DNA of 62,695 bases from a candidate division WOR-1 bacterium RIFCSPHIGHO2_01_FULL_53_15 (GTDB taxonomy: Bacteria > Margulisbacteria > WOR-1 > O2-12-FULL-45-9 > XYB2-FULL-48-7), in the NCBI GenBank assembly GCA_001772335.1, contig METM01000027.1, forward strand, positions 21,776 through 84,470, in the 5' to 3' direction. The position numbers and the translations under genes were made by a program. The notes under the pieces were generated by a model. It was not told the DNA's origin and did no database searches. It worked only from the letters and a program-made list of their open reading frames with translations. How positions within the stretch are numbered: the first letter of the stretch is position 1; every line of letters begins with the position of its first letter. Shown here one piece after another: positions 1 to 62,695 of this stretch.

Positions 1-80
1 AGCAGATGGCGCGCCTGAAAGCTCCAGTCGATGATTGGGCCAAGATGGAAAAGGGGATTATTCGCGCTCACAGCCGATGA
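1..80 (+). CDS. 3' fragment of a putative antitoxin gene (truncated by window edge)
   Basis: The frame is open from the window edge (...MARLKAPVDDWAKMEKGIIRAHSR*). Its TGA at 78-80 overlaps the ATG (77-79) of the PIN toxin gene, the usual antitoxin-toxin layout. Confidence 0.35.
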   Translation, partial: QMARLKAPVDDWAKMEKGIIRAHSR

Positions 81-493
81 AAAGCTATTTTCTGGACACG
101 AACATCCTGATCTACGCCCACGGCTCAGCGCATAGATATAAAGAGCCCTGTCAGGCAATCTTGCGCCTGGCCGCCTCCGATGAGCTCTTCGGCGTGACAA
201 ATACCGAAGTCCTGCAAGAGATTTTGTACCGCTATTTTTCCCTCGGACAGAGAACTATAGGCATAAGGATTGTCGAAAATACTCTCGCAGTCATACATGA
301 GGTCTTGCCGGTCGAGAAAGCCGATATTCTGCTTTCCGTCAATTTATTGAACCGTTATCGCCATCTGAATGTCAGGGACGCGATCCATGCCGCCACGGCC
401 CTGCGAGGCAATTTTAAATATATTTTGAGCGTTGATAAGCATTTCGATAAAATAAACGGCTTGCAAAGAGTCGATCCTTTAGAAATATTATGA
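77..493 (+). CDS. vapC: PIN-domain toxin (VapC-like)
   Basis: MKSYFLDTNILIYAH..TNTEVLQE..RDAIHAA..SVDKHF gives the four acidic PIN residues in order. The internal ATG at 77 is preferred over 35 because it overlaps the upstream stop. Confidence 0.8.
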   Translation: MKSYFLDTNILIYAHGSAHRYKEPCQAILRLAASDELFGVTNTEVLQEILYRYFSLGQRTIGIRIVENTLAVIHEVLPVEKADILLSVNLLNRYRHLNVRDAIHAATALRGNFKYILSVDKHFDKINGLQRVDPLEIL

Positions 494-1635
494 AAAAAGC
501 CATCGCCATCCTCGGTTCCACCGGCTCGATAGGCAAACAATGCCTTGAGGTCGTCTCGATCTTCCCCAGCCGCCTGCGGGTGGCGGCTCTGGCCACAAGA
601 GACGATATCGACACGATCGTGGAACAGGTCAAGAAATTCCAGCCGCGTATCATTTCCGTTCTCAATGATGAAGTCAAAGCCAAGGTCGAAGCCAAGCTGG
701 CTGGCGCCAAAGTCGAGATCTTTACCGGCGCCGAAGGCCTGCTCAAAGTCGCCACCGCTGCCGACGCCAAAATGGTCGTCGTAGCGATCCCCGGCTCGCT
801 TGCTCTGACCGCCGTCCTTGAAGCGGTCAAGCTCAAGAAAGATATTGCTCTGGCGACGAAAGAAGTCCTCGTCGCCGCCGGAGAGATCTTCATGAATGGA
901 GTCAAAGCCGCCGGTGTTAAAGTTTTTCCGATCGATTCGGAGCATAGCGCCATCGCCCAATGCCTGCGCGGCGAAGATAAGAAAACGATCAAAAAGATAA
1001 TTCTGACCGCTTCCGGCGGGCCGTTCCTGAAAACGCCGGCCGAAAAGCTGGTTCAGATGACCGCCAAGGATGCGCTCAAGCACCCAACCTGGAAAATGGG
1101 GCCCAAGATCACGATCGATTCGGCCACGCTGATGAACAAGGGCTTTGAGGTCATCGAGGCCCATTACCTGTTCGGGCTCGACTATGCGCAGATCGAGGTG
1201 ATTATCCACCCGGAGAGCATCATCCACTCGATGGTCGAGTTTGTCGATGGCTCAATTAAGGCCCAACTTGGCGCGCCGGATATGAGAGTCCCGATCCAGT
1301 ACGCCCTGCTTGAGGAAGAGCGCCAGGCCAATCACTGGGGCCGCCTTGATTTCGCCAAAGTCGCCGGTTTAACTTTCCAGAAGCCGGATAAAATGAAGTT
1401 CCCCTGCCTCGAATACGCCTATGTGGCCGGCAAAGCCAAAGGAACATTGCCCGCCATCCTCAACGCGGCCAATGAAGAAGCGGTTAATCAATTTTTGAAA
1501 GGCAGGTTTAATTTCGACCAGATAGCCGTTAAAATAAAAGCGGTCATGGGCCAGTATCAGAGCAAGGAAAGCCCTGCGCTTAATGATATCCTGGCCGCTG
1601 ACCAGGCCGCCAGAGCGGCCGCCGCTGCAATTTGA
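490..1635 (+). CDS. dxr: 1-deoxy-D-xylulose 5-phosphate reductoisomerase
   Basis: N-terminal ILGSTGSIGKQCL NADPH motif, PIDSEHSAI and HPTWKMGPKITIDSATLMNKG motifs. Length is 381 aa. Confidence 0.95.
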   Translation: MKKAIAILGSTGSIGKQCLEVVSIFPSRLRVAALATRDDIDTIVEQVKKFQPRIISVLNDEVKAKVEAKLAGAKVEIFTGAEGLLKVATAADAKMVVVAIPGSLALTAVLEAVKLKKDIALATKEVLVAAGEIFMNGVKAAGVKVFPIDSEHSAIAQCLRGEDKKTIKKIILTASGGPFLKTPAEKLVQMTAKDALKHPTWKMGPKITIDSATLMNKGFEVIEAHYLFGLDYAQIEVIIHPESIIHSMVEFVDGSIKAQLGAPDMRVPIQYALLEEERQANHWGRLDFAKVAGLTFQKPDKMKFPCLEYAYVAGKAKGTLPAILNAANEEAVNQFLKGRFNFDQIAVKIKAVMGQYQSKESPALNDILAADQAARAAAAAI

Positions 1636-1661
1636 GCGCAAACCTGACGATAATATAATAT

Positions 1662-2276
1662 ATGGCTATTTCCTGGCGTCCAGTGGCTGGCAGAATATTT
1701 GCCGGCATCGGTAATTTGATCCTAGAAAAACCGGCCCGGGTCGGCCTGCTCACCGGGCCGAAGACCTTGATCTATGTCCATCCGCCAGATGTTTCTCTTG
1801 CCGCTGACAACCTCGCCAAAATCAGGACCGGATTGATGGGGCCGAATGAACCAGTTTTGACCATGCAAGAAAGCGAGGCCGCGACTTTTGGCGGGTTTTC
1901 TTCTCTGCTCCAACTTCTGGCCAAGCCCGGACAGCCGGCCTCTGACCGTTTTATCCTGACCGGCAGCGGCGCCAAGTCTTGCCTTCATCAGGCGTTCAGT
2001 CTGATCATTAAAGAGACCCTGAAGCACTCTCTGCGCCCGATCGAATTCTATTTCCCGCTCGACAGCATCCATGAATATTATGAGGATGGGGAGGAGTCGG
2101 CCAAGCGCGTCCTTTTCTATCTCAAGTCATATCAAAGCGAAGCCAGGCGGCTGGGCTTCTCCTCCGCCACCTGGCTTGATGACACCCTGCTGAATAGAAG
2201 AAGAATCGAGAACCCCCTGGTCAGGATCCGTCTCTACTCGACGACCGACAAACTGCTGCAAATCCTTTCATATTGA
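1662..2276 (+). CDS. hypothetical protein
   Basis: A 204-aa ORF fills the gap between dxr and thrS. No motif recognised. Confidence 0.45.
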   Translation: MAISWRPVAGRIFAGIGNLILEKPARVGLLTGPKTLIYVHPPDVSLAADNLAKIRTGLMGPNEPVLTMQESEAATFGGFSSLLQLLAKPGQPASDRFILTGSGAKSCLHQAFSLIIKETLKHSLRPIEFYFPLDSIHEYYEDGEESAKRVLFYLKSYQSEARRLGFSSATWLDDTLLNRRRIENPLVRIRLYSTTDKLLQILSY

Positions 2277-2330
2277 CAGCCATAGCTTGTTTGCCACCCG
2301 TTCCCCCGTCGTGATATACTATAAATCACG

Positions 2331-4070
2331 ATGACAAAAGCGGATCTCGACCTCGAAACCCTCCGCCACTCAACCGCCCACGTGCTGGCCCACGCCGTGC
2401 GGGAACTTTTCCCCGGCGTCAAACTCGGCATCGGGCCCGCGATCGAGAGCGGTTTTTACTACGATTTTGATCTGCCGACACAGATCACGCCCGAAGACCT
2501 GCCCAAAATCGAGGAGAAGATGCGCGAGATCATTAAACATGAGCACAAATTCGAGCGGCAGGAAATGGGCAAAACCAAAGCGATCGAATTATTCGAAGAA
2601 CGCGGCGAAAAATACAAAGTCGAACTGCTCCATGAGATCGAGGATGACAAGGTCAGCGTCTACAAGAGCGGCGATTTTATCGACCTCTGCCGCGGCCCGC
2701 ACATCGAACACACCGGCCATATCAAGGCCTTCAAGCTCCTCTCCATCGCCGGCGCCTACTGGCACGGCATCGAGACAAACCCGATGATGCAGAGGATCTA
2801 CGGCGCGGCCTTCCCATCCCAGAAAGAACTCGACGAGTACATCAAAAACCTCGAGGAAGCCAAGAAAAGAGACCATCGCAAACTCGGCAAGGACCTTGAT
2901 CTCTTCTCGATTCACGAGGAGGCCGGCGCCGGCTTTGTCTATTATCATCCCAAAGGGGCGGTCGTCCGCGGCCTGATCGAGGACTTTTTACGCAAGGAGA
3001 ACAAGAAAAGGGATTATGAATCGGTCTATATCCCACACCTGGCCAAGATCGATCTCTGGAACACCTCCGGCCACAGCAACTACTACCGCGAGAATATGTA
3101 CTTCATGAAGATCGACAAGCAGGAGTATGTCGTCAAGCCGATGAACTGCCCGGGCCATATCCTTATTTTTAAAAGAAAAACCCGCAGTTACCGCGATCTC
3201 CCCATCCGCTACTTTGAGCTGGGGACCGTCTATCGCTACGAAAAATCGGGCGTCCTGCACGGCCTCCTGCGGGTGCGCGGCTTCACCCAGGACGACGCCC
3301 ACATCTTCTGCCGCGAGGATCAGTTAGAGGACGAAATTCTAAATATTATCGATTTTATAACTTTTGTCATGAAGGTTTTCGGCTTCGAATTCAAGGTCAA
3401 TCTCTCGACGCGGCCGGAAAAATTCGCCGGCACGCCGGAAAACTGGGAGCGGGCCACCGCCGTCCTCGAAAAATCGCTGTTGGACAGGAACCTGCCTTTC
3501 GAGATCGATCCCGGCGCCGGGGTTTTCTACGGCCCCAAGATCGACATCAAGCTCAAGGATTCCATCGGGCGCGAATGGCAGGGGCCGACCGTCCAGGTCG
3601 ATTTTAACCTCCCCCAGCGCTTCGACCTGACCTATATCGATGAGACCGGCAAGGAAAAGACGCCGGTCATGGTCCACCGTGCGATCCTGGGCAGTTTGGA
3701 GCGATTCATCGGGGCCCTGATCGAACACTACGCCGGCGCTTTCCCCGTCTGGCTGGCGCCGACGCAGGTCAGCGTCCTGCCCATCTCGGATAAATACCTT
3801 GGTTACGCCGAAAAGATCGCCGGAGAGCTCAAAGAGAATGATGTGCGCGTCGAGGTCGACCGCCGCGGCGAAAAGATCGGCGCCAAGATTCGCGACACCC
3901 AGATGCAGAAGGTCCCCTACATGCTGATCGTGGGGGGAAAAGAGGCAACCGCAGGCACAGTCGCGGTCAGGCACAGAAGCAAGGGCGACCTGGGAGCGAA
4001 ACCGCTGGCCGATTTTCTTTTTGACCTCAAGCCGGAAATGAGCTATAATACACTTAATGGGGGCCACTAA
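2331..4070 (+). CDS. thrS: threonine--tRNA ligase (begins at the editing/second additional domain; no N-terminal TGS domain)
   Basis: HSTAHVLAHAV..GFYYDF editing-domain motifs, class II core (MNCPGH, FRYE..SG.LHGL.RVRGFTQDDAHIF) and an anticodon-binding C-terminus. Confidence 0.95.
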   Translation: MTKADLDLETLRHSTAHVLAHAVRELFPGVKLGIGPAIESGFYYDFDLPTQITPEDLPKIEEKMREIIKHEHKFERQEMGKTKAIELFEERGEKYKVELLHEIEDDKVSVYKSGDFIDLCRGPHIEHTGHIKAFKLLSIAGAYWHGIETNPMMQRIYGAAFPSQKELDEYIKNLEEAKKRDHRKLGKDLDLFSIHEEAGAGFVYYHPKGAVVRGLIEDFLRKENKKRDYESVYIPHLAKIDLWNTSGHSNYYRENMYFMKIDKQEYVVKPMNCPGHILIFKRKTRSYRDLPIRYFELGTVYRYEKSGVLHGLLRVRGFTQDDAHIFCREDQLEDEILNIIDFITFVMKVFGFEFKVNLSTRPEKFAGTPENWERATAVLEKSLLDRNLPFEIDPGAGVFYGPKIDIKLKDSIGREWQGPTVQVDFNLPQRFDLTYIDETGKEKTPVMVHRAILGSLERFIGALIEHYAGAFPVWLAPTQVSVLPISDKYLGYAEKIAGELKENDVRVEVDRRGEKIGAKIRDTQMQKVPYMLIVGGKEATAGTVAVRHRSKGDLGAKPLADFLFDLKPEMSYNTLNGGH

Positions 4071-4072
4071 GT

Positions 4073-4579
4073 ATTAGGGACTATTCGATAAACGAGCGGA
4101 TCTGGGCGAAAGAAGTTCGGCTCATCGACGAAGAAAGCAAACAGCTTGGCGTCGTGGCAACCCCTGAAGCCCTGCGGCTCGCCAGAGAGCGCGGCCTTGA
4201 CCTGGTCCTGATCGCGCCGGCTTCCAAGCCGCCCGTGGCGCGCATCGCCGATTACGGCAAATTGCGCTACGAACTGCAGAAGAAAGAAAAGGAAGGTCGC
4301 AAATCGTCAAAGGGCGGCATCACCAAAGAGATCAAGCTCTCGCAAAAGATCGCCCAGCATGATTTTGACGTCAGGGTCGCTAAGACCAAAGAGCTCCTGG
4401 CCAAGGGTTTCAAGGTCAAGGTCAACATCATGTTCCGGGGCCGGGAAATGGCGCACAAAGAGCTCGGCCATAAGCTGCTGGCGCGTTTCCTGGAAGTGAT
4501 CGGCGAAGCCGCAAAGATCGAAGCGCCGCCCAAGATGGAAGGCCGGAGTTTGAATCTCTTGCTGGGGCCGAAAAAATAA
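4073..4579 (+). CDS. infC: translation initiation factor IF-3 with a non-AUG start (ATT 4073 or ATA 4088)
   Basis: The conserved IF-3 N-terminus INERIWAKEVRLIDEE.KQLGV is encoded upstream of the GTG at 4154 used in the ORF track. The frame is open back to just after the thrS stop and has no ATG/GTG/TTG. Atypical IF-3 starts are a well-known autoregulatory feature. Confidence 0.8.
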   Translation: MRDYSINERIWAKEVRLIDEESKQLGVVATPEALRLARERGLDLVLIAPASKPPVARIADYGKLRYELQKKEKEGRKSSKGGITKEIKLSQKIAQHDFDVRVAKTKELLAKGFKVKVNIMFRGREMAHKELGHKLLARFLEVIGEAAKIEAPPKMEGRSLNLLLGPKK

Positions 4580-4580
4580 T

Positions 4581-4787
4581 ATGCCGAAAATTAAAACAAG
4601 AAAAGCCGCCGCCAAAAGATTTATCATAAAAAAATCGGGCACGATCATGCGCCGGCACGCCAAACTGCGCCACCTGCTCGAGTGGAAATCGACGTCACAG
4701 CGCCGGCGGCTGAAGCGCAAATCGGTCGTTTCGCCCGCCGACGAGACCAGGATAAGAGTCATGCTGCCGGGCGGCGCCAATGGTTAG
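4581..4787 (+). CDS. rpmI: 50S ribosomal protein L35
   Basis: MPKIKTRKAAAKRF N-terminus. Sits in the canonical infC-rpmI-rplT order. Confidence 0.9.
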   Translation: MPKIKTRKAAAKRFIIKKSGTIMRRHAKLRHLLEWKSTSQRRRLKRKSVVSPADETRIRVMLPGGANG

Positions 4788-5139
4788 GGTCAAAAGAGGC
4801 TTTGTCGCCCGCAGAAAAAGAAAGAAGATACTGAAGCGGGCCAAGGGCTTCCGGATCACTTTACGAACGCAGATCAGGCGGGCCAAGACCGCCGTCTTTA
4901 AAGCGAAAAGACACGCCACGATCGGCCGCAAGCAGAAGAAGCAGGCCATGCGCCGGCTCTGGGCGACCAGGATCAACGCCGCCGCCCGCGGTCTGGGCCT
5001 CAAATACAACGAGTTGATCCACAAATTGAAGCAAGCCAACATTATGTTAGACCGCAAGGTGCTGGCCGATCTGGCCGTCAATGATTTTGGCGCTTTCACG
5101 AAAGTAGTCGAGTCCGCCCGCCGGCCGGCGGGCAAGTAA
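4780..5139 (+). CDS. rplT: 50S ribosomal protein L20
   Basis: MVRVKRGFVARRKRKKILKRAKGF signature. Overlaps rpmI by 8 nt. Confidence 0.95.
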   Translation: MVRVKRGFVARRKRKKILKRAKGFRITLRTQIRRAKTAVFKAKRHATIGRKQKKQAMRRLWATRINAAARGLGLKYNELIHKLKQANIMLDRKVLADLAVNDFGAFTKVVESARRPAGK

Positions 5140-5147
5140 AAAACCCG

Positions 5148-5639
5148 ATGATCGAAATGCAGGTCGGGGGCCTGGGCTTTGATCCCCGGAATTTGTCTCC
5201 CATAGTTCTTCTCCGCGACCCGGAAGAGATGAATTTCCTCCCCATCTGGATCGGCGTTTTTGAGGCCGCCGCCATCGCCATGGAGCTGCAGGGAGCGCAG
5301 CCGCCCCGCCCGATGACCCATGATCTCCTGAGGAACGCCATCGAAAGCCTGGGCGGCAAACTCCAGAAGATAATCATTAATGACGTCAAAGACGGCACAT
5401 TCTTCGCGCTGGTTGACGTTGAGGTAAAAGACGGCAAGACCCTGAGCCTTGACGCGCGGCCCTCCGACGCGATCGCGCTGGCCGTGCGCGGGCACGTGCC
5501 GATCTTCGTCTCAGAGGTCGTCATGATGCAGGCCAAGCTGGTCAATTCAGAAAAAGACGCCGAGGAGACAAAGAAGTTCAAGGATTTTATCGAGAACCTG
5601 CGGCCCGAGGACTTTACCAAGTACTACAAAGAAGACTGA
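5148..5639 (+). CDS. bifunctional nuclease (BFN/DUF151) family protein
   Basis: VLLRDPEE..FLPIWIGVFEAAAIA..L.G..PPRPMTHDLL is the typical BFN-domain core. Confidence 0.75.
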   Translation: MIEMQVGGLGFDPRNLSPIVLLRDPEEMNFLPIWIGVFEAAAIAMELQGAQPPRPMTHDLLRNAIESLGGKLQKIIINDVKDGTFFALVDVEVKDGKTLSLDARPSDAIALAVRGHVPIFVSEVVMMQAKLVNSEKDAEETKKFKDFIENLRPEDFTKYYKED

Positions 5640-5996
5640 TCAGGACCGCGAGATCAGGTAAACACCTAAGATGATGACCGCAATCCCCGCCCAGCGAATT
5701 AGCGTCACATTCTCCTTGAAAAAGAAGAAAGAGAAGATCGCCACCAGCACATAAGCCGCGCTGACCATCGGATAAACGAAGCTTAGCTCCATCCTTGAGA
5801 GAACAACGAGCCAGAAGATCGAAGAGAGGCCAAAGGCGGCAAAGCCGAAAAAGACCCAGGGATTCAGGAACATCGGGATAACCTTGGCGAGCAGCTGGCT
5901 GGCGGGAAATGTCCCGAAGAGCATCATGCCGCGTTTCATCAAAAGCTGTCCCGTCACGGCCAGAAGAATCGAAGTCCCTAATAATATATAATTCAC
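5640..5996 (-). CDS. small EamA/SMR-like membrane protein (ArnE-like)
   Basis: Four predicted TM helices. The start is set at the GTG preceded by AAGGAGAG, not the longer ORF that would overlap the pseudopilin gene. Confidence 0.55.
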   Translation of the reverse strand: MNYILLGTSILLAVTGQLLMKRGMMLFGTFPASQLLAKVIPMFLNPWVFFGFAAFGLSSIFWLVVLSRMELSFVYPMVSAAYVLVAIFSFFFFKENVTLIRWAGIAVIILGVYLISRS

Positions 5997-6030
5997 TTTA
6001 CTCTCCTTGTCTCGAGTTGGCCGAGAGACT

Positions 6031-6453
6031 TTATAATTCTGTCTGACTCTGTGTCTCATACGGCGCCGTTGTAAATTCGATCTTCAAAATGACCCTGACC
6101 CGGCCGCGACTGCCAATAGAATAAAGCCGAGCCTGGTCTTTTTCGCGTACTATCACAAATGTTCCCGACGGCAGCGATCCGCCCTCCCCAACCGCCCCCG
6201 CTTTAAGCCACCTGACGTCATCTTCCGGATAATGCTGCAAGTCGGTGTACCAGCCGGGATTGCGAGCCAATTTAACTTTGCCGGCCTCAAGCCCGGCTTC
6301 GGCCAGCCAGAAAGCCGCCTCCCGCTGTTCGATCAGTACCGCCGTCGTATAAGTATTATAGACCATTTTGGTTAGAATTACAGCCAGCGTCATCAAAACA
6401 GCGCAGAGGCTCACGACCAAAATAAGAGCGGAGCCGCTTCTGAGCCTCATCAA
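6031..6453 (-). CDS. pseudopilin-like protein with an N-terminal hydrophobic helix (PilX/GspK-like)
   Basis: N-terminal SALILVVSLCAVLMTLAVIL helix. Last gene of a four-gene pseudopilin operon with overlapping stops and starts. Confidence 0.5.
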   Translation of the reverse strand: MMRLRSGSALILVVSLCAVLMTLAVILTKMVYNTYTTAVLIEQREAAFWLAEAGLEAGKVKLARNPGWYTDLQHYPEDDVRWLKAGAVGEGGSLPSGTFVIVREKDQARLYSIGSRGRVRVILKIEFTTAPYETQSQTEL

Positions 6454-6872
6454 TTTCTCCCCGAGACAAGATAAGAGAGGTCGTCGATCGAAACATTGAC
6501 CGCCCCAACGGCCGGATAAGAGAAGGCCAACCGCTTGATCTCACCGTCATCGGTCAGATAGGCGGTCGTACTCCCCTTTTTTCTTCTGATCTTCGAATCG
6601 ACCAATTTATAACTCCCGCCCTCGCCGCCGATCTTTAAAAAGACCTCGGCAGAGTTTGAACCGGCCAGGACGGCGCTCGAACGGATGTCGCGGCAGATAC
6701 GCTCGGCCACGATATTGGCGATCTGGAGATGCGCGACCCTCTCATTAATTTTTCGCCACACCCTCAAGCCCTGGCCGAAAGAATAGAAAAGCCCGCTGAC
6801 AAGCGCGGTCAAGAGCGTCAGCGCGACGATCAGCTCGACCAGTGTGAAGCCCGCCTGGCATTTTCTCATCAA
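6450..6872 (-). CDS. prepilin-type N-terminal cleavage/methylation domain protein (minor pseudopilin)
   Basis: QAGFTLVELIVALTLL prepilin motif. Confidence 0.75.
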   Translation of the reverse strand: MMRKCQAGFTLVELIVALTLLTALVSGLFYSFGQGLRVWRKINERVAHLQIANIVAERICRDIRSSAVLAGSNSAEVFLKIGGEGGSYKLVDSKIRRKKGSTTAYLTDDGEIKRLAFSYPAVGAVNVSIDDLSYLVSGRN

Positions 6873-7159
6873 TAACAGCTCCTCAAAGTGTAAAGATTGC
6901 CAACCTGGATCAGACAGAGGTCGGCATCCATTTGAACGATCTTTGTCTCGGCCGAGCTGTATGAGGCAAGTTGGCCAAAAGAGAGGCGGCGCACCTTCTC
7001 CATCTCCGAGCGCGCCGAATAAAGAGAGACCGATCTTGCCCCGGCTCTCGCGACATAATTCATTGAGATCTTTGATAGATAATTGAAGCAGGAGACGGCC
7101 AGAAGGAATAGTGTTCCGGCGACGACAACTTCAACGAGAGTCAAGCCCCTCCTATTCAA
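6869..7159 (-). CDS. prepilin-type N-terminal cleavage/methylation domain protein (minor pseudopilin)
   Basis: RGLTLVEVVVAGTLFLL prepilin motif. Confidence 0.7.
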   Translation of the reverse strand: MNRRGLTLVEVVVAGTLFLLAVSCFNYLSKISMNYVARAGARSVSLYSARSEMEKVRRLSFGQLASYSSAETKIVQMDADLCLIQVGNLYTLRSCY

Positions 7160-7487
7160 TTCTCACCCTCCCGACCGAAGAGACGATGACGCGGCGGCTG
7201 CCGGTTTTGCCTGAAATAATTTCCGTCCCCGAGCCGCCGGGCGGCGGGTTGCCTGTTCTTGAGAATATGAACCGTTTGTCATCGGCCTGAAAACTCTGCT
7301 CCTCGCCAAGGCAGACCGCCTTGATCTGTGTTGTTCGCAGATCGGAAACGAGCTGCTTTGAAGCCGACTCGAGGTAGATCTGCTCCTTAAAACTCGAAAG
7401 CGTCGGAAAAGATAGTAGAAGAACCAGCCCGATAATGCTCGTGACAACCGACAATTCAATTAACGTGAATCCTCCCCTGCCTGCCAT
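7152..7487 (-). CDS. prepilin-type N-terminal cleavage/methylation domain protein (pseudopilin)
   Basis: GRGGFTLIELSVVTSIIGLVLL motif. The start is placed at the internal ATG preceded by AAGGGAGGAAGG. Confidence 0.75.
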   Translation of the reverse strand: MAGRGGFTLIELSVVTSIIGLVLLLSFPTLSSFKEQIYLESASKQLVSDLRTTQIKAVCLGEEQSFQADDKRFIFSRTGNPPPGGSGTEIISGKTGSRRVIVSSVGRVRIE

Positions 7488-7571
7488 CTGCCTTCCTCCC
7501 TTATTTCCGTCCCGGATCTCCAAGTCACCCGATCCCCAAACCCTAATCCCCGGATCTCCGGATATCCCTCC

Positions 7572-8417
7572 CTACTCCCCAACCACCATATTATCGATCA
7601 ACCTTGTTTTCCCTATAAATGCCGCCAATGCAAAAAGGACTTTGCCGCCGATCTTTTTGACTTCCTGCAACGTTTTCGGATCGACTGCCACCAGATAGTC
7701 GAGCCGCACGCTCGGCTCACTGCCGATGAGCGCTCTCAGGCGAAAGAGCAACTTGTTGAGGTCGCGCTCGCCCCCCTTGACCTCCCTCTGCGCCAAGCTC
7801 AAGGCCTTATAGAGAATGACCGCCGATTTCCTCTCTCTTGGATTGAGATAAGCGTTGCGCGAGCTCATGGCCAGACCGTCAAATTCCCGTACGGTGGGGA
7901 GAGACACGACTTCGACCGGCAGGTTGAGGTCGGCGACCAGCTGTTTAATGATGAGCTGCTGCTGGTAATCCTTTTCCCCGAAGAAGGCCAGATCGGGATT
8001 AACAATATTGAAAAGTTTGGTCGCCACGGTCGCCACACCGCGGAAGTGGGCCGGCCGCGAACGCCCGCACATTTTTTTTGAGAGCGCTTCAACCTCAACG
8101 AATGTCTTAAAACCTCCGGGGAACATTTTCTCGGCCGCGGGGAGAAAGAGCGCGTCGATTGCAAAATTCTTGAGCAGTTTTTTGTCTTTACCCAAGCTGC
8201 GGGGGTAGCTGGCGAAATCTTCACTGGGGGCGAACTGGATCGGGTTGACGAAGATGCTGACCACCACGATGTCGCATCTCTTTTTGGCTTCGACGACCAG
8301 CGAGAGGTGGCCTTCGTGGAGCGCCCCCATGGTCGGGACAAAACCGATCTTTTTCCCGTGGGATCTGGCCTTCAGGGAATAGAGGTGCATCTCCCTGAGG
8401 TCTTTGATCTCGCGCAT
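7572..8417 (-). CDS. panC: pantoate--beta-alanine ligase
   Basis: GFVPTMGALHEGHLSL and the FGEKDYQQ motif. Confidence 0.95.
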   Translation of the reverse strand: MREIKDLREMHLYSLKARSHGKKIGFVPTMGALHEGHLSLVVEAKKRCDIVVVSIFVNPIQFAPSEDFASYPRSLGKDKKLLKNFAIDALFLPAAEKMFPGGFKTFVEVEALSKKMCGRSRPAHFRGVATVATKLFNIVNPDLAFFGEKDYQQQLIIKQLVADLNLPVEVVSLPTVREFDGLAMSSRNAYLNPRERKSAVILYKALSLAQREVKGGERDLNKLLFRLRALIGSEPSVRLDYLVAVDPKTLQEVKKIGGKVLFALAAFIGKTRLIDNMVVGE

Positions 8418-10582
8418 TATTCGCCTTCCGCCTCTTTGGGTTTGGGCTTTTCCGTGCCTGGCCTCTGCCAGGTAGCGAAATCACACTTTGGATAATTGAT
8501 GCAGCTGAAGAACAGCTTGCCTTTTCTCGTCCGGCGCTCGACCAGGTCGCCGGCGCACTTGGGGCATTTGGCCTCAAGTTTTTTCAGGATCGGCTTTATG
8601 TTGCGGCAGCTCGGATAGCCGGTGCAGGCGAGGAACTCGCCATAACGCCCGCGCTTGAGCGCCATCGGCTTGCCGCATTTTTCGCAGATCTCCTGGATGG
8701 CTTTGACCTTCGCCTCTTCCTCCGGCGTGCTCTTGGTGAATTTGCACTTGGGGTAAGTCGAGCAGGCCATGAACTCACCGTAGCGCCCCTGCCGGATGAC
8801 AAGTTTACTGCCGCACTTTGGGCAGAGCTCGTCGGTCAGTATCTCTTTCTTGACCTTTTCCATCTTGATTTCGGCCTCGGCCAGCGCGGCCTTGAACGGC
8901 TCGTAGAATTCCTTAAGCACCGCGGTCCACTTCATCTCGCCTTCGATGATCTCGTCAAGCTTGTCTTCCATCTGGGCCGTGAACTTGACGTCGAGGATCT
9001 TCGGAAAGCTCTTGACCAGCAGGCGATTGGTTGTGACGCCGATATCGGTCGGCTTGAGCGCCTTACCCTCCCTGATGACATAGCCGCGATCTTGTATCGT
9101 CGAGATGATCGGCGCGTAGGTCGAGGGGCGGCCGATCCCTTTCTGCTCAAGCTCCTTGACGAGCGAGGCCTCGGTGTAGCGCGGCGGTGGCTCCGTAAAA
9201 TGCTGGGCCGGCTTGACTTCGAGGAGCTTAAGCTTTTCGGCTGTCTTTAACTCAGGGAGGAGCGCTTCGCCCTCGCCCTCCGCGGCCTCATCACTGCTCT
9301 CCTCATAGAGTTTGAGAAAGCCCTCGAATTTCATGATCGAGCCGGTGGCGCGCAGCAGATAGTCGCCCGCGGCAACGTCGACCGAGGTCTGGTCGAAGAC
9401 CGCCGCTGACATCTGACAGGCGACGAACCGTTTCCAGATCAGGTCATAGAGCCGGAATTCGTCATTGCTTAAACTATCTTTGACTTTTTCCGGAGAGCGG
9501 GCGATCGAGGTCGGCCGGATCGCCTCGTGCGCGTCCTGGGCCTGTTTCTTTTTCTTGTAGCGGAGCGGAGCGGGCGGCAGGAACTCCGCGCCGAAGGCGG
9601 CTGAGATATATTGCCTGACTTCGGTCTCGGCTTCGGCCGCGATGCGGACAGAGTCGGTCCTCATATAAGTGATTAAGCCGACGCGGCCTTCGCCCTTCAC
9701 CTCTTCGCCTTCATATAATTTCTGGGCGAGGACCATCGTCTTCTTGGCGGAGAAGCCAAGCTTTCTTGAGGCCTCCTGCTGGAGCGTACTGGTTATGAAG
9801 GGGGGCGCCGGGTATCTTTTCTGCTCTTTCTTTCTGACCTCTTTGACCGAGTAGCTCGCCTGCTTGAGCTCTTCAACTATCTTTTTGGCCTCCGCTTCGG
9901 AGGCAATGATCTGTCCCTTTTCTTTCGGACGCACGCCGAGCGGCGTTTCGCTTTTGGCGACCAATCTCGCGGTGAATTCTGAATTATTGGAGAGCCGGAC
10001 ATGAATATCCCAGTATTCCTCGGCCTTGAATTTGCCGATCGCCTCTTCCCTCTCGCAGATGAGGCGGACGGCGACCGACTGGACCCGGCCGGCCGAAAGC
10101 CCTTTCATGACCTTCTTCCAGAGGAGCGGGCTCAATTTATAGCCGACAAGCCGGTCAAGGATCCTGCGCGCCTGCTGGGCGTCCACGCGCCCCATGTCGA
10201 TCTCACGCGGGTGTTTGACGGCCGAGGTCACCGCGTCTTTGGTGATCTCGTGGAATTCGATCCGCTTGATCTTCTTATCCCCGCCGAGGAGAACGCTTAG
10301 ATGCCAGGCAATGGCTTCCCCCTCGCGGTCCGGATCAGGCGCCAGATAAATTAACTTGGCTTTGCCAGCCGCCTCCTGCAGGTCCTTGACGATCTTCTCT
10401 TTGCCTTTGATTATTTGATAAGTCGGCTCAAAGTCCTCATCTATTTTGACCCCGATCTTCTTGGCCGGCAGGTCGCGGACATGCCCGCCGCTCGCCTTGA
10501 CAGTGAAGTCCTTGCCCAGGAATTTCTCCAGCGTCCTGGCCTTGGCGGGCGACTCAACTATTACTAAGTTTTTACTTGCCAT
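8417..10582 (-). CDS. topA: DNA topoisomerase I (type IA) with C-terminal Cys4 zinc ribbons
   Basis: MASKNLVIVESPAKA Toprim start, the active-site region GLITYMRTDS, and three CPKCG...C..YP.C repeats. The start is taken at the internal ATG 10582. Confidence 0.95.
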   Translation of the reverse strand: MASKNLVIVESPAKARTLEKFLGKDFTVKASGGHVRDLPAKKIGVKIDEDFEPTYQIIKGKEKIVKDLQEAAGKAKLIYLAPDPDREGEAIAWHLSVLLGGDKKIKRIEFHEITKDAVTSAVKHPREIDMGRVDAQQARRILDRLVGYKLSPLLWKKVMKGLSAGRVQSVAVRLICEREEAIGKFKAEEYWDIHVRLSNNSEFTARLVAKSETPLGVRPKEKGQIIASEAEAKKIVEELKQASYSVKEVRKKEQKRYPAPPFITSTLQQEASRKLGFSAKKTMVLAQKLYEGEEVKGEGRVGLITYMRTDSVRIAAEAETEVRQYISAAFGAEFLPPAPLRYKKKKQAQDAHEAIRPTSIARSPEKVKDSLSNDEFRLYDLIWKRFVACQMSAAVFDQTSVDVAAGDYLLRATGSIMKFEGFLKLYEESSDEAAEGEGEALLPELKTAEKLKLLEVKPAQHFTEPPPRYTEASLVKELEQKGIGRPSTYAPIISTIQDRGYVIREGKALKPTDIGVTTNRLLVKSFPKILDVKFTAQMEDKLDEIIEGEMKWTAVLKEFYEPFKAALAEAEIKMEKVKKEILTDELCPKCGSKLVIRQGRYGEFMACSTYPKCKFTKSTPEEEAKVKAIQEICEKCGKPMALKRGRYGEFLACTGYPSCRNIKPILKKLEAKCPKCAGDLVERRTRKGKLFFSCINYPKCDFATWQRPGTEKPKPKEAEGE

Positions 10583-10635
10583 CTTGATCTCATAGTAGCA
10601 AACCGGCTGATGTTCTGTCAAATTCACGAATTTTA

Positions 10636-11175
10636 TCACCCCAAAGAATATTTAGGGAAAAAGCCAATTCTTCTCTTCGGCTTTTTCTCTACGGCGATCA
10701 TCTTTTCGATCGTTTTTATGATCAATCCAATCTCGATATCATGCCGGCCGACTTTATGTTTGAGTTCTTTGAATAAATATGTGAGATCTTTGTTTGAGGC
10801 CAGGACTTGACGCAGCTTCACAAAGGCGCGCATTATAGCCACATTGACCTGGATAGCCCTTGCGCTGTGCAAGATGCCTGACAGCATGGCCAGCCCCTGC
10901 TCGGTAAACGCATTAACGTTTTTGGCAAATTTGAGATTTTCAGCACCTGCCTGACCGGAGGATATCACAAATTGTGATATGCTCAATATTTCTTGTCTCG
11001 TTAAGGAAAACATAAAGTCCGCCGGGAATCTTTCAAGATTCCGTTTAACCGCTTGATTGAGGACAAATGTCTTGACTCCATAAAGTTCGGCCAGATTCCT
11101 GTCCAGCATCACTTTTTGTTTTCTAATCACATATATCTTGTTCTCAATTCTTCCAATCGGCATCAATTCCTTCAT
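10636..11175 (-). CDS. ORF6N (KilA-N-like) domain protein
   Basis: IENKIYVIRKQKVMLDRNLAELYGV.T..LNQAVKRN.ERFP.DFMF.LT is the typical ORF6N domain. The gene is wedged between topA and mutL. Confidence 0.7.
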   Translation of the reverse strand: MKELMPIGRIENKIYVIRKQKVMLDRNLAELYGVKTFVLNQAVKRNLERFPADFMFSLTRQEILSISQFVISSGQAGAENLKFAKNVNAFTEQGLAMLSGILHSARAIQVNVAIMRAFVKLRQVLASNKDLTYLFKELKHKVGRHDIEIGLIIKTIEKMIAVEKKPKRRIGFFPKYSLG

Positions 11176-11271
11176 TTCTGCACCTCCGGTAAAGGAGCAG
11201 CAATCTTATTACCACGTTCAACATGCCCAAAAGTGGCGATATTTCGCCGGTGAGGATGGTTTAAGCAGCGT

Positions 11272-12927
11272 TTAGCGGCCGAAACGCTTCTGCAGTTCCT
11301 CTTCGGAGAGGCGGATCATCGTGGGCCGGCCATGCGGGCAGGTCAGCGGATTTTGCGTGGCAAAGAGATCTCTTATCAGCCGGTCCATTTCACCCTGGGT
11401 CAATTTATCCCCCGCCTTGATGGCGCTGTGGCAGGCGACATATTTTCTGATGTTTTCCCGCCGGATCTCAATCTGTGGGCTTTTCCCCGCCGCCTCGATA
11501 TCGGCAATAATGTCACGAATCAGCTGCCGGGCCGGCACTTTTGAAGAAACGACTGGCACTGCCCTTAAAAGGTAGCTGTTGCCGCCAAATTCCTCAATTT
11601 CAAAGCCCAGAGAACTCAGGTAATCAAGATTATCCTTCAAAACCATTGCTTCGGATGCGTTGAGTTCGATCGTTTCGGGCATTAATAATGATTGGCAACT
11701 TGCCCCGAGCGAAGTCGAGGGGCTGGCAACCGGTGACCGAGAAAGCTGGTCATAAAGTATCCTCTCATGCGCCGCGTGCTGGTCGATCAAGACAATTTCT
11801 TCGCCGTCAGTTGCGATAATATATGTGAGCTTTAATTGATAAAGTGGGAAAAACGGCTGTATTGCCGAAACTTCAAATTCAGTCGTATTGGTTATTGTTT
11901 CTTGGTTATTGGTTATTGAAAAGAACGGCTCCATCATCTCCGGTTTCCATTCCGTCCCTCCTGATATTCTGATACCCTGATCTCCACTTCCTGATCCCCT
12001 GATTTCCTGATCTCCCAATGCCTCCCTCACCGCCCTCCTCACCCCATCCATCACCTCCTGGTTATTAACAAACCTGACCTCCCGTTTAGTCGGATGAACA
12101 TTGACATCCACCCGCTTGGGATCGATATCGATAAAAATGATGGCGACAGGATAGCGGTTGCCGGGGATGAGCGTCCGGTAGGCCTCCTCCAGCGCCCGGT
12201 TAAGCAGAAAATTCTTGATATAGCGGCGGTTGACGAAAAATGCCTCATAATTCTTGTCGATCCGGCTCAAGGTCGGCCGGCTGACAAAGCCGCTGATTGT
12301 GCCAACGCCAAAACCGTGCTTCACCTCGACTAGATCCCTCAATAAACCGGCCCCATAGATCGCCAGCACGGCGTCAGAGAGTTGGCCGGTGCCGGGGGAT
12401 GTAATGAGCGGCTTGCCGTCGGAGATGAACCGGAAAGCGATCTGGGGGGTGGCCATGACGTATTTGGCGATGATATCGCCGATGTGGCCGGTCTCCGTCG
12501 CGTCCGACTTCAAAAATTTTTTCCTGGCCGGCGTGTTGTAGAAAAGATCTTTGACGGTCACGGTCAGGCCGGCGCCCGCCGCGTTCCCTTCGATCTTCAT
12601 TTTGGAGACACTGGCGATCGAGGGGAGAGCTTCGCCGCGAAAGCCGAGGGTCGAAATGTTAAAGAGGTCGTCTTGAGAGCTGATCTTCGATGTCGAGTGG
12701 CGCTGCAGCGAAAGCTCAATCTCGGCCGGGCTCATGCCGCAGCCATTGTCCGAGACCTTCATCAGTTTTTTACCGGCATCAGTGATCTCAACGATAATCT
12801 GCGTCGCGCCGGCATCGATCGAATTTTCGACCAGCTCTTTGATGACCGAGGCCGGCCGCTCGACCACTTCTCCGGCGGCGATCTTATTGATGAGGTCTTC
12901 AGGCAGGACAGCAAGCTTTGGCGGCAT
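11272..12927 (-). CDS. mutL: DNA mismatch repair protein MutL
   Basis: INKIAAGEVVERPASVIKELVENSIDAG GHKL ATPase motifs and the C-terminal dimerisation domain (QHAAHERI). The linker contains simple repeats. Confidence 0.95.
   Translation of the reverse strand: MPPKLAVLPEDLINKIAAGEVVERPASVIKELVENSIDAGATQIIVEITDAGKKLMKVSDNGCGMSPAEIELSLQRHSTSKISSQDDLFNISTLGFRGEALPSIASVSKMKIEGNAAGAGLTVTVKDLFYNTPARKKFLKSDATETGHIGDIIAKYVMATPQIAFRFISDGKPLITSPGTGQLSDAVLAIYGAGLLRDLVEVKHGFGVGTISGFVSRPTLSRIDKNYEAFFVNRRYIKNFLLNRALEEAYRTLIPGNRYPVAIIFIDIDPKRVDVNVHPTKREVRFVNNQEVMDGVRRAVREALGDQEIRGSGSGDQGIRISGGTEWKPEMMEPFFSITNNQETITNTTEFEVSAIQPFFPLYQLKLTYIIATDGEEIVLIDQHAAHERILYDQLSRSPVASPSTSLGASCQSLLMPETIELNASEAMVLKDNLDYLSSLGFEIEEFGGNSYLLRAVPVVSSKVPARQLIRDIIADIEAAGKSPQIEIRRENIRKYVACHSAIKAGDKLTQGEMDRLIRDLFATQNPLTCPHGRPTMIRLSEEELQKRFGR
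11955..12016. repeat. simple repeat (six CTGAT units, mostly 8-nt period) in the mutL linker
   Basis: cctgatat tctgatac cctgatct ... cctgatcc cctgattt cctgatct, encoding GDQEIRGSGSGDQGIRISGG. Confidence 0.75.
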
Positions 12928-12942
12928 AATAGAGATTATAAC

Positions 12943-13818
12943 ATGAAATATTCGCCGCTATTTTGCGATAAATATAAAGAGGAGAGTGAGATCTTGAGTA
13001 ACTTCGGCCTTCAACGCATAATGATGGCCAGTCCGAAAAGGATATTGGCGACAATGACCCCCTCGGTTCAGAGCAAGCGGATATGGGGGGGAACTTTCCG
13101 GGTCTCAGTTTACCCGGTCAACGAGCGAACTTATAAGAAATTGGGGCTACGCAGTGAGGTTTTTGCGCCCGGCGCAAGTCTGTTCGTCATGGATGAAGCG
13201 AATTTTTCTCGCTTCTGCCAGCGCACTGATCAGGTTCATGTGAGCGCCCCGGCTTCAGGCCAACCAAGAGAAAATGAGATCGAAATATATCCAAAACCCG
13301 GCTCAGAAGGCAGCCGCCTTTCACAGGACATTGCCCGGGCCATGTATCCCCTCTCTTTGGCCGGCGAACTTGACGCAGTCAGGGAGGAGCGCCTTCCCTC
13401 TCTTTCAGAAAGGTCGAGAACGGCGGTGTTGCGGGAAGATTTCACGACTCTCGAGCTGAAACACGAATTGCTCCACGATCTCTTTCTCGGCCCGACCTAT
13501 TCGGTTGAGATGAGGCGGAATGTAAGCCGCTTCGTTGCGTTCTACGTTAAATGGGCTTACCGGTCAGAGAATGAGGCCACGGTCAAGTTTTTTGAGGAGA
13601 TCAACAGAAGATGCGCAAGAGAATACGACCTGACGCCTCTTCTGGGGCGGGACATCCTGCCGCCGGCCGATCAGATGATAGTTGGCCCGAATCTCTTCAA
13701 TTATGCCGGTGAAACGTTTGTCTATGTGTGGGAAATGTTGCTCGGCCACAGCGATCAGGCATTGGGGCAAGTACCGACCGAATTAAAAACACTTCTGAAG
13801 ACATATCCCGTCTCTTAA
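12943..13818 (+). CDS. hypothetical protein
   Basis: Only the part of the 478-aa ORF lying outside mutL is considered real (ATG at 12943). No motif recognised. Confidence 0.4.
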   Translation: MKYSPLFCDKYKEESEILSNFGLQRIMMASPKRILATMTPSVQSKRIWGGTFRVSVYPVNERTYKKLGLRSEVFAPGASLFVMDEANFSRFCQRTDQVHVSAPASGQPRENEIEIYPKPGSEGSRLSQDIARAMYPLSLAGELDAVREERLPSLSERSRTAVLREDFTTLELKHELLHDLFLGPTYSVEMRRNVSRFVAFYVKWAYRSENEATVKFFEEINRRCAREYDLTPLLGRDILPPADQMIVGPNLFNYAGETFVYVWEMLLGHSDQALGQVPTELKTLLKTYPVS

Positions 13819-15113
13819 GGCAGCAGTCCTTTTAAGATCTTCTCAAACCCCGGGAAAGAAGTTTCTATGCAATCGGTATTTTCGATAGTAGTGGTGCCTT
13901 CCGCAATCAAACCCGCGATAGCCATCGACATCGCGATCCGATGGTCGCCGTAGCTCTGTAAGAGGGCTCCTTTTAGTTTTTGCGGGCCAGGGATACGCAG
14001 GCCGTCCTCCAGTTCTTCAATTTCAGCGCCGAGCTTGCGCAGTTCAGCCGCCGTGGTTTTGATGCGGTCGCTCTCCTTAATGCGCAATTCTTTCGCGCCG
14101 CGGATCTCCGTCACTCCCTCGGCCTGCGTCGCCGCGACGGCAATGATGGGAATCTCATCGATGATCCTCGGAATGATCTCGCCGCTCAACTCAATACTCC
14201 GTAACTCCGAACTCCGAACTGTAATATCCGCCCTGGGCTCTTCCGAGAGCATGATCTCTCGCGGAACTTCAATCGAAGCCCCCATGCGATGAAGCACATC
14301 AATAATGCCGGTGCGGGTCGGGTTGAGGCCGACATTTAAGAGGGTGAGTTCGGAGTTTGGGGTTATGAGAGCAGAAACCATAAAGAAGGCGGCCGAAGAG
14401 ATATCGCCCGGGACATCGACCTCGGCTGCGTCAAATTCGCTGCAGCCAGTGACGCGTAATTCGTTATGCGTAATGCGAAAGGCGGCGCCGAAGTGCTCGA
14501 GCATTCTCTCTGTATGATCGCGGGATGGGAATTTTTCGGCAACCGTTGTCTCACCGTTCGCAAAAAGGCCGGCCAGGAGGACTGCTGATTTAACCTGGGC
14601 TGAGGGAACGGGCAGTTCGTAGCGGATCGGGCAAAGGTCGCCGCCGATGATCTTGAGCGGCGCGAAGACCTCGTTGTTCCTGATCTTGCCTTCGATGCTG
14701 GCTCCCATCAGCCGCAGGGGCTTGGCGACGCGGCCCATCGGCCGCTTCTCGATCGACTCGTCGCCGGATATTTTAACCTCGAACTTTTGACCGGCTAAAA
14801 TACCGGAGAGCAGTCTTATAGTCGTACCGGAATTGCCGACATCGAGAATTCCTTTTGGCTGCGCCAGGCCAGGCAGCCCTTTCCCCATTATTGAAACAAC
14901 ATTCGCGTTACGCGTTACGCGTATCTCTATTCCAAGCTTGCGGAAGCAATCGACCGTCGCCAAACAATCCGCGCTCGGCAGAAAATTATTGACGACGGTT
15001 TCCCCCCTGGCCAGCGCGCCCAGCATGATCGCGCGGTGGGTGATCGACTTGTCGCCGGGCATGCGGATCTCGCCTTTGAGGCCTTTGGCTTGATTGATCT
15101 GGAGGGTTTTCAT
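13815..15113 (-). CDS. aroA: 3-phosphoshikimate 1-carboxyvinyltransferase (EPSP synthase)
   Basis: PGDKSITHRA..GNSGTT.R and RIKESDRI motifs. The ATG at 15113 lies right next to the tyrA stop. Confidence 0.95.
   Translation of the reverse strand: MKTLQINQAKGLKGEIRMPGDKSITHRAIMLGALARGETVVNNFLPSADCLATVDCFRKLGIEIRVTRNANVVSIMGKGLPGLAQPKGILDVGNSGTTIRLLSGILAGQKFEVKISGDESIEKRPMGRVAKPLRLMGASIEGKIRNNEVFAPLKIIGGDLCPIRYELPVPSAQVKSAVLLAGLFANGETTVAEKFPSRDHTERMLEHFGAAFRITHNELRVTGCSEFDAAEVDVPGDISSAAFFMVSALITPNSELTLLNVGLNPTRTGIIDVLHRMGASIEVPREIMLSEEPRADITVRSSELRSIELSGEIIPRIIDEIPIIAVAATQAEGVTEIRGAKELRIKESDRIKTTAAELRKLGAEIEELEDGLRIPGPQKLKGALLQSYGDHRIAMSMAIAGLIAEGTTTIENTDCIETSFPGFEKILKGLLP
14904..14924. repeat. 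tandem heptamer CGCGTTA x3 inside aroA
   Basis: cgcgtta cgcgtta cgcgtat, encoding IRVTRNA. Confidence 0.8.
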
Positions 15114-15114
15114 G

Positions 15115-15963
15115 TCAACCAAAAATTGAATCCCTGGTTTTTTTCGCTTTCTCGAGCTCTTCGCGGATCTTTTCACCGTTGCCTTCTTTTATCAGCCTCT
15201 CTAAGTTGGCCAACGATCGCTTGAACGAGCCGAGCATTTTGAGGACTGCTTTTTTATTGGTCGTGAACATATCGACGCCGAGGATCGGGTCGCCGGAGGC
15301 GATGCGGGTCGTGTCGCGCAAGCCCGAGGCGGCCGCTTTTGACATGAGGTCTTTTTCCGGCTGATCGGCTACCGCGTTAACCAGCGCCGCGGCGACCGCT
15401 AATGGCATGTGGCTGATGCCGGCGACGACCAGGTCGTGAGTTTTAGTCTCCATTTCCAATGCTTTGGCGCCTAACAAACTAACCAACTTACCAACTTCTT
15501 CCCATGCTTTCTTGCTCGTTTTTGAGGTTTTAGTTAAAACCCATGTCTTGCCGCTGAAGAGCCCCGGTTCGGCCGCCTCGAGCTTTGATGTCTCCTTGCC
15601 CGCCATCGGATGCCCGCCGACAAAATAGACGCCCCTGGGCATGGCTTTTTCCGCGGCCGAAACAATTTCATATTTTGATGAGCCGACATCGGTCACGATC
15701 GTCCCTTTCTTTAAATTCGGAGCGATCTCGGAGATCACCGGCAGGATCAAATTGATCGGCGTGCAGACAAAAACGATATCCGCGTCGGCCGCGCCTTTGA
15801 CATGATCGATCGTCCCCTCATCGATCGCGCCCATCTTGATCGCCTGATCGATGGTTTCTTCGCGGCGCGGGATGCCGATAATTTTGAATCTTGAATTTTG
15901 CCTTTTTAATTTTAATCCGATCGAGCCGCCGATGAGGCCAAGACCGATGATCGCGATCTTCAT
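15115..15963 (-). CDS. tyrA: prephenate dehydrogenase
   Basis: MKIAIIGLGLIGGSIG Rossmann motif, GGHPMAG motif, aromatic-pathway neighbours. Confidence 0.85.
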   Translation of the reverse strand: MKIAIIGLGLIGGSIGLKLKRQNSRFKIIGIPRREETIDQAIKMGAIDEGTIDHVKGAADADIVFVCTPINLILPVISEIAPNLKKGTIVTDVGSSKYEIVSAAEKAMPRGVYFVGGHPMAGKETSKLEAAEPGLFSGKTWVLTKTSKTSKKAWEEVGKLVSLLGAKALEMETKTHDLVVAGISHMPLAVAAALVNAVADQPEKDLMSKAAASGLRDTTRIASGDPILGVDMFTTNKKAVLKMLGSFKRSLANLERLIKEGNGEKIREELEKAKKTRDSIFG

Positions 15964-17153
15964 AATTTGCCGCCAAGAAATTTTGCCAACAATTCATGGC
16001 CCTTTTGAATTTTCAATTTTGCTCTTTTAATCGCTTTTTCATTGTAACCAGTAACGCGTAACGGGTGACGCGTAACGCGAGAAGGATAAATTACAAACGG
16101 AACTGCGTCAGAAGTATGGGTCATTAATTTACATGGCGTTGGATGGTCTGGCAAAACCAAAACCCTTACCCCATCCCCCATACCCCTTACCCGCAAAAGA
16201 ATTGTTCCAACAACTAACTTATCAAAATCCTCGATCGCCCTGATCTTCTTGCGCGCATCCCCCTCATGCCCCGCCTCGTCCGGCGCCTCGACGTGGACAA
16301 AAACAACGTCGCTCCTCTTCAGTTCTCTCAATGCATATTCGGCCTTGCCTCTGTAATTGGTGTCGAGATAGCCGGTCGCCCCGGGGACATTGATTATCTT
16401 CATCCCAATGATCTTGCCCAGGCCTTTCAAAAGATGGACCGCCGTGATGACCGCGGCTTTCTTTTTGAATTTCTTTCTGAAAGCGGGCATTTTGGGCGCC
16501 TCACCCTGTCCCCACGGCCAGATCGTGGTCGCCTGGCTTTTCATCTGATGGAGCAGGACTTCGCTTTCATTCATCAAGCTGACCAGGCGCTCGGCGCCTC
16601 TCCCCTTCGGCAGAAATTTGCCGATCGCCCGGCCGGTTATGTCATGCGGCGGGGTTGTTTTTAAATCCCTGAGTCCGGCTGTCTGCTTTCGGCTTTCTGT
16701 TCTCATGACCAGCAGATTACGGTAGCTCAAGCCGGGATAAAAGCGGATATTTTTCGAGCCGATCTTCGCGTTCAAGAACTTGAATATATTTTTGGCTTCA
16801 GCGGTTGAAATATGATCGGCGGTAAAATCCTTCATCCGCCCGTTCTCGATAGTAACCAGGTTGCAGCGGAAGGCGACTTCGTTGGGATTGAGCTCGACTC
16901 CTAAACTGGCCGCCTCGAGCGGGCCCCGGCCGGTATAATATTTTTTGGCATCGTAGCCAAAGATCGACATGGCCGCAACATCCGAGCCCGGTTCAAGCCC
17001 GGGCGGGACGTTATTCACCAGGCCGCAAACGCCATGCTTCGCCAGAAAATCCATGTTCGGGGTTTTGGCGGCTTCGAGCGGCGTCCTGCCGCCGAGTTCT
17101 TTGAGGGGGAGGTCCGACATGCCGTCCCCGATCAGGACCAGGAATTTGGTCAT
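15960..17153 (-). CDS. apgM: cofactor-independent phosphoglycerate mutase family metalloenzyme (archaeal-type ApgM-like)
   Basis: LIGDGMSD N-terminus, HVEAPDEAGHEGD and LPDHPTP motifs of the ApgM family. Confidence 0.8.
   Translation of the reverse strand: MTKFLVLIGDGMSDLPLKELGGRTPLEAAKTPNMDFLAKHGVCGLVNNVPPGLEPGSDVAAMSIFGYDAKKYYTGRGPLEAASLGVELNPNEVAFRCNLVTIENGRMKDFTADHISTAEAKNIFKFLNAKIGSKNIRFYPGLSYRNLLVMRTESRKQTAGLRDLKTTPPHDITGRAIGKFLPKGRGAERLVSLMNESEVLLHQMKSQATTIWPWGQGEAPKMPAFRKKFKKKAAVITAVHLLKGLGKIIGMKIINVPGATGYLDTNYRGKAEYALRELKRSDVVFVHVEAPDEAGHEGDARKKIRAIEDFDKLVVGTILLRVRGMGDGVRVLVLPDHPTPCKLMTHTSDAVPFVIYPSRVTRHPLRVTGYNEKAIKRAKLKIQKGHELLAKFLGGKL
16044..16078. repeat. tandem heptamer GTAACGC x5 (imperfect) inside apgM
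   Basis: gtaacca gtaacgc gtaacgg gtgacgc gtaacgc, encoding RVTRHPLRVTGY. Confidence 0.8.
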
Positions 17154-17554
17154 CTCTTTTTCGCCGGCACGGGGACTGCTTCGAGTAATCGTTCGAGCTC
17201 TTTTTCCGGGACTTTGATCTTTGGGATCTTGATGGTCTTAGTTTCCGCCGTGGGCGCCGCGATGATCTGCTCTTTGACGAAAGAGTTGATCTTGGGCGCG
17301 CTGTTTTCCACCGCCGGGTACCCCCAGGCGATCAGGGCGTGGGACAATCTGACAAAATAGGCGTTCTCAAGAGTTTTCCTCGCGTCGCCGGAGATAAATG
17401 GCGAATTGAGCAGAAGGCGCGAAGCCAGGCCGAAAAGAAGCAGGATCGCCAGCACGATCAAAACGTTCTTGACCGTCTTGATAATGCCGCCGGCATTTTT
17501 GAGGAGATAAAACAAGATCAGGCCGGCCACGACCAGGTCAATGATGTTGAGCAT
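17150..17554 (-). CDS. membrane protein (CvpA-like N-terminus)
   Basis: Two N-terminal TM helices (IIDLVVAGLILFYLL, VLIVLAILLLFGL). Weak family call. Confidence 0.4.
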   Translation of the reverse strand: MLNIIDLVVAGLILFYLLKNAGGIIKTVKNVLIVLAILLLFGLASRLLLNSPFISGDARKTLENAYFVRLSHALIAWGYPAVENSAPKINSFVKEQIIAAPTAETKTIKIPKIKVPEKELERLLEAVPVPAKKR

Positions 17555-18010
17555 CTATCCCTTCCGCAGTCCCTTTTTAAACGCTTTCAGCCGGGCCTTT
17601 AACTCCGGATATTTGAGGGCGAGGATCTGCGCCGCCAGTATCGCCGCGTTCCTCCCGCCGTCGATCGCCACGCTGGCCACCGGCACGCCGGGGGGCATCT
17701 GGACGATCGAAAAGAGAGCGTCATGGCCGGCCAGGCCTTTTGAATGAATAGGAATGCCGATGACCGGCAGGATCGTGTGGGCCGCAATGACGCCGGGCAG
17801 GGCCGCCGCCATCCCCGCCGCCGCGATGATAAGGTCATATTTATTTTCGGCGGTTCTGGCGTACTGTTCAACTTTCTTCGGCGTGCGGTGGGCGGAAGCG
17901 ACCGTCACATCATAAGCGATGCCGAATGCCTTGAGCTGTTTCTCGCACTTTTCGATGACCGGCAGGTCAGACCGGCTGCCCAATATAATGCCGACTTTTG
18001 GCTTAGCCAT
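17555..18010 (-). CDS. purE: 5-(carboxyamino)imidazole ribonucleotide mutase
   Basis: VGIILGSRSDLPV...SAHRTP...AAGMAAALPGV motifs. Confidence 0.95.
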   Translation of the reverse strand: MAKPKVGIILGSRSDLPVIEKCEKQLKAFGIAYDVTVASAHRTPKKVEQYARTAENKYDLIIAAAGMAAALPGVIAAHTILPVIGIPIHSKGLAGHDALFSIVQMPPGVPVASVAIDGGRNAAILAAQILALKYPELKARLKAFKKGLRKG

Positions 18011-18065
18011 AACGCGCCTATTATAACTTGGCTTTTTTTTCTTTACAAGTTATACTAATTTAGCC

Positions 18066-18911
18066 ATGAGAAAAATCGTCGGCCTTATCGGTTATCCGCT
18101 CGGCCACAGCGTCTCGCCGGCCATGCACAACGCCGCCTTTAAAGAGCTTGGCCTCGATTACGAGTATATCCCGTTCGAGGTGGAGCCGGCCGACCTCAAA
18201 GAAGCCCTGCCCGGCCTGCGCGCCCTCCACATCGCCGGCTTCAACGTCACCATTCCACACAAGGAGGCGATCGTTCCCCTGCTTGACGATGTGACCAAGC
18301 TCGCCGCCACGATCGGCGCCGTTAACACCGTCGTCAATCAGGATAGCAAACTGATCGGCTACAACACCGACGGCCCCGGCTTTATCGAATCGCTGAAAGA
18401 AGACGCCAATTTTGAGCCGGCGGGAAAACGCGTGGTCGTTCTGGGCGCCGGCGGCGTCAGCCGCGCCGTTTCTGTCATGCTAGCGGAAGTTGAAGCCGCC
18501 TCGATCGTTATCGCGGATATTGTCGAAGAAAAAGCCAAAGGCCTGGCCGAATATGTCAACGATCTGTCAAAAACCAAATGCCTCGGGGCCAATATTTCCG
18601 GCCAGACGCTCAAGAACGAGATCGAACGGGCCGATCTTTTAGTCAACGCCACGCCGATCGGCATGTCGCCAAAGATCAACGATTCGCCCCTGCCCTCCGG
18701 AGTAAAATTGAACAAAAAAACCCTGGTCTATGACCTGGTCTACAACCCGGCCGAAACAAAACTCCTCAAGACGGCCAAAAAAGCGGGCTGTCGCGTTGTT
18801 TCAGGCCTGGGCCTGCTGGTCCGCCAGGGAGCGATCGCCTTTACGGTCTTTACCGGCGAGGAAGCGCCGATCGAAACCATGTGGTCGGCCGCGCGGAAAG
18901 CCCTACGTTAA
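18066..18911 (+). CDS. aroE: shikimate dehydrogenase
   Basis: IGYPLGHSVSPAMHNAAF, NVTIPHK, NTD and GAGG motifs. Confidence 0.9.
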   Translation: MRKIVGLIGYPLGHSVSPAMHNAAFKELGLDYEYIPFEVEPADLKEALPGLRALHIAGFNVTIPHKEAIVPLLDDVTKLAATIGAVNTVVNQDSKLIGYNTDGPGFIESLKEDANFEPAGKRVVVLGAGGVSRAVSVMLAEVEAASIVIADIVEEKAKGLAEYVNDLSKTKCLGANISGQTLKNEIERADLLVNATPIGMSPKINDSPLPSGVKLNKKTLVYDLVYNPAETKLLKTAKKAGCRVVSGLGLLVRQGAIAFTVFTGEEAPIETMWSAARKALR

Positions 18912-20633
18912 CCCTTCTTTTATCGCGGTTTCATAGAACGCTTTGACCTGTTCGGCAAAAGCCCGCTCGCCCGCCACCGGCAGATCGAGCGTGCTCTCGC
19001 CGTAGAGTGCGGTCGAGACCCAGTCCAAAAACTCGGGCATGTGCTCTTCATCGTCAAGCGTCAACTTTTTGATCACCGAAATTTGTTTATCTTCGTTTCG
19101 CCCGTAAAACATGAACACTTGAGCCAGTTTAAGGAACGAATCGCCGCCCAGCAGTTCGTCTGCCCGGAGCGCGCGAAAGAGGAGCAGGGTCATCATCGGG
19201 GAAAGGTCGGTCCCCATTATCGCCGAAAATTTTTGTCCTAATTTTTCTTCAAATATTTTTTGCTCAACGGCCTGCCTGACTGCGCGGATCAAATCGGTCG
19301 CCCCGAGAGGCTCGACCGGCCGGCCGCTGATCAGCCAGAGCAGGGCTCGCTTGGCGCGCAAATATCGATCGGTCAAAGACATCTGTCTCTCTTCAGGCCC
19401 GATCGGCAGGATGCTCTTTTTGATCAGATGTTCGATGCCGTACCAGACCATGGTCAATTCATCGAGACGGAAGTGTTCTTTGAGATCGATCAGGCGCCGG
19501 GCGCCGCTCTGCAAGACCTCTTCGAGCGCCTCTAGGACGGCAAGATCGCAGCCCTCCGATCGGATCTGATCGATCGCCTCCTTTTTGGAGAATACTTTCT
19601 GCCTTTGCTCGATGCCGCCGCGACGCAAAGAATATTCGCCTTCGGACTTGTGGAGGCGATCGCTGGTCATGCCGTCAAAACGGTCGGCCACCATGATTAT
19701 TTGTATCGCGAGCTGTTGTTCGGGCGTCAATACTCCTTCACGGGCCCAGGCAGGGTAATCTTTTTTAATGTCATGGTGGTGCTGGACCGGAGGAATAATA
19801 TTTTTTAGCCACATTATTCCCGAAAGAAAATAGATGCTGACCGACAGGTGCTCATTGAGAAGCACGATCTCGTCTTTATTCGGCCGGGGGAGTTTGAGCG
19901 TCGCGGCGGGGATGCCTAATTTGCCGATATCATGCAGCAGGCTGGCTGTCTTGATCCGCTGAAAAAGCTTGCCGTCGACGGGAATGCCAAGGGCGGCGGC
20001 GATCTTCGCCGCATAGAAAGTGACAACGCCGGAGTGGACCGCCGTGCCGGGATCATGGAGCTGGATCGCTTTCAGCATGATATTGATGATAAAGTTGACG
20101 TGGTCATGATCGTCCGCTTCCGACGCGTTGGCCAGGATTATAAAATCATTCGTCAGGCTATAAATGTAGGCGGCGGCCTCAAATTCATCCGGCATGCTTA
20201 GCGTCGCGATCGCGGAGCCAGCCATGGTCCTCATAAGCTCTTCCGCGAGCAGCTGTTCTACCTGCGGCCGGGTCACTCCCAGCCGCGCCAGGATCACAGG
20301 CAGTTGACTTGTTCCGCCATAGACCCGGAGCTTTTCCGTCAGCCAACCAGTCAGGTTTTCGCCGCCCCCCTTGAGGTCAAGCTGATCGCGAAAGTTTTGA
20401 GCGCTGATGGCGCTTAGGTTGATAGTGGCGCCGGGCAGTCCAAATTGCTGAATTATCTTCGGGTCACCGACCAGCCGGATCTTTTGCGCCAAATCGCTAT
20501 CGGCTAACTGTGCCCTGGTCAAGAGTGGCCGCCGGCCGTTGGTCAGTTTTACCCCGGCACTCATCAAACGGCCAAACGCCGCAGTCGGGAATATACGAGT
20601 TTCCCCTGCTTTCATGAATGTTTTTCGCCTCAA
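18903..20633 (-). CDS. HD/HD-GYP-type domain protein with a long C-terminal extension
   Basis: H..VV..YA..IA, LLHDIGKLGIP and a second His cluster (QHHHD). The exact start is uncertain (ATG 20633 or 20615). Confidence 0.65.
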   Translation of the reverse strand: MRRKTFMKAGETRIFPTAAFGRLMSAGVKLTNGRRPLLTRAQLADSDLAQKIRLVGDPKIIQQFGLPGATINLSAISAQNFRDQLDLKGGGENLTGWLTEKLRVYGGTSQLPVILARLGVTRPQVEQLLAEELMRTMAGSAIATLSMPDEFEAAAYIYSLTNDFIILANASEADDHDHVNFIINIMLKAIQLHDPGTAVHSGVVTFYAAKIAAALGIPVDGKLFQRIKTASLLHDIGKLGIPAATLKLPRPNKDEIVLLNEHLSVSIYFLSGIMWLKNIIPPVQHHHDIKKDYPAWAREGVLTPEQQLAIQIIMVADRFDGMTSDRLHKSEGEYSLRRGGIEQRQKVFSKKEAIDQIRSEGCDLAVLEALEEVLQSGARRLIDLKEHFRLDELTMVWYGIEHLIKKSILPIGPEERQMSLTDRYLRAKRALLWLISGRPVEPLGATDLIRAVRQAVEQKIFEEKLGQKFSAIMGTDLSPMMTLLLFRALRADELLGGDSFLKLAQVFMFYGRNEDKQISVIKKLTLDDEEHMPEFLDWVSTALYGESTLDLPVAGERAFAEQVKAFYETAIKEGLT

Positions 20634-20695
20634 ATATCTGGGAATTTCATGATATTTGACCGGCGATTTTTCGCCAGCACGGCCAAGATCAAGCG

Positions 20696-20711
20696 TGGCA
20701 ATAATCTTGCT
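20696..20711 (+). promoter_or_regulatory. sigma54-type -24/-12 promoter candidate
   Basis: TGGCAATAATCTTGCT fits TGGCAC-N5-TTGCW with the correct GG/GC spacing. It lies 13 nt upstream of the gspE-like ATG. Confidence 0.4.
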
Positions 20712-20723
20712 TCCTTTTAATTA

Positions 20724-21716
20724 ATGGAAACTAACGGGGTAACTGAACTATTCGATGAGATATTGGCCAAAGCCCTTGGGATGAGTGCCTCTGACATTCA
20801 CATCGAGCCCCGTGAGGATTTTGTTCGCGTCCGCTACCGGGTTGACGGCCTGCTTCAGGAGGCGCCGCCGGTCAACAAAGTCCGGCAGGCGGCGCTGATC
20901 TCGCGCGTCAAGGTCATGGTTAACCTCGATATCGCCGAAACGCGCCTGCCGCAGGACGGCCGCACCGACTTAAAGATCGGTAAAAGCCACATCGACCTGC
21001 GCGTCTCGACCCTGCCGACCATCCACGGCGAAAAGATCGTCCTGCGGCTCCTCAACCGGCGGCAAGCGCACCTGAAATTAGAAGAACTGGGCATGGAAAA
21101 AGATTCCCTCGACGCCTACAAAAGCATTATCGCGAAAAAGACCGGCCTCGTCCTGGTAACCGGGCCGACCGGCTCGGGGAAAACGACCACTCTTTACGCG
21201 ACGCTAGCTGAACTTAATTCCAAAGAGGTAAATATCATGACAGTTGAGGACCCGGTCGAGTATCAATTGCCGGGGATCAACCAGATCCAGGTCAATAATA
21301 AGTCGGGGCTGACCTTCGCGCGCGGCCTGCGCAGTATCCTGCGCCAGGACCCCGACATCATCATGATTGGCGAGATCCGCGACCTCGAGACGGCGCGGGT
21401 CGCCATACAGTCGGCGCTGACCGGGCACCTCGTCTTTTCGACCCTGCACACTAATGACGCCCCCTCGGCCGTCACGCGCCTCATGGAGATGGGGATCGAA
21501 AAATACCTGGTTGAGGCAACGGTTCTCGGCGTCGTCGCCCAGCGCCTCGTGAGAAAGACCGCGCCGGCCGGTTACAAAGGTCGTTTAGGCATCTATGCGG
21601 TCATGACCGGCTTTGCGCCGCAGGCCGGCATGAGATCATTGCGGGATGACGCGCTGTTGAAAGTTAAGAGAGGGCTAACTAATGTTGAGGAAATTGACCG
21701 GGTTCTTTCCCTGTAA
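20724..21716 (+). CDS. GspE/PilB-family secretion ATPase (ATPase core only)
   Basis: ASDIHIEP, Walker A GPTGSGKTTTL, Asp box, Walker B PDIIMIGEIRD and His box TGHLVFSTLH. Confidence 0.85.
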   Translation: METNGVTELFDEILAKALGMSASDIHIEPREDFVRVRYRVDGLLQEAPPVNKVRQAALISRVKVMVNLDIAETRLPQDGRTDLKIGKSHIDLRVSTLPTIHGEKIVLRLLNRRQAHLKLEELGMEKDSLDAYKSIIAKKTGLVLVTGPTGSGKTTTLYATLAELNSKEVNIMTVEDPVEYQLPGINQIQVNNKSGLTFARGLRSILRQDPDIIMIGEIRDLETARVAIQSALTGHLVFSTLHTNDAPSAVTRLMEMGIEKYLVEATVLGVVAQRLVRKTAPAGYKGRLGIYAVMTGFAPQAGMRSLRDDALLKVKRGLTNVEEIDRVLSL

Positions 21717-21939
21717 GTTTTAATAAGTCGGTAGCCATTTTCCTGATCACTTCGAACAGGCGCTTGACGGCCAGCTGGGGGCTGACCCGGTAGCAGGTCC
21801 GGCAGGCCTCGAAACGGAGATTGGGGGCCGAACAGCATTCTTCGCTGTAATAAATACAGCGGCGCGCCGGTCTTTTGAGCCGCAGACTTTCGATCTGATT
21901 GGCAGCGCCGCTCTCTTCGATCCTCAAGTAATTCTCCAT
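21679..21939 (-). CDS. small Cys-rich hypothetical protein
   Basis: 86-aa ORF with C..(8)..CC..(8)..C..C. It converges on and overlaps the gspE-like 3' end by 38 nt. Weak call. Confidence 0.25.
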   Translation of the reverse strand: MENYLRIEESGAANQIESLRLKRPARRCIYYSEECCSAPNLRFEACRTCYRVSPQLAVKRLFEVIRKMATDLLKLTGKEPGQFPQH

Positions 21940-22007
21940 GGCGAATATTTATCGATGGCTCGCCGCGAAAATTGCAACCATTCTTAATTCCCTGATATAC
22001 TTAAGTC

Positions 22008-22727
22008 ATGATTGCCCTGCGCCTCCTCCATACGGCGTTCCTGATCTGTCTGATCATGATCAGTTACTTTGTCGGGACGGCGCTCGCGCTCTGCTTCACC
22101 CCCTTTGTCCGGCCGCGCACGCGCGTTTTTCAGGCCGCCGCCCATTACTGGGCGAGGTTCCTCTCTTTTTTTGCCGGGATCAAAGTGACGGCCGGAGGGC
22201 TTGAGAATATCCCGCGAGGCCAACCCCTAATCTTTGTCGCCAACCACCAGGGAGCGGCCGATATCCCGATCCTCCTCGCTTATCTGCCGGTCCGTTTCCG
22301 GTTCGCCATCAAAAAAGAGCTGTTCAATATCCCGGTCTTCGGCTGGTTCCTGCGGCAGGCGGGTTATTTCCCGATCGACCGCGAGATAATTCTTTCGGCT
22401 TACAAGATGATCGAGCGGATAATTGAAATTTTGAAGTCGGGCGAGTCGGTCATGATCTTCCCCGAAGGGACGCGCAGCCGGGACGGCACACTGGGGAAAT
22501 TCAAGCGGGGCAGTTTGATGGCCGCGCTCAAATCCGGCGCCCCGATCATCCCCATCGCCATTTCCGGCAGTTACGGCATCATGCCGCGCGGCACGTATCT
22601 TATCAAGCCCAGCCCGGTCAAGCTCTCCGTCGGCCAGCCGATCTACATAAAGACGGAAGAAGAATATGACAATAAGGTCGAGGAGGTCAGGAAAGTTATT
22701 GCAGAGATGCTGTCAGCGCGTCCTTGA
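22008..22727 (+). CDS. plsC: 1-acyl-sn-glycerol-3-phosphate acyltransferase
   Basis: FVANHQGAADI (HX4D) and FPEGTRS motifs. Confidence 0.85.
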   Translation: MIALRLLHTAFLICLIMISYFVGTALALCFTPFVRPRTRVFQAAAHYWARFLSFFAGIKVTAGGLENIPRGQPLIFVANHQGAADIPILLAYLPVRFRFAIKKELFNIPVFGWFLRQAGYFPIDREIILSAYKMIERIIEILKSGESVMIFPEGTRSRDGTLGKFKRGSLMAALKSGAPIIPIAISGSYGIMPRGTYLIKPSPVKLSVGQPIYIKTEEEYDNKVEEVRKVIAEMLSARP

Positions 22728-24066
22728 TCCCCGCCGCGCCGTCTAATTTTATTTTCGCCTTCTTTAATTCTTTGAGATTCGCATTCGGCAGATAAACTGT
22801 TTGAAAACCAAGCTTCTCCGCCTCCCGCACCCTCTGTTCGGCGTGGTTAACCGAGCGCAGCTCGCCAGCCAGCCCGATCTCGCCGATGGCCAGCGCTTTT
22901 TGATCGATTGGCCTATTCTTGTAGCCCGAAGCGATAGCCAGCGCGATCGGCAGGTCGATCGCCGGCTCGACCGTGCGCACGCCGCCGGCGGCGTTGACGT
23001 AGATATCCATTGAAGAGAGCTTAAAGCCGAGATGGCGCTCGAGGACCGCGATGACGATCGCCACGCGGTTGTAATCGACGCCGGTCGCTTTCCTGATCGG
23101 ATAAGCCATCTTGGTCGGCGCCACCAGCGCCTGGATCTCGACGAGGAGCGGCCGCGTCCCTTCGATCGCCGCGGTGATGACCGAGCCGGGCGACTTCTCC
23201 GGCCGCTCGGAGAGGAAAACCTCCGACGGGTTGGCAACTTCGACCAGGCCGCGCTCCTTCATCTCAAAAATGCCGACCTCGTTGGTCGAGCCGAAACGGT
23301 TCTTGGTCGCCCGCAGCAGCCGGTACTGCTTGTGCTGTTCGCCCTCGAAGTAGAGCACGGTGTCGACAACATGTTCGAGCACGCGCGGGCCGGCCACCGT
23401 CCCCTCTTTGGTCACGTGGCCGACAATAAAGATCGGGATGCCGGTTGATTTGGCGATCCTGACCAGATAGGCGGCGCACTCCCTGACCTGGGCGACCGAG
23501 CTCGCCGCCGAGGCGACATCATCGCGGAAGATCGTCTGGATCGAATCGATGACGACAAATTGCGGTTTAACCTCTTCGATCGCTCGCTCGATGGCGAAAA
23601 GATCGGTCTCGGGATAAAGGATCAGCGTTTTTGAAAGGGTCCCCAGCCGCTCTGCCCGCAACCTTATCTGTTTGGCCGACTCCTCACCGGAAACATAGAG
23701 GACTTTCGAGTTCTTGGCTAAAGCTTCTGCTGCTTGCAACATCATGGTCGACTTGCCGATCCCCGGCTCCCCGGCCACCAGCACGACCGAGCCGGCCACC
23801 ATTCCTCCCCCCAAAACCCTGTCCAATTCCCCCATCCCCGTCGCCATTCTCTCTTCATTATTAAAGTCAATTTCGGTGATCGGCGTCGGTTTTTCCTGTT
23901 TGGGATTTTGGATTTGTGATTTGTTTTGAAGTTTGGATCTTGAAGTTTGAAGTTCTTCCGTTAGAGTATTCCATTCCCCACAAACCGGACATTGCCCGTA
24001 CCATCTCGGGAATTCATTGCCGCACGACTGGCAGAGAAAGTGGGTTTCGGGTTTGGATGCTATCAT
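22696..24066 (-). CDS. radA: DNA repair protein RadA
   Basis: N-terminal C4 zinc finger (FLCQSCG..CPVCGEW), Walker A GEPGIGKST, KNRFG motif and a Lon-like C-terminus. Confidence 0.95.
   Translation of the reverse strand: MIASKPETHFLCQSCGNEFPRWYGQCPVCGEWNTLTEELQTSRSKLQNKSQIQNPKQEKPTPITEIDFNNEERMATGMGELDRVLGGGMVAGSVVLVAGEPGIGKSTMMLQAAEALAKNSKVLYVSGEESAKQIRLRAERLGTLSKTLILYPETDLFAIERAIEEVKPQFVVIDSIQTIFRDDVASAASSVAQVRECAAYLVRIAKSTGIPIFIVGHVTKEGTVAGPRVLEHVVDTVLYFEGEQHKQYRLLRATKNRFGSTNEVGIFEMKERGLVEVANPSEVFLSERPEKSPGSVITAAIEGTRPLLVEIQALVAPTKMAYPIRKATGVDYNRVAIVIAVLERHLGFKLSSMDIYVNAAGGVRTVEPAIDLPIALAIASGYKNRPIDQKALAIGEIGLAGELRSVNHAEQRVREAEKLGFQTVYLPNANLKELKKAKIKLDGAAGIKDALTASLQ
23900..23955. repeat. 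heptamer repeats (TTGGATT / TTGAAGT types) in the radA zinc-finger/ATPase linker
   Basis: tgggatt ttggatt tgtgatt ... ttgaagt ttggatc ttgaagt ttgaagt, encoding LQTSRSKLQNKSQIQNPKQ. Confidence 0.75.
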
Positions 24067-24073
24067 AAAGCGG

Positions 24074-24349
24074 TTATTGATTCTTTATAAAGTTTTTAAT
24101 CTCATTGTGATTGCCAACAATGAGGAAGGTTATTGAATCATTAGAAAAAGATAATAATATTCGATCCTTGAGAGATGATCGGATTTCCCAAATATCTTCG
24201 CGCAAATGCTTCAGGCCCAGACCCTCTGTTTTGCCCCCTGATTCATAAAATCCTATCAGCGCCTGAATCGCATCAAGCGCTTTCTCTTGCTTTTCGAACT
24301 GCAGTTTTTTAAATGTTCTTTTGAATGAATTTTTCCGCTCATATCTCAC
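24074..24349 (-). CDS. RelE/ParE-superfamily toxin-like protein
   Basis: 91 aa, with F.K.FKKL....Q..........L...P......LKHL...IWE.R......R.L pattern. Overlaps the upstream small gene by 4 nt. Confidence 0.55.
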   Translation of the reverse strand: MRYERKNSFKRTFKKLQFEKQEKALDAIQALIGFYESGGKTEGLGLKHLREDIWEIRSSLKDRILLSFSNDSITFLIVGNHNEIKNFIKNQ

Positions 24350-24588
24350 TTCTTCATTAATCCCTTTAAATGCCCTATCAGTTCTTTTCCTGATTTAAAC
24401 GCTCTTCCTTTATCTTTTTTCAGAGATATTATTTTGCCCCATTCTTCTTCAGTGAATTCCTCTTCATTTTTGCTTGGCCCTCCCCACAGCCATTTAATAA
24501 AGTCCAAGGCCTCCATTTGCTTGATCGGCGGAAGTTTTCGAGCGTAAAACAGGATTTCGTTCTGTAGTTTTTTGATCGGTTTTTTCAC
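24346..24588 (-). CDS. DUF2281-like putative antitoxin
   Basis: KLPPIKQMEALDFIKWL resembles the DUF2281 core. The GTG at 24588 preceded by GGAGG is preferred. The maximal ORF extends to 24648. Confidence 0.45.
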   Translation of the reverse strand: MKKPIKKLQNEILFYARKLPPIKQMEALDFIKWLWGGPSKNEEEFTEEEWGKIISLKKDKGRAFKSGKELIGHLKGLMKK

Positions 24589-24677
24589 TTTTTCTTCACC
24601 TCCAAACCATATAAGTAAATTATACCATTCCCGACTGAAATTTTCCATGAAATGTAACGATAATTAGGCAGGACAAA

Positions 24678-24720
24678 GCCCGCCAAAGGCGGGCAGGCGC
24701 GAGTCCCGATTTATCGGGAC
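24678..24720 (-). terminator. two adjacent GC-rich hairpins (possible insulator/terminator upstream of the TA cassette)
   Basis: GCCCGCC-AAA-GGCGGGC (24678-24694) and GTCCCGAT-TT-ATCGGGAC (24703-24720). On the minus strand the first is followed by CTTTGT. Confidence 0.3.
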
Positions 24721-24890
24721 GAGCCTATGTTCTACACAGCGAGGAGCCATTTTAATGGTCATGGGAATAAACAGCAATATTTTTTAGGCCAACTGCCGTC
24801 TATCGCGGGCCCGATCGAAATAATCAGCCAAATGCGGTCATAACTACCCGCGGCTGCCGAGGGACAACCTGAAGCTTCTTTTGCCCCTTA

Positions 24891-24938
24891 AATTCCGGCG
24901 CAAAACTGGCAGAAAAAGTGGGCTTCGGCTTTGGGCAT
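24891..24938 (-). pseudogene. orphan duplicate of the radA 5' end
   Basis: 24906-24934 matches radA 24028-24056 at 26/29 nt. It would read MPKAEAHFFCQFCAGI* versus radA MIASKPETHFLCQSCGNEF. It keeps the same short spacing to the preceding stop codon as radA itself: 6 nt here and 7 nt at radA. Confidence 0.6.
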
Positions 24939-24944
24939 ATCCTG

Positions 24945-25172
24945 TTATAAAAGACCGGCCAAATCTTCAAGGCCTATTCCAGCATCACGAATCAGCTTTC
25001 GAATAAGCCCTTTGCCTAATTCTTTGTGGCGTGGAATCGTCAATGGCTTTTTGGCCTTATCGCTCTGATGATGCATCCGGACATGGCTCCCCTTCTGCCG
25101 GCTTATTTCATAGCCCAATTTCTTGAAACATCCGATCGCTTTGTCTCCGGAGAGTGTCGGCAACTTAGGCAT
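24945..25172 (-). CDS. hicA: HicA-family toxin
   Basis: LSGDKAIGCFKKLGYEISRQKGSHVRM.H......LTIPRHKELGKGLIRKLIRDAGI is canonical HicA/YcfA. Confidence 0.85.
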   Translation of the reverse strand: MPKLPTLSGDKAIGCFKKLGYEISRQKGSHVRMHHQSDKAKKPLTIPRHKELGKGLIRKLIRDAGIGLEDLAGLL

Positions 25173-25401
25173 GTGAAAGAGTTAAAAAACTGATCTCTTT
25201 GGGGTTGTAGCCCTTCAGAATTTCCTTGTTGTTCTTTTCCTCGAGGCAAAGATCGATCACTTCTTTAATGTTCTTAATCGCCGCGTCCAGCGTCCTGCCT
25301 TGAGTGTAACAGCTTTTAAAGATCGGACATTCGACAACATAATAGCCGTCCTCATCTTTTTCAACAATAATCGGCAGAAAGTGTTTCATAGTCATTGACA
25401 C
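25165..25401 (-). CDS. hicB: HicB-family antitoxin
   Basis: IIVEKDEDGYYVVECP....CYTQGRTLDAAIKNIKEVIDLCLEE. Overlaps hicA by 8 nt. Confidence 0.8.
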   Translation of the reverse strand: MSMTMKHFLPIIVEKDEDGYYVVECPIFKSCYTQGRTLDAAIKNIKEVIDLCLEEKNNKEILKGYNPKEISFLTLSHA

Positions 25402-25481
25402 CTCCAGTTTTGATTATATCATTCTCATCTCAAATATTCCATCTAACTGAAATTTCCCCGCTCCAACAAGGATATAAAGGC

Positions 25482-26408
25482 ATGAACATCAGCGCCGCCA
25501 TCCTCCTTTACAACACCCACCTCTTCGGCGACACGCTGCCGATCATGTCTGAGAAACACACCCATGAGGATAAGTTCCGCGCCTTCGCTATTGCTGATGC
25601 GGTTGAAGCCACCGATGCCGATGTCGTACTGCTGACCGAGGTCTGGGATAAAAATCTTGCTAAAATCATCCTGGCCCAAACTGCCGACCACTACCCCAAT
25701 AGCTACCTGCCGGAACAGCGTAATATTTTTGGCTTTGGCAGCGGTCTGCTGATCCTAAGCAAGTTTGCCATCATTGATCCCTCCACAACCAAATACAGCT
25801 GGCTGATCGGCAGCGATATTTTTTCTCAAAAGGGCTTTATCGTGGCTAATCTGGATCTCCCCGGCGGCCCGCTGGGACTTTTCCTCACCCACGTCCAATC
25901 GCACAACGGACTGCTTGAATATGTACAAGCACGCGCGTCAAATCTAAAACAATTAGCGGAAGCGGTCGCGGCCTATAAACAGGTTCACCCTGCCCGGCCC
26001 GTCCTTGTGGCCGGCGACCTCAATGTTGTGGCAGAAGAACCTGGTCAACCGACAAAGGAATATAAGGCCATGACCGAATTGTTTGGCGGAAGAAAGCTGA
26101 TTGACCTGGCGCGCCAATTCTACCCCAACTCCCAGGCCTGGCCCGGTTTCACCTATGATTCACTGCATAATACTCTGATCCCTCAATTTAACCCGGAAAT
26201 TGCGGAAGACCATGGCCAGGAACGTATTGATTACTTTTTCGGCACGCCAGACATCAAGCCCATCGCCATCACAACTGACCCGGCCAATAACCAGAGCGTT
26301 TTCAAGTCCGATTACCGCTATAACAGCGGCACGGATAATTTATCGGATCATTTCCCGCTGCTGCTGGAAGTCATCGTCAAGCCTGAAGCTTCTCCTGCCG
26401 GACGCTAA
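25482..26408 (+). CDS. endonuclease/exonuclease/phosphatase (EEP) family protein
   Basis: DVVLLTEVW, VAGDLN and C-terminal LSDHFPLLLE motifs. The start is taken at the internal ATG 25482 after AAGG. Confidence 0.7.
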   Translation: MNISAAILLYNTHLFGDTLPIMSEKHTHEDKFRAFAIADAVEATDADVVLLTEVWDKNLAKIILAQTADHYPNSYLPEQRNIFGFGSGLLILSKFAIIDPSTTKYSWLIGSDIFSQKGFIVANLDLPGGPLGLFLTHVQSHNGLLEYVQARASNLKQLAEAVAAYKQVHPARPVLVAGDLNVVAEEPGQPTKEYKAMTELFGGRKLIDLARQFYPNSQAWPGFTYDSLHNTLIPQFNPEIAEDHGQERIDYFFGTPDIKPIAITTDPANNQSVFKSDYRYNSGTDNLSDHFPLLLEVIVKPEASPAGR

Positions 26409-26436
26409 GCGCGAGGAAACCGCATTTCAGTGGGGG

Positions 26437-28947
<2,511 letters not shown>

Positions 28948-28953
28948 GAGCAC

Positions 28954-28982
28954 ATTATAGCGCCTCGACAAGCTCGGCGCAA
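28954..28982 (-). promoter_or_regulatory. sigma70-like promoter giving a probable leaderless clpC mRNA
   Basis: On the minus strand: TTGCGC-N17-TATAAT, followed by only 6 nt (GTGCTC) before the clpC ATG at 28947. Confidence 0.4.
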
Positions 28983-29036
28983 GCAACCCGGGCGCAAGTT
29001 TTCACCGGTTTGAGCCGATATTTACTATATAGAGCC

Positions 29037-29255
29037 ATGTGCGCGCAAGATATGAACGAACTGAATATTGACGGGACCGCCCAGCTGACGATCGGGGACA
29101 CCACCTATCGGACGGGGGGCAACATTCTCTTTGAAAAAGACGAAGGCAAATATTATTCGGCTGAAAGCACAGTGATGGAAAAGATGAACAAGGCCGCCCA
29201 GGCCAGCATCGTGGAAAACGGCATGCAGTCGCTGCTCAAAAAGATCCGCGGCTAG
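29037..29255 (+). CDS. small hypothetical protein
   Basis: 72-aa ORF in the clpC/DUF2779 intergenic region. No motif recognised. Confidence 0.2.
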   Translation: MCAQDMNELNIDGTAQLTIGDTTYRTGGNILFEKDEGKYYSAESTVMEKMNKAAQASIVENGMQSLLKKIRG

Positions 29256-29272
29256 ATTACAAATCGCTCTCC

Positions 29273-30751
29273 TTATATTCCTCTATTCCTCAAACTGGCC
29301 AAAATATCGATCATCGCTTGCGTATCAAGCTGACAATATTTCTCAAGCGCCGTACGGACTTTTTGAAGGTCCTTTGGATCGAAATTTTCACCAAAGGTGA
29401 CCCTGGCATATTCCCGGCTGGCCGTCCCGCCATCGGCGATCTCCATCCCCTTATAGCTGGAATCAGTCAGAGCGGGAAGAACATACTTTAGGGACGCGCT
29501 TCCCTCTTGCGCAGGATGATAGTAACTAAAACCGCGGAAAGGGACGATCAGATCAATAAAGCGCTTCTCCAACCGGCTAACCCAACTTATGTAGTCAGGA
29601 TAGGCTTTCGCCGATTTTTTCAGACAATTGATCTCAAAATGCATGTTCCAAGCAAGGACTGTTCCAGAACTGCCTAAAAGCGACTTTAGAAGTCGTAAAA
29701 TCTCCGGCCGCGGATCAACATCCCCCGGCGCCAGATAAGGATGATGGACAGGCTTACCGCCCTCTTTTTCAATGACGTGCAGGGAGAATTGGAAGGGGAT
29801 CCACTCATAAGGGTGGGTCAGATCATAAACCGGAACAGCAGGGTTAATTGTTTCAAAATCAAGCAGGTATAACGGATATTTTAGCTCGTCTAGAAAATCC
29901 CCGATCCCCTCCTTATCAATATGCGCTTTACCCGAACGATGGCTCTTAACTTGAATGAGCTGTTTGTCATTAAGATCGTCAAGCGGGATGTCGGTTAGCT
30001 TTAATATTCCCTGATCCAGCAGGGCGAATAAACGCTCTTTCCGGCCACGATAAAGCTGGAAGATATCGCCTTTTGGTAAAAATTCCCAACAAAGCCCCTC
30101 TAACGGACAAGGGTACGGATCCCCGCAATGCGGGCCGATCTTGACCTTTGGCTCCTGGCCAGCCATTATCGCCAGCGTCTCTTCTATCGATTTCTCCAAA
30201 CCTTGCCGGTACGGTTTGATCTTTTCAGTAATATCCACTTTGGTAAACAGCTTCTTGGGCTCAACTGGACCTTTTCGGAGATACTCTGTATTAATATGCA
30301 TCAGGTAACAGTGGCGGACCTTTAGTCCAGCACCGGAATAGACATATTTCTGGAAAGCCGTGTCGATTAGATGTTGTTCCTCAACGTCGGTCCCGCTTTT
30401 AACTTCAATAATATCCCAGGCGTTGTTTTCGACCGGGACAAGAATATCAGGCAAGGCATAAGTCCGGCCGTAGATCAGGCCGGCTTCAAAGAGCGGTTTG
30501 CGCAGCTTAAGGGCTTCTATCGACTTGGCGTGTGTTAGCTCCGGCATATTCTCACGGCCGATCAGGATTCCCTCCGGGTATAACTTGCGGGCTAATTCGC
30601 CGACAAGCGTCCCCTGATCGAAGATCGCCTGCGTTGCCGGGTCTGTCTCGCCAAACGCTTCCCTTTTATTAAAATCGCACCAGAGCAGCTTTGAACACTT
30701 TACTCCGTTAAGATACTTCGATTTTGAGAGGAATGGTTGGGGTTTAGGCAT
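29273..30751 (-). CDS. DUF2779 domain protein (Cas4/RecB-like nuclease N-terminus)
   Basis: LSKSKYLNGVKCSKLLW N-terminus and D..EVK nuclease-like core (WDIIEVKSG), typical of DUF2779. Confidence 0.7.
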   Translation of the reverse strand: MPKPQPFLSKSKYLNGVKCSKLLWCDFNKREAFGETDPATQAIFDQGTLVGELARKLYPEGILIGRENMPELTHAKSIEALKLRKPLFEAGLIYGRTYALPDILVPVENNAWDIIEVKSGTDVEEQHLIDTAFQKYVYSGAGLKVRHCYLMHINTEYLRKGPVEPKKLFTKVDITEKIKPYRQGLEKSIEETLAIMAGQEPKVKIGPHCGDPYPCPLEGLCWEFLPKGDIFQLYRGRKERLFALLDQGILKLTDIPLDDLNDKQLIQVKSHRSGKAHIDKEGIGDFLDELKYPLYLLDFETINPAVPVYDLTHPYEWIPFQFSLHVIEKEGGKPVHHPYLAPGDVDPRPEILRLLKSLLGSSGTVLAWNMHFEINCLKKSAKAYPDYISWVSRLEKRFIDLIVPFRGFSYYHPAQEGSASLKYVLPALTDSSYKGMEIADGGTASREYARVTFGENFDPKDLQKVRTALEKYCQLDTQAMIDILASLRNRGI

Positions 30752-30780
30752 TATTTATTCTTAAACCATCCTTTAACTGA

Positions 30781-30827
30781 TCCATCATCCCATACTCCGT
30801 CATATCACAATGGAGCGGCGTGATGGA
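30781..30827 (-). repeat. surE 3'-end remnant A
   Basis: 45/47 nt identical to surE 34978-35024. Flanks still read WLTGEV-ISITPLHCDMTEYGMMDQLK. Confidence 0.85.
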
Positions 30828-30850
30828 GATAACCTCACCCGTCAACCAGT

Positions 30851-32305
30851 TCATATCAAAAAGAAATACTCCAATGGGACCGTAACAATGTTATTGCTTT
30901 GATCATAATTAAGCAAAGCGTTAGTTATCAACAGGCCAAAAGCCCCTTTTTTTCTTCTCATTGTCCCGATCACCTGATCCGCATCCCTCTTTCCCCAGCC
31001 AACTTCTATCACAACTCTCTTACCGCCGATCTCCAGGATAAAATCCGCCCCACCCTTGGCTGAATCGTAACTTAAGGCAAATAGCGGCTGGCCGCCATAT
31101 TCACGCTGCAGGCAGGCTCCAACCGCATCCTCAAGCAGCTTCCCTTTGTACTTCAGGTCGATCGCCTTGGAATCGATAATGTTCAGGAGCGCCGCACGGA
31201 TGCTCGGGGCCGCAAATAAATATTTCGACGGCTTGCGCACTTTTTTCCCGATCGACCCGTAAGGATAGACCCGGATCAATAGTTCTGACTTTTCCAGCAC
31301 CGCTAAAACACCTCGCAAAGTCCTCGGATCAATATTCTCAACTCCCCTGACCATGGTCGGCAAACTCATTTCATCAAAACCCGCCAGCATAAAGAGCACC
31401 CGCTGGATCTGCGCCGATTTTTCCGCGGTGAAACTTTTTAGCAAGGGGACGTCCCGCTCCACGATCCGGTCTACGACCATGTTGAGAATACTGTAAATTT
31501 GCGCCTCTTCTTTATACAGCAGCGTGCACGGCAATGAATAATATTTCAGGTATTTACCAATCATTAATGGATCGATCTCCTGCCAGTATGCCCTGACAGC
31601 CGTCTGCAGGAATAATAACCGATCATAAGCGGCCCTGGAGTTATCAGAGCTGAAAAGCGCGTCCTTTATCTGGTAGCCCAATTTAGGCGGAAACCTGGTA
31701 TTTTGCCCTTCAGCGCGAAAAGTTGAGATCATTGCGTATTCAGTGAACTTCAGCGGATACATTTTCTCAAATAAGGCGCGCCGCGCAATGTCCGTGTTGA
31801 CGTTCAAAGCAACCGCTGAAGAGCCGGTCGCGATAATAAAAACATTCTTTGTCCGGTCATATAACGTTTTGAGGGCAAACGCCCATTTTTTATCATATTG
31901 GACTTCATCAACCAACAGCAACACTTTCTCCTTCATTGCCGAGAGCCTCTCTCCCAGCAATTCCTGGTACGCGTCTATAACTTCGTAAAGATTGCTATTG
32001 ATCCGATTGACCACGTCATCGAGCGAAATGTAGATAATTCTGTTTGGAAAATCCCCCTTGAAACGCTGAAAAAGCTGGGCCAGGACCGTTGTTTTCCCTA
32101 CTCCGCGCAATCCCGGTATAACAATCCAGCGCGGCTCCGCGCTCTGCGCTAAAAAGTCCTTGATCTGCTTTTCCAGACGATAATAGATAAAACGCTTAAG
32201 GAGCGGCTGCCCCTTTTCACTGCTGGAGATCTGACGCAGGACACCTGTTTCTTCTGACAGCTGGTTGCTAACATATTGCTTAATTAAATCTGCTTCGGCA
32301 AACAC
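30851..32305 (-). CDS. AAA-family ATPase of the AAA_14/DUF4143 type
   Basis: Walker A PGLRGVGKTT, Walker B LLLVDEVQ, and a C-terminal nuclease-like tail (GADFILE..VVIEV). GTG start after GGGAGGGG. Confidence 0.7.
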   Translation of the reverse strand: MFAEADLIKQYVSNQLSEETGVLRQISSSEKGQPLLKRFIYYRLEKQIKDFLAQSAEPRWIVIPGLRGVGKTTVLAQLFQRFKGDFPNRIIYISLDDVVNRINSNLYEVIDAYQELLGERLSAMKEKVLLLVDEVQYDKKWAFALKTLYDRTKNVFIIATGSSAVALNVNTDIARRALFEKMYPLKFTEYAMISTFRAEGQNTRFPPKLGYQIKDALFSSDNSRAAYDRLLFLQTAVRAYWQEIDPLMIGKYLKYYSLPCTLLYKEEAQIYSILNMVVDRIVERDVPLLKSFTAEKSAQIQRVLFMLAGFDEMSLPTMVRGVENIDPRTLRGVLAVLEKSELLIRVYPYGSIGKKVRKPSKYLFAAPSIRAALLNIIDSKAIDLKYKGKLLEDAVGACLQREYGGQPLFALSYDSAKGGADFILEIGGKRVVIEVGWGKRDADQVIGTMRRKKGAFGLLITNALLNYDQSNNIVTVPLEYFFLI

Positions 32306-32327
32306 TATGTGCCCCTCCCGCCACTAT

Positions 32328-32353
32328 ATTTTATTTACTATGGTATGACATTA
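32328..32353 (-). promoter_or_regulatory. conserved promoter-like element P1
   Basis: Minus strand: TAATGTCATACC-ATAGTAAA-TAAAAT, upstream of the AAA ATPase gene. Overlaps the perfect palindrome CATTACTATAGTAATG. Confidence 0.55.
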
Positions 32354-32440
32354 CTATAGTAATGCCAAGCGCAACATTTTCAGCGTTTTTATAACTATTA
32401 TTCATTGCTTTTCTATCCCACCGGCCAACATTTTAACTGT

Positions 32441-32489
32441 TCTATATAATTATACTCCGTCATGTCACAATGGATAGGGCGCAACAGGA
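32441..32489 (-). repeat. surE 3'-end remnant B (degenerate)
   Basis: The central 23 nt match surE at 21/23. It reads ...PIHCDMTEYNYIEQLK. Confidence 0.65.
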
Positions 32490-32495
32490 TTTTCA

Positions 32496-33032
32496 TTATT
32501 CCTCAATCTCAACCTCCCCTTCGCGATTAACTCTTAAAGAATTAAACTCGATATCGCCTTTTTTAATAGTTGACTGAATTGATTTAAGAATTTTTTCTTG
32601 TTTGCCATTATGCGGCTCATAAGCGACAAAATCAATGCTCTTTATTCTTTCACTTTCAGAATTCATGCCGTCAAATACAATAAAATCAACCGGATCAAAG
32701 ATCGTTTTAACATCCTGCGGATCTATTCCCTTCCCGGAAAAAAGCGGATCAATCTCTTTAAGCCTGCGTTTCGCTAATAACTGCCCTTTTCTCCTTGCTT
32801 TTTCCTGCTCCATGATCATCAACTCATCAAATCGTATTTCATAAGCTTCTTTACGCTGCTCTGCTTTTACAACTTTATTTTCATATTGTTTCAATTTTAA
32901 AAATTGATCATCCTTTTTCTCTCTTGAAGGGAACCGGAATTTTGCGTCAGAAAGATGAAATATCTCGCCGCAGCACGGGCAAACACCATAGATAGCCTGG
33001 AACTCATCGATAAGGTCTAATAACTTATTCAT
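32496..33032 (-). CDS. Zn-ribbon / coiled-coil / Holliday-junction-resolvase-like endonuclease family protein (paralogue 2)
   Basis: CPCCGE..F N-terminal ribbon, a charged coiled coil, and a C-terminal DPVDFIVFDG...I..IDFV module. The internal ATG 33032 overlaps the upstream stop by 8 nt. Confidence 0.5.
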   Translation of the reverse strand: MNKLLDLIDEFQAIYGVCPCCGEIFHLSDAKFRFPSREKKDDQFLKLKQYENKVVKAEQRKEAYEIRFDELMIMEQEKARRKGQLLAKRRLKEIDPLFSGKGIDPQDVKTIFDPVDFIVFDGMNSESERIKSIDFVAYEPHNGKQEKILKSIQSTIKKGDIEFNSLRVNREGEVEIEE

Positions 33033-33543
33033 CCTTGACCACCTCGAGATTGACCCTGCCACCCCTGACAATCCGCCTAATATCCTTCTGCGAATCTGAA
33101 AGCACCGCATTCCCTGATTTAACATCAATAAAAGAAATGAGATCAACCTTATTCTTGCTGGCCAGGTTGTTAAAAATAATATAATCGATCGGCTCATACA
33201 AAGCTCGGCAATCCTTAATATTATAAGGAAAACCACTAAATGAAGGGACTATCTTTTCCACGATTTTACCGAAATTCACTCCTGCCGTTGTGGCTTTTAT
33301 TCTTTTAGGCTTCTCGATTTTTTTGGTTCGCAATTTTTTCCTTTCCGCCTTAACCGTTGCCACGCGCAAATCCAAATCGGTCCATGTTTTATCATATGTC
33401 CTTTTTATCTTCTGGGGCAACTCCTCCTTAATTGAAAACATATTTGCTGATCGCGGGTAAAAACTTTCTTCGCAAGCGGGGCATTCTAATTTCAGGCCTT
33501 TGATACGCTCGATCTGTCTTATAATATCGCCTTTTCTACTCAT
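33025..33543 (-). CDS. Zn-ribbon / coiled-coil / Holliday-junction-resolvase-like endonuclease family protein (paralogue 1)
   Basis: CPACEE..F ribbon, a basic coiled coil, and EPIDYIIFN...V.LISFIDVKSGNAVLS..Q..I...V..G, resembling the archaeal Hjc-related endonuclease family. Confidence 0.5.
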   Translation of the reverse strand: MSRKGDIIRQIERIKGLKLECPACEESFYPRSANMFSIKEELPQKIKRTYDKTWTDLDLRVATVKAERKKLRTKKIEKPKRIKATTAGVNFGKIVEKIVPSFSGFPYNIKDCRALYEPIDYIIFNNLASKNKVDLISFIDVKSGNAVLSDSQKDIRRIVRGGRVNLEVVKDE

Positions 33544-33567
33544 TTATAATTTCCCCCTTTTAACTGA

Positions 33568-33598
33568 TCCATCATCGCATACTCCGTCATATCGCAAT
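33568..33598 (-). repeat. surE 3'-end remnant C
   Basis: 31/31 nt identical to surE 34978-35008. It reads CDMTEYAMMDQLKGGNYK*, and its TGA overlaps the next ATG. Confidence 0.85.
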
Positions 33599-33605
33599 CG
33601 GCACC

Positions 33606-34208
33606 TTATGCTTTCCTTCTCACCTCTGATAATGCGCGGTCAATAGGTTCAATAAAAAGCGCAAGATTATTGAACGCATCCATGATGTTCTCTGCAAATG
33701 TCCCTTTTCTAAGTATTTCTATCCATTCATCTGGGGACTGCTTTAATTCATAGTAAAAAATAAAATCATTATCGCTTTCAATTTTAATGCCTTTAAAACT
33801 ATTTTTTGCTTTTTCTGCAGCTAAATTAAAGGTTTCAGCGAATTTTGCGGGTTTATCTATTTTTGTCCTAATCTTCTCTGACCATATCCCGGCATTTGGA
33901 TGTTCATCGGCCGTCCCCATTAACCCATCCAAACTAATTTTGCCAACCCAAAGCGATACATGATCCCATTTATCTGTCCCAATTTTCCATGATTTTTTGC
34001 ATATTCCGACTTCGCTGTAGTTAGAATAAAACATTGGGGCTTCAAACTGTTTCTTGTCCCACCATTCACTTTCGATCAGTCTTGCTTTAACTTCATTCTG
34101 CAGACATGAAGCCATATTCCCTTCAATATCATTTACGCAATTAATTAATTTTGCAGTGTCCCCCCAATTTTCCAGCAGAAACGTCTCATGTTCTTTCGTT
34201 TTCTTCAT
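33606..34208 (-). CDS. hypothetical protein
   Basis: 200-aa ORF overlapping the preceding nuclease-like gene by 23 nt. No motif recognised. Confidence 0.45.
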   Translation of the reverse strand: MKKTKEHETFLLENWGDTAKLINCVNDIEGNMASCLQNEVKARLIESEWWDKKQFEAPMFYSNYSEVGICKKSWKIGTDKWDHVSLWVGKISLDGLMGTADEHPNAGIWSEKIRTKIDKPAKFAETFNLAAEKAKNSFKGIKIESDNDFIFYYELKQSPDEWIEILRKGTFAENIMDAFNNLALFIEPIDRALSEVRRKA

Positions 34209-34947
34209 CTCTGTCCTCCTTTATGCTTTTATTGATCCTAATGATATTATTTTCGATACATTCCTTATACTGTTCCGCCACCCATTTAGTTTTTTCTGCC
34301 TCAGCCATACGCGCAAAATCGTTTAGGCAGCGAACCATGGTATCCCACCCGACCCATGAAAACATCGTTCCCTCAACAACATCGGTAGCATTCTCCTTCG
34401 ACAAGAGAAATCCCCATCTACGTTTTTCATTGATGCCAAATGACTCGGCTCTTTTTATCAAATCCACTTCTTCCCTTTTAAGCTGTTCTTTTGTGGGTTT
34501 CATGCCGACCTTGTTTTCGATATGTATAATAAATCTATTCATTGTTTTTCTGATAATCTCGATATCTATCCTTGATTCATCCCCTGAAACTTCTTTCTTA
34601 ACACAGAAATCGGGCCCGTCAAGTATTTCCACGGGCAACCTTTTTTCCCTAATGAAAATACTAAAGAACAGGTCTTTTTGCGCATGAGTTTCTGTTGGGT
34701 CTAACAACCAAGCGAGAAATTTACTGTGTTTCATCTCATCATATGTAAAACCAAGAATATCTAATATGTTGATTTCTTCGGCATTCTTCCTTTGTTTTTC
34801 CCGGACTCCTTTAAGCATCTCTATAAATTGATTAATATATTTTTCATTTTCCGCTAATAACGATGAATAATATTTATCTTCAAGCTCAACAAACGAAGAC
34901 AATGTTCTTTTAAAGCGGCTTACTAATTGCAATGCGGTTTCAGGCAT
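34186..34947 (-). CDS. PD-(D/E)xK nuclease superfamily protein
   Basis: HSKFLAWLLDP ... ESRIDIEI ... FIIHIENKV is the D...E.K arrangement seen in stand-alone PD-(D/E)xK families. The ATG overlaps the surE TAA (TAATG). Confidence 0.55.
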   Translation of the reverse strand: MPETALQLVSRFKRTLSSFVELEDKYYSSLLAENEKYINQFIEMLKGVREKQRKNAEEINILDILGFTYDEMKHSKFLAWLLDPTETHAQKDLFFSIFIREKRLPVEILDGPDFCVKKEVSGDESRIDIEIIRKTMNRFIIHIENKVGMKPTKEQLKREEVDLIKRAESFGINEKRRWGFLLSKENATDVVEGTMFSWVGWDTMVRCLNDFARMAEAEKTKWVAEQYKECIENNIIRINKSIKEDRDEENERT

Positions 34948-35711
34948 TATTTGCTTTTATACCATTCTTTGATTTGTTCCATCATCGCATACTCCGTCAT
35001 ATCGCAATGGAGCGGCGTGATGGAAACATAACCTTGATTGATCGCATCAATATCACTATCCTGCTCGCCTTCCAGGTCAATAACCTCACCAGACAGCCAG
35101 TAATAAATCCGGCCGTGAGGATCGGTCCGCTTGTCGAATTTCTCGATAAAGGCTCGCTTGCTCTGCCGCGTAATCTTAACGCCTTTTACCTTTGACTTCA
35201 CCACCGCTGGAACATTGACATTAAGCAGTATCCCTTTCGGTAAACCTTTTTTAATGACCATTAAGGCTATCTTGCGAGCAAATTGGGCGGCAAAAGTATA
35301 ATCGGGCTTAGTAAATGTCCCCAGGGAGATCGCCATTGAAGGAATACCAAGGATAACGCCTTCCGTCGCACCCGATACTGTCCCCGAATAAAGGACGCTG
35401 AAGCCGGTATTGGGGCCGAGATTGATCCCGGAGATGACGAGGTCAGGTTTTTGCTTGAGGATCGCCCGGACCGCTAGCTTAACGCAATCGGCCGGCGTGC
35501 CAGTAGTTGAGTAAATATTTTTGTCCAACTGGTTGACCCGGAGAGGATCAGAGAGGGTGATCGCGTGACCGACCGCGCTCCGTTCGCTGTCGGGGGCGAC
35601 GATCGTGACATCCCCTATTCCCTTAACCGCTTTGTAGAGCGCCTGGATCCCGGCAGCGCTGATGCCGTCATCGTTAGTTAGAAGTATGCGCGGCTTACGC
35701 TTCCTAATCAT
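34947..35711 (-). CDS. surE: 5'/3'-nucleotidase SurE
   Basis: ILLTNDDGI..AGI, SGINLG.N and GYVSITPL motifs. Confidence 0.92.
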   Translation of the reverse strand: MIRKRKPRILLTNDDGISAAGIQALYKAVKGIGDVTIVAPDSERSAVGHAITLSDPLRVNQLDKNIYSTTGTPADCVKLAVRAILKQKPDLVISGINLGPNTGFSVLYSGTVSGATEGVILGIPSMAISLGTFTKPDYTFAAQFARKIALMVIKKGLPKGILLNVNVPAVVKSKVKGVKITRQSKRAFIEKFDKRTDPHGRIYYWLSGEVIDLEGEQDSDIDAINQGYVSITPLHCDMTEYAMMEQIKEWYKSK

Positions 35712-35752
35712 AAATTAAATTTTACTCTGTACACTGCCCAATAACAAGGCAG

Positions 35753-36169
35753 TTAGCGTTCGCCATTCTGGGCCTCGAGATAGACCTGCCGCCAGGCTTC
35801 CCGATCGATCGCCTCCTGCTCGAATTCATCCGTGGTTTTGACTGGATATAGAAGTGAATTCAATTCCCAGAGCTCTTCCGAGGTAAAGCTTGCCAGCCCT
35901 TTCCCCTGATAATATTCCCGCCACCGCGTCAGCTTCGGCTTGTCCCGCGGCGCCCGTCCATCGATCAAAAGCTCGACCTCTTCGCAACGGTTGAGGAATT
36001 TATTCGCTTTCCAGCGCTCCTTTTCGTCCAGATAAAAAAGGACCCAGCCTGTTTCGGGATCGATCGTCCATTTTTCGATCTTCAATTCCATTAAAAGCGC
36101 CTGGACAAAACCATCCTTTGGAATATCACCTAATTTGACTATCGCTTCAATAGTCTCGTCTTCCATCAT
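35753..36169 (-). CDS. hypothetical protein
   Basis: 138-aa ORF overlapping the upstream gene by 4 nt. No motif recognised. Confidence 0.45.
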   Translation of the reverse strand: MMEDETIEAIVKLGDIPKDGFVQALLMELKIEKWTIDPETGWVLFYLDEKERWKANKFLNRCEEVELLIDGRAPRDKPKLTRWREYYQGKGLASFTSEELWELNSLLYPVKTTDEFEQEAIDREAWRQVYLEAQNGER

Positions 36170-36381
36170 TCAACCTCCGCCCCGCATTGGGCGCATTTGA
36201 GCGTTGAGGAGATAATGTCCAGGTCCGGAGAGCCGCCGGAGAGAACCAGCCCCGATCTCCCTTTTGAGATCGACACTTCTTCCCGATAATTCGCCATCCC
36301 CTCATTGATGAACGAACTGCTCCCGCACGCGCAGGTATAAGTTTCGTTTTCTTCTTTTTGTTTAACTTTTTTCTTTGCCAT
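36166..36381 (-). CDS. small Cys4 zinc-ribbon protein
   Basis: MAKKKVKQKEENETYTCACG...(42 aa)...CAQCGAEVE. The internal ATG 36381 overlaps the ClpX-like 3' end by 20 nt. Confidence 0.4.
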   Translation of the reverse strand: MAKKKVKQKEENETYTCACGSSSFINEGMANYREEVSISKGRSGLVLSGGSPDLDIISSTLKCAQCGAEVE

Positions 36382-37396
36382 TGTTATTTGCCTCCTGTTT
36401 ACCAATATCGAACATCCGGTCCTCAAAAAACCGCCTGACCAGCGGGCCGACACAGCGCCCGCCCATTGCCTCGTGCGCTTTTGAAGCGGTGACGATCAAG
36501 TGAATTATCTCGGTATAGACGCCGGCTTCCTCGCCCGATATGGGAACATAGAAATTATACTCCTCCACTTCTTGCCTGATAAGCTGCTTGACCGCTTCCC
36601 CGTCAAGCGGCTCCAGGCGGATAATATTGCCGAGCCGATTGGCAAATTCCGGGATAAAGCCGTAGCGGACCAGGTCTTTATTATTTATTTCCTCTTTTTC
36701 TGCCAAACGGCCAAACGCCCCGCCAAAGATAAAGAGCACATTGCTGAAGTTAAACTTTTCCCGGTCATACTCCGTGTGGTCCGGCTCATAATAAACCTCC
36801 CCGCCGTCAATAATAGGGAGTAAATCTTGCTGGACGCCGCTGCCGGCAAAATCATCATCGCACCCCCAGCAGTTTCTGATCTTATCGATCTCGTCAATAA
36901 AGACGATCGCCCATTGAGCCTGTCGCCTTTGCTCTTTAGCCGAGGCCCGCAGCAGATCAACGATCTGTTCCGCGTGCATCCCGCCGCGGTAGCCCCGCTG
37001 GGTAAAATTAGTCGCATCAAGCTTTAGGTAAGGGACTTCGGCAATATCGGCCAGCGCCTTGGCCAGCATCGTCTTGCCGCAGCCGGACGGGCCGATCAGC
37101 AGCGCGTTCGTCTTGGGCAGCTGTTTCCCTTCTCGGGCCAACGCATAACGCTTGAGATGCTGGTAAAGGATGACCGACAAACTTTTTTTGGCCTCCGCCT
37201 GCCCCAGGACAGTTTTATTTAGCTCCTCGCAGATCTTTGACGGCGGGATGACAGGGTCATCAGCAAAAAGCTTCTCCTGCCTGGTGAGATTTTCCCGCCG
37301 ACCGCCCGCCGGCTCCTTTTCCGGCGCCACCAGCCCGTCAAACGCCCTGGCGATATCTTCTGCCGACAATAACTCTTTTTCCGACATTTTAAACAC
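36362..37396 (-). CDS. ClpX-like AAA+ ATPase lacking the N-terminal zinc-binding domain and the IGF-loop region
   Basis: L...V.GQ..AKK.LSV..Y.H.KR, Walker A IGPSGCGKTMLAKALA, pore-loop GYRGG, FIDEIDKI, GVQQDLLPIIDGG and GFIPEF.NRL all parallel ClpX. There are no N-terminal Cys residues and only a short segment where the IGF loop would sit. Confidence 0.7.
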   Translation of the reverse strand: MFKMSEKELLSAEDIARAFDGLVAPEKEPAGGRRENLTRQEKLFADDPVIPPSKICEELNKTVLGQAEAKKSLSVILYQHLKRYALAREGKQLPKTNALLIGPSGCGKTMLAKALADIAEVPYLKLDATNFTQRGYRGGMHAEQIVDLLRASAKEQRRQAQWAIVFIDEIDKIRNCWGCDDDFAGSGVQQDLLPIIDGGEVYYEPDHTEYDREKFNFSNVLFIFGGAFGRLAEKEEINNKDLVRYGFIPEFANRLGNIIRLEPLDGEAVKQLIRQEVEEYNFYVPISGEEAGVYTEIIHLIVTASKAHEAMGGRCVGPLVRRFFEDRMFDIGKQEANNNGKEKS

Positions 37397-37406
37397 CTCC
37401 GGCTAT

Positions 37407-37432
37407 ATTATAAAGGGAGCACAGTGACATTA
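37407..37432 (-). promoter_or_regulatory. conserved promoter-like element P2
   Basis: Minus strand: TAATGTCACTGT-GCTCCCTT-TATAAT, then a leader with GGAGG before the ClpX-like ATG. The plus strand shows the near-palindrome TGACATTATGTGTCA. Confidence 0.55.
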
Positions 37433-37521
37433 TGTGTCATGGTCAAGCAGATGCGCTTTAGGCAGATAGCGAACTCGGGCCCTGGCCGTTTCCAGATCGC
37501 TGATATATTCGTGGACTACTT

Positions 37522-37788
37522 TTACCACGCCCAGCCGCCCAGCTCCCGGAGGTCTTTTAGCGCCGGGCCTTTCAGGAACGAAAAAAGAAGAACTTTCTTG
37601 TGCTGGAAGGCAAACCCTTTTAAGGCGTAGGTCATCCCAAGTAAATAATCCTTGATCCGCCTCGCCTCCTCTTTGTTGACCGCTTGCTCCAGTGAAACGA
37701 GGATCTTGCCCGCCTTGCGGTATTTAATCGCCGCCTTTTTCCCCTCGTCATAATCCTTCGGACAATAGATCCTTGATATTACCGGCAT
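37522..37788 (-). CDS. hypothetical protein
   Basis: 88-aa ORF overlapping the upstream gene by 10 nt. Confidence 0.35.
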   Translation of the reverse strand: MPVISRIYCPKDYDEGKKAAIKYRKAGKILVSLEQAVNKEEARRIKDYLLGMTYALKGFAFQHKKVLLFSFLKGPALKDLRELGGWAW

Positions 37789-38633
37789 ATTTCCCCTCCT
37801 TTTTTCTTTTTCCCCGGCGGATCAAAAAGCTCCCAGAGTTGCCGGGGATCATTTAATGAGATCAGCCATTTTCCGCTTCTCATGTTTTTTAATATTTCGA
37901 AGACAACTTTTTGCGGCCGCTTGGACCTGTCCCTCTCCCAGTAGAGCCGGCAGAGGTATTGCACCAGAGGGGCGCAGCTCGCTACCTCCCGGGAGAGCTC
38001 GGCGCCGTTTTCCGTTTCCAGCGCGTTGACGGTAATAATAACAGCGGCATTATATTCTTCGGCCAGCCGCTTGATCTCTTTAACTGCCTTTTGGAGAAGT
38101 CCGGAGCGAAGCGCGGCACGATCACCTTGTTCGGGATAGTATTCGTAGATATAATCGATAGAGTCAATTATCACCAGCCAGGCCGGGATCTTTCTGGCAT
38201 GTTTCTCAACAGGGTCCATCGCCCTGACCTTTTCGGCCGGTTCTTCGTAAGCATATTTCTGGAATAGCAGTTCCATCTCGCTTGGTCTGGCCTCATCTAT
38301 CTCCTCACAGGAAACGCCTTGCACCGGTTCGATATAAAGGGGCGCTTTGGCGCCCGCGCCTGACAGACGATTGGCGATATTTGCCGGCCTTGATGAGGTC
38401 AAATAGAGCGTTTTGATGTTATTTTTGACCGCGCAAAACAGGGCGGCAGAGACGCAGAAGGCGGTTTTACCGGCCGCGTGCGGAGCAGAAACCGCCATAA
38501 TCTCCCCCGGCTCCATGCCGCCGCTCGCCTGGCTAATTAAACGCGCTCCGGTAAATATCGACTCTTTCTTACGCGCTTTTTCGATCTTTTCGGCAGCCAG
38601 TATCTCTTTTATTTTCATAGCGGGCGCCTCCAT
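37779..38633 (-). CDS. RecA-fold ATPase resembling the DnaB helicase C-terminal domain
   Basis: GGMEPGEIMAVSAPHAAGKTAFCVSAAL (Walker A) and VIIDSIDYI (Walker B-like). There is no DnaB N-terminal domain. Confidence 0.55.
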   Translation of the reverse strand: MEAPAMKIKEILAAEKIEKARKKESIFTGARLISQASGGMEPGEIMAVSAPHAAGKTAFCVSAALFCAVKNNIKTLYLTSSRPANIANRLSGAGAKAPLYIEPVQGVSCEEIDEARPSEMELLFQKYAYEEPAEKVRAMDPVEKHARKIPAWLVIIDSIDYIYEYYPEQGDRAALRSGLLQKAVKEIKRLAEEYNAAVIITVNALETENGAELSREVASCAPLVQYLCRLYWERDRSKRPQKVVFEILKNMRSGKWLISLNDPRQLWELFDPPGKKKKGGEICR

Positions 38634-38639
38634 ATGCTA

Positions 38640-38665
38640 TTTATACCATGGGCGGTATGACATTA
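38640..38665 (-). promoter_or_regulatory. conserved promoter-like element P3 (leaderless layout)
   Basis: Minus strand: TAATGTCATACC-GCCCATGG-TATAAA, then 6 nt before the ATG at 38633. Confidence 0.6.
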
Positions 38666-38671
38666 ATTGTC

Positions 38672-39418
38672 TTAGCGGTTCAAGATAGTTTTTGCCAGAG
38701 CAAGAGTGGGTTTTTTACCGGCGAGGGAAGCGTAGGCGGCGACCCTGATCAGGGCGCCCTCAAGCGCCCTGATGTTTGTAGTAATCCTTTTTACCAGATA
38801 AGCAAGCACTGCGGCGGGGACTTTATAATTTCCCAGTTTTGCTTTATTTTTTAAGATAGCAAGCCGCGTCTTAATTTCCGGCTGTTTGATCTTAACAATA
38901 GTCCCATGCTTAATAACCGGCAACTGGCACAACTTTTGGCTAAATATCGTGCCAGGCGGCCGGTCGCTCGTGATCACTATCTGTTTGCCCAATTTATACA
39001 ATTCGCTCAAAATGCCGATCAGCTCGCCCGCAGTCCGCTCCTTATGCCGCACAAATTGAAGATCGTCCAAAAGGAAGATGTCAGGGGCGCAATACTTCTT
39101 TCGGAAGCTATTATATTTGCCCAGCCGGAAAGCTTTAACAAGATCGCTGACGAATCTTTCCGTTGACACATAAGCGACTTTGCGCGGCGGCCTCTTATTT
39201 AAAATATAATTACCGATGGCCCACATTAAATGCGTTCTCCCCAACCCTTCCCCTCCGGTAATAAATAACGGGTTGTGCCGCTTCTCCAGCCCCCTGGCGA
39301 CATCAAGCGCCGCTTTAAAAGTGACGCGATTGGACGCGCCAACAACAAACGAGCTAAAAGCATATCTTTTGTAACGCCCATCCTTTTTCAGGTAAATACT
39401 ATTATCAAAGCTTTTCAC
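38672..39418 (-). CDS. DnaA domain-III-only (Hda-like) AAA+ protein with Walker-A Lys replaced by Arg
   Basis: FSSFVVGASN..A...A, NPLFITGGEGLGRTHL, LLDDLQF, ITSDRPP and the box VII/VIII-like NIRALEGALIRV. It ends where DnaA domain IV would begin. Confidence 0.7.
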   Translation of the reverse strand: MKSFDNSIYLKKDGRYKRYAFSSFVVGASNRVTFKAALDVARGLEKRHNPLFITGGEGLGRTHLMWAIGNYILNKRPPRKVAYVSTERFVSDLVKAFRLGKYNSFRKKYCAPDIFLLDDLQFVRHKERTAGELIGILSELYKLGKQIVITSDRPPGTIFSQKLCQLPVIKHGTIVKIKQPEIKTRLAILKNKAKLGNYKVPAAVLAYLVKRITTNIRALEGALIRVAAYASLAGKKPTLALAKTILNR

Positions 39419-39442
39419 GATCGCCTCATTTTCTTGCCCGCA

Positions 39443-39655
39443 TCAGTTTTTAGCTTTTATCTGCGCGATGAGCTCTCTTGCCTCACCTACGCGCTGCTTG
39501 TTATCCAGATACGCATTTCTCATCGTCTTCGCCAGACCAATCAAACCGTTTAAGCTCTCGCTCATGGATCTGTCCAGGGCATCGATATTGTTATCGATCC
39601 GGGAAAGATTTTCCAACAGAATCTCTGTCCGGTCATTTCCTCGCTTTTTTCGCAT
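39443..39655 (-). CDS. small coiled-coil hypothetical protein
   Basis: 70-aa ORF downstream of element P4. Confidence 0.35.
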   Translation of the reverse strand: MRKKRGNDRTEILLENLSRIDNNIDALDRSMSESLNGLIGLAKTMRNAYLDNKQRVGEARELIAQIKAKN

Positions 39656-39779
39656 GGCACACCCCCTCCACCCTATATAAACGTTTTATTTTTCCAAAAA
39701 ACTAAACTGGCGCCACTTTTTCGCGGCTTTATGCTTAATTTATTTTTCAAACTGGCGGCATCAGAATAATATATACCAT

Positions 39780-39805
39780 GGGCGGTGTGACATTAATGGG
39801 CAGGG
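39780..39805 (-). promoter_or_regulatory. conserved promoter-like element P4
   Basis: Minus strand: TAATGTCACACC-GCCCATGG-TATATA. It shares a 27-nt block (26/27 identical) with P3. Confidence 0.55.
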
Positions 39806-39815
39806 GATGCGGTAT

Positions 39816-40628
39816 TTATTTCTTTATTTTATCGCCAAGCCACTGGAGATCTTTATCGCTCCACCAGCGGCAAGCAAAATGGGGAACGACAAATATACGC
39901 GGCCTTAGAGCAGCGAAGCTAAGCATCGTGCAACCCTTACCGTTATGTTTATTGATCCTAATTTCCTGGCATTCATTTTCTTTCCCTTCGGCAAACACAG
40001 AAATATATTCTTTGGTATGCAATCTGCCAAAGCACAACACAAAATCAATATGCTCCCTGTTCTTATCGAACATCTCCTTCAACCGCCCAAATCTATTACT
40101 TTTGCACCATTTGTAATATTCTTCCTTGTCTTTCATGCCGGTTACTGTTTTTTCGGCCTCGCTAAAAGTAGTTGTTGTTTTTGGAAAATCAAGGGGATAT
40201 AGATTTACCTGAAAAGTATCCCCATTTTGGCATTTAGCGGTAAATAATTTTTTGGAAATATATTCCTGCCAATACTCTTTCCAGTTATTGCTATTTTCTA
40301 TCTGAGCAATCACCTTTGCCATTTTTTGGCATGTCCGCCAGCTTGTATATTTACCGTTGCGTTCGTCATTATATTTCAATTTGAAGTTATCATCCCATTC
40401 CATAGGCACTTGATCACGACTGAATCTTTCGTTTTCACTCCGGATTTGATCGACTAATCCTTTGTGCCTGTTATCCTTTGTCTTTTCATCAACTTTTCTG
40501 CCGTATTCAACACCGCTAAACCAATATTTGCCCCCGGGATTGCCCACCATGCCGGAATAGCTTAACGCCCATTCCTCAAATTCATTATTTACATGATATT
40601 CATGAGAATTTGTGTCATCATTATTCAT
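39816..40628 (-). CDS. hypothetical protein
   Basis: 270-aa ORF whose ATG overlaps the stop of the HEAT-like gene (ATGA). No motif recognised. Confidence 0.45.
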   Translation of the reverse strand: MNNDDTNSHEYHVNNEFEEWALSYSGMVGNPGGKYWFSGVEYGRKVDEKTKDNRHKGLVDQIRSENERFSRDQVPMEWDDNFKLKYNDERNGKYTSWRTCQKMAKVIAQIENSNNWKEYWQEYISKKLFTAKCQNGDTFQVNLYPLDFPKTTTTFSEAEKTVTGMKDKEEYYKWCKSNRFGRLKEMFDKNREHIDFVLCFGRLHTKEYISVFAEGKENECQEIRINKHNGKGCTMLSFAALRPRIFVVPHFACRWWSDKDLQWLGDKIKK

Positions 40629-40870
40629 TGATTTTTTTCTCCTTGCTTAAATTGTATCATACCAGCCGCCTCCCTCACCAGATAATGCTCATCAAGAGCC
40701 AGGCGGCGTAAAACCTTAAGCGGGCATTTCTTATGCTTCGCCACTTTTTTTCGCACCGGAAAGAACTCGTCGCGACTAAGCCGAGCTAAGATGCCGGCGG
40801 TTGCGGACGGATTGGCGGCGGCCGCTTCCCTGACCGGCCATGACTCATCACGGGAAAAGCGCTCTAACAT
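40625..40870 (-). CDS. HEAT/leucine-rich-variant-like repeat protein
   Basis: Repeated D(E)..PVR..AA motifs (DESWPVREAAA, DEFFPVRKKVA, DEHYLVREAA). Confidence 0.45.
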   Translation of the reverse strand: MLERFSRDESWPVREAAAANPSATAGILARLSRDEFFPVRKKVAKHKKCPLKVLRRLALDEHYLVREAAGMIQFKQGEKNQ

Positions 40871-41034
40871 ATCCAGCGGGATCCGCCTGTCCCTGATCGC
40901 TTGAGCCCTTTGGCTTTGGCCCAGGCCTTTGTCCGCTGCGTCTTCCCCTGACCTGTACCACCCCAGAGAAACGGCGTCACGTATATCCCCTCGCTATTTT
41001 TCTGCCATAAGACATCCAGCGCTTTTTCGATCAT
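40864..41034 (-). CDS. 56-aa P-loop fragment (not in the ORF track; possible frameshifted N-terminus of the HEAT-like gene)
   Basis: GGAGG-N7-ATG, then MIEKALDVLWQKNSEGIYVTPFLWGGTGQGKTQ..., i.e. beta-strand plus Walker A, terminating 56 codons in. The HEAT frame is open across its 3' half. Confidence 0.3.
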   Translation of the reverse strand: MIEKALDVLWQKNSEGIYVTPFLWGGTGQGKTQRTKAWAKAKGLKRSGTGGSRWIC

Positions 41035-41118
41035 GTTGATTGCCTCCGGAAGTTATTATAAATGAGCCACCCTGACAGAAAGTGGCAGGGGGTTGTGGTA
41101 TAATAAATATCAAGCAAC

Positions 41119-41826
41119 ATGATCGAAGCTGAGCTTAGCCACAAAATAGATAACCGCTCCGAAGACGTATTAACCTCTACGGTTTTTGGCCTATTAAAGT
41201 ATTCTTTTGCTAAAGATCTATTGATCTCTTTCTTAGGCAAAGCCCAATCTGTTTCCGACCCCAGCTCATATTTTTCACATTTGATCGGGGATCACCTTTT
41301 ATTTGCCGGTGATTATAGATTCGTCTTTTGGAAATATTTTGATCGTTATGGCGAACCGGACCTAATAATCGAAGGGCCCGATTATGTCATTATAATCGAA
41401 GTTAAATATTTATCCGGGCTGTCGGGCGAATTGCAGCTGGAAAATTATCATAATTTAATGGAGAATAAATATAAGAAGAAAGCCAATAAATATTTGATTT
41501 TCTTAACCGCGGACTTATCCATACCCGGGTTACCCGCCTCAACAATAAATTTACTTAAAGACAAGAATTTTTTCTGGCTATCATGGTATGAACTAAACAA
41601 AGCGATATTATCTATTTCTATGACTTGCGGAGGCACATTAAAAGAGATATCGGCTGATCTGCTTAGATTGCTGAAAGAAAGCAGAAATATCGTAGAATTT
41701 GAAGGATTCAGCAAATATAATATTATGCCTAGGCAGAACTATCTTTTCTGGAAACAGAGGGAAAGTATTTTCAGCCAATATCGTAAAGCTGAATTGCCAG
41801 ACCCAATATTTTTTAAGGGGGAGTAA
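41119..41826 (+). CDS. PD-(D/E)xK-like nuclease-fold protein
   Basis: GEPDLIIEG.DYVIIIEVKY gives a D...(E)VK core. Preceded by TGTGGTATAAT (extended -10). Confidence 0.45.
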   Translation: MIEAELSHKIDNRSEDVLTSTVFGLLKYSFAKDLLISFLGKAQSVSDPSSYFSHLIGDHLLFAGDYRFVFWKYFDRYGEPDLIIEGPDYVIIIEVKYLSGLSGELQLENYHNLMENKYKKKANKYLIFLTADLSIPGLPASTINLLKDKNFFWLSWYELNKAILSISMTCGGTLKEISADLLRLLKESRNIVEFEGFSKYNIMPRQNYLFWKQRESIFSQYRKAELPDPIFFKGE

Positions 41827-41830
41827 TTAT

Positions 41831-42418
41831 ATGGATGACAAAGGCAATAATGTGATTGATTTAATCAGGCAGATGGAAAAACTATATATTGAGATCTCAA
41901 GGCTGATTAAATGTTTTGATAAAAATATCCAAAAGAGAGGATATCTCCTCCCTTCAAGCTCCTCATCTGTAATAAAAGATATTTCACAATCATTAAATGC
42001 GCCAGAAAATTGGCTCCCAATGTGGTTATATCGCAACTACCAAAACAACGCCAACAAAGAAGTATTATCCTTGAATATCGCCCTAGATTATCCTGAGTTC
42101 CCTGAAAGGATAAATGAGCCATTAGTCCTTGTCGCGAAATTTAGCGGTAAAAAAGTTGATCTTGATCATGCGTGGTATCCATGGGATATATATTTTCATT
42201 TCAGGCCATTAACAAAGCGGTACAATAAAATATACCTGCTTAAGGATTTTAACCTTAATGATAATGATACTTTGGAAGAGTTATCCGACTGGTCAAAGGA
42301 AGAAAAAGAAAATCTGACAAATCACTTTAAAGCCATTAGTTTTATTGCCGCACCCCTGATGGAGATGAGCGATGAAAAGAACATTATCAAATTCATTGAT
42401 CCCATTTTTAATCAATAA
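41831..42418 (+). CDS. hypothetical protein
   Basis: The internal ATG 41831 lies directly after the upstream stop. 195 aa, no motif recognised. Confidence 0.45.
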   Translation: MDDKGNNVIDLIRQMEKLYIEISRLIKCFDKNIQKRGYLLPSSSSSVIKDISQSLNAPENWLPMWLYRNYQNNANKEVLSLNIALDYPEFPERINEPLVLVAKFSGKKVDLDHAWYPWDIYFHFRPLTKRYNKIYLLKDFNLNDNDTLEELSDWSKEEKENLTNHFKAISFIAAPLMEMSDEKNIIKFIDPIFNQ

Positions 42419-42426
42419 TATTTAAT

Positions 42427-43410
42427 ATGGAACGCCACATACTATTCAGGATTTATGATATCGACCGGATGCTCAAGCGGAAAGAATATCCGAACTGCAC
42501 AAAGCTAAAAGAATATTTCCTTGAACATCACGGCTTAACCCTCTCGATCCGGACGATCATGCGCGACATTGACACTATGCGGCTTGACCTCGGCGCTCCT
42601 ATCGAGTATGACCGCGAAAAGAACGGCTATTACTATGAAAATGAGAGTTTCTCGCTCCCGGCCGTCCGCCTGACCGAAGGGGAACTGATCTCGATCTTCC
42701 TGGCCGAAGAGATCTTGAAGAAATATAAAAATACCCCGTTTGAAGCGACGATCAAGCGCGCGTTTGAGAAAGTCGAATTGCTCCTGCCACAGAGCGTCTC
42801 GATCGATTTCAATGAGATCGGCCAGGCCTACTCTTTTGATATCCGGCAGACCCGCCCCCTGGACAAGCAGTCGGCCAAGGTTTTTGACACGCTGGCCAAG
42901 GCGATCGGAGATAAAATGAGTGTGGAGATCAACTATTACGCCATCAGCCGCAACGCGACGCAAAAACGGGTCATCGATCCTTATCACCTGCGCCATACCC
43001 AGGGCGCCTGGTATTTGGTCGGTTATTGCCATCTCAGGAAAGAGGTGCGGACATTCGCGGTCAACCAGATCAGATCTATAAAAACGTTGAAAGAGCCTTT
43101 CACCGTCCGGGCGGACTTCTCGCCGGAAAAATTCTTTGAGCACTCCTGGGGGATATCGGAAGGTGGGCCTTTGACAAAAGTCGTGGTTAAAATCGACAAA
43201 GAGATCGCTCGCTGGTTTGAAGACCGCAAGCTCCACTCCAGCCAGCAAACCAAAGAAAACAAAGACGGCTCCCTCACCCTAACCTTCCGCGTCGCCGGGA
43301 CGAATGAGATCAAGCGGTGGATATTGAGCCAGGGAAGATATGCTAAAGTGGTGGAGCCGAAAGAATTGGAGCAGGAAATTAGGAGAGAGGTAATGGAGAT
43401 TTTGAAATAG
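42427..43410 (+). CDS. WYL-domain transcriptional regulator (wHTH-WYL-WCX architecture)
   Basis: N-terminal HTH region, then RVIDPYHLRHTQGAWYLVGYCHLRKEVRTFAVNQIRSI, the classic WYL core, and a C-terminal extension. Confidence 0.85.
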   Translation: MERHILFRIYDIDRMLKRKEYPNCTKLKEYFLEHHGLTLSIRTIMRDIDTMRLDLGAPIEYDREKNGYYYENESFSLPAVRLTEGELISIFLAEEILKKYKNTPFEATIKRAFEKVELLLPQSVSIDFNEIGQAYSFDIRQTRPLDKQSAKVFDTLAKAIGDKMSVEINYYAISRNATQKRVIDPYHLRHTQGAWYLVGYCHLRKEVRTFAVNQIRSIKTLKEPFTVRADFSPEKFFEHSWGISEGGPLTKVVVKIDKEIARWFEDRKLHSSQQTKENKDGSLTLTFRVAGTNEIKRWILSQGRYAKVVEPKELEQEIRREVMEILK

Positions 43411-43428
43411 GGAGGGGATGATTTAATT

Positions 43429-44250
43429 ATGTTGGAAAAATATTGGTATCCCAAAATTCAGAAGTATTTAGAAAACGAAGGCTATGTTTGTCATGGGTTT
43501 TACAAAAATGGGAAGAAGCTCGATTTTATTGATACGGGGATAGGCAATGCTCGCATTGATGTTCTGGGCATAAAAAGGGCATCTTTAATCGCATCAAATT
43601 TTCAACTCGAAACAATTGGAGTTGAAGTAAAACATATCGGTAAAATTACCATTAAAAATATAAGACAAGCCGCAAGTTATGCTCACCTTTGCACAAGATG
43701 CTATTTGGCGGCTCCAGTAGAAAGATTCTCCGAAAATGATAAGAAAAATGCAGCTCAAGCAGGGGTTGGATTAATCCGCTTAAAAAGAAAAAGAGTTGAT
43801 GTTATTGTTGAATCTAATAAGTTTCAACCAGACATCGATTTAATAAATCAGTTTCTATGGTTCTTAAATGTGGTTTTTTGCCCAATATGCAGAACATATA
43901 AGCATCGCTACGACCCAAAGGAACTTAAATATAATGGTGGATCTTGGAGAAATGATATATTTTCAAAAAAGAATAAATGGATATATATTTGCAACGAATG
44001 CAATATTAAGCTTTCAAAGAATACCAGACAATATCTAATGGCCCGGGAACTGGAACAGATTAGAAATCGATTTGAGGGAATTGAACAAAAACTTGCTAAA
44101 ACAAAAAGACATGTAGATAAAATAGACAACTATTATTACCATAAATATTTGAAGCTGAAGGGCAAAGGAGAGCGAAGCATCAAAAGGCTTGACAATTACT
44201 ATTATTCAAAGCATGCAAATCTAAACAGGGCATTGAAGAAGATTAAATAA
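43429..44250 (+). CDS. PD-(D/E)xK-like domain + Cys4 zinc ribbon + coiled-coil protein
   Basis: ARIDVLGI ... IGVEVKH core, CPICRTY...CNECN ribbon, and a C-terminal repeat (DNYYY.KY/H). Confidence 0.45.
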   Translation: MLEKYWYPKIQKYLENEGYVCHGFYKNGKKLDFIDTGIGNARIDVLGIKRASLIASNFQLETIGVEVKHIGKITIKNIRQAASYAHLCTRCYLAAPVERFSENDKKNAAQAGVGLIRLKRKRVDVIVESNKFQPDIDLINQFLWFLNVVFCPICRTYKHRYDPKELKYNGGSWRNDIFSKKNKWIYICNECNIKLSKNTRQYLMARELEQIRNRFEGIEQKLAKTKRHVDKIDNYYYHKYLKLKGKGERSIKRLDNYYYSKHANLNRALKKIK

Positions 44251-44299
44251 TTTAACATCCCCCCGTCCCGAGTGGCAGATTGACAAAGAAGGGATAATC

Positions 44300-44818
44300 A
44301 TGAAAGAACATGAAGTAATAGCAAAGACTTTAGTTTACTTAATAAAAAAAGAACAAGCAGAGATTAATTCAGTCGCGACCCCTAAAAAACATGAAAAATA
44401 CATTAAAAAAGCCATCAATAATGCCGGTCTGACAAAAAATCAAATAAATTTGATAACTTTTAAACAGGTAGGGGCGGATATAATTGCTGTTCTAAAATTT
44501 AAATCCGGACGACCACAAAAACGCATACAAATCGAAGCAAAAGGCGGAAATGTATATTACGGCATCTATACAGCATTGGGTCAGTTCATCTGTTTAAAAG
44601 AATCGCCTAGCACATATCATTGGTTTGCGTTCGCTTTCCCACTTCGTTGGCGAGAGAAAATAAGGAAATGGCTTTTAACTCCCAAGGAAAGGATAAAACC
44701 GGTAATTCGAGATATTATAAATCTATACACCAAAAACGGACAAGGCTTATGGTTTTATTTTATAAATGAAAAAACAGGGAAAGCAATAAAAGAAACATGG
44801 GAAACGACCTTGCGATAA
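44300..44818 (+). CDS. PD-(D/E)xK-like nuclease-fold protein
   Basis: GADIIAV ... RIQIEAKGG core. Confidence 0.4.
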   Translation: MKEHEVIAKTLVYLIKKEQAEINSVATPKKHEKYIKKAINNAGLTKNQINLITFKQVGADIIAVLKFKSGRPQKRIQIEAKGGNVYYGIYTALGQFICLKESPSTYHWFAFAFPLRWREKIRKWLLTPKERIKPVIRDIINLYTKNGQGLWFYFINEKTGKAIKETWETTLR

Positions 44819-44915
44819 CGAAGAAACCATGGAATGGCCAAATTGAATAACTCATAAAAAAATAATATCATAACCTTTTTTGTGTATTTGGCAAAAAGCC
44901 CCCACCCCTGTCCCG

Positions 44916-44941
44916 TAGTGTCATACCCCTCGTGCCATAAT
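44916..44941 (+). promoter_or_regulatory. conserved promoter-like element P5
   Basis: TAGTGTCATACC-CCTCGTGC-CATAAT, 10 nt before the ATG at 44952. Confidence 0.6.
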
Positions 44942-44951
44942 TACCGGTAGA

Positions 44952-45395
44952 ATGCCGTTTAAAACTTTAACCGATCTATATTTTGACAACAAAATTCAGG
45001 TCATCCCGCCCCGGGCGCTGACTTTCTTCGGCTACCTTAATGAGCTTGAAAAGACGCTGAAGACACCGGGGCTGATCGATCTGGATGAGGCCGACTTAAT
45101 GACCATCCTGTTCGGCGCCAGCCGGGCGGCTATTGTTGTGATCGAGTCCCCGCTTAAAGAGATAACCGGAAAATTGCGCCGCACTCTGCGGCAGGTCAAA
45201 GCCAAAAAAGCGGACGGCGCAATCTTCCATGTCATCGGCGATGAAAACATGACGCTATCAGATGTCAACGATGTCGCTGAAACAATTTATACCGTTCTCA
45301 ATGACAAGGCCAATATTATTTTTGGCGCGGCGATCGATGAAGAGATGAAAAGAACCGTCAGGGTGCTGATAATTCTGGTCAATCGGGATGAATGA
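44952..45395 (+). CDS. FtsZ C-terminal-domain-only homologue (T7-loop region onward; no GTP-binding domain)
   Basis: TPGLIDLDEADLMTIL parallels FtsZ TPGLINLDFADVKTIM. MTLSDVNDVAETIYTVLNDKANIIFGAAIDEEMKRTVRVLIILV parallels FtsZ LSLYEVQEAADIV...NMIFGSVINENLKDEIVVTVIATG. Confidence 0.7.
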   Translation: MPFKTLTDLYFDNKIQVIPPRALTFFGYLNELEKTLKTPGLIDLDEADLMTILFGASRAAIVVIESPLKEITGKLRRTLRQVKAKKADGAIFHVIGDENMTLSDVNDVAETIYTVLNDKANIIFGAAIDEEMKRTVRVLIILVNRDE

Positions 45396-45509
45396 AATTA
45401 AACAATGAACCCGAGGAGGTATGCGGATGAGGATGAACCAAGAAGTTTCCGTGAAGATGTCAGAGAAGAAACGAAAGCAGTTGCCCGCGGGTAGTCATGC
45501 CTGGCCTCG

Positions 45510-45535
45510 TAGTGTCATACCCCTCCTGCCATAAT
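45510..45535 (+). promoter_or_regulatory. conserved promoter-like element P6
   Basis: TAGTGTCATACC-CCTCCTGC-CATAAT, 12 nt before the ATG at 45548. Confidence 0.6.
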
Positions 45536-45547
45536 TACCGGCATAAT

Positions 45548-45835
45548 ATGTTGACTTTCCTTAAACAATTATTCTGCAAGCATAAATGGGCGGCGCGCAA
45601 AGACATGCCCGTCGCGGCCTTGATCAGATCACGGGGTAGAACAAAGAGGTGCAGTAAATGTCAAAAAGAGTGGACCGACCCGTCGCTTAGGGGCATCCCC
45701 ATAAGTTTATCCTACCGAATAGTCGAATTCTGGGAAATAATGTATTGGGACCGGAAAATACTTCGCTTAAGCATGAGCGACGCTTACAAAGCATCGAAAA
45801 AGCTGAACGCGCTCACTTTACAGGAAAGGAGCTGA
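45548..45835 (+). CDS. small hypothetical protein (Cys/Lys-rich)
   Basis: The internal ATG immediately after element P6 (MLTFLKQLFCKHKW...CSKCQKEW) gives 95 aa. Confidence 0.35.
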   Translation: MLTFLKQLFCKHKWAARKDMPVAALIRSRGRTKRCSKCQKEWTDPSLRGIPISLSYRIVEFWEIMYWDRKILRLSMSDAYKASKKLNALTLQERS

Positions 45836-45844
45836 TCTGCCCCA

Positions 45845-45870
45845 TAATGTCATCCCCCTAGTGCCATACT
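45845..45870 (+). promoter_or_regulatory. conserved promoter-like element P7 (leaderless layout)
   Basis: TAATGTCATCCC-CCTAGTGC-CATACT, 6 nt before the ATG at 45877. Confidence 0.55.
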
Positions 45871-45876
45871 ACAACT

Positions 45877-46083
45877 ATGATTAATTTACTAATGCCCGGG
45901 CTTGTGTTGATCGCCATGATCTGGAGTTTTGGCTGTGTCGTTTACTGGCTCGCCAAGACCGCGGAGTGGCTGGAAAACGCCGGCCGACCGCCGGAGATCC
46001 ATATCCACAATCACCCCGTTCAGCGGGAAGTTTATGTCTCAAGGATCATTGAGAAAGAGAGACGGATTTTCTTGCCTAGATAG
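45877..46083 (+). CDS. small membrane protein
   Basis: 68 aa with one N-terminal TM helix (LLMPGLVLIAMIWSFGCVVYWL). Confidence 0.35.
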   Translation: MINLLMPGLVLIAMIWSFGCVVYWLAKTAEWLENAGRPPEIHIHNHPVQREVYVSRIIEKERRIFLPR

Positions 46084-46128
46084 CTAGATAGGTGGTATAA
46101 TATTATCAAATATGCGGGGTGTAAAATA

Positions 46129-46671
46129 ATGAGCAAAAGTCATGAGTTACATTTAATGATCGGTGAGTCGATCAATTCGGCCTTTGAAGGGAAAGCAGGC
46201 ATTAAAGTTGTCAGAGATGAGGCTTGCGGTGGGAAGCAGCATATCCCCCTGTTTTTATCTGAAAATAAGAAGAGGGAAAATGTTATTTGTAATGTGGATT
46301 TAATGGTCATAAAAGATAACCACATATCCATAATTATTGAGATTGAGGAATCAAATGTAAAGCCAACGCAGATTTGCGGCAAATACCTGACCTCCGCGAT
46401 TTCAGTCTGTTACTTTCACGCAAAGGAGAACAATAAACCCGTAAGAATGTCAAAAAACGTCTTATTTATTCAAGTTTTGGATAATATAAAATTGCCGAAA
46501 GGATCGGTTAAGATCCCGCAATGGATACAAATCGGGGAAAGGATCAAAAAAGTAATAAGCGACTTTCACGGCACATCAGTCAATAAATATGAATTGCTTT
46601 TTGGGAATAAGGGCCAATTTAGCGGCCTTGAAAAAGCGTTGATAAATAAGATTGAGGCGCACCTAACCTAA
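46129..46671 (+). CDS. PD-(D/E)xK-like nuclease-fold protein
   Basis: NVDLMVI ... IIIEIEESNVKP core. Preceded by TGGTATAAT. Its stop directly abuts the ATG of the HD gene. Confidence 0.4.
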   Translation: MSKSHELHLMIGESINSAFEGKAGIKVVRDEACGGKQHIPLFLSENKKRENVICNVDLMVIKDNHISIIIEIEESNVKPTQICGKYLTSAISVCYFHAKENNKPVRMSKNVLFIQVLDNIKLPKGSVKIPQWIQIGERIKKVISDFHGTSVNKYELLFGNKGQFSGLEKALINKIEAHLT

Positions 46672-47286
46672 ATGAATAACATCGACATCAATGCCCGCTA
46701 TCAATCGCTAAAAAACAATATCTCCGGCCGAAAACCCAACTTCGATCCATTCATCTCCATGCTGGAAAAAGATACCTCCTGGCTCACCAGCCCGGCCAGC
46801 ACCCGCTTCCACCTTAACCACGAAGGCGGCCTGCTTGAGCACAGCGTCGGAGTGGCGGAAAATCTGCTGAAATTCAGGGCGGCGCTGGCGCCGGAGATCT
46901 CGGAAGAGTCGTGCGTCATCGTCGGCCTTTTACATGACATCGGCAAGATCGGCATGCCGGGCAAGCCGAGATATCATAAGAACGAGAACCAATGGGAGAT
47001 CAAGAATCGGGACATGACTTATGTCGTGAACCCCGATGAGGTCTACATGAATTTAGCGGCGCGTAGCTTGTATATTATCGCCAAATATCTCCCGCTCTCG
47101 GACGCCGAAGCCCAGGCGATCCTTTACCATGACGGCCAGTATGTCGATTTCAATCGCGAAGTCGCCCACAAGGAAGAGCCCCTCACCCTGCTCGCCCACT
47201 GGGCCGATTATTGGACGGCGCATATTTACGAAGAGAAGAGGACCATAAAAGAAGACATTAGTTACTTTGATCGGCGGCAAAAATGA
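46672..47286 (+). CDS. HD-domain metal-dependent phosphohydrolase
   Basis: FHLNHEGGLLEHSVGV and VGLLHDIGK motifs, with a later HD (ILYHDGQY). Confidence 0.8.
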   Translation: MNNIDINARYQSLKNNISGRKPNFDPFISMLEKDTSWLTSPASTRFHLNHEGGLLEHSVGVAENLLKFRAALAPEISEESCVIVGLLHDIGKIGMPGKPRYHKNENQWEIKNRDMTYVVNPDEVYMNLAARSLYIIAKYLPLSDAEAQAILYHDGQYVDFNREVAHKEEPLTLLAHWADYWTAHIYEEKRTIKEDISYFDRRQK

Positions 47287-47351
47287 TCGGCTGATTTTCT
47301 TTTTTTGCAATTTTTTGCCTTCTCCGCTTGGACATGATCACACCCTCAACT

Positions 47352-47372
47352 GGCGAAAATTCGCCGTTTTTT
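47352..47372 (+). terminator. weak rho-independent terminator candidate
   Basis: GGCGA-AAAT-TCGCC followed by GTTTTTT. The stem is only 5 bp. Confidence 0.3.
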
Positions 47373-47407
47373 GGCCTTTGAGACCCTCGAATTAGCTTGG
47401 GCAAGCG

Positions 47408-47423
47408 TGGCAATAAAATTGCT
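47408..47423 (+). promoter_or_regulatory. sigma54-type -24/-12 promoter candidate
   Basis: TGGCAATAAAATTGCT has the same spacing as, and a nearly identical sequence to, the site at 20696. Both are preceded by CAAGCG. Confidence 0.4.
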
Positions 47424-47440
47424 GCCCATCCTCCGGGAGG

Positions 47441-47492
47441 ATAAATACTAAATGCTAAATACTAAACAAGACCAAAATACTAATGACCAAAA
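47441..47492 (+). repeat. heptamer-based (CTAAATA-type) repeat block, 5' flank and N-terminus of four-helix-bundle gene 1
   Basis: ATAAATACTAAATGCTAAATACTAAACAAGACCAAAATACTAATGACCAAA. A direct copy lies at 47856-47907. Confidence 0.7.
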
Positions 47493-47850
47493 AACAAAAA
47501 GACGCTATGATCTTGAGGAAAGAACAATGTTGTTTGCAAGGGAGACCAATGCTTTCGTTCGGCGACTGCCAAAAGATGTAACGGTATCTGAGAACGGCAG
47601 ACAATTAGTTCGCTCGGCTGGTTCCGTGGCCGCCAACTACATTGAAGCCAACGAAGCGCTAAGCAAGAAGGATTTTATAATGAGGATCAAGATCTGCCGA
47701 AAGGAAGCGAAAGAAAGTCGCCTTTGGCTCAATCTTCTCCAGCCGCCAATTCAGGAGATGACTTATAAGGACCGCCTTCTGGATGAGGCAACGCAACTCA
47801 TGAAAATATTTGGGGCGATACTGACAAAGACGGGAAACACAAAGTTTTAA
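47452..47850 (+). CDS. four-helix-bundle protein (23S rRNA intervening-sequence protein family)
   Basis: YDLEERT..FA......RLPK......QL.RSAGSVAANYIEANEA.SKKDF..R.KICRKEAKES..WL.LL is the family signature. Confidence 0.85.
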   Translation: MLNTKQDQNTNDQKTKRRYDLEERTMLFARETNAFVRRLPKDVTVSENGRQLVRSAGSVAANYIEANEALSKKDFIMRIKICRKEAKESRLWLNLLQPPIQEMTYKDRLLDEATQLMKIFGAILTKTGNTKF

Positions 47851-47855
47851 GCTCT

Positions 47856-47907
47856 TAAATACTAAACGCTAAATACCAAACAAGAACAAAAATGCTAATG
47901 GTCAAAT
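47856..47907 (+). repeat. direct copy of the heptamer repeat block
   Basis: TAAATACTAAACGCTAAATACCAAACAAGAACAAAAATGCTAATGGTCAAA, compared with 47441-47492. Confidence 0.65.
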
Positions 47908-47950
47908 TTTCAAAATAATGAAGACTCGTTTCGGTCATTCAGATTTTGTG

Positions 47951-47995
47951 TTATTTGAATTTGTTTAGTATTTAGAAATTAGCATTTAGTATTTC
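47951..47995 (-). repeat. inverted orphan copy of a four-helix-bundle gene 5' end
   Basis: 47951-47975 is 25/25 identical to 60322-60346, the 5' coding end of gene copy 2. No ORF follows. Confidence 0.7.
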
Positions 47996-47997
47996 AA

Positions 47998-50196
47998 CTA
48001 AAGCTTCTGCGGCAAAGTAATAATAAACGTCGTTCCGCTTCCCGCCCGGCTTCTGACCTTGATCGAACCCTTGTGCTCTTCGATGATGCGCAGTGTGATC
48101 GGCAGGCCCATGCCGGTGCCGGTCACTTTTGTCGTGAAGAACGGATCGAACAAGCTTTTCAGATTTTCATCCGAGATGCCGCCGCCCGTATCGGTCACTT
48201 CGATAAAAACGACCGGCGTCTGTTTCCCCATCTCTTCTTCCTCGCCCCAGACCATCTCCTCGCCTTTTTTGATGCCCTGGCGGGCGCGGATCTTGCCCAG
48301 CTTGATCACCGATCCCACATCGGTCTTGACGATCAGCTCGCCGCCCTTGTCCTGCATCGACTCGATCGCGTTCTTGATGATATTGACGAAGGCCTGAGAG
48401 AGCTGGCCGGCGTCGCCCGAGATCTCCGGCAGTTGGGCCAGCTTCTTGGTCACCCGCACGTTGTTCTTTTTGCACTCGCTCTCAAACAGGAGAAGAACTT
48501 CTTCCAACAGCGAATTGACCTCCACTTTGCTCAACTCCGGCTTCATCGGCCGGCCGAACTTAAGCAAACTCTCGGCAATCCGGTTGATGCGCTCGATCTC
48601 GTGCGGGATGATGGAGGAGAATTTTTCCCGGAACTCCTTGTCGTCCCACTTCTGCTGGAGGAGCTGGGTAAAGGTGCGCAGGGAGACGAGCGGATTTTTT
48701 ATTTCATGCGCCATGCCGGCCGCCATCGTCCCCAGCGAGGCCAGTTTCTCGGAGAGGATCAGGCGCTCCTGGCTGTCGCGCAGGTCGCGCGTCATCTGGT
48801 TAAAGGCCGTCGCCAGCTTGCCGATCTCATCGTTTGAGGCGACGGCGATATGATAGCCCAGTTCGCCCCGGGCGACGGCTTCGGTTCCCAGCTTGAGCTC
48901 TTTGATCGGCTTTTCGATCGAGCGCGCGAAAAAGATGCCGGTCAGCGCCGTGATGATGATCCCGACGATGACAAAAAGGAGTGAATTCGTCTCCAGCCGC
49001 CGCAGCTCAAAATAGGCCTTGCCGATCGGCTCTTCGACCACGACCCCCAGGCCGAATTTCTTGACCGGCAGATAAGCGCCGGCCATCAGCTCGCCCAATT
49101 CGTCGTGGAATTCGCCGGCCCCGCTCAAACCCTGCGAAAGCTTGCCGACCGCTTCGTTGGCCGCGACCCGCTCCTTCTGGATGGCGCGCTTCTTGTCCGG
49201 GTGGGCGACCAGCCGGCCGCTCTCGTCAATGACAAAAGCCACCGCGCCGCCCAAACGCTGGTCGGTAACCAGCGCCTGCAGGGCCTCAAGGCCGGGTTTT
49301 TCCTTAGCGGCGGCGATCTTGTCGGCCAGATTTTCGGCGTTCTTAAGATAACTGCCGAGGATGTTCTTTGAGAGCGCGTTCTTGCTGATATTGATCGTCG
49401 CCAGCGTGGTCGCCTCGAAGAGTATAACGATCAGCAGGACGAAGATGAGCATCAGCTTGAAAAGGATCCTCGTCCGCAAAAAGCGGAGCGGCGCCTGCGC
49501 CTCCGCCGAGTCGGCCGGCACGAGCTCCGCCAGCAACAGGAGCAGGATCGAGAGAAGCGTCATAACCCAGGCCGCCAAAAGATAGCCGGCTTCGCCGGTC
49601 GGGACATACAGAGAGGCCGAAAATAACGAGCCGAGGAAAATGATGGCCGCGGCGCCGGTATAGGCGGTCAGCGCCCGCTTGCCGCCGCCGGCCGAGAGCG
49701 CTGAGCCGAAGGAAAATATGCTGAGAACAAGCCACATCAGTGAGAAGAACGGCTTCTCCGGTATCCACGACGAATAATAGACAATCGGTTCAACGACCGC
49801 CTCGCGATAGATCAAATTGAGGGAAGAGTCAAAGATCCGGTAAATAAAAAAACCGGTCAGGAAAAGGAGAAGGCAGGATGCGATGTGCCCCCACCTCAAC
49901 TCAAATTTTTCGACGATGTAAAGCCAGATCCCCAGCGCGCAGAGGAAGAGACTGGCGGAGACGATCTTTTGCGCCAGAATCAGCTCGGTTAGCGGCCGCT
50001 CGAGGTTGAACATCAGCTGTGAGGCAAGCGCCGCTGAAACATAAACGAAGAGCGAAAGGAAGAAAAGCGAAAGGAAGAGCTCGCGCCGCCGGCCGGTCAG
50101 GAAAAAGCTGCGCAGAAAAGTGATCCCGCCCGAGAGGAGGATCCCGCCGGTGAAGATCTCAGTAAAGATGCTGATGATCGTCAGGGTTGAGAACAT
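47998..50196 (-). CDS. sensor histidine kinase (multi-TM N-terminus, extracytoplasmic sensor, HAMP, HisKA, HATPase_c with insertion)
   Basis: HAMP-like region, H-box MAHEIKNPL, N-box NIIKNAIES and G-boxes DTGGGI..GTGMGL. Confidence 0.9.
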   Translation of the reverse strand: MFSTLTIISIFTEIFTGGILLSGGITFLRSFFLTGRRRELFLSLFFLSLFVYVSAALASQLMFNLERPLTELILAQKIVSASLFLCALGIWLYIVEKFELRWGHIASCLLLFLTGFFIYRIFDSSLNLIYREAVVEPIVYYSSWIPEKPFFSLMWLVLSIFSFGSALSAGGGKRALTAYTGAAAIIFLGSLFSASLYVPTGEAGYLLAAWVMTLLSILLLLLAELVPADSAEAQAPLRFLRTRILFKLMLIFVLLIVILFEATTLATINISKNALSKNILGSYLKNAENLADKIAAAKEKPGLEALQALVTDQRLGGAVAFVIDESGRLVAHPDKKRAIQKERVAANEAVGKLSQGLSGAGEFHDELGELMAGAYLPVKKFGLGVVVEEPIGKAYFELRRLETNSLLFVIVGIIITALTGIFFARSIEKPIKELKLGTEAVARGELGYHIAVASNDEIGKLATAFNQMTRDLRDSQERLILSEKLASLGTMAAGMAHEIKNPLVSLRTFTQLLQQKWDDKEFREKFSSIIPHEIERINRIAESLLKFGRPMKPELSKVEVNSLLEEVLLLFESECKKNNVRVTKKLAQLPEISGDAGQLSQAFVNIIKNAIESMQDKGGELIVKTDVGSVIKLGKIRARQGIKKGEEMVWGEEEEMGKQTPVVFIEVTDTGGGISDENLKSLFDPFFTTKVTGTGMGLPITLRIIEEHKGSIKVRSRAGSGTTFIITLPQKL

Positions 50197-51110
50197 TATT
50201 TATATACCGTGATCGCCCCGGAGCCGACGCCGAGGCCGCCGCCGGTGTTGGCCGCCTGCACCGAGACCACATACGTGCCGGCGGAGATGCTGCTGCCGGG
50301 TACAAACTCAAGCGACCAGTTGTTGCCGCTGCCCTTTTCGAGCTTTTCCCGCTCGGAGAGACCCAGCGACTTCAAGTCGGCCGTGACGCTCTCCACATCT
50401 TCCGGCCGGCCGGGATTATCGATCACAGCCGTTATTGTAACCAATGTCTTGCCGTCTGCCAAGGCCCTTTCCGGAGAAAATCTCACTTCGGTCACGGTCG
50501 GGTTCTTCCTGACATCGAGCGAGGTCTTGGCCAGCGCCAGCCAGCCCTTCTTGTTGGCGACGGCCACGGGAATATCTTTAACCCCCAGCGCGACACTGCG
50601 CGAAACGCTCGTCTGCAGAGTATAGACGCCGTCGGCCGCTCGCTGGTCGCCGAAGAGCCCGTTGTCGACCAGCGTCGTGTTGGGCAGGCGGCCGATCGAG
50701 GAGAGGTCGGCCCGCACCCCCGAGATGTTGGAGAGGCCGGCCGGGTCGTCGACGGAGGCGACGAGCTCGAGCACGGTGCGGCCGTCGGGCGGCATCTTGC
50801 GCGGCACCGCCTTGACGTAATTGATCGTCGGCGTCAGCTTGACCCTGTTGACCTTGGTCACGTCGTAGCCCACCGTCCAGGAGAGGAGCTCGCCGATCTT
50901 CTGCTTCATGAAATCGGTGGCCGAGAGCATCATGATCGCCTCGCCCTTGGTCAGCGTCTCGCCCGCTTCGGCCTTCTTCTGGGCGTAGACAGGCGCGGCG
51001 AAGTTAAGGCAAAAACCGAACACGAAAGAATAAAGTAACGCGTAACGCGTAACGCGTGCAATGTACGCGTTACTCATTACCCTATTCGCATTACTTGTAA
51101 AGATATTCAT
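50196..51110 (-). CDS. secreted protein with Ig-like repeats
   Basis: Signal-like N-terminus and repeated ...DGVYT/ GTYVVSV... beta-sandwich-like segments. The ATG overlaps the upstream stop (ATGA), and the stop overlaps the kinase ATG (TAATG). Confidence 0.45.
   Translation of the reverse strand: MNIFTSNANRVMSNAYIARVTRYALLYSFVFGFCLNFAAPVYAQKKAEAGETLTKGEAIMMLSATDFMKQKIGELLSWTVGYDVTKVNRVKLTPTINYVKAVPRKMPPDGRTVLELVASVDDPAGLSNISGVRADLSSIGRLPNTTLVDNGLFGDQRAADGVYTLQTSVSRSVALGVKDIPVAVANKKGWLALAKTSLDVRKNPTVTEVRFSPERALADGKTLVTITAVIDNPGRPEDVESVTADLKSLGLSEREKLEKGSGNNWSLEFVPGSSISAGTYVVSVQAANTGGGLGVGSGAITVYK
51035..51055. repeat. tandem heptamer GTAACGC x3 inside the N-terminus of the 304-aa secreted protein
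   Basis: gtaacgc gtaacgc gtaacgc, followed by the inverted TACGCGTTAC at 51064-51073. Encodes ARVTRYALLY. Confidence 0.8.
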
Positions 51111-52789
51111 TTGGCGGCTTTCCTCAACAGATTGAAGAGCTTGTCCCCTTCCTCTCTGGTCACCGGCGCCTCGGGCCGGAACGTGCCGTCGGGGAACGGC
51201 GCCAGGAGGCCGGCGTCAACCACGATCTTGATGAAGGGAGCCAGCGGATTATCTCGTCTGACGTCGGTATAGAGGTCGGCCTCGATCTTGGGCAGACGGA
51301 AGCCCGAGGCCTTGGCCAGCCAGGTGGCGAGGTCGCCCCTGGTCAGACTGGCATCGAGGCGGAACTCGGCGCCCGGCGCGACTTCGACCACGCCGAGCGT
51401 CACCAGCTCTTCGACTTTCTTTTTCTGCTCAACAACCTTCTCTGCCTTTTTCTTGATCGCTTCGACTTCCTCGGACGACTTCGCTCTGGCCAGCTCTTGC
51501 TTGATCGCCTTTTCTTCCGCCACCTCGACTTTGGCCTTGCGCAGGACCTTGTAGGTCCAGTCCTTCTTTTCTCCCTGGTAGCGCGCTTCGACGATGATTA
51601 AGTTCTTGCCCAGCTGGAGCGGCACTGTCACCTTAAAGCTGTTGTCGTCGGCGGTGACCGCCCGCGCGTCGTTGACGTAGACCTCGACGCCGGATTTAAC
51701 AGCGCCGAAAATCTCGAGGCGGTCGTCGTAGGACTCGATGTTGTCGGCCAGCGAAATCTTTTCGAGCGCTGTCTCAAGGATCACGGCCGGCCGGTCAACC
51801 TCAAGTTTCTCCTGGACAATCCACTCCGGCGGGAAATAGAGGGCCGAGAAATAGGTCAGGTCTTCGTCGCGCAGGGGCTCGCGGCTCCTGACGAGATCGA
51901 TGCCCCATTCGCCGGCGCGATAACCCAGGCCGAGGTTCAAACTGGTGACCGTGCTGCCCGGTTTGGCCTGCTGCATAACGCCGGCGCGCAAATAATAGGT
52001 CTTAGCGATTCCCCACTCGCCGCCCAGGCGCAGGAGCGCGCCGCTCCTTGAGAGATCAAGCTCGCCGGCGACTAACAGTTCCCGGCCTTCAAGAAAGACC
52101 GGTGACTTGAGATCGCCGATGACCCTGGCCGAGCCGCCGAGTTTCAACTCGGCCGGAATGCCTTCTGTCCCGCCGACATCCCAGCTGATCTGGCCGCCGC
52201 CCAAAACACCGGCCGGCAAAATATTCTGGAGAGCGGCGCCGGCCGACCACCAGTCGGAGCCCTTATAGAGAACGCCGAGATCCATGTCCCAGCCGACAGC
52301 GGAGCGGTCCGGCTGTCCCGTGCGGCGCAGCGTCTCGCCCAGGAGGGCCTTGACGCTGAGGCCAAAGCCCAGCTTCTGAAAAATCTCCCGCTCGGCCAGA
52401 TAAGGCAGAAAATTGAGTTTCGTGCCGTAAGAAAGGAGCACAATGTTGCTGCTCGAAGCGGCCACCCCGCCGGCGATCGGTACCGACGAAATATTGGCGT
52501 TGACGACCGCGAGCCCCAGCGAGGAATTATTGCCGGTGGGGAAGGCCATGACACCCGTGATATTCTCGAGGTCCTTGAGGGCCAGGGCAACGCCCTTGAC
52601 CCAGGCCTGGCCGCCGGGGTTGTATAAGACCGTATTGACGTCGTCGGCCGCGCCGACAAAGGCGGCCCCCAGGCCCAGCGGCCGGGCGCCGCCCTCAAGT
52701 TTCAGGGGATTGAAGCCGATCTCAGTTAGCTGGGCGCGCGCGGCCGAGGCGGCCAAGGCAAAAAGAAAAATAAAAAGCAGTCGTTTCAT
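51107..52789 (-). CDS. outer-membrane beta-barrel (PorV/UPF0164-like) - Ig-like - coiled coil - C-terminal SLH domain protein
   Basis: Signal peptide, GARPLGLGAAFVGAADDVNTVLYNPGG barrel signature, a Lys/Glu coiled coil, and C-terminal LTRGDLATWLAKA...PFPDGTFRPEAPVTREE (SLH). Confidence 0.6.
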   Translation of the reverse strand: MKRLLFIFLFALAASAARAQLTEIGFNPLKLEGGARPLGLGAAFVGAADDVNTVLYNPGGQAWVKGVALALKDLENITGVMAFPTGNNSSLGLAVVNANISSVPIAGGVAASSSNIVLLSYGTKLNFLPYLAEREIFQKLGFGLSVKALLGETLRRTGQPDRSAVGWDMDLGVLYKGSDWWSAGAALQNILPAGVLGGGQISWDVGGTEGIPAELKLGGSARVIGDLKSPVFLEGRELLVAGELDLSRSGALLRLGGEWGIAKTYYLRAGVMQQAKPGSTVTSLNLGLGYRAGEWGIDLVRSREPLRDEDLTYFSALYFPPEWIVQEKLEVDRPAVILETALEKISLADNIESYDDRLEIFGAVKSGVEVYVNDARAVTADDNSFKVTVPLQLGKNLIIVEARYQGEKKDWTYKVLRKAKVEVAEEKAIKQELARAKSSEEVEAIKKKAEKVVEQKKKVEELVTLGVVEVAPGAEFRLDASLTRGDLATWLAKASGFRLPKIEADLYTDVRRDNPLAPFIKIVVDAGLLAPFPDGTFRPEAPVTREEGDKLFNLLRKAAK

Positions 52790-54036
52790 TCGACAATCAG
52801 GAGGGAGGCCTCGCCCTGGCCCGGCCAGCCGAGCCGGTCAACGGCCGTCACCTCGAACCTTTTCTCGCCCGCCTGCTTCGGCTGGTAGGAGATATTCAAT
52901 GAATAGACCAGGTCGCCGGCGATCTCGTCGCCGCGCTCACCGTCGTCATACATCTCCGCGTCGGGCACGCCGCCGATCGCTGAGAGGTCGACCTTGACTT
53001 TTGAGATCGGCGCAAAACTCTCCCGCGAAGCGATCTCGGCGCGCAGTTTGACGCTGGTTGTCTGATTAAGGGTGAGGCGAGCCGGATTGGCTTTGAATGA
53101 AACGACGACCGGGGCGACATTGAGGCCGCAGAATCGCTCTCCCGTATAGCCGGTCTCGAAATCGGCGAGCCGGGCGACCTGCCCCTGGGCCGAGGCGAAG
53201 CGCGAGATCAGCGTGGCCGCCTCGGCGCGCGAGATGGCGCGGGTCGGATCATAGATCGGCAGGTCTTTGGAGACGCCGATGACGAGCCCTTTCTCTTTGG
53301 CAATATAGATCGGCGCGGCCCCCTTCCCCTCCTGCGGCACATCGCGGAAAAGCGGCACGAGTTTCGAGGTGATCGCCAGTCCCTCGGTCTTGACGGCCAG
53401 ATCGGCCGCCTCCGCCCGCGAGATCGGGTCGTCGAGGCCGAAGGTCTCTTTCGAGTAAGGCGCCATGTAGCCGGCGTCGGTCACGGCTTTGACGTCTGGC
53501 GCCCGCCAGTGCTCCTTGGGCACGTCAAAAAAGACATCGGCCGTGAGTTTCTCCGTCGGCAGTCCCTTGACCTTGGCCAGCCAGGTGGCGAATTCTCCGC
53601 GCGTAACCGGATTGCCGGGAGAGAAGCTGCCGTCGGGATAACCCTCGATCACGCCGAGCGTGGCCAGGTAAACGATCTGGCCGCGCGCCCAGTGTTTTTT
53701 TCCTTCGTAGGCGGTCTCGACGTCGGGATAAGTGATGAGGCGCAGGACCCGCAGGCGTTTTTCTTCTTCGCCGGCGCGGATGAGGACCAGGTTCTTCCCG
53801 GGCTTGAGCACCAGGCCGACGGCAAAGGCGCCGTCCGGCGCCGCTTTAAAGGGGATGTTCTCGATCGTCAGTTTGGCGGCGGGCGCGACCCGGCCCCGGA
53901 GCATGACAACTTCGTCGAACGTCAAAAATTTATCTTGAGGAGTTGAGACCCGGATCTGTGCCCCTGCCTGTCCGGCAGGCAGGCAGGCGGCCGCGGCCAG
54001 AAAAACCAATGGCAGGGCTAACAGCCATTTTCTCAT
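52786..54036 (-). CDS. SLH-domain envelope protein (three SLH repeats) with Ig-like ends
   Basis: HWARGQIVYLATLGVIEGYPDGSFSPGNPVTRGEFATWLAK and two further SLH repeats. Signal peptide present. Confidence 0.8.
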   Translation of the reverse strand: MRKWLLALPLVFLAAAACLPAGQAGAQIRVSTPQDKFLTFDEVVMLRGRVAPAAKLTIENIPFKAAPDGAFAVGLVLKPGKNLVLIRAGEEEKRLRVLRLITYPDVETAYEGKKHWARGQIVYLATLGVIEGYPDGSFSPGNPVTRGEFATWLAKVKGLPTEKLTADVFFDVPKEHWRAPDVKAVTDAGYMAPYSKETFGLDDPISRAEAADLAVKTEGLAITSKLVPLFRDVPQEGKGAAPIYIAKEKGLVIGVSKDLPIYDPTRAISRAEAATLISRFASAQGQVARLADFETGYTGERFCGLNVAPVVVSFKANPARLTLNQTTSVKLRAEIASRESFAPISKVKVDLSAIGGVPDAEMYDDGERGDEIAGDLVYSLNISYQPKQAGEKRFEVTAVDRLGWPGQGEASLLIVE

Positions 54037-54096
54037 ACCGGTTATTCTAACAAGTCATTCTTGCTCTGTCTATTTATATTTGTTATCATTATTAAA

Positions 54097-56298
54097 ATGT
54101 TTCTGAAATCGCTCAGCCTGCGCGGCTTTAAGACGTTCGCGGACGCGACCGAGATCGAGTTCGGCCCCGAAGCCAGGATCACGGCGATCGTCGGCCCCAA
54201 CGGCTGCGGCAAGAGCAACCTGCTCGACGCCATCCGCTGGGTTCTGGGCGAGGACAACGCCCGCGACCTGCGCGTCGCGGCGCTCGCCGACATAATTTTC
54301 TCCGGCACCGACCGGCGCAAACCGCTTTCGCTGGCCGAGGTCGGCCTGCTGTTCGACAATTCAACTGCAAAATTCAACGTTCCCTTCACCGAGGTCGGCC
54401 TCCGCCGGCGGACGTTCCGCGAGGGCGAGAGCGAGTTTTTTATCAACAAGAACCTCTGCCGCCTCAAGGACATCAAGGACCTGCTGCTCGACACGGGGCT
54501 CGGCGAAGGCGCTTATTCCATCATCACCCAGGGGCAGGTCGACGCCATCCTCTCGAGCAAGGGCGAAGAGCGGCGCGCCGTGTTTGAGGCGGCGGCCGGC
54601 ATCAACAAGTACAAAACCCGCAAGCTGAACGCCGAAAAAAAACTGATCGCGGCCGAGCAGAATATCCTCCGGATCAACGACCTCAAGATCGAGGTCGGCG
54701 AGCGCCTGATCACTCTCGAAGAGCAGGCGCGCCGCGCCCGGGAATATCTCGCCCTGCAGGCAGAGATCAAAGAGATCGAGATCGGCCTCAGCAAAAAGCT
54801 GATCGGGGGCCTGCTTGAGAAAAAAGCCCGGCTGGAGGCAGAGCTCGCCGCCGCCCGGGAGGCTTCACGGCAAAAAGTCGAAACGGAGAAAAAGGACGAG
54901 ACGGAATTGCTCGGCCGCAAAGAAACCCTGAGACAGAAAGAGCTCGAGCTGGACGAGCTCGCGGTCAAGCTCGACTCCGAAAAGGACCGCCGGCGCGATC
55001 TCGAGCTCAACCGGCGTTTCGTGGCGGGGGAGATCGAGCGCGCCGAGAAACAGCAGGAATTGCTGGCCGCCAAAAAGGGCGAACTGCAAAAAAAGATCGG
55101 GGAGCTCAAACAAAAAGAAGCCGCGGAAACTCCGCCGCCTGTTTTCCTTCAGGAACTTTACGCGCAGATGAAGAATTCTGTCGAGCTGTTTGCCTCGATC
55201 CTTGCCTTTTTTGGCGCGGCGGCACCCTTTTCCCACGCCGACCAAAAATTAAGCGAAGCCGTCGATTTCAAGCTTGAACTGCTGGAAACGGAGACCAAGC
55301 GGCTGGCTGAGGAGATCGAGCGCGCCGGCTTCAGTTTGCAGGCGCACCGAGCGCAACTTGAGAATCTGGCCGCGGCGGACAACAAAAACAAGCCGGCGCT
55401 CGACGAAACAATCGCGGCCCGCCGCGCCGAACGCGATGAGCTGCGCCGCGCGATCGTCGGCCTCGAGGAGAAAAGGCGGGCGGAGGACCGGGACGAGCGG
55501 TCGGCCGAAGGCCGCATCACTCAGCTTGAGATCGCCCTGGCCAAACTGGAGGGCGAGATGACCGGTCTCTCGGAAAAACTTTTCAACGAATACAACCTGA
55601 CGCTGGCGGAGATCGAGGCCCTGCCGCAGACGGCCGCCGGCGCGGGGCGGGCGCGCGCCGAGCTTGATGAAAAAAAATCGCGCCTGCGCGCGCTTGAGCC
55701 GGTCAACCTCCTGGCCATCGAAGAATTCGACCGGAGCCGCGAGCGGCTGACCTTTATCGAGGTCCAGCTCGCGGACCTCAATTCGGCGCGCGACAACCTG
55801 CGCGCCCTGATCAGTGAGCTTGACGCGCGCGCCGAAGAAAATTTCTTGAAGACCATGGCCCGGCTCTCGGTCGTTTTTTCGGAGACCTTCGCCCGGCTCT
55901 TTGCCGGCGGCGAGGCGAAGATCGAGCTGTCGGCCGGCGCGCCCGCTTTGTCGGCCGAGATCGAGATCTCGGTGCGGCCGCTGGGCCGCCGCTGGCTCCC
56001 CCTCTCCCAGCTTTCGGGCGGCGAGCGCTCGCTCTCGGCCAGCGCGATCCTTTTTTCGCTCATGAAGATCCGGCCGGCGCCTTTCTGCTTCCTTGACGAG
56101 GTCGACGCGGCGCTCGACGAGGCCAACATCGGGCGCTTCACCGAGATGCTCAAGGATTTCGCCGCGGCCGCCCAGATCCTCATCATCACGCACAATAAGC
56201 GGACGATGGCGGCGGCCGATAACATCTACGGGATAACGATGGAAGAGCCGGGCGTCTCAAAAGTCATCTCCATGAAACTTGCCGGAGCGGCCGCATGA
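54097..56298 (+). CDS. smc: SMC-family ATPase, short (733 aa), no recognisable hinge domain
   Basis: The head N-terminus is FLKSLSLRGFKTFA..GPNGCGKSNLLDAIRWVLGE. The C-terminus has LSGGERSL..SAILFS...PAPFCFLDEVDAALDE and ITHNKRTM. The middle is coiled coil only. Confidence 0.8.
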   Translation: MFLKSLSLRGFKTFADATEIEFGPEARITAIVGPNGCGKSNLLDAIRWVLGEDNARDLRVAALADIIFSGTDRRKPLSLAEVGLLFDNSTAKFNVPFTEVGLRRRTFREGESEFFINKNLCRLKDIKDLLLDTGLGEGAYSIITQGQVDAILSSKGEERRAVFEAAAGINKYKTRKLNAEKKLIAAEQNILRINDLKIEVGERLITLEEQARRAREYLALQAEIKEIEIGLSKKLIGGLLEKKARLEAELAAAREASRQKVETEKKDETELLGRKETLRQKELELDELAVKLDSEKDRRRDLELNRRFVAGEIERAEKQQELLAAKKGELQKKIGELKQKEAAETPPPVFLQELYAQMKNSVELFASILAFFGAAAPFSHADQKLSEAVDFKLELLETETKRLAEEIERAGFSLQAHRAQLENLAAADNKNKPALDETIAARRAERDELRRAIVGLEEKRRAEDRDERSAEGRITQLEIALAKLEGEMTGLSEKLFNEYNLTLAEIEALPQTAAGAGRARAELDEKKSRLRALEPVNLLAIEEFDRSRERLTFIEVQLADLNSARDNLRALISELDARAEENFLKTMARLSVVFSETFARLFAGGEAKIELSAGAPALSAEIEISVRPLGRRWLPLSQLSGGERSLSASAILFSLMKIRPAPFCFLDEVDAALDEANIGRFTEMLKDFAAAAQILIITHNKRTMAAADNIYGITMEEPGVSKVISMKLAGAAA

Positions 56299-59000
56299 AA
56301 CTTCAAATCGGGATTTTGTCATTGGTATTTTTGGTCTCTTTTGGCGTGGGCAGCGATGCCGACCCGCCACTGCCCCGCCCCCTCTGGGGCGAGACGGGCC
56401 TGGCCATAAATAACACGCCGGGCAACACGCCCCAGACGAACCCCAAACTGAGCGCGACGGTCGACGGCGCTCTGGCCCTGGTCTGGGAAGACGGCCGCAA
56501 CGGCTACACAAATATATATGCCCAAAAATTCGACAGCGCGGGCAGCCGGCTTTGGGCCGATGCCGGCGTCCAGGTCAGCGGCGGAAAATCCGGTTTGGAC
56601 AACCAGAATAACCCCTCATTAATTGAGGACGGCGCGGGCGGTCTTATCGTCGTCTGGCAGGGCTACTACAAAGGCGGCGCTGACATTTACGCCCAGCGCG
56701 TGGATAAAAGCGGCCAGCTCCTCTGGGGAACTGACGGGCTTATCATAAGCGACGCGGCGGCGGGCCAATTTGCCCCGGAACTCGTCTCCGACGGGGCGGG
56801 CGGCGCTCTCATCACCTGGTACGATAACCGCGGCGGAGCGGGGGAAGATATCTATGCCCAGCGCGTGGACAAAAGCGGCCAGCTCCTCTGGGAAAAGAAC
56901 GGCAGCCCGATCTGCGATCTCCCGGGGACGCAATGGTATCCAAAAATTTCAAGCGACGGCGGCGGCGGGGCCATTATCGTCTGGTCGGACGGCCGGGCCA
57001 GTTCTTCGGACAACAATATCTATGCCCAGCGCGTCGACGGCGGCGGCAAACTGCTCTGGGAAAAAGACGGCAGCGCGGTCAGCGCCGCCGCGCAAAACCA
57101 GGAAAAGCCGGTCATCACGGCAACCGAGGGCGGAGCGGTCATCGCCTGGCAGGACTCGCGCTCCGGCAACGTCGATCTCTATGCCCAGAAGATCGACCTG
57201 AGCGGCAAACCGCTCTGGGCGGCGGATGGCGTCGCGCTGGCGACCGCCCGCTACGGTCAGGAAGATCCTCGCCTGTCACCGAACGGCCGCGGCGGCGCGA
57301 TCTTCGTCTGGACCGACAACCGGGCAGACGAGAGCGGCATTTACATGCAATCGGTTTCTGCCGACGGCAGGATCGAATGGGGCGATAACGGACGGCAGGC
57401 GGCCAAAGGCCCGGCCAGGCAGGAAAATCCGGTCCTGATCCGGCTCAAAACTCTTGACTGGGCCGTGGTCTGGGAGGATTCGCGCAAAGGGACGCCGCTC
57501 CTTTACGCGCAAAAGATCAACAGCGCCGGCGTTCAGCTCTGGCCGGAGGGGGGCATCGCACTGTCCGCCGGCGGCCGCAGCGAGGAAAAGGCGACCGCGG
57601 CCGTTCTCCCCGACGGTCAACTGGTGGTCGGCTGGCAGGATAGCCGCAGCGGGGAGAATGATATTTACGGACAAAAAGTGCTGGCGGACGGCTCGCTCGC
57701 CTGGACGGACAACGGGCTCGTTCTCAACAATGCCCCTGGTTCCGTTATCCATCAGAACGCCGCCATGATCGAGAGCGGCAAGGGCGAGGTGATCGTCGTC
57801 TTCGAGGACGCCCGCCCCGGTTTCCTGAATATTTATGTCCAGAAGATCGATCGGGCGGGCAACGTGCTCTGGGGCAAGGGAGCGGTGCCCGTGGCGCCGA
57901 TCAAGGCCGACCAGAGAAGACCCCAGCTCGCGCCGGACGGCGCCGGCGGCGCGATCATCGTCTGGGAGGATCAGCGCGATCCCACCTCGACCAATATCTA
58001 TGCCCAGCGCATTTCCGCCCAGGGGAAAAAGGTCTGGGCCGGCGGCAGTCTGCCGCTGGCGAAGGGCGGCGCCCGACAGTCGGCGCCAACGGTCGTCACC
58101 GATCGGGCGGGCGGGGCGATCGTTGTCTGGCAGGACGAAAGAAACCCGCTCGGCCTCAAAGACCTCTACGGACAGCGCGTTTCCCCGGCTGGTGAGCCGC
58201 TCTGGGGAAGCAAGGGAGTTCTTATTAACGGCGAGAACGGCGACCAGACGGAGCAGGCGCTCATCCCCGACGGCGCCGGCGGCGCGCTTCTGGCCTGGAC
58301 CGATTACCGCCGGGGGGAGAGAAATCCCGATATTTACGCCCAACATATCGATCCCGCCGGCAAACTGCTCTGGCAGGAGGATGGACTGCTTGTCTGCGGC
58401 GCCCCCGATGTCCAAAAATCGCCGTCGATCGCAAGAGACGCGGACGGCACGGTCCTGGTCGCCTGGACCGACAAAGGCGGCGGCAGCTATGACATCTATG
58501 CCCAGGGGATCGGGCCTGACGGCCGGATCCTGTGGCTGACCGACGGCATCCCGGTCAGCCAGTCGCCCCGGACCCAGCAGGAGCCGGATATCAGCCGCCG
58601 GAAGACTATCGCCTGGGAAGATTACCGCTACGGCAATTGGGACATTTATGCCAATGCCGTCAGCGCGCAGGGAAAGCTCATCTGGGGAGAGGACGGCGCG
58701 CCGGTCGTTTCGCTGCCTCTCACGCAATACGCGCCGCAGATCATTGACTGGAAAGACGAGAGCGCGATCGTCGCCTGGGAGGATTATCGCAACGGCAAAC
58801 AATACGAGATCTATCTGCAGCTGCTGGACGGCGACGGCAAACCCCGCTGGCCGGAGAACGGTTTCTTGGTCAGAACGATGAACGGCGCCCGGGCACCGAA
58901 ACTGCTCGCCCTGCCGGAACAAAGCGTTTTCGTGGTGATCTGGGAAGATTACACGGGGGGCGGCAAAGCCATCTCCGGCCAGATGTACTCGCTCGACTAG
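56295..59000 (+). CDS. secreted protein with about 16 tandem ~55-aa repeats (beta-propeller-like)
   Basis: Signal peptide, then a recurring G(G)A(I/L)IVW.D.R.....(D/N)IYAQ(R/K)(V/I)...G..LW..(D/N)G unit. The ATG overlaps the smc stop (ATGA). Confidence 0.7.
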   Translation: MKLQIGILSLVFLVSFGVGSDADPPLPRPLWGETGLAINNTPGNTPQTNPKLSATVDGALALVWEDGRNGYTNIYAQKFDSAGSRLWADAGVQVSGGKSGLDNQNNPSLIEDGAGGLIVVWQGYYKGGADIYAQRVDKSGQLLWGTDGLIISDAAAGQFAPELVSDGAGGALITWYDNRGGAGEDIYAQRVDKSGQLLWEKNGSPICDLPGTQWYPKISSDGGGGAIIVWSDGRASSSDNNIYAQRVDGGGKLLWEKDGSAVSAAAQNQEKPVITATEGGAVIAWQDSRSGNVDLYAQKIDLSGKPLWAADGVALATARYGQEDPRLSPNGRGGAIFVWTDNRADESGIYMQSVSADGRIEWGDNGRQAAKGPARQENPVLIRLKTLDWAVVWEDSRKGTPLLYAQKINSAGVQLWPEGGIALSAGGRSEEKATAAVLPDGQLVVGWQDSRSGENDIYGQKVLADGSLAWTDNGLVLNNAPGSVIHQNAAMIESGKGEVIVVFEDARPGFLNIYVQKIDRAGNVLWGKGAVPVAPIKADQRRPQLAPDGAGGAIIVWEDQRDPTSTNIYAQRISAQGKKVWAGGSLPLAKGGARQSAPTVVTDRAGGAIVVWQDERNPLGLKDLYGQRVSPAGEPLWGSKGVLINGENGDQTEQALIPDGAGGALLAWTDYRRGERNPDIYAQHIDPAGKLLWQEDGLLVCGAPDVQKSPSIARDADGTVLVAWTDKGGGSYDIYAQGIGPDGRILWLTDGIPVSQSPRTQQEPDISRRKTIAWEDYRYGNWDIYANAVSAQGKLIWGEDGAPVVSLPLTQYAPQIIDWKDESAIVAWEDYRNGKQYEIYLQLLDGDGKPRWPENGFLVRTMNGARAPKLLALPEQSVFVVIWEDYTGGGKAISGQMYSLD

Positions 59001-59006
59001 CTTTTC

Positions 59007-59975
59007 CTACCAAACACCTGAAAGCGAGATCCGGTGAACATTGCTCGACGACAGTTCCCGATTATTGACATAAGCGTAGTCGACTCGCGCCTGATTGATG
59101 GCAAACCCGGCCCCGGCTGTGAGGCCGCTCCCGGCATAGCCGACCCGAAATGACAGGAATTTGTCGGTCCACTCGTAGCCGGCGGAGATATCGGGGGAGT
59201 AATTCGATTTCATCGTCTGACTAACATCAACGGCAAAAGTGCCGGGATTCGGAGAATGGTATGCCAGACCCAAGCGAAGTTTAGGGGGGACTTTCTCGAT
59301 CGTGCCGGTGCCCCACTGCTGCTGGTTGAGGGCGTCGTCGAGTTTGAGGCCAATTGTTACGATGGACGAAGGACGAGAGACGATGGACGATAATCTGATC
59401 AGCAAGCCTGGGGTTACGCTATAACCGCTCCCCTGCCCGCCGCTGACCCCCGCCATATCACTTGTTAGATATTTACCGGTGAGGCCAACCGAGATATGTT
59501 CATTCAAGTTCTTGCCATAAGAGAGAAGATAGGCGTTTGAAAAGTAGCTGAAGATGCTGAGATTCTGCACTTCGTTATTGATATCGACCTCCGCCGAGGT
59601 CTGGTTGATACTGCCCAAGCCAACCTGGATCCAGGAGATGCCGAGCGTGCCGCCCAGCGCCGGGCGGACATAGCTGATGTAGTAATGGTCGGCGTCGGTG
59701 GAGAGGCGGGTCTGCATGGTCGTGATCTCGTTGCTGGTAACCTGCCCTAACCCGGCCGGGTTCCAGTAGGGAGCGTCGGCGTTGTCGGCGATCGCCGTGA
59801 AGGCGCTTCCCATGCCGAGCGCGCGGGCGCCGACGCCGGCATTGAGGATAGCGATGTCGGTGCCGGCTTGGCCTTGAGCAATAGCCGAAGAGGTTATTGC
59901 CCAAAATAAATACAAAACACTAAATCCTAAACAAATCATAAATTTAAATGACCAAAACACAAAACTCATTTGCAT
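59007..59975 (-). CDS. PorV/UPF0164-like outer-membrane beta-barrel protein
   Basis: GARALGMGSAFTAIADNADAPYWNPAGL signature and an aromatic C-terminus (..LSGVW). The exact start is uncertain because the N-terminus is encoded by a repeat. Confidence 0.6.
   Translation of the reverse strand: MQMSFVFWSFKFMICLGFSVLYLFWAITSSAIAQGQAGTDIAILNAGVGARALGMGSAFTAIADNADAPYWNPAGLGQVTSNEITTMQTRLSTDADHYYISYVRPALGGTLGISWIQVGLGSINQTSAEVDINNEVQNLSIFSYFSNAYLLSYGKNLNEHISVGLTGKYLTSDMAGVSGGQGSGYSVTPGLLIRLSSIVSRPSSIVTIGLKLDDALNQQQWGTGTIEKVPPKLRLGLAYHSPNPGTFAVDVSQTMKSNYSPDISAGYEWTDKFLSFRVGYAGSGLTAGAGFAINQARVDYAYVNNRELSSSNVHRISLSGVW
59920..59965 (+). repeat. heptamer-based repeat block flanking four-helix-bundle gene 2 (inverted relative to its 5' end)
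   Basis: CTAAATCCTAAACAAATCATAAATTTAAATGACCAAAACACAAAAC resembles 47455-47500. Confidence 0.6.
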
Positions 59976-60370
59976 TTCTCCAGAATCGAACCGAATATTT
60001 TCATCAATTCAGTTGTTTCTTGAATCAATTTCTGTTTTTCAATTTCTTCCGATTCTACCGGCTCACTTAGGTTCAACCAATATCGGCTTTCCTTTGCTTC
60101 TTTCCGGCATATTCTAATCCTCATCGCGAAATCTTTTTTTCCGAGAGCTTCGTTAGCTTCAATATAATTAGCACCGACAGAACCGGCCGAGCGAAATAAT
60201 TGGCCGCTTATTTCAACGTTCGTGACCGATTTGGGCAACTTTTTTATATAATTTCTAATTCTCTCAGCATATTTCAATGTACGATCTTCCAGATCGTACC
60301 GTTTTGTGCTTCGAGTTTCAATTATTTGAATTTGTTTAGTATTTAGGATTTCGGATTTTGCCTCTGTCAT
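59966..60370 (-). CDS. four-helix-bundle protein (23S rRNA intervening-sequence protein family), copy 2
   Basis: YDLEDRT..YA....NYIKKLPK......QLFRSAGSVGANYIEANEALGKKDF.MRIRICRKEAKESRYWL. The ATG 60370 overlaps the upstream stop (ATGA). Confidence 0.85.
   Translation of the reverse strand: MTEAKSEILNTKQIQIIETRSTKRYDLEDRTLKYAERIRNYIKKLPKSVTNVEISGQLFRSAGSVGANYIEANEALGKKDFAMRIRICRKEAKESRYWLNLSEPVESEEIEKQKLIQETTELMKIFGSILEKCK
60322..60356 (-). repeat. heptamer-based repeat at the 5' end of four-helix-bundle gene 2
   Basis: Contains the reverse complement of CTAAATACTAAACAA, shared with gene 1 (47455-47469), and a 25-nt identity with 47951-47975. Confidence 0.7.
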
Positions 60371-62695
60371 TTCAGCACCGCTATTTTGCCGCGTCCGGAG
60401 ACCGATCTGTCTCCAAGCCGAGCCATAACCTCGAAAGGATAGATCCCGTTCATGACAATGTCGCCGCGTCCATTGCGCCCATCCCACTCAACATCATTAT
60501 ATTTGCCCCAAATGCTCGAGGCCTCTCCGGCGGTCGTGCCGTCAAGCTCGGTGACGAGGGAGCCGGTGACATCGTAGATCCTGATCTTAATCTCGCTCGC
60601 GTCAGTCGAGAGGCGGTAGCGGATCTTTGTCCTCTCCCTGTTCGGATTGAACGGATTCGGATAATTCGTGATGCCGGATAGCGATAATTCCGGACTAATA
60701 GTGAATGACCAAACTTCCGATGTCGCCGCTTCGTTGGTGGAGAGCGCCGTCACTTTCCAATAATAAGTGTCTCTATCAAGTCCCGGGTCAAACTCGTGGA
60801 TGGCGTAGTTGAAGTAGTAGAGCGTAGCGTCGGTCTTATCCGGCGAACCGGTGTTGGCTGACTTGTTGAAGGTTTGATGAGCAACCGTATTAAATGTATC
60901 CTCCTTGTCTATTTCAAGTTTGTATTCGGTCGCGTCGCCCTTGTGGTGCTTCCATTCGAAAGTTGGGCGGATGCTTTGAACATTCTTGTATGCGGCATCT
61001 CCTATATTTTTCGGAGCGACGAGGGTTGGAGATTCAAGGGCTGCGGACTCGCTTACAACAGTATGCCTTATTGCCATTGATACTGTCCCATTTATAGGAG
61101 CAAAATCGACAGGGATTTTTTGGAAATATACCGCAGGTGCATTTCCTCCGTTTCTCCAATCACGCCAAGCAACATAGGCATTATTATTGGCATCAACCGC
61201 TAGAGAAGGATACTCCTTTATGCCCGAAATATTTGTTAATTGGATCCAGGCGGAATTTGCCCGCCTATACCATATTTGATTGTTTTCGGCCTTTACGGAA
61301 TGATCTCCTATTGAGGTTGGGCCCACTGATGGTGGAGGTCCCACGTAAGGGCCATTGAATTGCCCCCAACTTTGACCAAGATCGGAAGAACTGCGTTGAT
61401 AGCGTATGTAAGCCATGGGATTAATTTGCTGAATAACCCACGATATCATTAACTGTGTCCCATTATTCGATAGTTCAGGTAAACCTGAATAAGGCAGGGC
61501 CCCTGTCCAGGCACCCCCTGCAATTAACACGTCGTCTCTTGCATAGGCCCAAGTAGCGTAAGTTACGGATTGATTTCCGGCTTCGTCTGAAGCCGCTACA
61601 GCAAAATAATAGTCCCCTTCATTAACATAATCGCCAGAGTCATTTTTGCCATCCCAAGTGGTTGAAATGCTTCCAGCTGCGATATAGCCGCTGTCCCAAA
61701 ATCTAATTGTCCTGACTCGTGTGAGATCCATTTTGTAAATACGTACTCCATAATTTACTTGGCTGGAATAATTATCGTTGATAGTTACTCCCATCGTCGA
61801 CTGTTGATACATTTGATTAAATGGATTAGGTGAAAGAGAATTGATTGTAACCGATGGCGGGGTTAAATCAATTTTAAAAGTAAGTAGCTGCGAATTATTT
61901 GACAGGCCAACCCCATCTACCGCCTTGATATAAACCGTATGCGTTTCCTCTCCCAAAGTCGGATGCCAACCCGTAGAAACATTGCCCTGGTCAACATCAT
62001 CAATAAATCCTCGATAATAACTGACGCCGCTGCCATTGCCGTCCCCAGGATCCGACCAGGTGAAATAGGGAGAACTATGATTCGACCAGCTGCCAACCGG
62101 CGTATGAGCGGCGGAAACCACCGGCGCGGCAGGCGGCGCCGTATCGATCCTGAAGACGAGGGGCGCCGAATCGGCGTATAATCCCGCCTTGTCATAAACT
62201 CTCAATTTAACCGTGCACCCGCCGTCAGGCAGTGCGATATGCCAGGCGCTGTAAAATGTTGATTGATTATTGCAGTCCGTTTGGGTCTGATAGGCGCCGT
62301 CAATATAATATTCAACGCGGCTTGGTTTCGACGTCGCGTCAGTCGCGCTGTAATCGATATATGGAGTATTGTGATTCGACCAGACCCCGACCGGCTGGTT
62401 GACCGGCGTGTGAGAGACGACGATCGAAGGGAAATTTGGCGGCGTCGTGTCAACAACAATTGAATCGCTGTTGTACCCGTAATTCCCGGCTTTATCCGAA
62501 TATCTGACATAAATATTTTTTACTCCGTCCGCCCCAGACAGCGTCCAGCTCTTTGACAAAGCAGGAGTTTCCCACGCCGTCAAGTTTCCATTGTCATCGC
62601 TAAAACTCATCATATCAATGCCGCTGGTCGCGTCAGAATAGGTTAGATTTAAAGTGATAGCGGGAGACGTAGTATAGGTATTATCATTATTGATC
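60367..62695 (-). CDS. large surface protein with Ig-like repeats and a FlgD-Ig/T9SS-type C-terminal domain (5' end beyond the window)
   Basis: The frame stays open to the window edge. There are repeated HTPV..WSNH..PY modules. The C-terminus is NYPNPFNPNRE.T.I.Y.L......I.IYDVTG.LV..L...........W.WDGRN..G..V.NGIY. Confidence 0.7.
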   Translation of the reverse strand, partial: INNDNTYTTSPAITLNLTYSDATSGIDMMSFSDDNGNLTAWETPALSKSWTLSGADGVKNIYVRYSDKAGNYGYNSDSIVVDTTPPNFPSIVVSHTPVNQPVGVWSNHNTPYIDYSATDATSKPSRVEYYIDGAYQTQTDCNNQSTFYSAWHIALPDGGCTVKLRVYDKAGLYADSAPLVFRIDTAPPAAPVVSAAHTPVGSWSNHSSPYFTWSDPGDGNGSGVSYYRGFIDDVDQGNVSTGWHPTLGEETHTVYIKAVDGVGLSNNSQLLTFKIDLTPPSVTINSLSPNPFNQMYQQSTMGVTINDNYSSQVNYGVRIYKMDLTRVRTIRFWDSGYIAAGSISTTWDGKNDSGDYVNEGDYYFAVAASDEAGNQSVTYATWAYARDDVLIAGGAWTGALPYSGLPELSNNGTQLMISWVIQQINPMAYIRYQRSSSDLGQSWGQFNGPYVGPPPSVGPTSIGDHSVKAENNQIWYRRANSAWIQLTNISGIKEYPSLAVDANNNAYVAWRDWRNGGNAPAVYFQKIPVDFAPINGTVSMAIRHTVVSESAALESPTLVAPKNIGDAAYKNVQSIRPTFEWKHHKGDATEYKLEIDKEDTFNTVAHQTFNKSANTGSPDKTDATLYYFNYAIHEFDPGLDRDTYYWKVTALSTNEAATSEVWSFTISPELSLSGITNYPNPFNPNRERTKIRYRLSTDASEIKIRIYDVTGSLVTELDGTTAGEASSIWGKYNDVEWDGRNGRGDIVMNGIYPFEVMARLGDRSVSGRGKIAVLK

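Follow-up and report, generated by a model that had tools for sequence, protein, structure and literature searches.

Among the WYL regulators described, DriD is a 327-aa protein of wHTH-3HB-WYL-WCX architecture. At each of its promoters, all of which lack a -35 element, it binds a pseudo-palindrome that overlaps the -35 position and whose distance from the -10 hexamer is fixed; the division inhibitor didA is one member of its regulon (PMC13004042). DriD, PafBC and CapW are all ssDNA sensors, and ssDNA sensing is described for CapW-type repressors (PMC11662680). The window analyzed here, a stretch of 62,695 nucleotides, encodes a wHTH-WYL-WCX regulator of 327 aa, which the initial annotation had read as a BrxR/CapW-type repressor in a candidate defence locus containing four small nuclease-like proteins and an HD hydrolase. 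We favor, at a probability of roughly 60%, a different reading in two layers, according to which the locus is a mosaic: the regulator would be an old resident gene of a groundwater bacterium, of DriD/PafBC-like type and with its own predicted local target promoters, and foreign low-GC nuclease genes would have been inserted later into its units, as passengers in a gene-insertion hotspot and not as parts of a single dedicated anti-phage system. The arrangement is not an assembly artefact, as ENA, JGI, NCBI and Logan assemblies, made independently, gave 18 contigs with the same order of genes. The features are collected in Table 1.

Table 1. Features around the WYL gene, with their positions in the window (strand "." denotes a bidirectional element).
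Feature	Positions	Strand	Remarks
DUF2779 protein (Cas4-like PD-(D/E)xK + RNase H-like exonuclease)	29273-30751	-	DUF2779 5e-35, Cas4 1e-5
Three cassettes between four copies of a 59-nt repeat (from surE 3' end)	30769-35024	-	
ClpX-like AAA+ ATPase	36362-37387	-	AAA_2 5e-28; conserved WYL neighbor
Box promoter of ClpX-like operon, ATGACA-CATAA-TGTCAC-N11-TATAAT	37407-37440	-	orthologous site in L015
RecA/DnaB_C-like ATPase (37779-38618), then SepF-like 88-aa gene (37522-37788)	37522-38618	-	
Box promoter of RecA-like operon, AAGACA-ATTAA-TGTCAT-N11-TATAAA	38640-38673	-	
DnaA/Hda-like ATPase-only protein (38672-39418), 70-aa ORF, near-duplicate box promoter (39770-39803)	38672-39803	-	
Bidirectional box promoter, palindrome CTGACA-GAAAG-TGGCAG (41072-41088)	41055-41104	.	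TATAAT on both sides: 41099-41104 for P1, 41055-41060 for minus-strand P-loop fragment
P1, stand-alone PD-(D/E)xK nuclease-like protein (D81, E94-V-K96)	41119-41826	+	foreign composition; GC3 0.40
P2, 195-aa protein	41831-42418	+	inserted with P1 between box promoter and WYL; GC3 0.38
wHTH-WYL-WCX transcription regulator, 327 aa	42427-43410	+	probable resident gene; GC3 0.67
P4, N-terminal PD-(D/E)xK domain (E3, D44, E66-V-K68, Q80), C4 zinc ribbon (C151, C154, C188, C191), Lys-rich helical tail	43429-44250	+	probable foreign cargo; GC3 0.31
P5, orphan 172-aa protein, D60...E79-A-K81 motif	44300-44818	+	probable foreign cargo; GC3 0.30
Box promoter of FtsZ_C gene, CTGTCC-CGTAG-TGTCAT-N11-CATAAT	44908-44941	+	first copy of 40-nt repeat
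FtsZ_C-only protein, T7-loop-like GLIDLDEAD + C-terminal subdomain	44952-45395	+	FtsZ_C 7e-15
Vestige of WYL gene 3' end (translation ...EPRSFREDVREETKAVARG*)	45432-45493	+	matches L015 and L023 WYL C-termini
Box promoter ahead of 95-aa ORF	45502-45535	+	second copy of 40-nt repeat
95-aa ORF with Cys pairs	45548-45835	+	gene call in L003; weak PHROG matches only; GC3 0.58 (longer ORF)
Box promoter, TGTCAT-N11-CATACT	45837-45870	+	third, diverged copy
68-aa hydrophobic ORF (orf45877), opens unit orf45877-P8-HD	45877-46083	+	GC3 0.65
P8, restriction-endonuclease-fold protein (D57, E71-x-E73, K78)	46129-46671	+	probable foreign cargo between orf45877 and HD; GC3 0.45
HD-domain phosphohydrolase (H..HD at residues 88-89)	46672-47286	+	HD 7e-7; host-like composition, GC3 0.69

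All ORFs and motifs that had been listed are present at the coordinates given, and profile searches recovered both the regulator (Pfam WYL 6e-22 and WCX 1.9e-19, HTH_11 weakly, PADLOC WYL 1.8e-45) and the HD phosphohydrolase (PHROG phrog_28876, a phosphohydrolase, 3e-22; Cas3-HD and MobH weakly). Sequence comparison places PafBC (2.6e-20), PafB (5e-10) and DriD (~3e-9) as the nearest solved homologues of the regulator. Of the four small proteins to which a nuclease-like core had been ascribed, three have support for the PD-(D/E)xK fold. P1 scores 24.3 bits with Pfam PDDEXK_4, where the gathering score is 22.3, and matches over its full length the PADLOC family PDC-M15A (1e-8; PDC-S26, 8e-8). 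The P4 family comprises 113 cluster representatives; E3, D44, E61, E66-V-K68, Q80 and the four Cys residues are 82-98% conserved in it, and scattered members match DUF5655, Mrr_cat, HSDR_N_2 or RE_SacI; one P4 homologue is adjoined by an HNH endonuclease. P8 has no Pfam family and at least 199 homologues, with D57, E71 and E73 invariant, and its confident AlphaFold model (pLDDT 92.8) gives restriction endonucleases and PD-(D/E)xK proteins as best Foldseek matches (BFVD E=9e-5, probability 1.0; PDB EcoT38I E=0.07), with Mrr, PD-(D/E)XK, DUF2726 and ERCC4 matched as well; some P8 homologues share islands with toxin-antitoxin and defence-type genes. The fourth core, that of P5, could not be verified: no profile or fold match was obtained, the AlphaFold model is poor (pLDDT 60.7), and in its two homologues IEAKGG is invariant, with the Asp not clearly aligned in one. 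P2 gave no match in Pfam, PADLOC, NCBIfam, PDB, plasmid or viral searches.

A pseudo-palindromic box, (C/A)TGACA-N5-TGTCA(T/C), lies at the -35 position, 10-11 bp upstream of the -10 hexamer, of about nine promoters within ~14 kb, among them the P1-P2-WYL promoter and the WYL promoter of a relative. It precedes the ClpX-like, RecA-like/SepF-like, DnaA/Hda-like, FtsZ_C-only, 95-aa ORF and orf45877-(P8)-HD units and likewise the divergent P-loop-fragment and P1-P2-WYL units. For the exact pattern TGTCAT-N10-11-YATAAW, 3 matches were counted (0.00 expected), and for a relaxed box/-10 pattern 4 (0.11 expected); the palindrome at no more than one mismatch occurs three times, always in 37.4-40.6 kb, and in a PWM scan the box sites scored 8.8-22.1 against a background of at most 4.1. 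Within the 62.7-kb window every site falls in ~14 kb around the WYL gene, with none near radA, clpC or other genes. The bidirectional promoter upstream of P1 scores 14.0 on the minus strand and 8.8 on the plus strand (ranks 4 and 6 of 994 candidates), the P1-side arm, TGGCAG, being imperfect. The number of boxes includes recent duplicates, namely three 40-nt repeats and the RecA-like and DnaA-like promoters, which do not count as independent evidence of selection. The non-duplicated sites (ClpX-like, RecA-like, WYL, SurE) have only the arms and the -10 in common, which is the pattern expected of a binding site. Most box promoters carry a TGn extended -10 and could thus be constitutive and repressed by the WYL protein. 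From co-location, the autoregulatory position and analogy with described regulators, we infer that the box is the WYL operator.

Related loci were compared in contigs of the closest relatives, Candidatus Saganbacteria, where WYL orthologues are 87%, 83%, 81% and 64% identical; those with 81-87% identity adjoin ClpX-like, RecA-like, SurE or FtsZ_C genes. In L015, a single short MAG contig with the 87% identical WYL, the ClpC end, ClpX-like, RecA-like, WYL and SurE genes are contiguous in 4.4 kb and correspond to window positions 28614-29256, 36402-37449, 37936-38671, 42425-43362 and 35688-35002, respectively. There, one palindrome between the divergent RecA-like (58% identical) and WYL genes lies in WYL's own promoter, and the bidirectional promoter upstream of P1 has the same layout as this intergenic region; the box promoter of the RecA-like operon in the window is recognizable as the presumptive remaining half of an ancestral WYL/RecA-like bidirectional promoter. 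Orthologous and additional box sites number four in L015, two in L020 and one each in L021 and L023, each upstream of an ORF; five precede homologues of named genes, including WYL itself, and two others, on the minus strand, lie ahead of a TPR gene (L020) and of the gene divergent from WYL (L021). Identity of the ClpX-like ATPase reaches 73% in L015, against 57-60% in L016. FtsZ_C homologues, 46-53% identical, come after WYL in L020 and L023 (in L023, 50 nt after the stop codon) and are preceded by orthologous boxes. What had been called an FtsZ fragment does match FtsZ_C, lacks the GTP-binding domain and aligns to residues 224-338 of M. jannaschii FtsZ, but, as relatives retain it together with a box promoter of its own, it counts as a small conserved gene and not as debris.

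P1, P2, P4, P5 and P8 are absent at the loci of relatives whose WYL is 81-87% identical: P1 is missing from L015 and P4 from L023, a different 213-aa gene follows WYL in L020, and other genes, including AbiEii, are found in L016. Base composition separates the same two sets, with GC3 values of 0.30-0.45 for P1, P2, P4, P5, P8, PDDEXK_4 and Endonuc_Holl against 0.59-0.69 for WYL, HD, ClpX-like, RecA-like, FtsZ_C and orf45877; host genes on the flanks have values of 0.71-0.81. The nearest homologues of the nuclease genes occur in unrelated contexts, often archaeal, and neither P4 and P5 homologues nor five sampled P8-homologue contexts have a WYL or HD neighbor.

Enrichment in nucleases exceeds the list initially given: the upstream part adds four genes of nuclease type, one DUF2779/Cas4-like, a second PDDEXK_4 and two Endonuc_Holl. 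The cassettes at 30769-35024 carry an AAA_14/DUF4143 ATPase, the two Endonuc_Holl genes, and one further gene with PDDEXK_4; their families match PADLOC PDC-S01 (5e-29) and PDC-S26 (1e-20), and the nuclease cassettes have GC3 values of 0.35-0.45. The DUF2779 protein is a WYL neighbor in further Saganbacteria (70% identity in L020) and in Bacteroidetes-type loci, and in L030 and L031 it is found directly 3' of WYL, 36% identical over its full length. Other upstream products include the RecA-like ATPase (AAA_25, Rad51 and DnaB_C matches), the SepF-like protein (26.9 bits, just under the gathering score of 27) and the DnaA/Hda-like protein (Bac_DnaA 2.7e-46, no DNA-binding domain). Pseudogene-like debris, namely the minus-strand P-loop fragment and the vestigial WYL 3' end, is also seen. 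Cargo differs between strains at the same insertion points and sits directly after a promoter or directly after a stop codon. The surE 3' end (four copies), the WYL 3' end together with the box, and the RecA-like promoter (two copies) recur as junction sequences, indicating cassette-wise accretion. The region is a recombination or insertion hotspot of the defence-island kind. In agreement with the initial annotation, PADLOC profiles recognized no defence system in it, only candidate (PDC) families.

That the nucleases, the HD protein and a BrxR/CapW-type WYL repressor form one co-evolved anti-phage operon, derepressed on infection, would fit the co-directional order P1-P2-WYL-P4-P5 with gaps of 4-49 nt, the box promoter ahead of P1, the PADLOC candidates (PDC-M15A for P1, PDC-S01 and PDC-S26 for nearby genes) and the ssDNA sensing of CapW-type repressors (PMC11662680). 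It is nevertheless quite improbable, as relatives keep the regulator and lack all these nucleases, GC3 breaks strongly at every gene boundary, cargo homologues stand apart from WYL and HD genes in the contexts examined, P2 matches no PADLOC model, and similarity to CapW (2e-5) falls below that to PafBC and DriD, with BrxR not found at E<=1e-3. The earlier proposal of a WYL-repressed defence operon is partly supported: its domain calls are correct, three of its four nuclease folds have support and no known defence system matches, but a single dedicated module is not supported. Because the promoter ahead of P1-P2-WYL has the box seen at the other local promoters, the nuclease genes are probably co-transcribed with WYL and controlled through its circuit.

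The box might instead serve another regulator, such as an SOS/LexA-type repressor, or be a duplicated promoter module, WYL controlling little beyond itself; the SOS-like content (RecA-like gene, possible division and replication modulators, nucleases), the duplicate sites and a TGn extended -10 that could drive transcription without an activator are compatible with this. We consider it unlikely given the confinement of the window sites to the surroundings of WYL, the palindrome in the L015 WYL promoter and adjoining WYL in L021, the restriction of likeness among non-duplicated sites to arms and -10, and the lack of a LexA-like gene in the 62.7-kb window. It is also rather unlikely that the low-GC genes bring the host no benefit and sit in a region that tolerates insertions as selfish or decaying cargo, whether homing-endonuclease-like genes, orphan restriction genes or integrated-element remnants. 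Small solitary genes sporadic in bacteria and archaea, cassette-like junction repeats, the HNH endonuclease beside a P4 homologue and the nearby debris would suit such an origin, but the ORFs are intact in each of the 18 population contigs, the P4 and P8 families show strong conservation of catalytic residues, P1, PDDEXK_4 and the AAA_14 ATPase match PADLOC-listed defence candidate families, and islands that hold P8 homologues also contain toxin-antitoxin and defence-type genes. The foreign nucleases may well be defence cargo.

Under the preferred mosaic reading, a WYL dimer would bind the predicted box, and its activity would probably change on binding ssDNA arising from DNA damage or infection, by analogy with DriD, PafBC and CapW, so that box units are switched on by activation or derepression. 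At least five low-GC blocks (P1-P2; P4-P5; P8; the further gene with PDDEXK_4; the two Endonuc_Holl genes), most of them encoding small stand-alone PD-(D/E)xK-type nucleases, appear to have been inserted into these units. Since no box belongs to the cargo itself, it would be transcribed from resident box promoters and induced with the regulon, most likely supplying solitary nucleases without a methyltransferase, with putative activity against foreign or damaged DNA.

Compared with known systems, the regulator is less similar in sequence to CapW than to PafBC and DriD. The DriD/PafBC-type WYL regulators are its closest solved homologues, and the promoter layout found at this locus matches theirs.

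On the plus strand, 41119-47286 carries a run of twelve co-directional open reading frames, among them the WYL gene, which the initial annotation had described as coding for a wHTH-WYL-WCX regulator. This was borne out by Pfam searches, which detected a WYL domain (6e-22, residues 152-219), a WCX domain (1.9e-19, residues 249-325) and, at the N-terminus, a weak HTH_11 match (residues 38-68), and the PADLOC WYL profile matched residues 8-314 with 1.8e-45; the protein shares the winged HTH, the Sm-like WYL domain and the C-terminal WCX dimerisation domain that characterise this class of regulators. Among solved homologues, PafBC scored best (2.6e-20), followed by PafB (4.6e-10), DriD chains (2.6e-9 to 6.6e-9) and CapW (2e-5), and no match to BrxR was obtained in this comparison; its nearest characterised homologues are the DriD/PafBC-type WYL regulators of DNA-damage responses. 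The closest orthologues are encoded in metagenome-assembled genomes of Candidatus Saganbacteria (87% identity in contig L015 and 64% in L016; 83% in L023 and 81% in L020). As an identical arrangement of genes was found in 18 contigs from independent assemblies, an assembly chimera was rejected.

In L015, a perfect palindrome, ATGACA-TTATT-TGTCAT, is located between the divergent RecA-like and WYL genes, with a -10 hexamer 10-11 nt outside each arm. About nine sites of the window, all within ~14 kb around the WYL gene, display a pseudo-palindrome of this kind, (C/A)TGACA-N5-TGTCA(T/C), 10-11 bp upstream of a -10 hexamer, which is called box in the following. The exact pattern TGTCAT-N10-11-YATAAW was observed 3 times with 0.00 expected and a relaxed pattern 4 times with 0.11 expected, and in a PWM scan the box sites reached scores of 8.8-22.1 whereas the rest of the window did not exceed 4.1. 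Eight further sites, with the same N10-11 spacing to the -10 hexamer, were detected in relatives (L015, L020, L021, L023), where they precede ClpX-like, RecA-like, WYL, SurE and FtsZ_C homologues, a TPR gene (L020) and the gene divergent from WYL (L021). Genes preceded by a box include those for RecA/DnaB_C-like, ClpX-like and DnaA/Hda-like ATPases, a SepF-like gene and a gene encoding only FtsZ_C. The box overlaps the -35 position, keeps a fixed distance from the -10 hexamer and belongs to promoters devoid of a -35 element, which is the layout of DriD/PafBC-type promoters, the WYL protein being the presumed binder. A palindromic putative operator in the regulator's own promoter, as known for BrxR/CapW-type regulators, is also predicted at the WYL promoter of L015 and ahead of P1-P2-WYL. 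Judging from the promoter sequences, the missing -35 element is activator-like, but a TGn extended -10 in most of them would also permit simple repression, so that regulation could go in either direction. Generic sigma-70 and terminator scans of 41119-47286 yielded no more than the shuffled expectation. On the minus strand, 40625-41034 contains an ORF of 56 aa, in which a Walker A motif (GGTGQGKT) is present, and then an 81-aa LRV/HEAT-repeat ORF; the stretch resembles a disrupted ATPase gene on the divergent side of a box promoter. Both genes diverging from this bidirectional box begin with ATGATCGAA (MIE) within a 17-nt inverted repeat (41026-41042 and 41111-41127).

Features around the WYL gene, in window coordinates (GC3, third-position GC; L015 block, segment aligned to contig L015)
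Feature	Position	Strand	GC3	Remarks
Box, AAA_14 ATPase	32328-32361			weaker match
Box, ClpX-like operon	37407-37440
Box, RecA-like/SepF-like operon	38640-38673
Box, 70-aa ORF and DnaA/Hda-like unit	39770-39803
Box, between P-loop fragment gene and P1	41055-41104			bidirectional
Box, FtsZ_C gene	44908-44941
Box, 95-aa ORF	45502-45535
Box, orf45877	45837-45870
Cassettes between 59-nt repeats	30769-35024			AAA_14/DUF4143; two Endonuc_Holl genes; unknown gene and PDDEXK_4
L015 block, ClpC end	28614-29256
L015 block, SurE	35688-35002			inverted
L015 block, ClpX-like ATPase	36402-37449
L015 block, RecA-like ATPase	37936-38671
L015 block, WYL	42425-43362
ClpX-like AAA+ ATPase	within 36362-39418	-	0.64	341 aa
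SepF-like protein	within 36362-39418	-		88 aa; 26.9 bits, Pfam cut-off 27
RecA/DnaB_C-like ATPase	within 36362-39418	-		279 aa
DnaA/Hda-like ATPase	within 36362-39418	-		248 aa; no DNA-binding domain
P1	41119-41826	+	0.40
P2	41831-42418	+	0.38
WYL	42427-43410	+	0.67
P4	43429-44250	+	0.31
P5	44300-44818	+	0.30
FtsZ_C	44952-45395	+	0.60
P8	46129-46671	+	0.45
HD	46672-47286	+	0.69
Upstream PDDEXK_4 and Endonuc_Holl genes			0.36-0.45
Flanking host genes			0.71-0.81

L015, a contig of 4.4 kb, aligns to the window in five blocks, and as these are contiguous in L015, the window must hold extra DNA: about 7 kb between clpC and the ClpX-like gene, 3.75 kb (38672-42424, with P1-P2) between the RecA-like gene and WYL, and a further portion downstream of WYL. 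At the last position the relatives differ from each other, with the FtsZ_C gene following 50 nt after the WYL stop in L023, a different 213-aa gene in L020, and other genes, including an AbiEii toxin, in L016. P1, P2, P4, P5 and P8 are absent from the WYL loci of L015, L016, L020, L021 and L023. The layering of GC3 agrees with synteny, being low in the nuclease genes and high in WYL, HD and the flanks. P1-P2 are found between a box and WYL, P4-P5 between the stop codon of WYL and the box of FtsZ_C, and P8 between orf45877 and HD, and none of these foreign genes has a box of its own, all being located downstream of a box promoter or a stop codon of the resident genes. Their homologues occur elsewhere: those of P4 recovered by word-indexed search have a metallo-beta-lactamase/RMMBL gene and an HNH gene as neighbours on contigs of archaeal appearance, and the only homologues of P5, likewise on archaeal-looking contigs, lie next to an AAA_14/DUF4143 ATPase among purine genes, WYL being absent in both cases; five sampled contexts of P8 homologues were all different, with a WYL or HD gene in none. 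HD was rejected as a partner of P8 because of its GC3 (0.69 versus 0.45) and because no HD neighbour was seen in those five contexts. Synteny and composition indicate that the regulator is a resident gene and that the small nuclease genes are insertions. In the 64%-identical Saganbacteria locus of L016, the AbiEii toxin gene and a probable antitoxin gene (8009-9414) lie in cargo downstream of WYL, which shows that the same hotspot takes defence or toxin-antitoxin cargo in another lineage.

Signs of accretion were also found in repeated sequences. A 59-nt repeat from the 3' end of surE is present in four copies (30769, 32429, 33556, 34966), which bound three cassettes, and a duplicate of the RecA-like promoter precedes the DnaA/Hda-like unit. 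The first copy of the 59-nt repeat extends to ~110 nt and positions the start codon of DUF2779 like that of PDDEXK_4 after surE; by their sequence, the repeats at the surE/DUF2779 junction look like serial insertion. Between the FtsZ_C gene and the 95-aa ORF, a vestigial 3' end of a WYL gene (45432-45493), terminating in EPRSFREDVREETKAVARG and a stop codon, is followed by a copy of a box promoter. Neither an integrase nor a tRNA gene was found in the window, and as it lacks a tRNA, tRNA-linked integration was rejected. On the minus strand, 32496-33543 holds two tandem Endonuc_Holl genes (archaeal Holliday-junction-resolvase-like), the longer ORF call of the first overlapping the second; in one population variant (L002), both are broken into shorter ORFs. 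Downstream of the run, AT-rich repeats of 35 nt lie on either side of a four-helix-bundle gene (47452-47850) of the 23S rRNA-intervening-sequence protein family (region 47442-47994); copies in direct orientation are located at 47442 and 47856, those in inverted orientation at 47954-47994.

Four small proteins of the run had been claimed to be PD-(D/E)xK-like, and the fold is supported for three of them, by Pfam for P1, by family conservation for P4 and by a structural model for P8, but P5 is left with its motif alone. P1 matches Pfam PDDEXK_4 with 24.3 bits (cut-off 22.3) over residues 81-137, which span D81 and E94-V-K96, placing it in the superfamily. It also matches three PADLOC PDC-M15A models (1e-8 to 1e-5; the 1e-8 match is full-length), but is not counted as a PDC-M15 system since no partner gene was found and neither P2 nor the other neighbours matched any PADLOC model; a literature search returned no PDC-M15 paper. 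Profile searches with P1 and P2 against PDB sequences gave nothing useful and a viral-contig scan gave no match, and tblastn against plasmids produced one weak partial match for P1 and none for P2, so that for P2 nothing was found in Pfam, PADLOC, PDB, plasmid or viral searches.

For P4, two homologues were obtained by word-indexed search and 113 cluster representatives by exhaustive HMMER search with residues 1-200. In the resulting family of 114 sequences, E3 (91%), D44 (97%), E66 (98%), K68 (89%) and Q80 (82%) are conserved, and E61, E66-V-K68 and four zinc-ribbon Cys are also in the 82-98% range. P4 itself has no curated-family match in Pfam; single members of its family match DUF5655 (2.9e-7), Mrr_cat, HSDR_N_2 and RE_SacI. 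The E/D/ExK/Q signature and this link to known superfamily members point to a PD-(D/E)xK protein, and together family conservation and members' matches give good support for a predicted fusion of a PD-(D/E)xK domain with a C4 zinc ribbon. P5 has two homologues (three sequences in all) and an AlphaFold model with pLDDT 60.7, and below 50 over the putative core; no Pfam, PDB or Foldseek match was obtained, the Foldseek query being this low-confidence three-sequence model, and P5 is a putative nuclease by motif alone. Profile searches of the P4 and P5 alignments against PDB sequences gave nothing useful. At least 199 proteins from bacteria and archaea make up the unnamed family of P8, in which D57, E71 and E73 are invariant and K78 is at least 90% conserved. 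Its AlphaFold model (pLDDT 92.8) matched in BFVD, by Foldseek, a 'Restriction endonuclease' (E=9.4e-5, prob 1.0, with a moderate TM of 0.46-0.56), further Mrr, PD-(D/E)XK, DUF2726 and ERCC4 proteins, and, in PDB, EcoT38I (E=0.07); the model suggests a restriction-endonuclease-like fold in which core strands carry the conserved acidic and Lys residues. A Pfam scan of 103 members assigned no family to P8, and a viral-contig scan with the family found one locus. None of P4, P5 and P8 reaches a curated family threshold, and profile-profile comparison of the three families revealed no relationship among them. Homologues of P4 and P8 in unrelated genomes (contigs L009, 8500-10825; L012-L014, 3640-5543; L036, 4001-5962) repeatedly adjoin a metallo-beta-lactamase/RMMBL gene encoding a beta-CASP-like protein of ~450-490 aa, and the pair may form a two-gene nuclease module.

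The resident genes next to WYL on the minus strand are all short paralogues of core machinery. What had been taken for an FtsZ fragment does match the FtsZ_C domain (7e-15), but is a conserved gene rather than a fragment, with homologues in L020 and L023. The 147-aa protein, which aligns to residues 224-338 of FtsZ, retains the T7-loop region and FtsZ_C (residues 75-142); as the N-terminal GTP-binding (tubulin) domain is absent, it is not regarded as an FtsZ. The gene is conserved at 147-149 aa (L020, 1682-2131; L023, 391-837) with 46-53% identity among relatives, a T7-loop-like GLI(D/N)L(D/N)xxD motif and, in each case, its own box promoter. Its sequence makes this conserved FtsZ C-terminal-only protein a candidate inhibitor of division or capper of FtsZ filaments. 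The HD hydrolase was confirmed by Pfam HD (7e-7; 30 versus 22 bits), PHROG (3e-22) and, for the metal-binding motif H...HD, LLHDIGK at residues 86-92. In Bacteroidetes-type contigs (L017, L018, L030, L031; WYL 28-32% identical), an AAA ATPase of ~575 aa is divergent from WYL and a DUF2779 gene lies directly downstream of it, and this three-gene neighbourhood is conserved across them. The DUF2779 proteins of L030 and L031 are 36% identical over their full length to that of the window (29273-30751), which has evidently been separated from WYL by insertions; in this uncharacterised group of proteins, a Cas4-like domain is fused to one resembling RNase H-like exonucleases (PMC13621843, PMC3985635). 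These neighbourhoods suggest that the long-standing partners of this WYL family are the AAA+ ATPase and DUF2779, not small nucleases.

The initial annotation had read the WYL, nuclease and HD genes as a candidate BrxR/CapW-type defence locus. Its observation is largely confirmed, and its statement that no defence system could be named also held, as PADLOC on 20 neighbouring proteins returned only PDC candidate families and generic Cas4, Cas3-HD and AAA similarities. A dedicated BrxR/CapW-type operon is not supported, since PADLOC links the regulator to no recognised defence system and the regulator-effector linkage is not conserved in five relatives; an inducible nuclease cargo is plausible. 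The locus probably combines a DriD/PafBC-like WYL regulon with a cargo hotspot. A WYL regulator among nuclease-like genes is insufficient to call a WYL-controlled defence system, and synteny and composition can part a resident regulon from later cargo.

[quoted passage not shown] Single-stranded DNA (ssDNA) is the switch for DriD, PafBC (PMC11804915; PMC6789036) and CapW (PMC11662680). From the DriD-like promoter layout and the closeness to PafBC/DriD, we infer by analogy that a WYL dimer would bind the box and control the local regulon in response to ssDNA, and that the foreign nucleases would be expressed as passengers. Expression as passengers would fit a role in defence, without implying that the nucleases are a dedicated system under WYL control. 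An extended proposal, which we hold to be unlikely, is that the resident box regulon is an inducible replication/division arrest module built from truncated core-machinery paralogues and switched on by an ssDNA-sensing WYL regulator, and that the same circuit serves as landing pad, solitary nucleases being plugged in behind its promoters by integron-like accretion. Its parts would be the FtsZ C-terminal subdomain with T7 loop as filament capper, the SepF-like protein, the DnaA/Hda-like ATPase lacking a DNA-binding domain, and the ClpX-like and RecA-like ATPases; if true, growth arrest and nuclease attack would be induced together upon DNA damage or phage infection. These truncated replication/division paralogues under box promoters are the most intriguing aspect of the locus. 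The analysis also predicts which operator and regulon belong to a WYL regulator of an uncultivated phylum (Saganbacteria) in which regulation is unstudied, suggests that DriD/PafBC-like circuits exist beyond Proteobacteria and Actinobacteria, and defines two uncharacterised putative nuclease families, one around P4 (113 clusters), which has a zinc ribbon, and one around P8 (at least 199 proteins). A hotspot placing foreign nucleases precisely in stress-regulated units would let potentially toxic cargo be expressed safely and inducibly.

Compared with known systems, the window regulator resembles DriD in length (327 aa), wHTH-WYL-WCX architecture and sequence (~3e-9), in a pseudo-palindrome at the -35 position of several promoters without -35 and at fixed distance to the -10, and in a site within the regulator's own divergent intergenic region. 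The box is shorter, however (6-N5-6 versus 7-N7-7, ATACGAC/GTCGTAT), the target genes are unrelated, candidate modulators are truncated paralogues (FtsZ_C-only, SepF-like, DnaA/Hda-like) instead of a DidA-type peptide, and the host phylum is uncultivated. PafBC of Actinobacteria regulates the mycobacterial DNA-damage response, acting on DNA repair genes through a promoter motif that replaces the -35 (PMC11804915, PMC6789036). It is the best-scoring solved homologue and has its motif in the same place, but consists of two WYL proteins, as a heterodimer or fused, and its motif is not palindromic, whereas a single WYL gene and a palindromic box imply a homodimer here; proteasome genes are absent near the window regulator. 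CapW/BrxR share the domain architecture, the palindromic putative operator at the promoter of the regulator's own unit and variable defence-like genes downstream by strain (AbiEii in L016, nucleases in the window), and ssDNA, the ligand of CapW (PMC11662680), would be a further likeness. In contrast to these, the window has no adjacent recognised defence system, sequence similarity is weaker, and the conserved partners are ClpX-like and RecA-like ATPases, SurE, FtsZ_C and DUF2779, not nucleases.

The cargo proteins resemble solitary Mrr-like/type IV and stand-alone PD-(D/E)xK nucleases (PDDEXK_4, Mrr_cat, DUF5655; PDC-M15A, PDC-S26) in the E...D...ExK...Q signature, the alpha-beta-beta-beta-alpha-beta core, small size and lack of a cognate methyltransferase. 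The P4 zinc ribbon corresponds to the DNA-binding module that many such enzymes add, and P8 differs from them in that ExE...K replaces ExK. With defence-island hotspots and integron-like cassette arrays, the locus shares fixed conserved flanks with strain-specific cargo, richness of this cargo in nucleases, ATPases and toxin-antitoxin genes, and repeated junction sequences at each cassette. It differs from them in that integrase, attC-type sites and a tRNA target were not seen in the window, that its repeats copy resident promoters and the 3' ends of surE and WYL, which are resident genes, and that its cassettes land within regulated transcription units.

Follow-up and report, generated by a model that had tools for sequence, protein, structure and literature searches.

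The DNA analyzed here (the window) is a stretch of 62,695 nucleotides from a Margulisbacteria/Saganbacteria genome, and its setting is a chromosomal island that is not a recognizable phage. In the island are found the gene for a WYL regulator, nuclease-like cargo and the remnant of a replication module; with both mobile-element and defence-type genes present, the island agrees with the mobile-element setting proposed in a first-pass annotation that was made from the letters alone. The gene of interest lies on the + strand at 44952..45395, as that annotation had placed it (ATG at 44952, TGA at 45393-45395), and encodes a 147-aa protein identified by profile, PDB and structure matches as a stand-alone FtsZ C-terminal (GTPase-activating domain) protein. 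Upstream on the same strand are the gene for a 327-aa HTH-WYL-WCX regulator of the PafBC/DriD type (42427..43410; Pfam WYL and WCX) and, between it and the FtsZ_C gene, two low-GC (0.34) genes for proteins of 273 and 172 aa (43429..44818), which are read as nuclease-like from D...ExK motifs recognized by eye and a weak PADLOC match. This slot is variable, being occupied in Saganbacteria (homologous locus L001) by an AIPR abortive-infection gene. Downstream, also on the + strand, follow the gene for a 95-aa Cys/His-containing protein (CxH...CxxC; 45548..45835), which has no known family and no Pfam match, and the gene for a 68-aa protein with one membrane helix predicted from sequence (45877..46083) and likewise no family match. 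The Cys/His protein shares 57% identity with the product of the gene that immediately follows the Saganbacteria FtsZ_C gene (L001 5275-5583); its gene is present in the window and in L001-L003 and absent in L005, L014, L015, L018 and L021. Among neighbors elsewhere are a helicase-nuclease in L021 and Fic in L015.

The likeness of the 147-aa protein to FtsZ goes far beyond what chance would give. Pfam FtsZ_C (PF12327), the profile on which the first-pass annotation had made its identification depend, gives a significant match (E 7.3e-15; 55.5 bits, cut-off 27), and both of the peptide strings cited there are found in the protein, TPGLIDLDEADLMTIL as residues 38-53 and NIIFGAAIDEEMKRTVRVLIILV as residues 121-143. 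The TIGR00065 ftsZ model aligns over its positions 202-322 of 353 with a score of 51.3, below the cut-off of 295.2. The best PDB match is to residues 224-338 of M. jannaschii FtsZ (E 5e-13), after which come about 45 further FtsZ structures, and identity to FtsZ is 30-40% over ~110 residues. Structure prediction, which had been suggested as a check, yielded a confident FtsZ C-terminal fold: the AlphaFold2 model has a pLDDT of 87.7, and the top 50 Foldseek matches obtained with it are all FtsZ (best E 6e-12; query-normalized TM 0.63-0.72). As modeled, the protein has the C-terminal end of helix H7 and the T7 loop, together with the FtsZ C-terminal subdomain in full, and the original description of a stand-alone fragment made of the T7 region and C-terminal subdomain is thus upheld by profile, PDB and model matches.

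The remainder of FtsZ was sought within the protein, across the window and at homologous loci. Pfam gives FtsZ_C only for the 147-aa protein, in which neither the GTP-binding domain (Pfam Tubulin, PF00091) nor its GGGTGxG signature is found. Searches of the whole 62.7-kb window by tblastn with two full-length FtsZ queries match only 45066-45392 and find no N-terminal domain, and in seven homologous loci the same kind of search matches only the equivalent part of the gene and finds no GTPase domain, in accord with the earlier statement that no nucleotide-binding domain is encoded upstream. One tblastn FtsZ alignment in the window runs on to 45479, beyond the stop codon. The protein ends four residues past strand S10 (...ILVNRDE), with no linker and no C-terminal peptide of the kind that binds FtsA, ZipA or SepF.

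Proteins of this type are rare (about a dozen 50%-identity clusters, with lengths of 145-155 aa), and as judged from sequence they are a family whose architecture is new to the tubulin/FtsZ superfamily. The highest score among them is that of the window protein, whose match is full-length, includes the N-terminal motif and involves no other domain. That motif, of the type M-P-F-K-x-L-x-D-L-Y-F-D-N-K, opens a conserved stretch of ~24-30 residues; in the window protein it forms a family-specific cap (residues 1-24, MPFKTLTDLYFDNKIQVIPP...; 44952..45023, + strand) that lies outside the FtsZ models, is kept in all close family members and is predicted in the AlphaFold2 model to contain a helix (residues 2-11) and a strand (residues 15-18). 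Comparison of the window gene with that of L005 gives a dN/dS of ~0.18, indicating purifying selection. One family member is a fusion to an HNH nuclease. A scan of GTDB representatives found only the Saganbacteria locus, and one scan of JGI metagenome contigs with the family patterns found no match. The literature library that was searched describes no protein of this kind, which is in keeping with the novelty that the annotation had claimed to the best of its knowledge.

The gene is preceded by a promoter-like box in which TGTCATAC is followed after ~9 nt by a -10 hexamer a few bases 5' of the ATG. The copy before the FtsZ_C gene (W1; 44914..44947, + strand), recognized as a repeated motif, consists of TGTCATAC, 9 nt and an extended -10 (TGc-CATAAT), with the ATG 10 nt past the -10 and no Shine-Dalgarno sequence. 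Its core, GTAGTGTCATACCCCTC[G/C]TGCCATAATTACCGG, occurs at 44915 and again at 45509 within a second copy (W2; 45508..45541, + strand), where 0 occurrences are expected by chance. Four further, more divergent copies elsewhere in the island bring the total to six (W1-W6): W3 (45843..45876, + strand), with an ATG 6 nt after its -10, and, on the - strand, W4 (38639-38667) before a DnaB-like/AAA_25 ATPase gene, W5 (39769-39797) before a 70-aa gene and a DnaC/DnaA-like ATPase gene, and W6 (32328-32353) before an AAA_14/DUF4143 ATPase gene. The box is also found 5' of the homologues in L001 and L005, and the box and FtsZ_C gene stand behind three different upstream neighbors in the window, L001 and L005; the two form an autonomous unit. 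The promoter-like element that had been assigned to this gene is real, repeated, and travels with the gene in other lineages. In P0004 the box is seen translated inside a mis-called N-terminus.

The box lies at about -26, at a fixed distance from the -10 hexamer. A sigma-70 consensus scan reports no -35/-10 pair at the box sites because a -35 is missing, and an ordinary sigma-70 promoter was rejected on these grounds; a weak conventional candidate (TTGAAT-17-TATCAT, 44843-44871) ~80 nt upstream may provide a second start. A structured RNA or hairpin repeat was rejected as well, there being no Rfam match at the box and a folding energy equal to that of shuffled sequence (z ~0). The layout resembles that of PafBC- and DriD-dependent promoters, in which a box likewise stands at a fixed distance from the -10 (PMC11804915, PMC13004042), and the best PDB matches of the WYL regulator are PafBC (6sj9, E 3e-20), PafB and DriD. 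An orthologue with 61% identity occupies the same position in L001/L002, and the L001 WYL gene is itself preceded by a box with the palindrome TATGACAatatcTGTCATA; no box precedes the WYL gene of the window. With an HTH-WYL-WCX regulator next to the putative targets, and boxes at a fixed distance from a -10 with no consensus -35, the island has these two features of a WYL-activator regulon, which makes the WYL protein a candidate regulator of the boxes, although a factor other than the WYL protein could bind them.

On the - strand, box W4 stands before two genes, the DnaB-like/AAA_25 ATPase gene (37779-38633) and a gene for an 88-aa SepF-core-only homologue (37522-37788), which together with the box span 37522..38667. 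The SepF gene is a second division-protein fragment behind the same box in the window; with single sequences its assignment is borderline (27.0 bits, cut-off 27), and the AlphaFold2 model is poor (pLDDT 55.6). The same DnaB-like ATPase and SepF-like pair lies two genes 5' of the FtsZ_C-like gene in L014, where the SepF-core-only and FtsZ_C-like genes are in one operon, and related mobile elements have the SepF-like gene within a replication module. The remaining boxed genes on the - strand are the 70-aa gene and DnaC/DnaA-like ATPase gene (38672..39797 including W5) and the AAA_14/DUF4143 ATPase gene (30851..32353 including W6).

The 147-aa protein has no match in PHROGs v4; tblastn against 50,697 INPHARED phage records gives matches only from residue 36 onward, as in full-length ftsZ; no family member was found in IMG/VR; and the only strong match in BFVD is a full-length phage FtsZ. 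A phage origin of the family was rejected on these results. In PADLOC-DB 2.0 neither the FtsZ_C protein nor its Cys/His partner has a match, those obtained (WYL, PDC-M15A/S26 and Cas3-HD-like) being to neighboring genes only, and the FtsZ_C protein was thus not assigned to a known defence system. A type II toxin-antitoxin pair was dismissed because the Cys/His partner is missing in five loci and each gene has its own box in the window.

In FtsZ filaments the upper subunit contributes H10, S9, H8 and T7 to the longitudinal contact, H10 and S9 being contact regions A and B (PMC8936486), and all four of these "bottom" face elements are present in the 147-aa protein according to the AlphaFold2 model and alignment. 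Helix H10 (residues 102-115) and strand S9 (residues 121-128), encoded at 45255..45335 on the + strand, are its most FtsZ-like stretch, and in the alignment their conservation across the family is close to the level in FtsZ. The T7 synergy-loop region (TPGLIDLDEAD, residues 38-48; 45063..45095, + strand), located from alignment columns, is more relaxed: D45 and D48 are the counterparts of D209 and D212 in E. coli, D43 stands in place of N207, and the motif N-x-D-F-A-D reads D-L-D-E-A-D. Across the 14 aligned family members the D212-equivalent is Asp in 13 and Glu in one, the first T7 position is Asn in seven, the second is acidic in eight, and the F210-equivalent is Phe in none. Because only the D212-equivalent is conserved and the equivalents of N207, D209 and F210 vary within the family, a conserved GTPase-activating T7 loop cannot be assumed for the family as a whole. 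The roles of T7 residues in FtsZ have been described (PMC8936486), and the positions equivalent to those needed for assembly in S. aureus FtsZ (N208 and D210; PMC8936486) vary within the stand-alone family.

The reading that we favor, tentatively and at rather less than an even chance, is that the 147-aa protein is made on induction and binds host FtsZ at the face that carries the nucleotide, either sequestering FtsZ or capping filament ends. The neighboring PafBC/DriD-like WYL regulator would control the box, and a stress signal, for example single-stranded DNA arising from damage or infection, would switch on the FtsZ_C gene, giving a transcript with little or no leader. The protein would then dock through T7, H8, S9 and H10 on the nucleotide-bearing top face of host FtsZ, its N-terminal helix and strand taking the place of the missing GTPase domain. 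Since the fragment has no top face of its own, nothing should polymerize onto it, and the predicted consequences are sequestration of GTP-bound monomers and capping of the top (shrinking) filament end, with treadmilling disturbed and division delayed or blocked. In the current treadmilling model filaments grow at the bottom (T7) end, which monomers join via their GTP-bound top face (PMC8936486); a protein with only a T7 face would therefore take up the top face of unassembled monomers as well as the end that shrinks, so that sequestration or minus-end capping, and not a block of the growing end, is to be expected. A top-end cap might instead stabilize filaments rather than inhibit them.

The same surface permits a second reading, unlikely in our estimation, in which the fragment is a decoy or sensor: by presenting the surface of FtsZ at which most known inhibitors are directed, it would titrate away or sense FtsZ inhibitors of phages or other elements, with the result that the host Z-ring is protected or a linked effector triggered. 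MinC, MciZ and MipZ dock on H10, the S8-H10 loop or the T7 region in the C-terminal domain of FtsZ (PMC9897490), a region intact in the 147-aa protein; the neighbors are defence-like (AIPR in L001, nuclease-like and WYL genes in the window, the helicase-nuclease in L021, Fic in L015), and the HNH-nuclease fusion has a sensor-plus-effector layout. However, no effector is consistently linked to the family, PADLOC has no match for the FtsZ_C protein, the L014 gene is in a replication-type operon, and these hosts, which are uncultured, have no known FtsZ inhibitor. It is just as doubtful that the fold has been exapted for a job unrelated to FtsZ, such as partner to the Cys/His protein or accessory to replication or regulation, its likeness to FtsZ reflecting ancestry. 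The degenerate T7 loop, the addition of a new conserved N-terminal segment, the covariation of the Cys/His partner with the FtsZ_C gene in two lineages (57% vs 59% identity) and the position of the L014 gene after a DnaB-like ATPase gene all suit this view, but the 30-40% identity to FtsZ over 110 residues is concentrated in H10 and S9, the D212-equivalent is kept, and the Cys/His partner is absent from L005 and more distant members. A more elaborate scheme of guard or decoy immunity, improbable as it appears, would have anti-FtsZ proteins of phages or plasmids bind the decoy and, together with the WYL regulator, turn on a variable effector (AIPR, nucleases or the fused HNH); the co-regulated SepF-core-only protein could be a second decoy for another FtsZ interface.

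The two FtsZ domains fold independently, which lends some plausibility to half of a split FtsZ that pairs with a separately encoded GTPase domain to give a polymerizing protein, yet searches in every frame of the window and of the seven family loci find no Tubulin/FtsZ GTPase domain, and the upstream genes differ between loci, making this proposal very improbable; it was rejected. A functionless, decaying remnant of a duplicated ftsZ, suggested by the partial coverage of FtsZ, is hardly credible given the dN/dS of 0.18, the frame that is intact and equally long across about a dozen divergent clusters and the conservation of both the new N-terminus and the promoter box, and the earlier judgement that this is not a broken ftsZ stands.

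Relative to canonical FtsZ (TIGR00065), the 147-aa protein has the same C-terminal fold, with T7, H8, S7-S10, H9 and H10 all recognizable; it differs in being without the GTPase domain, the C-terminal linker and the tail peptide, in its new 24-30-residue N-terminal cap and relaxed T7 motif, and in that no head-to-tail self-polymerization is possible. SulA, MciZ, MipZ and MinC would share with it the proposed outcome, a blocked polymerization interface of FtsZ, and SulA is likewise stress-induced; none of them is related to it in sequence or fold, and MinC, MciZ and MipZ bind the bottom (C-terminal, growing-end) face (PMC9897490), whereas the 147-aa protein would bind the opposite, nucleotide face. 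The logic that a subunit with one working polymerization face poisons the filament is shared with engineered FtsZ interface mutants (PMC8936486); those are full-length laboratory proteins, however, and the toxic ones are without a working bottom face, while the 147-aa protein is without a top face, and mutants of that class are reported to be less toxic. ARC3 provides a precedent for a non-polymerizing inhibitor of FtsZ assembly that derives from FtsZ (bioRxiv 10.1101/2024.01.08.574726), likened here by description; this eukaryotic protein is large and built of several domains, including middle and MORN domains, and is placed by the Min system. As for control, the adjacent regulator has the HTH-WYL-WCX architecture of DriD (Caulobacter, DriD-DidA) and PafBC (mycobacteria), which are WYL activators of DNA-damage genes, and, at 327 aa, is like DriD in length; the promoters of both have a specific box at a fixed distance 5' of the -10 and no -35, as in the island. 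DriD drives a division inhibitor (PMC10853764), and this best-known target, DidA, parallels the role proposed here. The DriD site and the island box differ in sequence, and DidA, a small membrane protein, has FtsN and not FtsZ as its target. Regulation in the island is a prediction, and the WYL protein may just as well repress its targets, like BrxR and CapW. By analogy, the proposed stress-induced role would resemble those of SOS-SulA and DriD-DidA, except that here the inhibitor would be built from FtsZ itself.

Bacterial division centers on FtsZ, which is also a drug target, and to our knowledge the natural protein inhibitors of FtsZ described so far are all unrelated to it in sequence. Should the favored reading hold, the 147-aa protein would represent another type of FtsZ regulator, a dominant-negative fragment directed at the nucleotide face, and it would offer a ready-made probe of filament polarity and treadmilling. 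The link to a WYL regulator and the swappable defence cargo suggest that islands of uncultured Margulisbacteria couple stress or infection sensing to division control. If the function proves to be another, the family is still a new architecture in the tubulin/FtsZ superfamily, one in which the two FtsZ domains have had separate evolutionary lives.

The full-length FtsZ proteins that score best against the family profile are Margulisbacteria-like, by a small margin. An origin from the FtsZ of the host lineage itself was set aside in view of that margin and of the best PDB score, which belongs to an archaeal FtsZ. Derivation of the N-terminal cap from FtsZ strand S6 and helix H6 (DNKIQVI vs NDKLLQVI) was also considered and is a weak possibility, as the predicted secondary structure disagrees. 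A few divergent FtsZ matches reach as far as the cap region.

The open reading frame for the FtsZ_C protein begins with the ATG at 44952, ends with the TGA at 45393–45395 and encodes 147 residues, of which residues 75–142 match Pfam FtsZ_C with E 7.3e-15 and a score of 55.5 bits (curated cut-off, 27 bits). Residues 32–143 align with positions 202–322 of the 353 in the NCBIfam ftsZ equivalog, with a score of 51 bits that is far under the 295-bit cut-off for real FtsZ, and a phmmer search of the PDB returned ~45 FtsZ structures, headed by M. jannaschii FtsZ (residues 224–338, E 5e-13). The likeness to FtsZ is significant in all methods applied; the protein fails membership of FtsZ proper, yet clearly belongs to the superfamily. 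An AlphaFold2 model from 40 input sequences is confident (pLDDT 87.7, pTM 0.82), and when it was compared with the PDB by Foldseek the top 50 matches were all FtsZ (best E 6e-12; query-normalised TM 0.63–0.72; best superposition 2.3 Å rmsd over 124 columns). The model begins with a helix (residues 2–11) and a strand (15–18), followed by the C-terminal part of H7 (25–37), the T7 loop, H8 (46–53), S7 (58–67), H9 (68–81), S8 (89–96), H10 (102–115), S9 (121–128) and S10 (135–144). The first-pass annotation had recognized an FtsZ fragment here with no N-terminal GTPase domain upstream, and both points are borne out: there is no GTPase domain near the gene, as tblastn of the whole window with two full-length FtsZ sequences matched only 45066–45392, with one alignment running on to 45479, beyond the stop codon.

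When 1.84 billion representative proteins were searched exhaustively with the profile, the matches to its whole length, the first 30 residues included, formed roughly a dozen 50%-identity clusters of FtsZ_C proteins 145–155 residues long; ordinary FtsZ rank below them and are matched only from profile position ~32 on. A word-indexed search added close relatives and more distant members. Identity to the window protein is 68% for P0002, 58–59% for P0003 (annotated Candidatus Saganbacteria) and 55% for P0004, and the N-terminal motif MPFKxLTDLYFDNK is invariant among close relatives and can still be made out in most of the family. Between the window gene and the relative at 68% identity, dN/dS is ~0.18 and dS is ~1.2, which is close to saturation. 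The gene is a member of a gene family and not a fragment of a dead gene, so that the earlier claim that it is not a broken ftsZ holds. Searches of 50,697 phage records, IMG/VR and PHROGs yielded no family member, nor did BFVD yield one as a short protein, and PADLOC has no model for it. In one relative, P0021 (296 aa; 1173–2063 in locus L015, also in L016 and L017), an HNH nuclease domain and a coiled coil are fused ahead of an FtsZ_C module that includes the family N-terminal motif, and the gene adjoins a Fic/HTH_17 pair.

In S. aureus FtsZ filaments the elements of the upper subunit that make the longitudinal contact are H10, S9, H8 and T7, which all belong to the C-terminal half (PMC8936486); the 147-aa protein has every one of the four. 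When 14 family members were compared column by column with 26 FtsZ proteins, conservation of H10 and S9 (LTLxEVNxxAExIY ... ANIIFGAxID) was nearly as strong as in FtsZ. In the PGLI at the start of T7, Gly-Leu is invariant, Ile is found in 13 of the 14 and Pro in 11; the residue equivalent to D212 (E. coli numbering) is Asp in 13 and Glu in the other. The N207 equivalent is Asn in only seven members (Asp in the window protein), the D209 equivalent is acidic in eight, and Phe occurs in none at the position of F210. Because these T7 residues vary, and because N208L, D210N and D213N each destroy assembly of S. aureus FtsZ (PMC8936486), a fully competent synergy loop is not to be assumed for the family. 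The C-terminus lies four residues past S10; the linker and the tail peptide, FtsZ's binding site for FtsA, ZipA or SepF, are absent.

The best-supported reading, still a tentative one, is that the 147-aa protein may bind the nucleotide-bearing top face of host FtsZ via its retained bottom-face elements. According to current structures, FtsZ filaments grow at the bottom (T7) end, with monomers arriving via a pre-organised GTP-bound top face (PMC8936486). A protein with a bottom face alone would thus compete for the top faces of free monomers, and would also occupy the top, shrinking end of filaments; no subunit could add to it, since it lacks a top face. Monomer sequestration and altered disassembly would be expected, leading to a disturbed Z-ring, and futile GTP hydrolysis would be possible if D45 and D48 were catalytically competent. 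Top-face binding is favored by the contact elements that the protein retains and by the regulatory parallel described below; against it are the relaxed T7 loop and the unexplained partner genes. Whereas MinC, MciZ and MipZ bind the H10/T7 region of FtsZ (PMC9897490), the 147-aa protein is predicted to bind the top face; closer to it in logic are plant ARC3, an FtsZ-like inhibitor that does not polymerise (bioRxiv 10.1101/2024.01.08.574726), and engineered FtsZ mutants with one face. A limited search of PMC and bioRxiv full texts found no description of a stand-alone FtsZ C-terminal-domain protein.

The surface displayed by the 147-aa protein is exactly the one that known inhibitors attack, its gene has defence-like neighbours, and one family member is fused to HNH; these features would suit a decoy or sensor, which we nevertheless consider unlikely. 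The degenerate T7, the new N-terminus, the co-varying Cys/His partner and the replication-type operon around a family gene in locus L014 would fit an exapted role unrelated to FtsZ, a doubtful reading also. That the protein is one half of a split FtsZ is very improbable, as no partner domain was found in the window and tblastn with FtsZ in seven family loci matched the C-terminal half only, with no separately encoded GTPase partner nearby. A pseudogene is scarcely credible, being contradicted by selection and conservation.

The window is bacterial chromosome, with thrS, topA, mutL, clpB, radA and smc; its RadA is 85–87% identical to those of Candidatus Margulisiibacteriota genomes (one truncated Saganbacteria match reaches 92%), and 19 contigs, a Rifle groundwater genome among them, encode the identical protein. 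The FtsZ_C gene lies inside a stretch from ~29 to 48 kb where G+C is lower and patchy and genes of ATPase and nuclease type are abundant. Upstream is a gene for an HTH-WYL-WCX regulator (42427–43410) whose best PDB matches are PafBC (E 3e-20), PafB and DriD, and between the two are low-GC (0.34) genes for 273- and 172-aa products, read as PD-(D/E)XK-like candidates from D...ExK motifs and a weak PADLOC match. Downstream are genes for a 95-aa Cys/His protein (45548–45835), a 68-aa membrane protein and an HD-domain protein. The Saganbacteria locus, L001, has a WYL orthologue (61% identity) followed by an AIPR abortive-infection gene where the window has its two nuclease-like genes, and after that come the FtsZ_C gene and a Cys/His orthologue (57%). 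The WYL gene and the FtsZ_C/Cys-His pair (G+C 0.47–0.51, versus 0.34 for the cargo) thus frame a slot with lineage-dependent cargo, and when window 42427–45835 is compared with L001 2022–5583 the site resembles a hotspot of cargo swapping. A third lineage (L005) has yet other genes upstream and no Cys/His gene; distant members variously neighbor an XRE regulator, a Fic/HTH pair or a helicase-nuclease, or lie within an integrative element (L014).

The promoter element proposed upstream of the gene proves to be a conserved box with six copies in the window and others in L001 and L005. Its consensus is TAATGTCATACC, a gap of ~9 nt and a −10-like hexamer, often preceded by TG. On the forward strand W1 (44914–44947) precedes the FtsZ_C gene, W2 (45508–45541) the Cys/His gene and W3 (45843–45876) the membrane-protein gene; on the reverse strand W4 (38639–38667) precedes a DnaB-like ATPase and SepF-like operon, W5 (39769–39797) a 70-aa gene and DnaC-like operon, and W6 (32328–32353) an AAA_14 ATPase gene. 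A 35-codon ORF, 45427–45534 (+; MRMNQEVSVKMSEKKRKQLPAGSHAWPRSVIPLLP), between the FtsZ_C gene and W2 and crossing W2, has a strong Shine-Dalgarno GAGGAGG 7 nt upstream; it is not in the Saganbacteria locus, where the FtsZ_C and Cys/His genes abut. At four of the six boxes the ATG is 6–12 nt past the −10 with no Shine-Dalgarno, so that the messages would be leaderless or nearly so; the other two have long leaders and strong ribosome-binding sites. The box of the FtsZ_C gene is also found in L001, in more divergent form in L005, and within the wrongly extended N-terminus of P0004. The L001 WYL gene has its own upstream box, with palindrome TATGACAatatcTGTCATA and an ATG 7 nt past TATAAT; none precedes the window's own WYL gene. 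No structured RNA was found at the box, and a sigma-70 consensus scan misses it because there is no −35.

This layout, a box near −26 at fixed spacing from the −10 with no −35, is shared with promoters dependent on PafBC (the '−26 motif' of sigma adaptation; PMC11804915) and on DriD (PMC13004042). The founding target of DriD is DidA, a division inhibitor (PMC10853764). From these parallels we infer that the adjacent WYL protein governs a regulon marked by the box, with the FtsZ_C gene probably inducible by stress or infection. The WYL protein could instead be a repressor, like BrxR and CapW, or another factor could act at the box.

The end of the DnaB-like gene behind box W4 overlaps the 88-aa SepF-like ORF (37522–37788, −), which scores 27.0 bits against Pfam SepF, exactly the gathering score (E 5e-6). 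A profile from 16 homologues matched only SepF structures in the PDB (8hzt, E 8e-5; 3zih, E 1e-4); among the homologues, several have a precomputed SepF domain, and one bears the source name YlmF. Canonical SepF has an N-terminal membrane-binding helix; because the homologues, at 87–102 aa, are about as long as the SepF Pfam domain, they are read as core-only SepF, apparently lacking that helix. As the AlphaFold2 model is poor (pLDDT 55.6), the assignment is one of sequence. Genes of 88–91 aa in the window and at L014 6585–6860, L118 9001–9273, L120 8453–8719 and L121 370–645 are always paired with a DnaB-like/AAA_25 ATPase gene; PHROGs assigns the ATPases to replication. The putative promoter of the window pair is the TGTCATAC box, as for the FtsZ_C gene. 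The pair is the backbone of an integrative-element family in Margulisbacteria, Saganbacteria and related genomes, with the order XRE regulator, SepF-like, DnaB-like, 78-aa gene, variable slot, DUF2958, SSB, integrase or resolvase, and primase; in L014 the slot holds an FtsZ_C-family gene (P0158). The window pair is 50% and 37% identical to that of L014, and as SSB, DUF2958 and integrase are absent from the window its element seems to be degraded or rearranged. Two distant loci combine FtsZ_C-like with SepF-core genes, a small sample that hints at a shared theme. On the strand of the SepF-like gene and downstream of it (35753–37396) are genes for a ClpX-like AAA_2 ATPase (344 aa), a 95-aa Cys-rich and a 138-aa protein, which may form one transcription unit with it; ClpX is a modulator of FtsZ in several bacteria.

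The SMC homologue (54061–56298, +) has only 745 aa and, since the 1181-position SMC model is matched in two stretches only (N-terminal head and C-terminal part), seems to be without much of the coiled coil or hinge. The final ~59 nt of surE (34947–35711, −) recur three times downstream at 63–88% identity (3'-end repeat copies at 30769–30827, 32429–32487, 33556–33614 and 34966–35024), alternating with defence-type genes (DUF2779, AAA_14/DUF4143, resolvase-like nuclease, PDDEXK_4), which looks like the scars of serial site-specific insertion at the surE 3' end. The gene for a 23S-rRNA-intervening-sequence protein (47452–47850) has a 36-nt direct repeat on both sides (47442 and 47856; 92% identical), with inverted copies at 47954–47994, an arrangement that resembles a small cassette (region 47442–47994).
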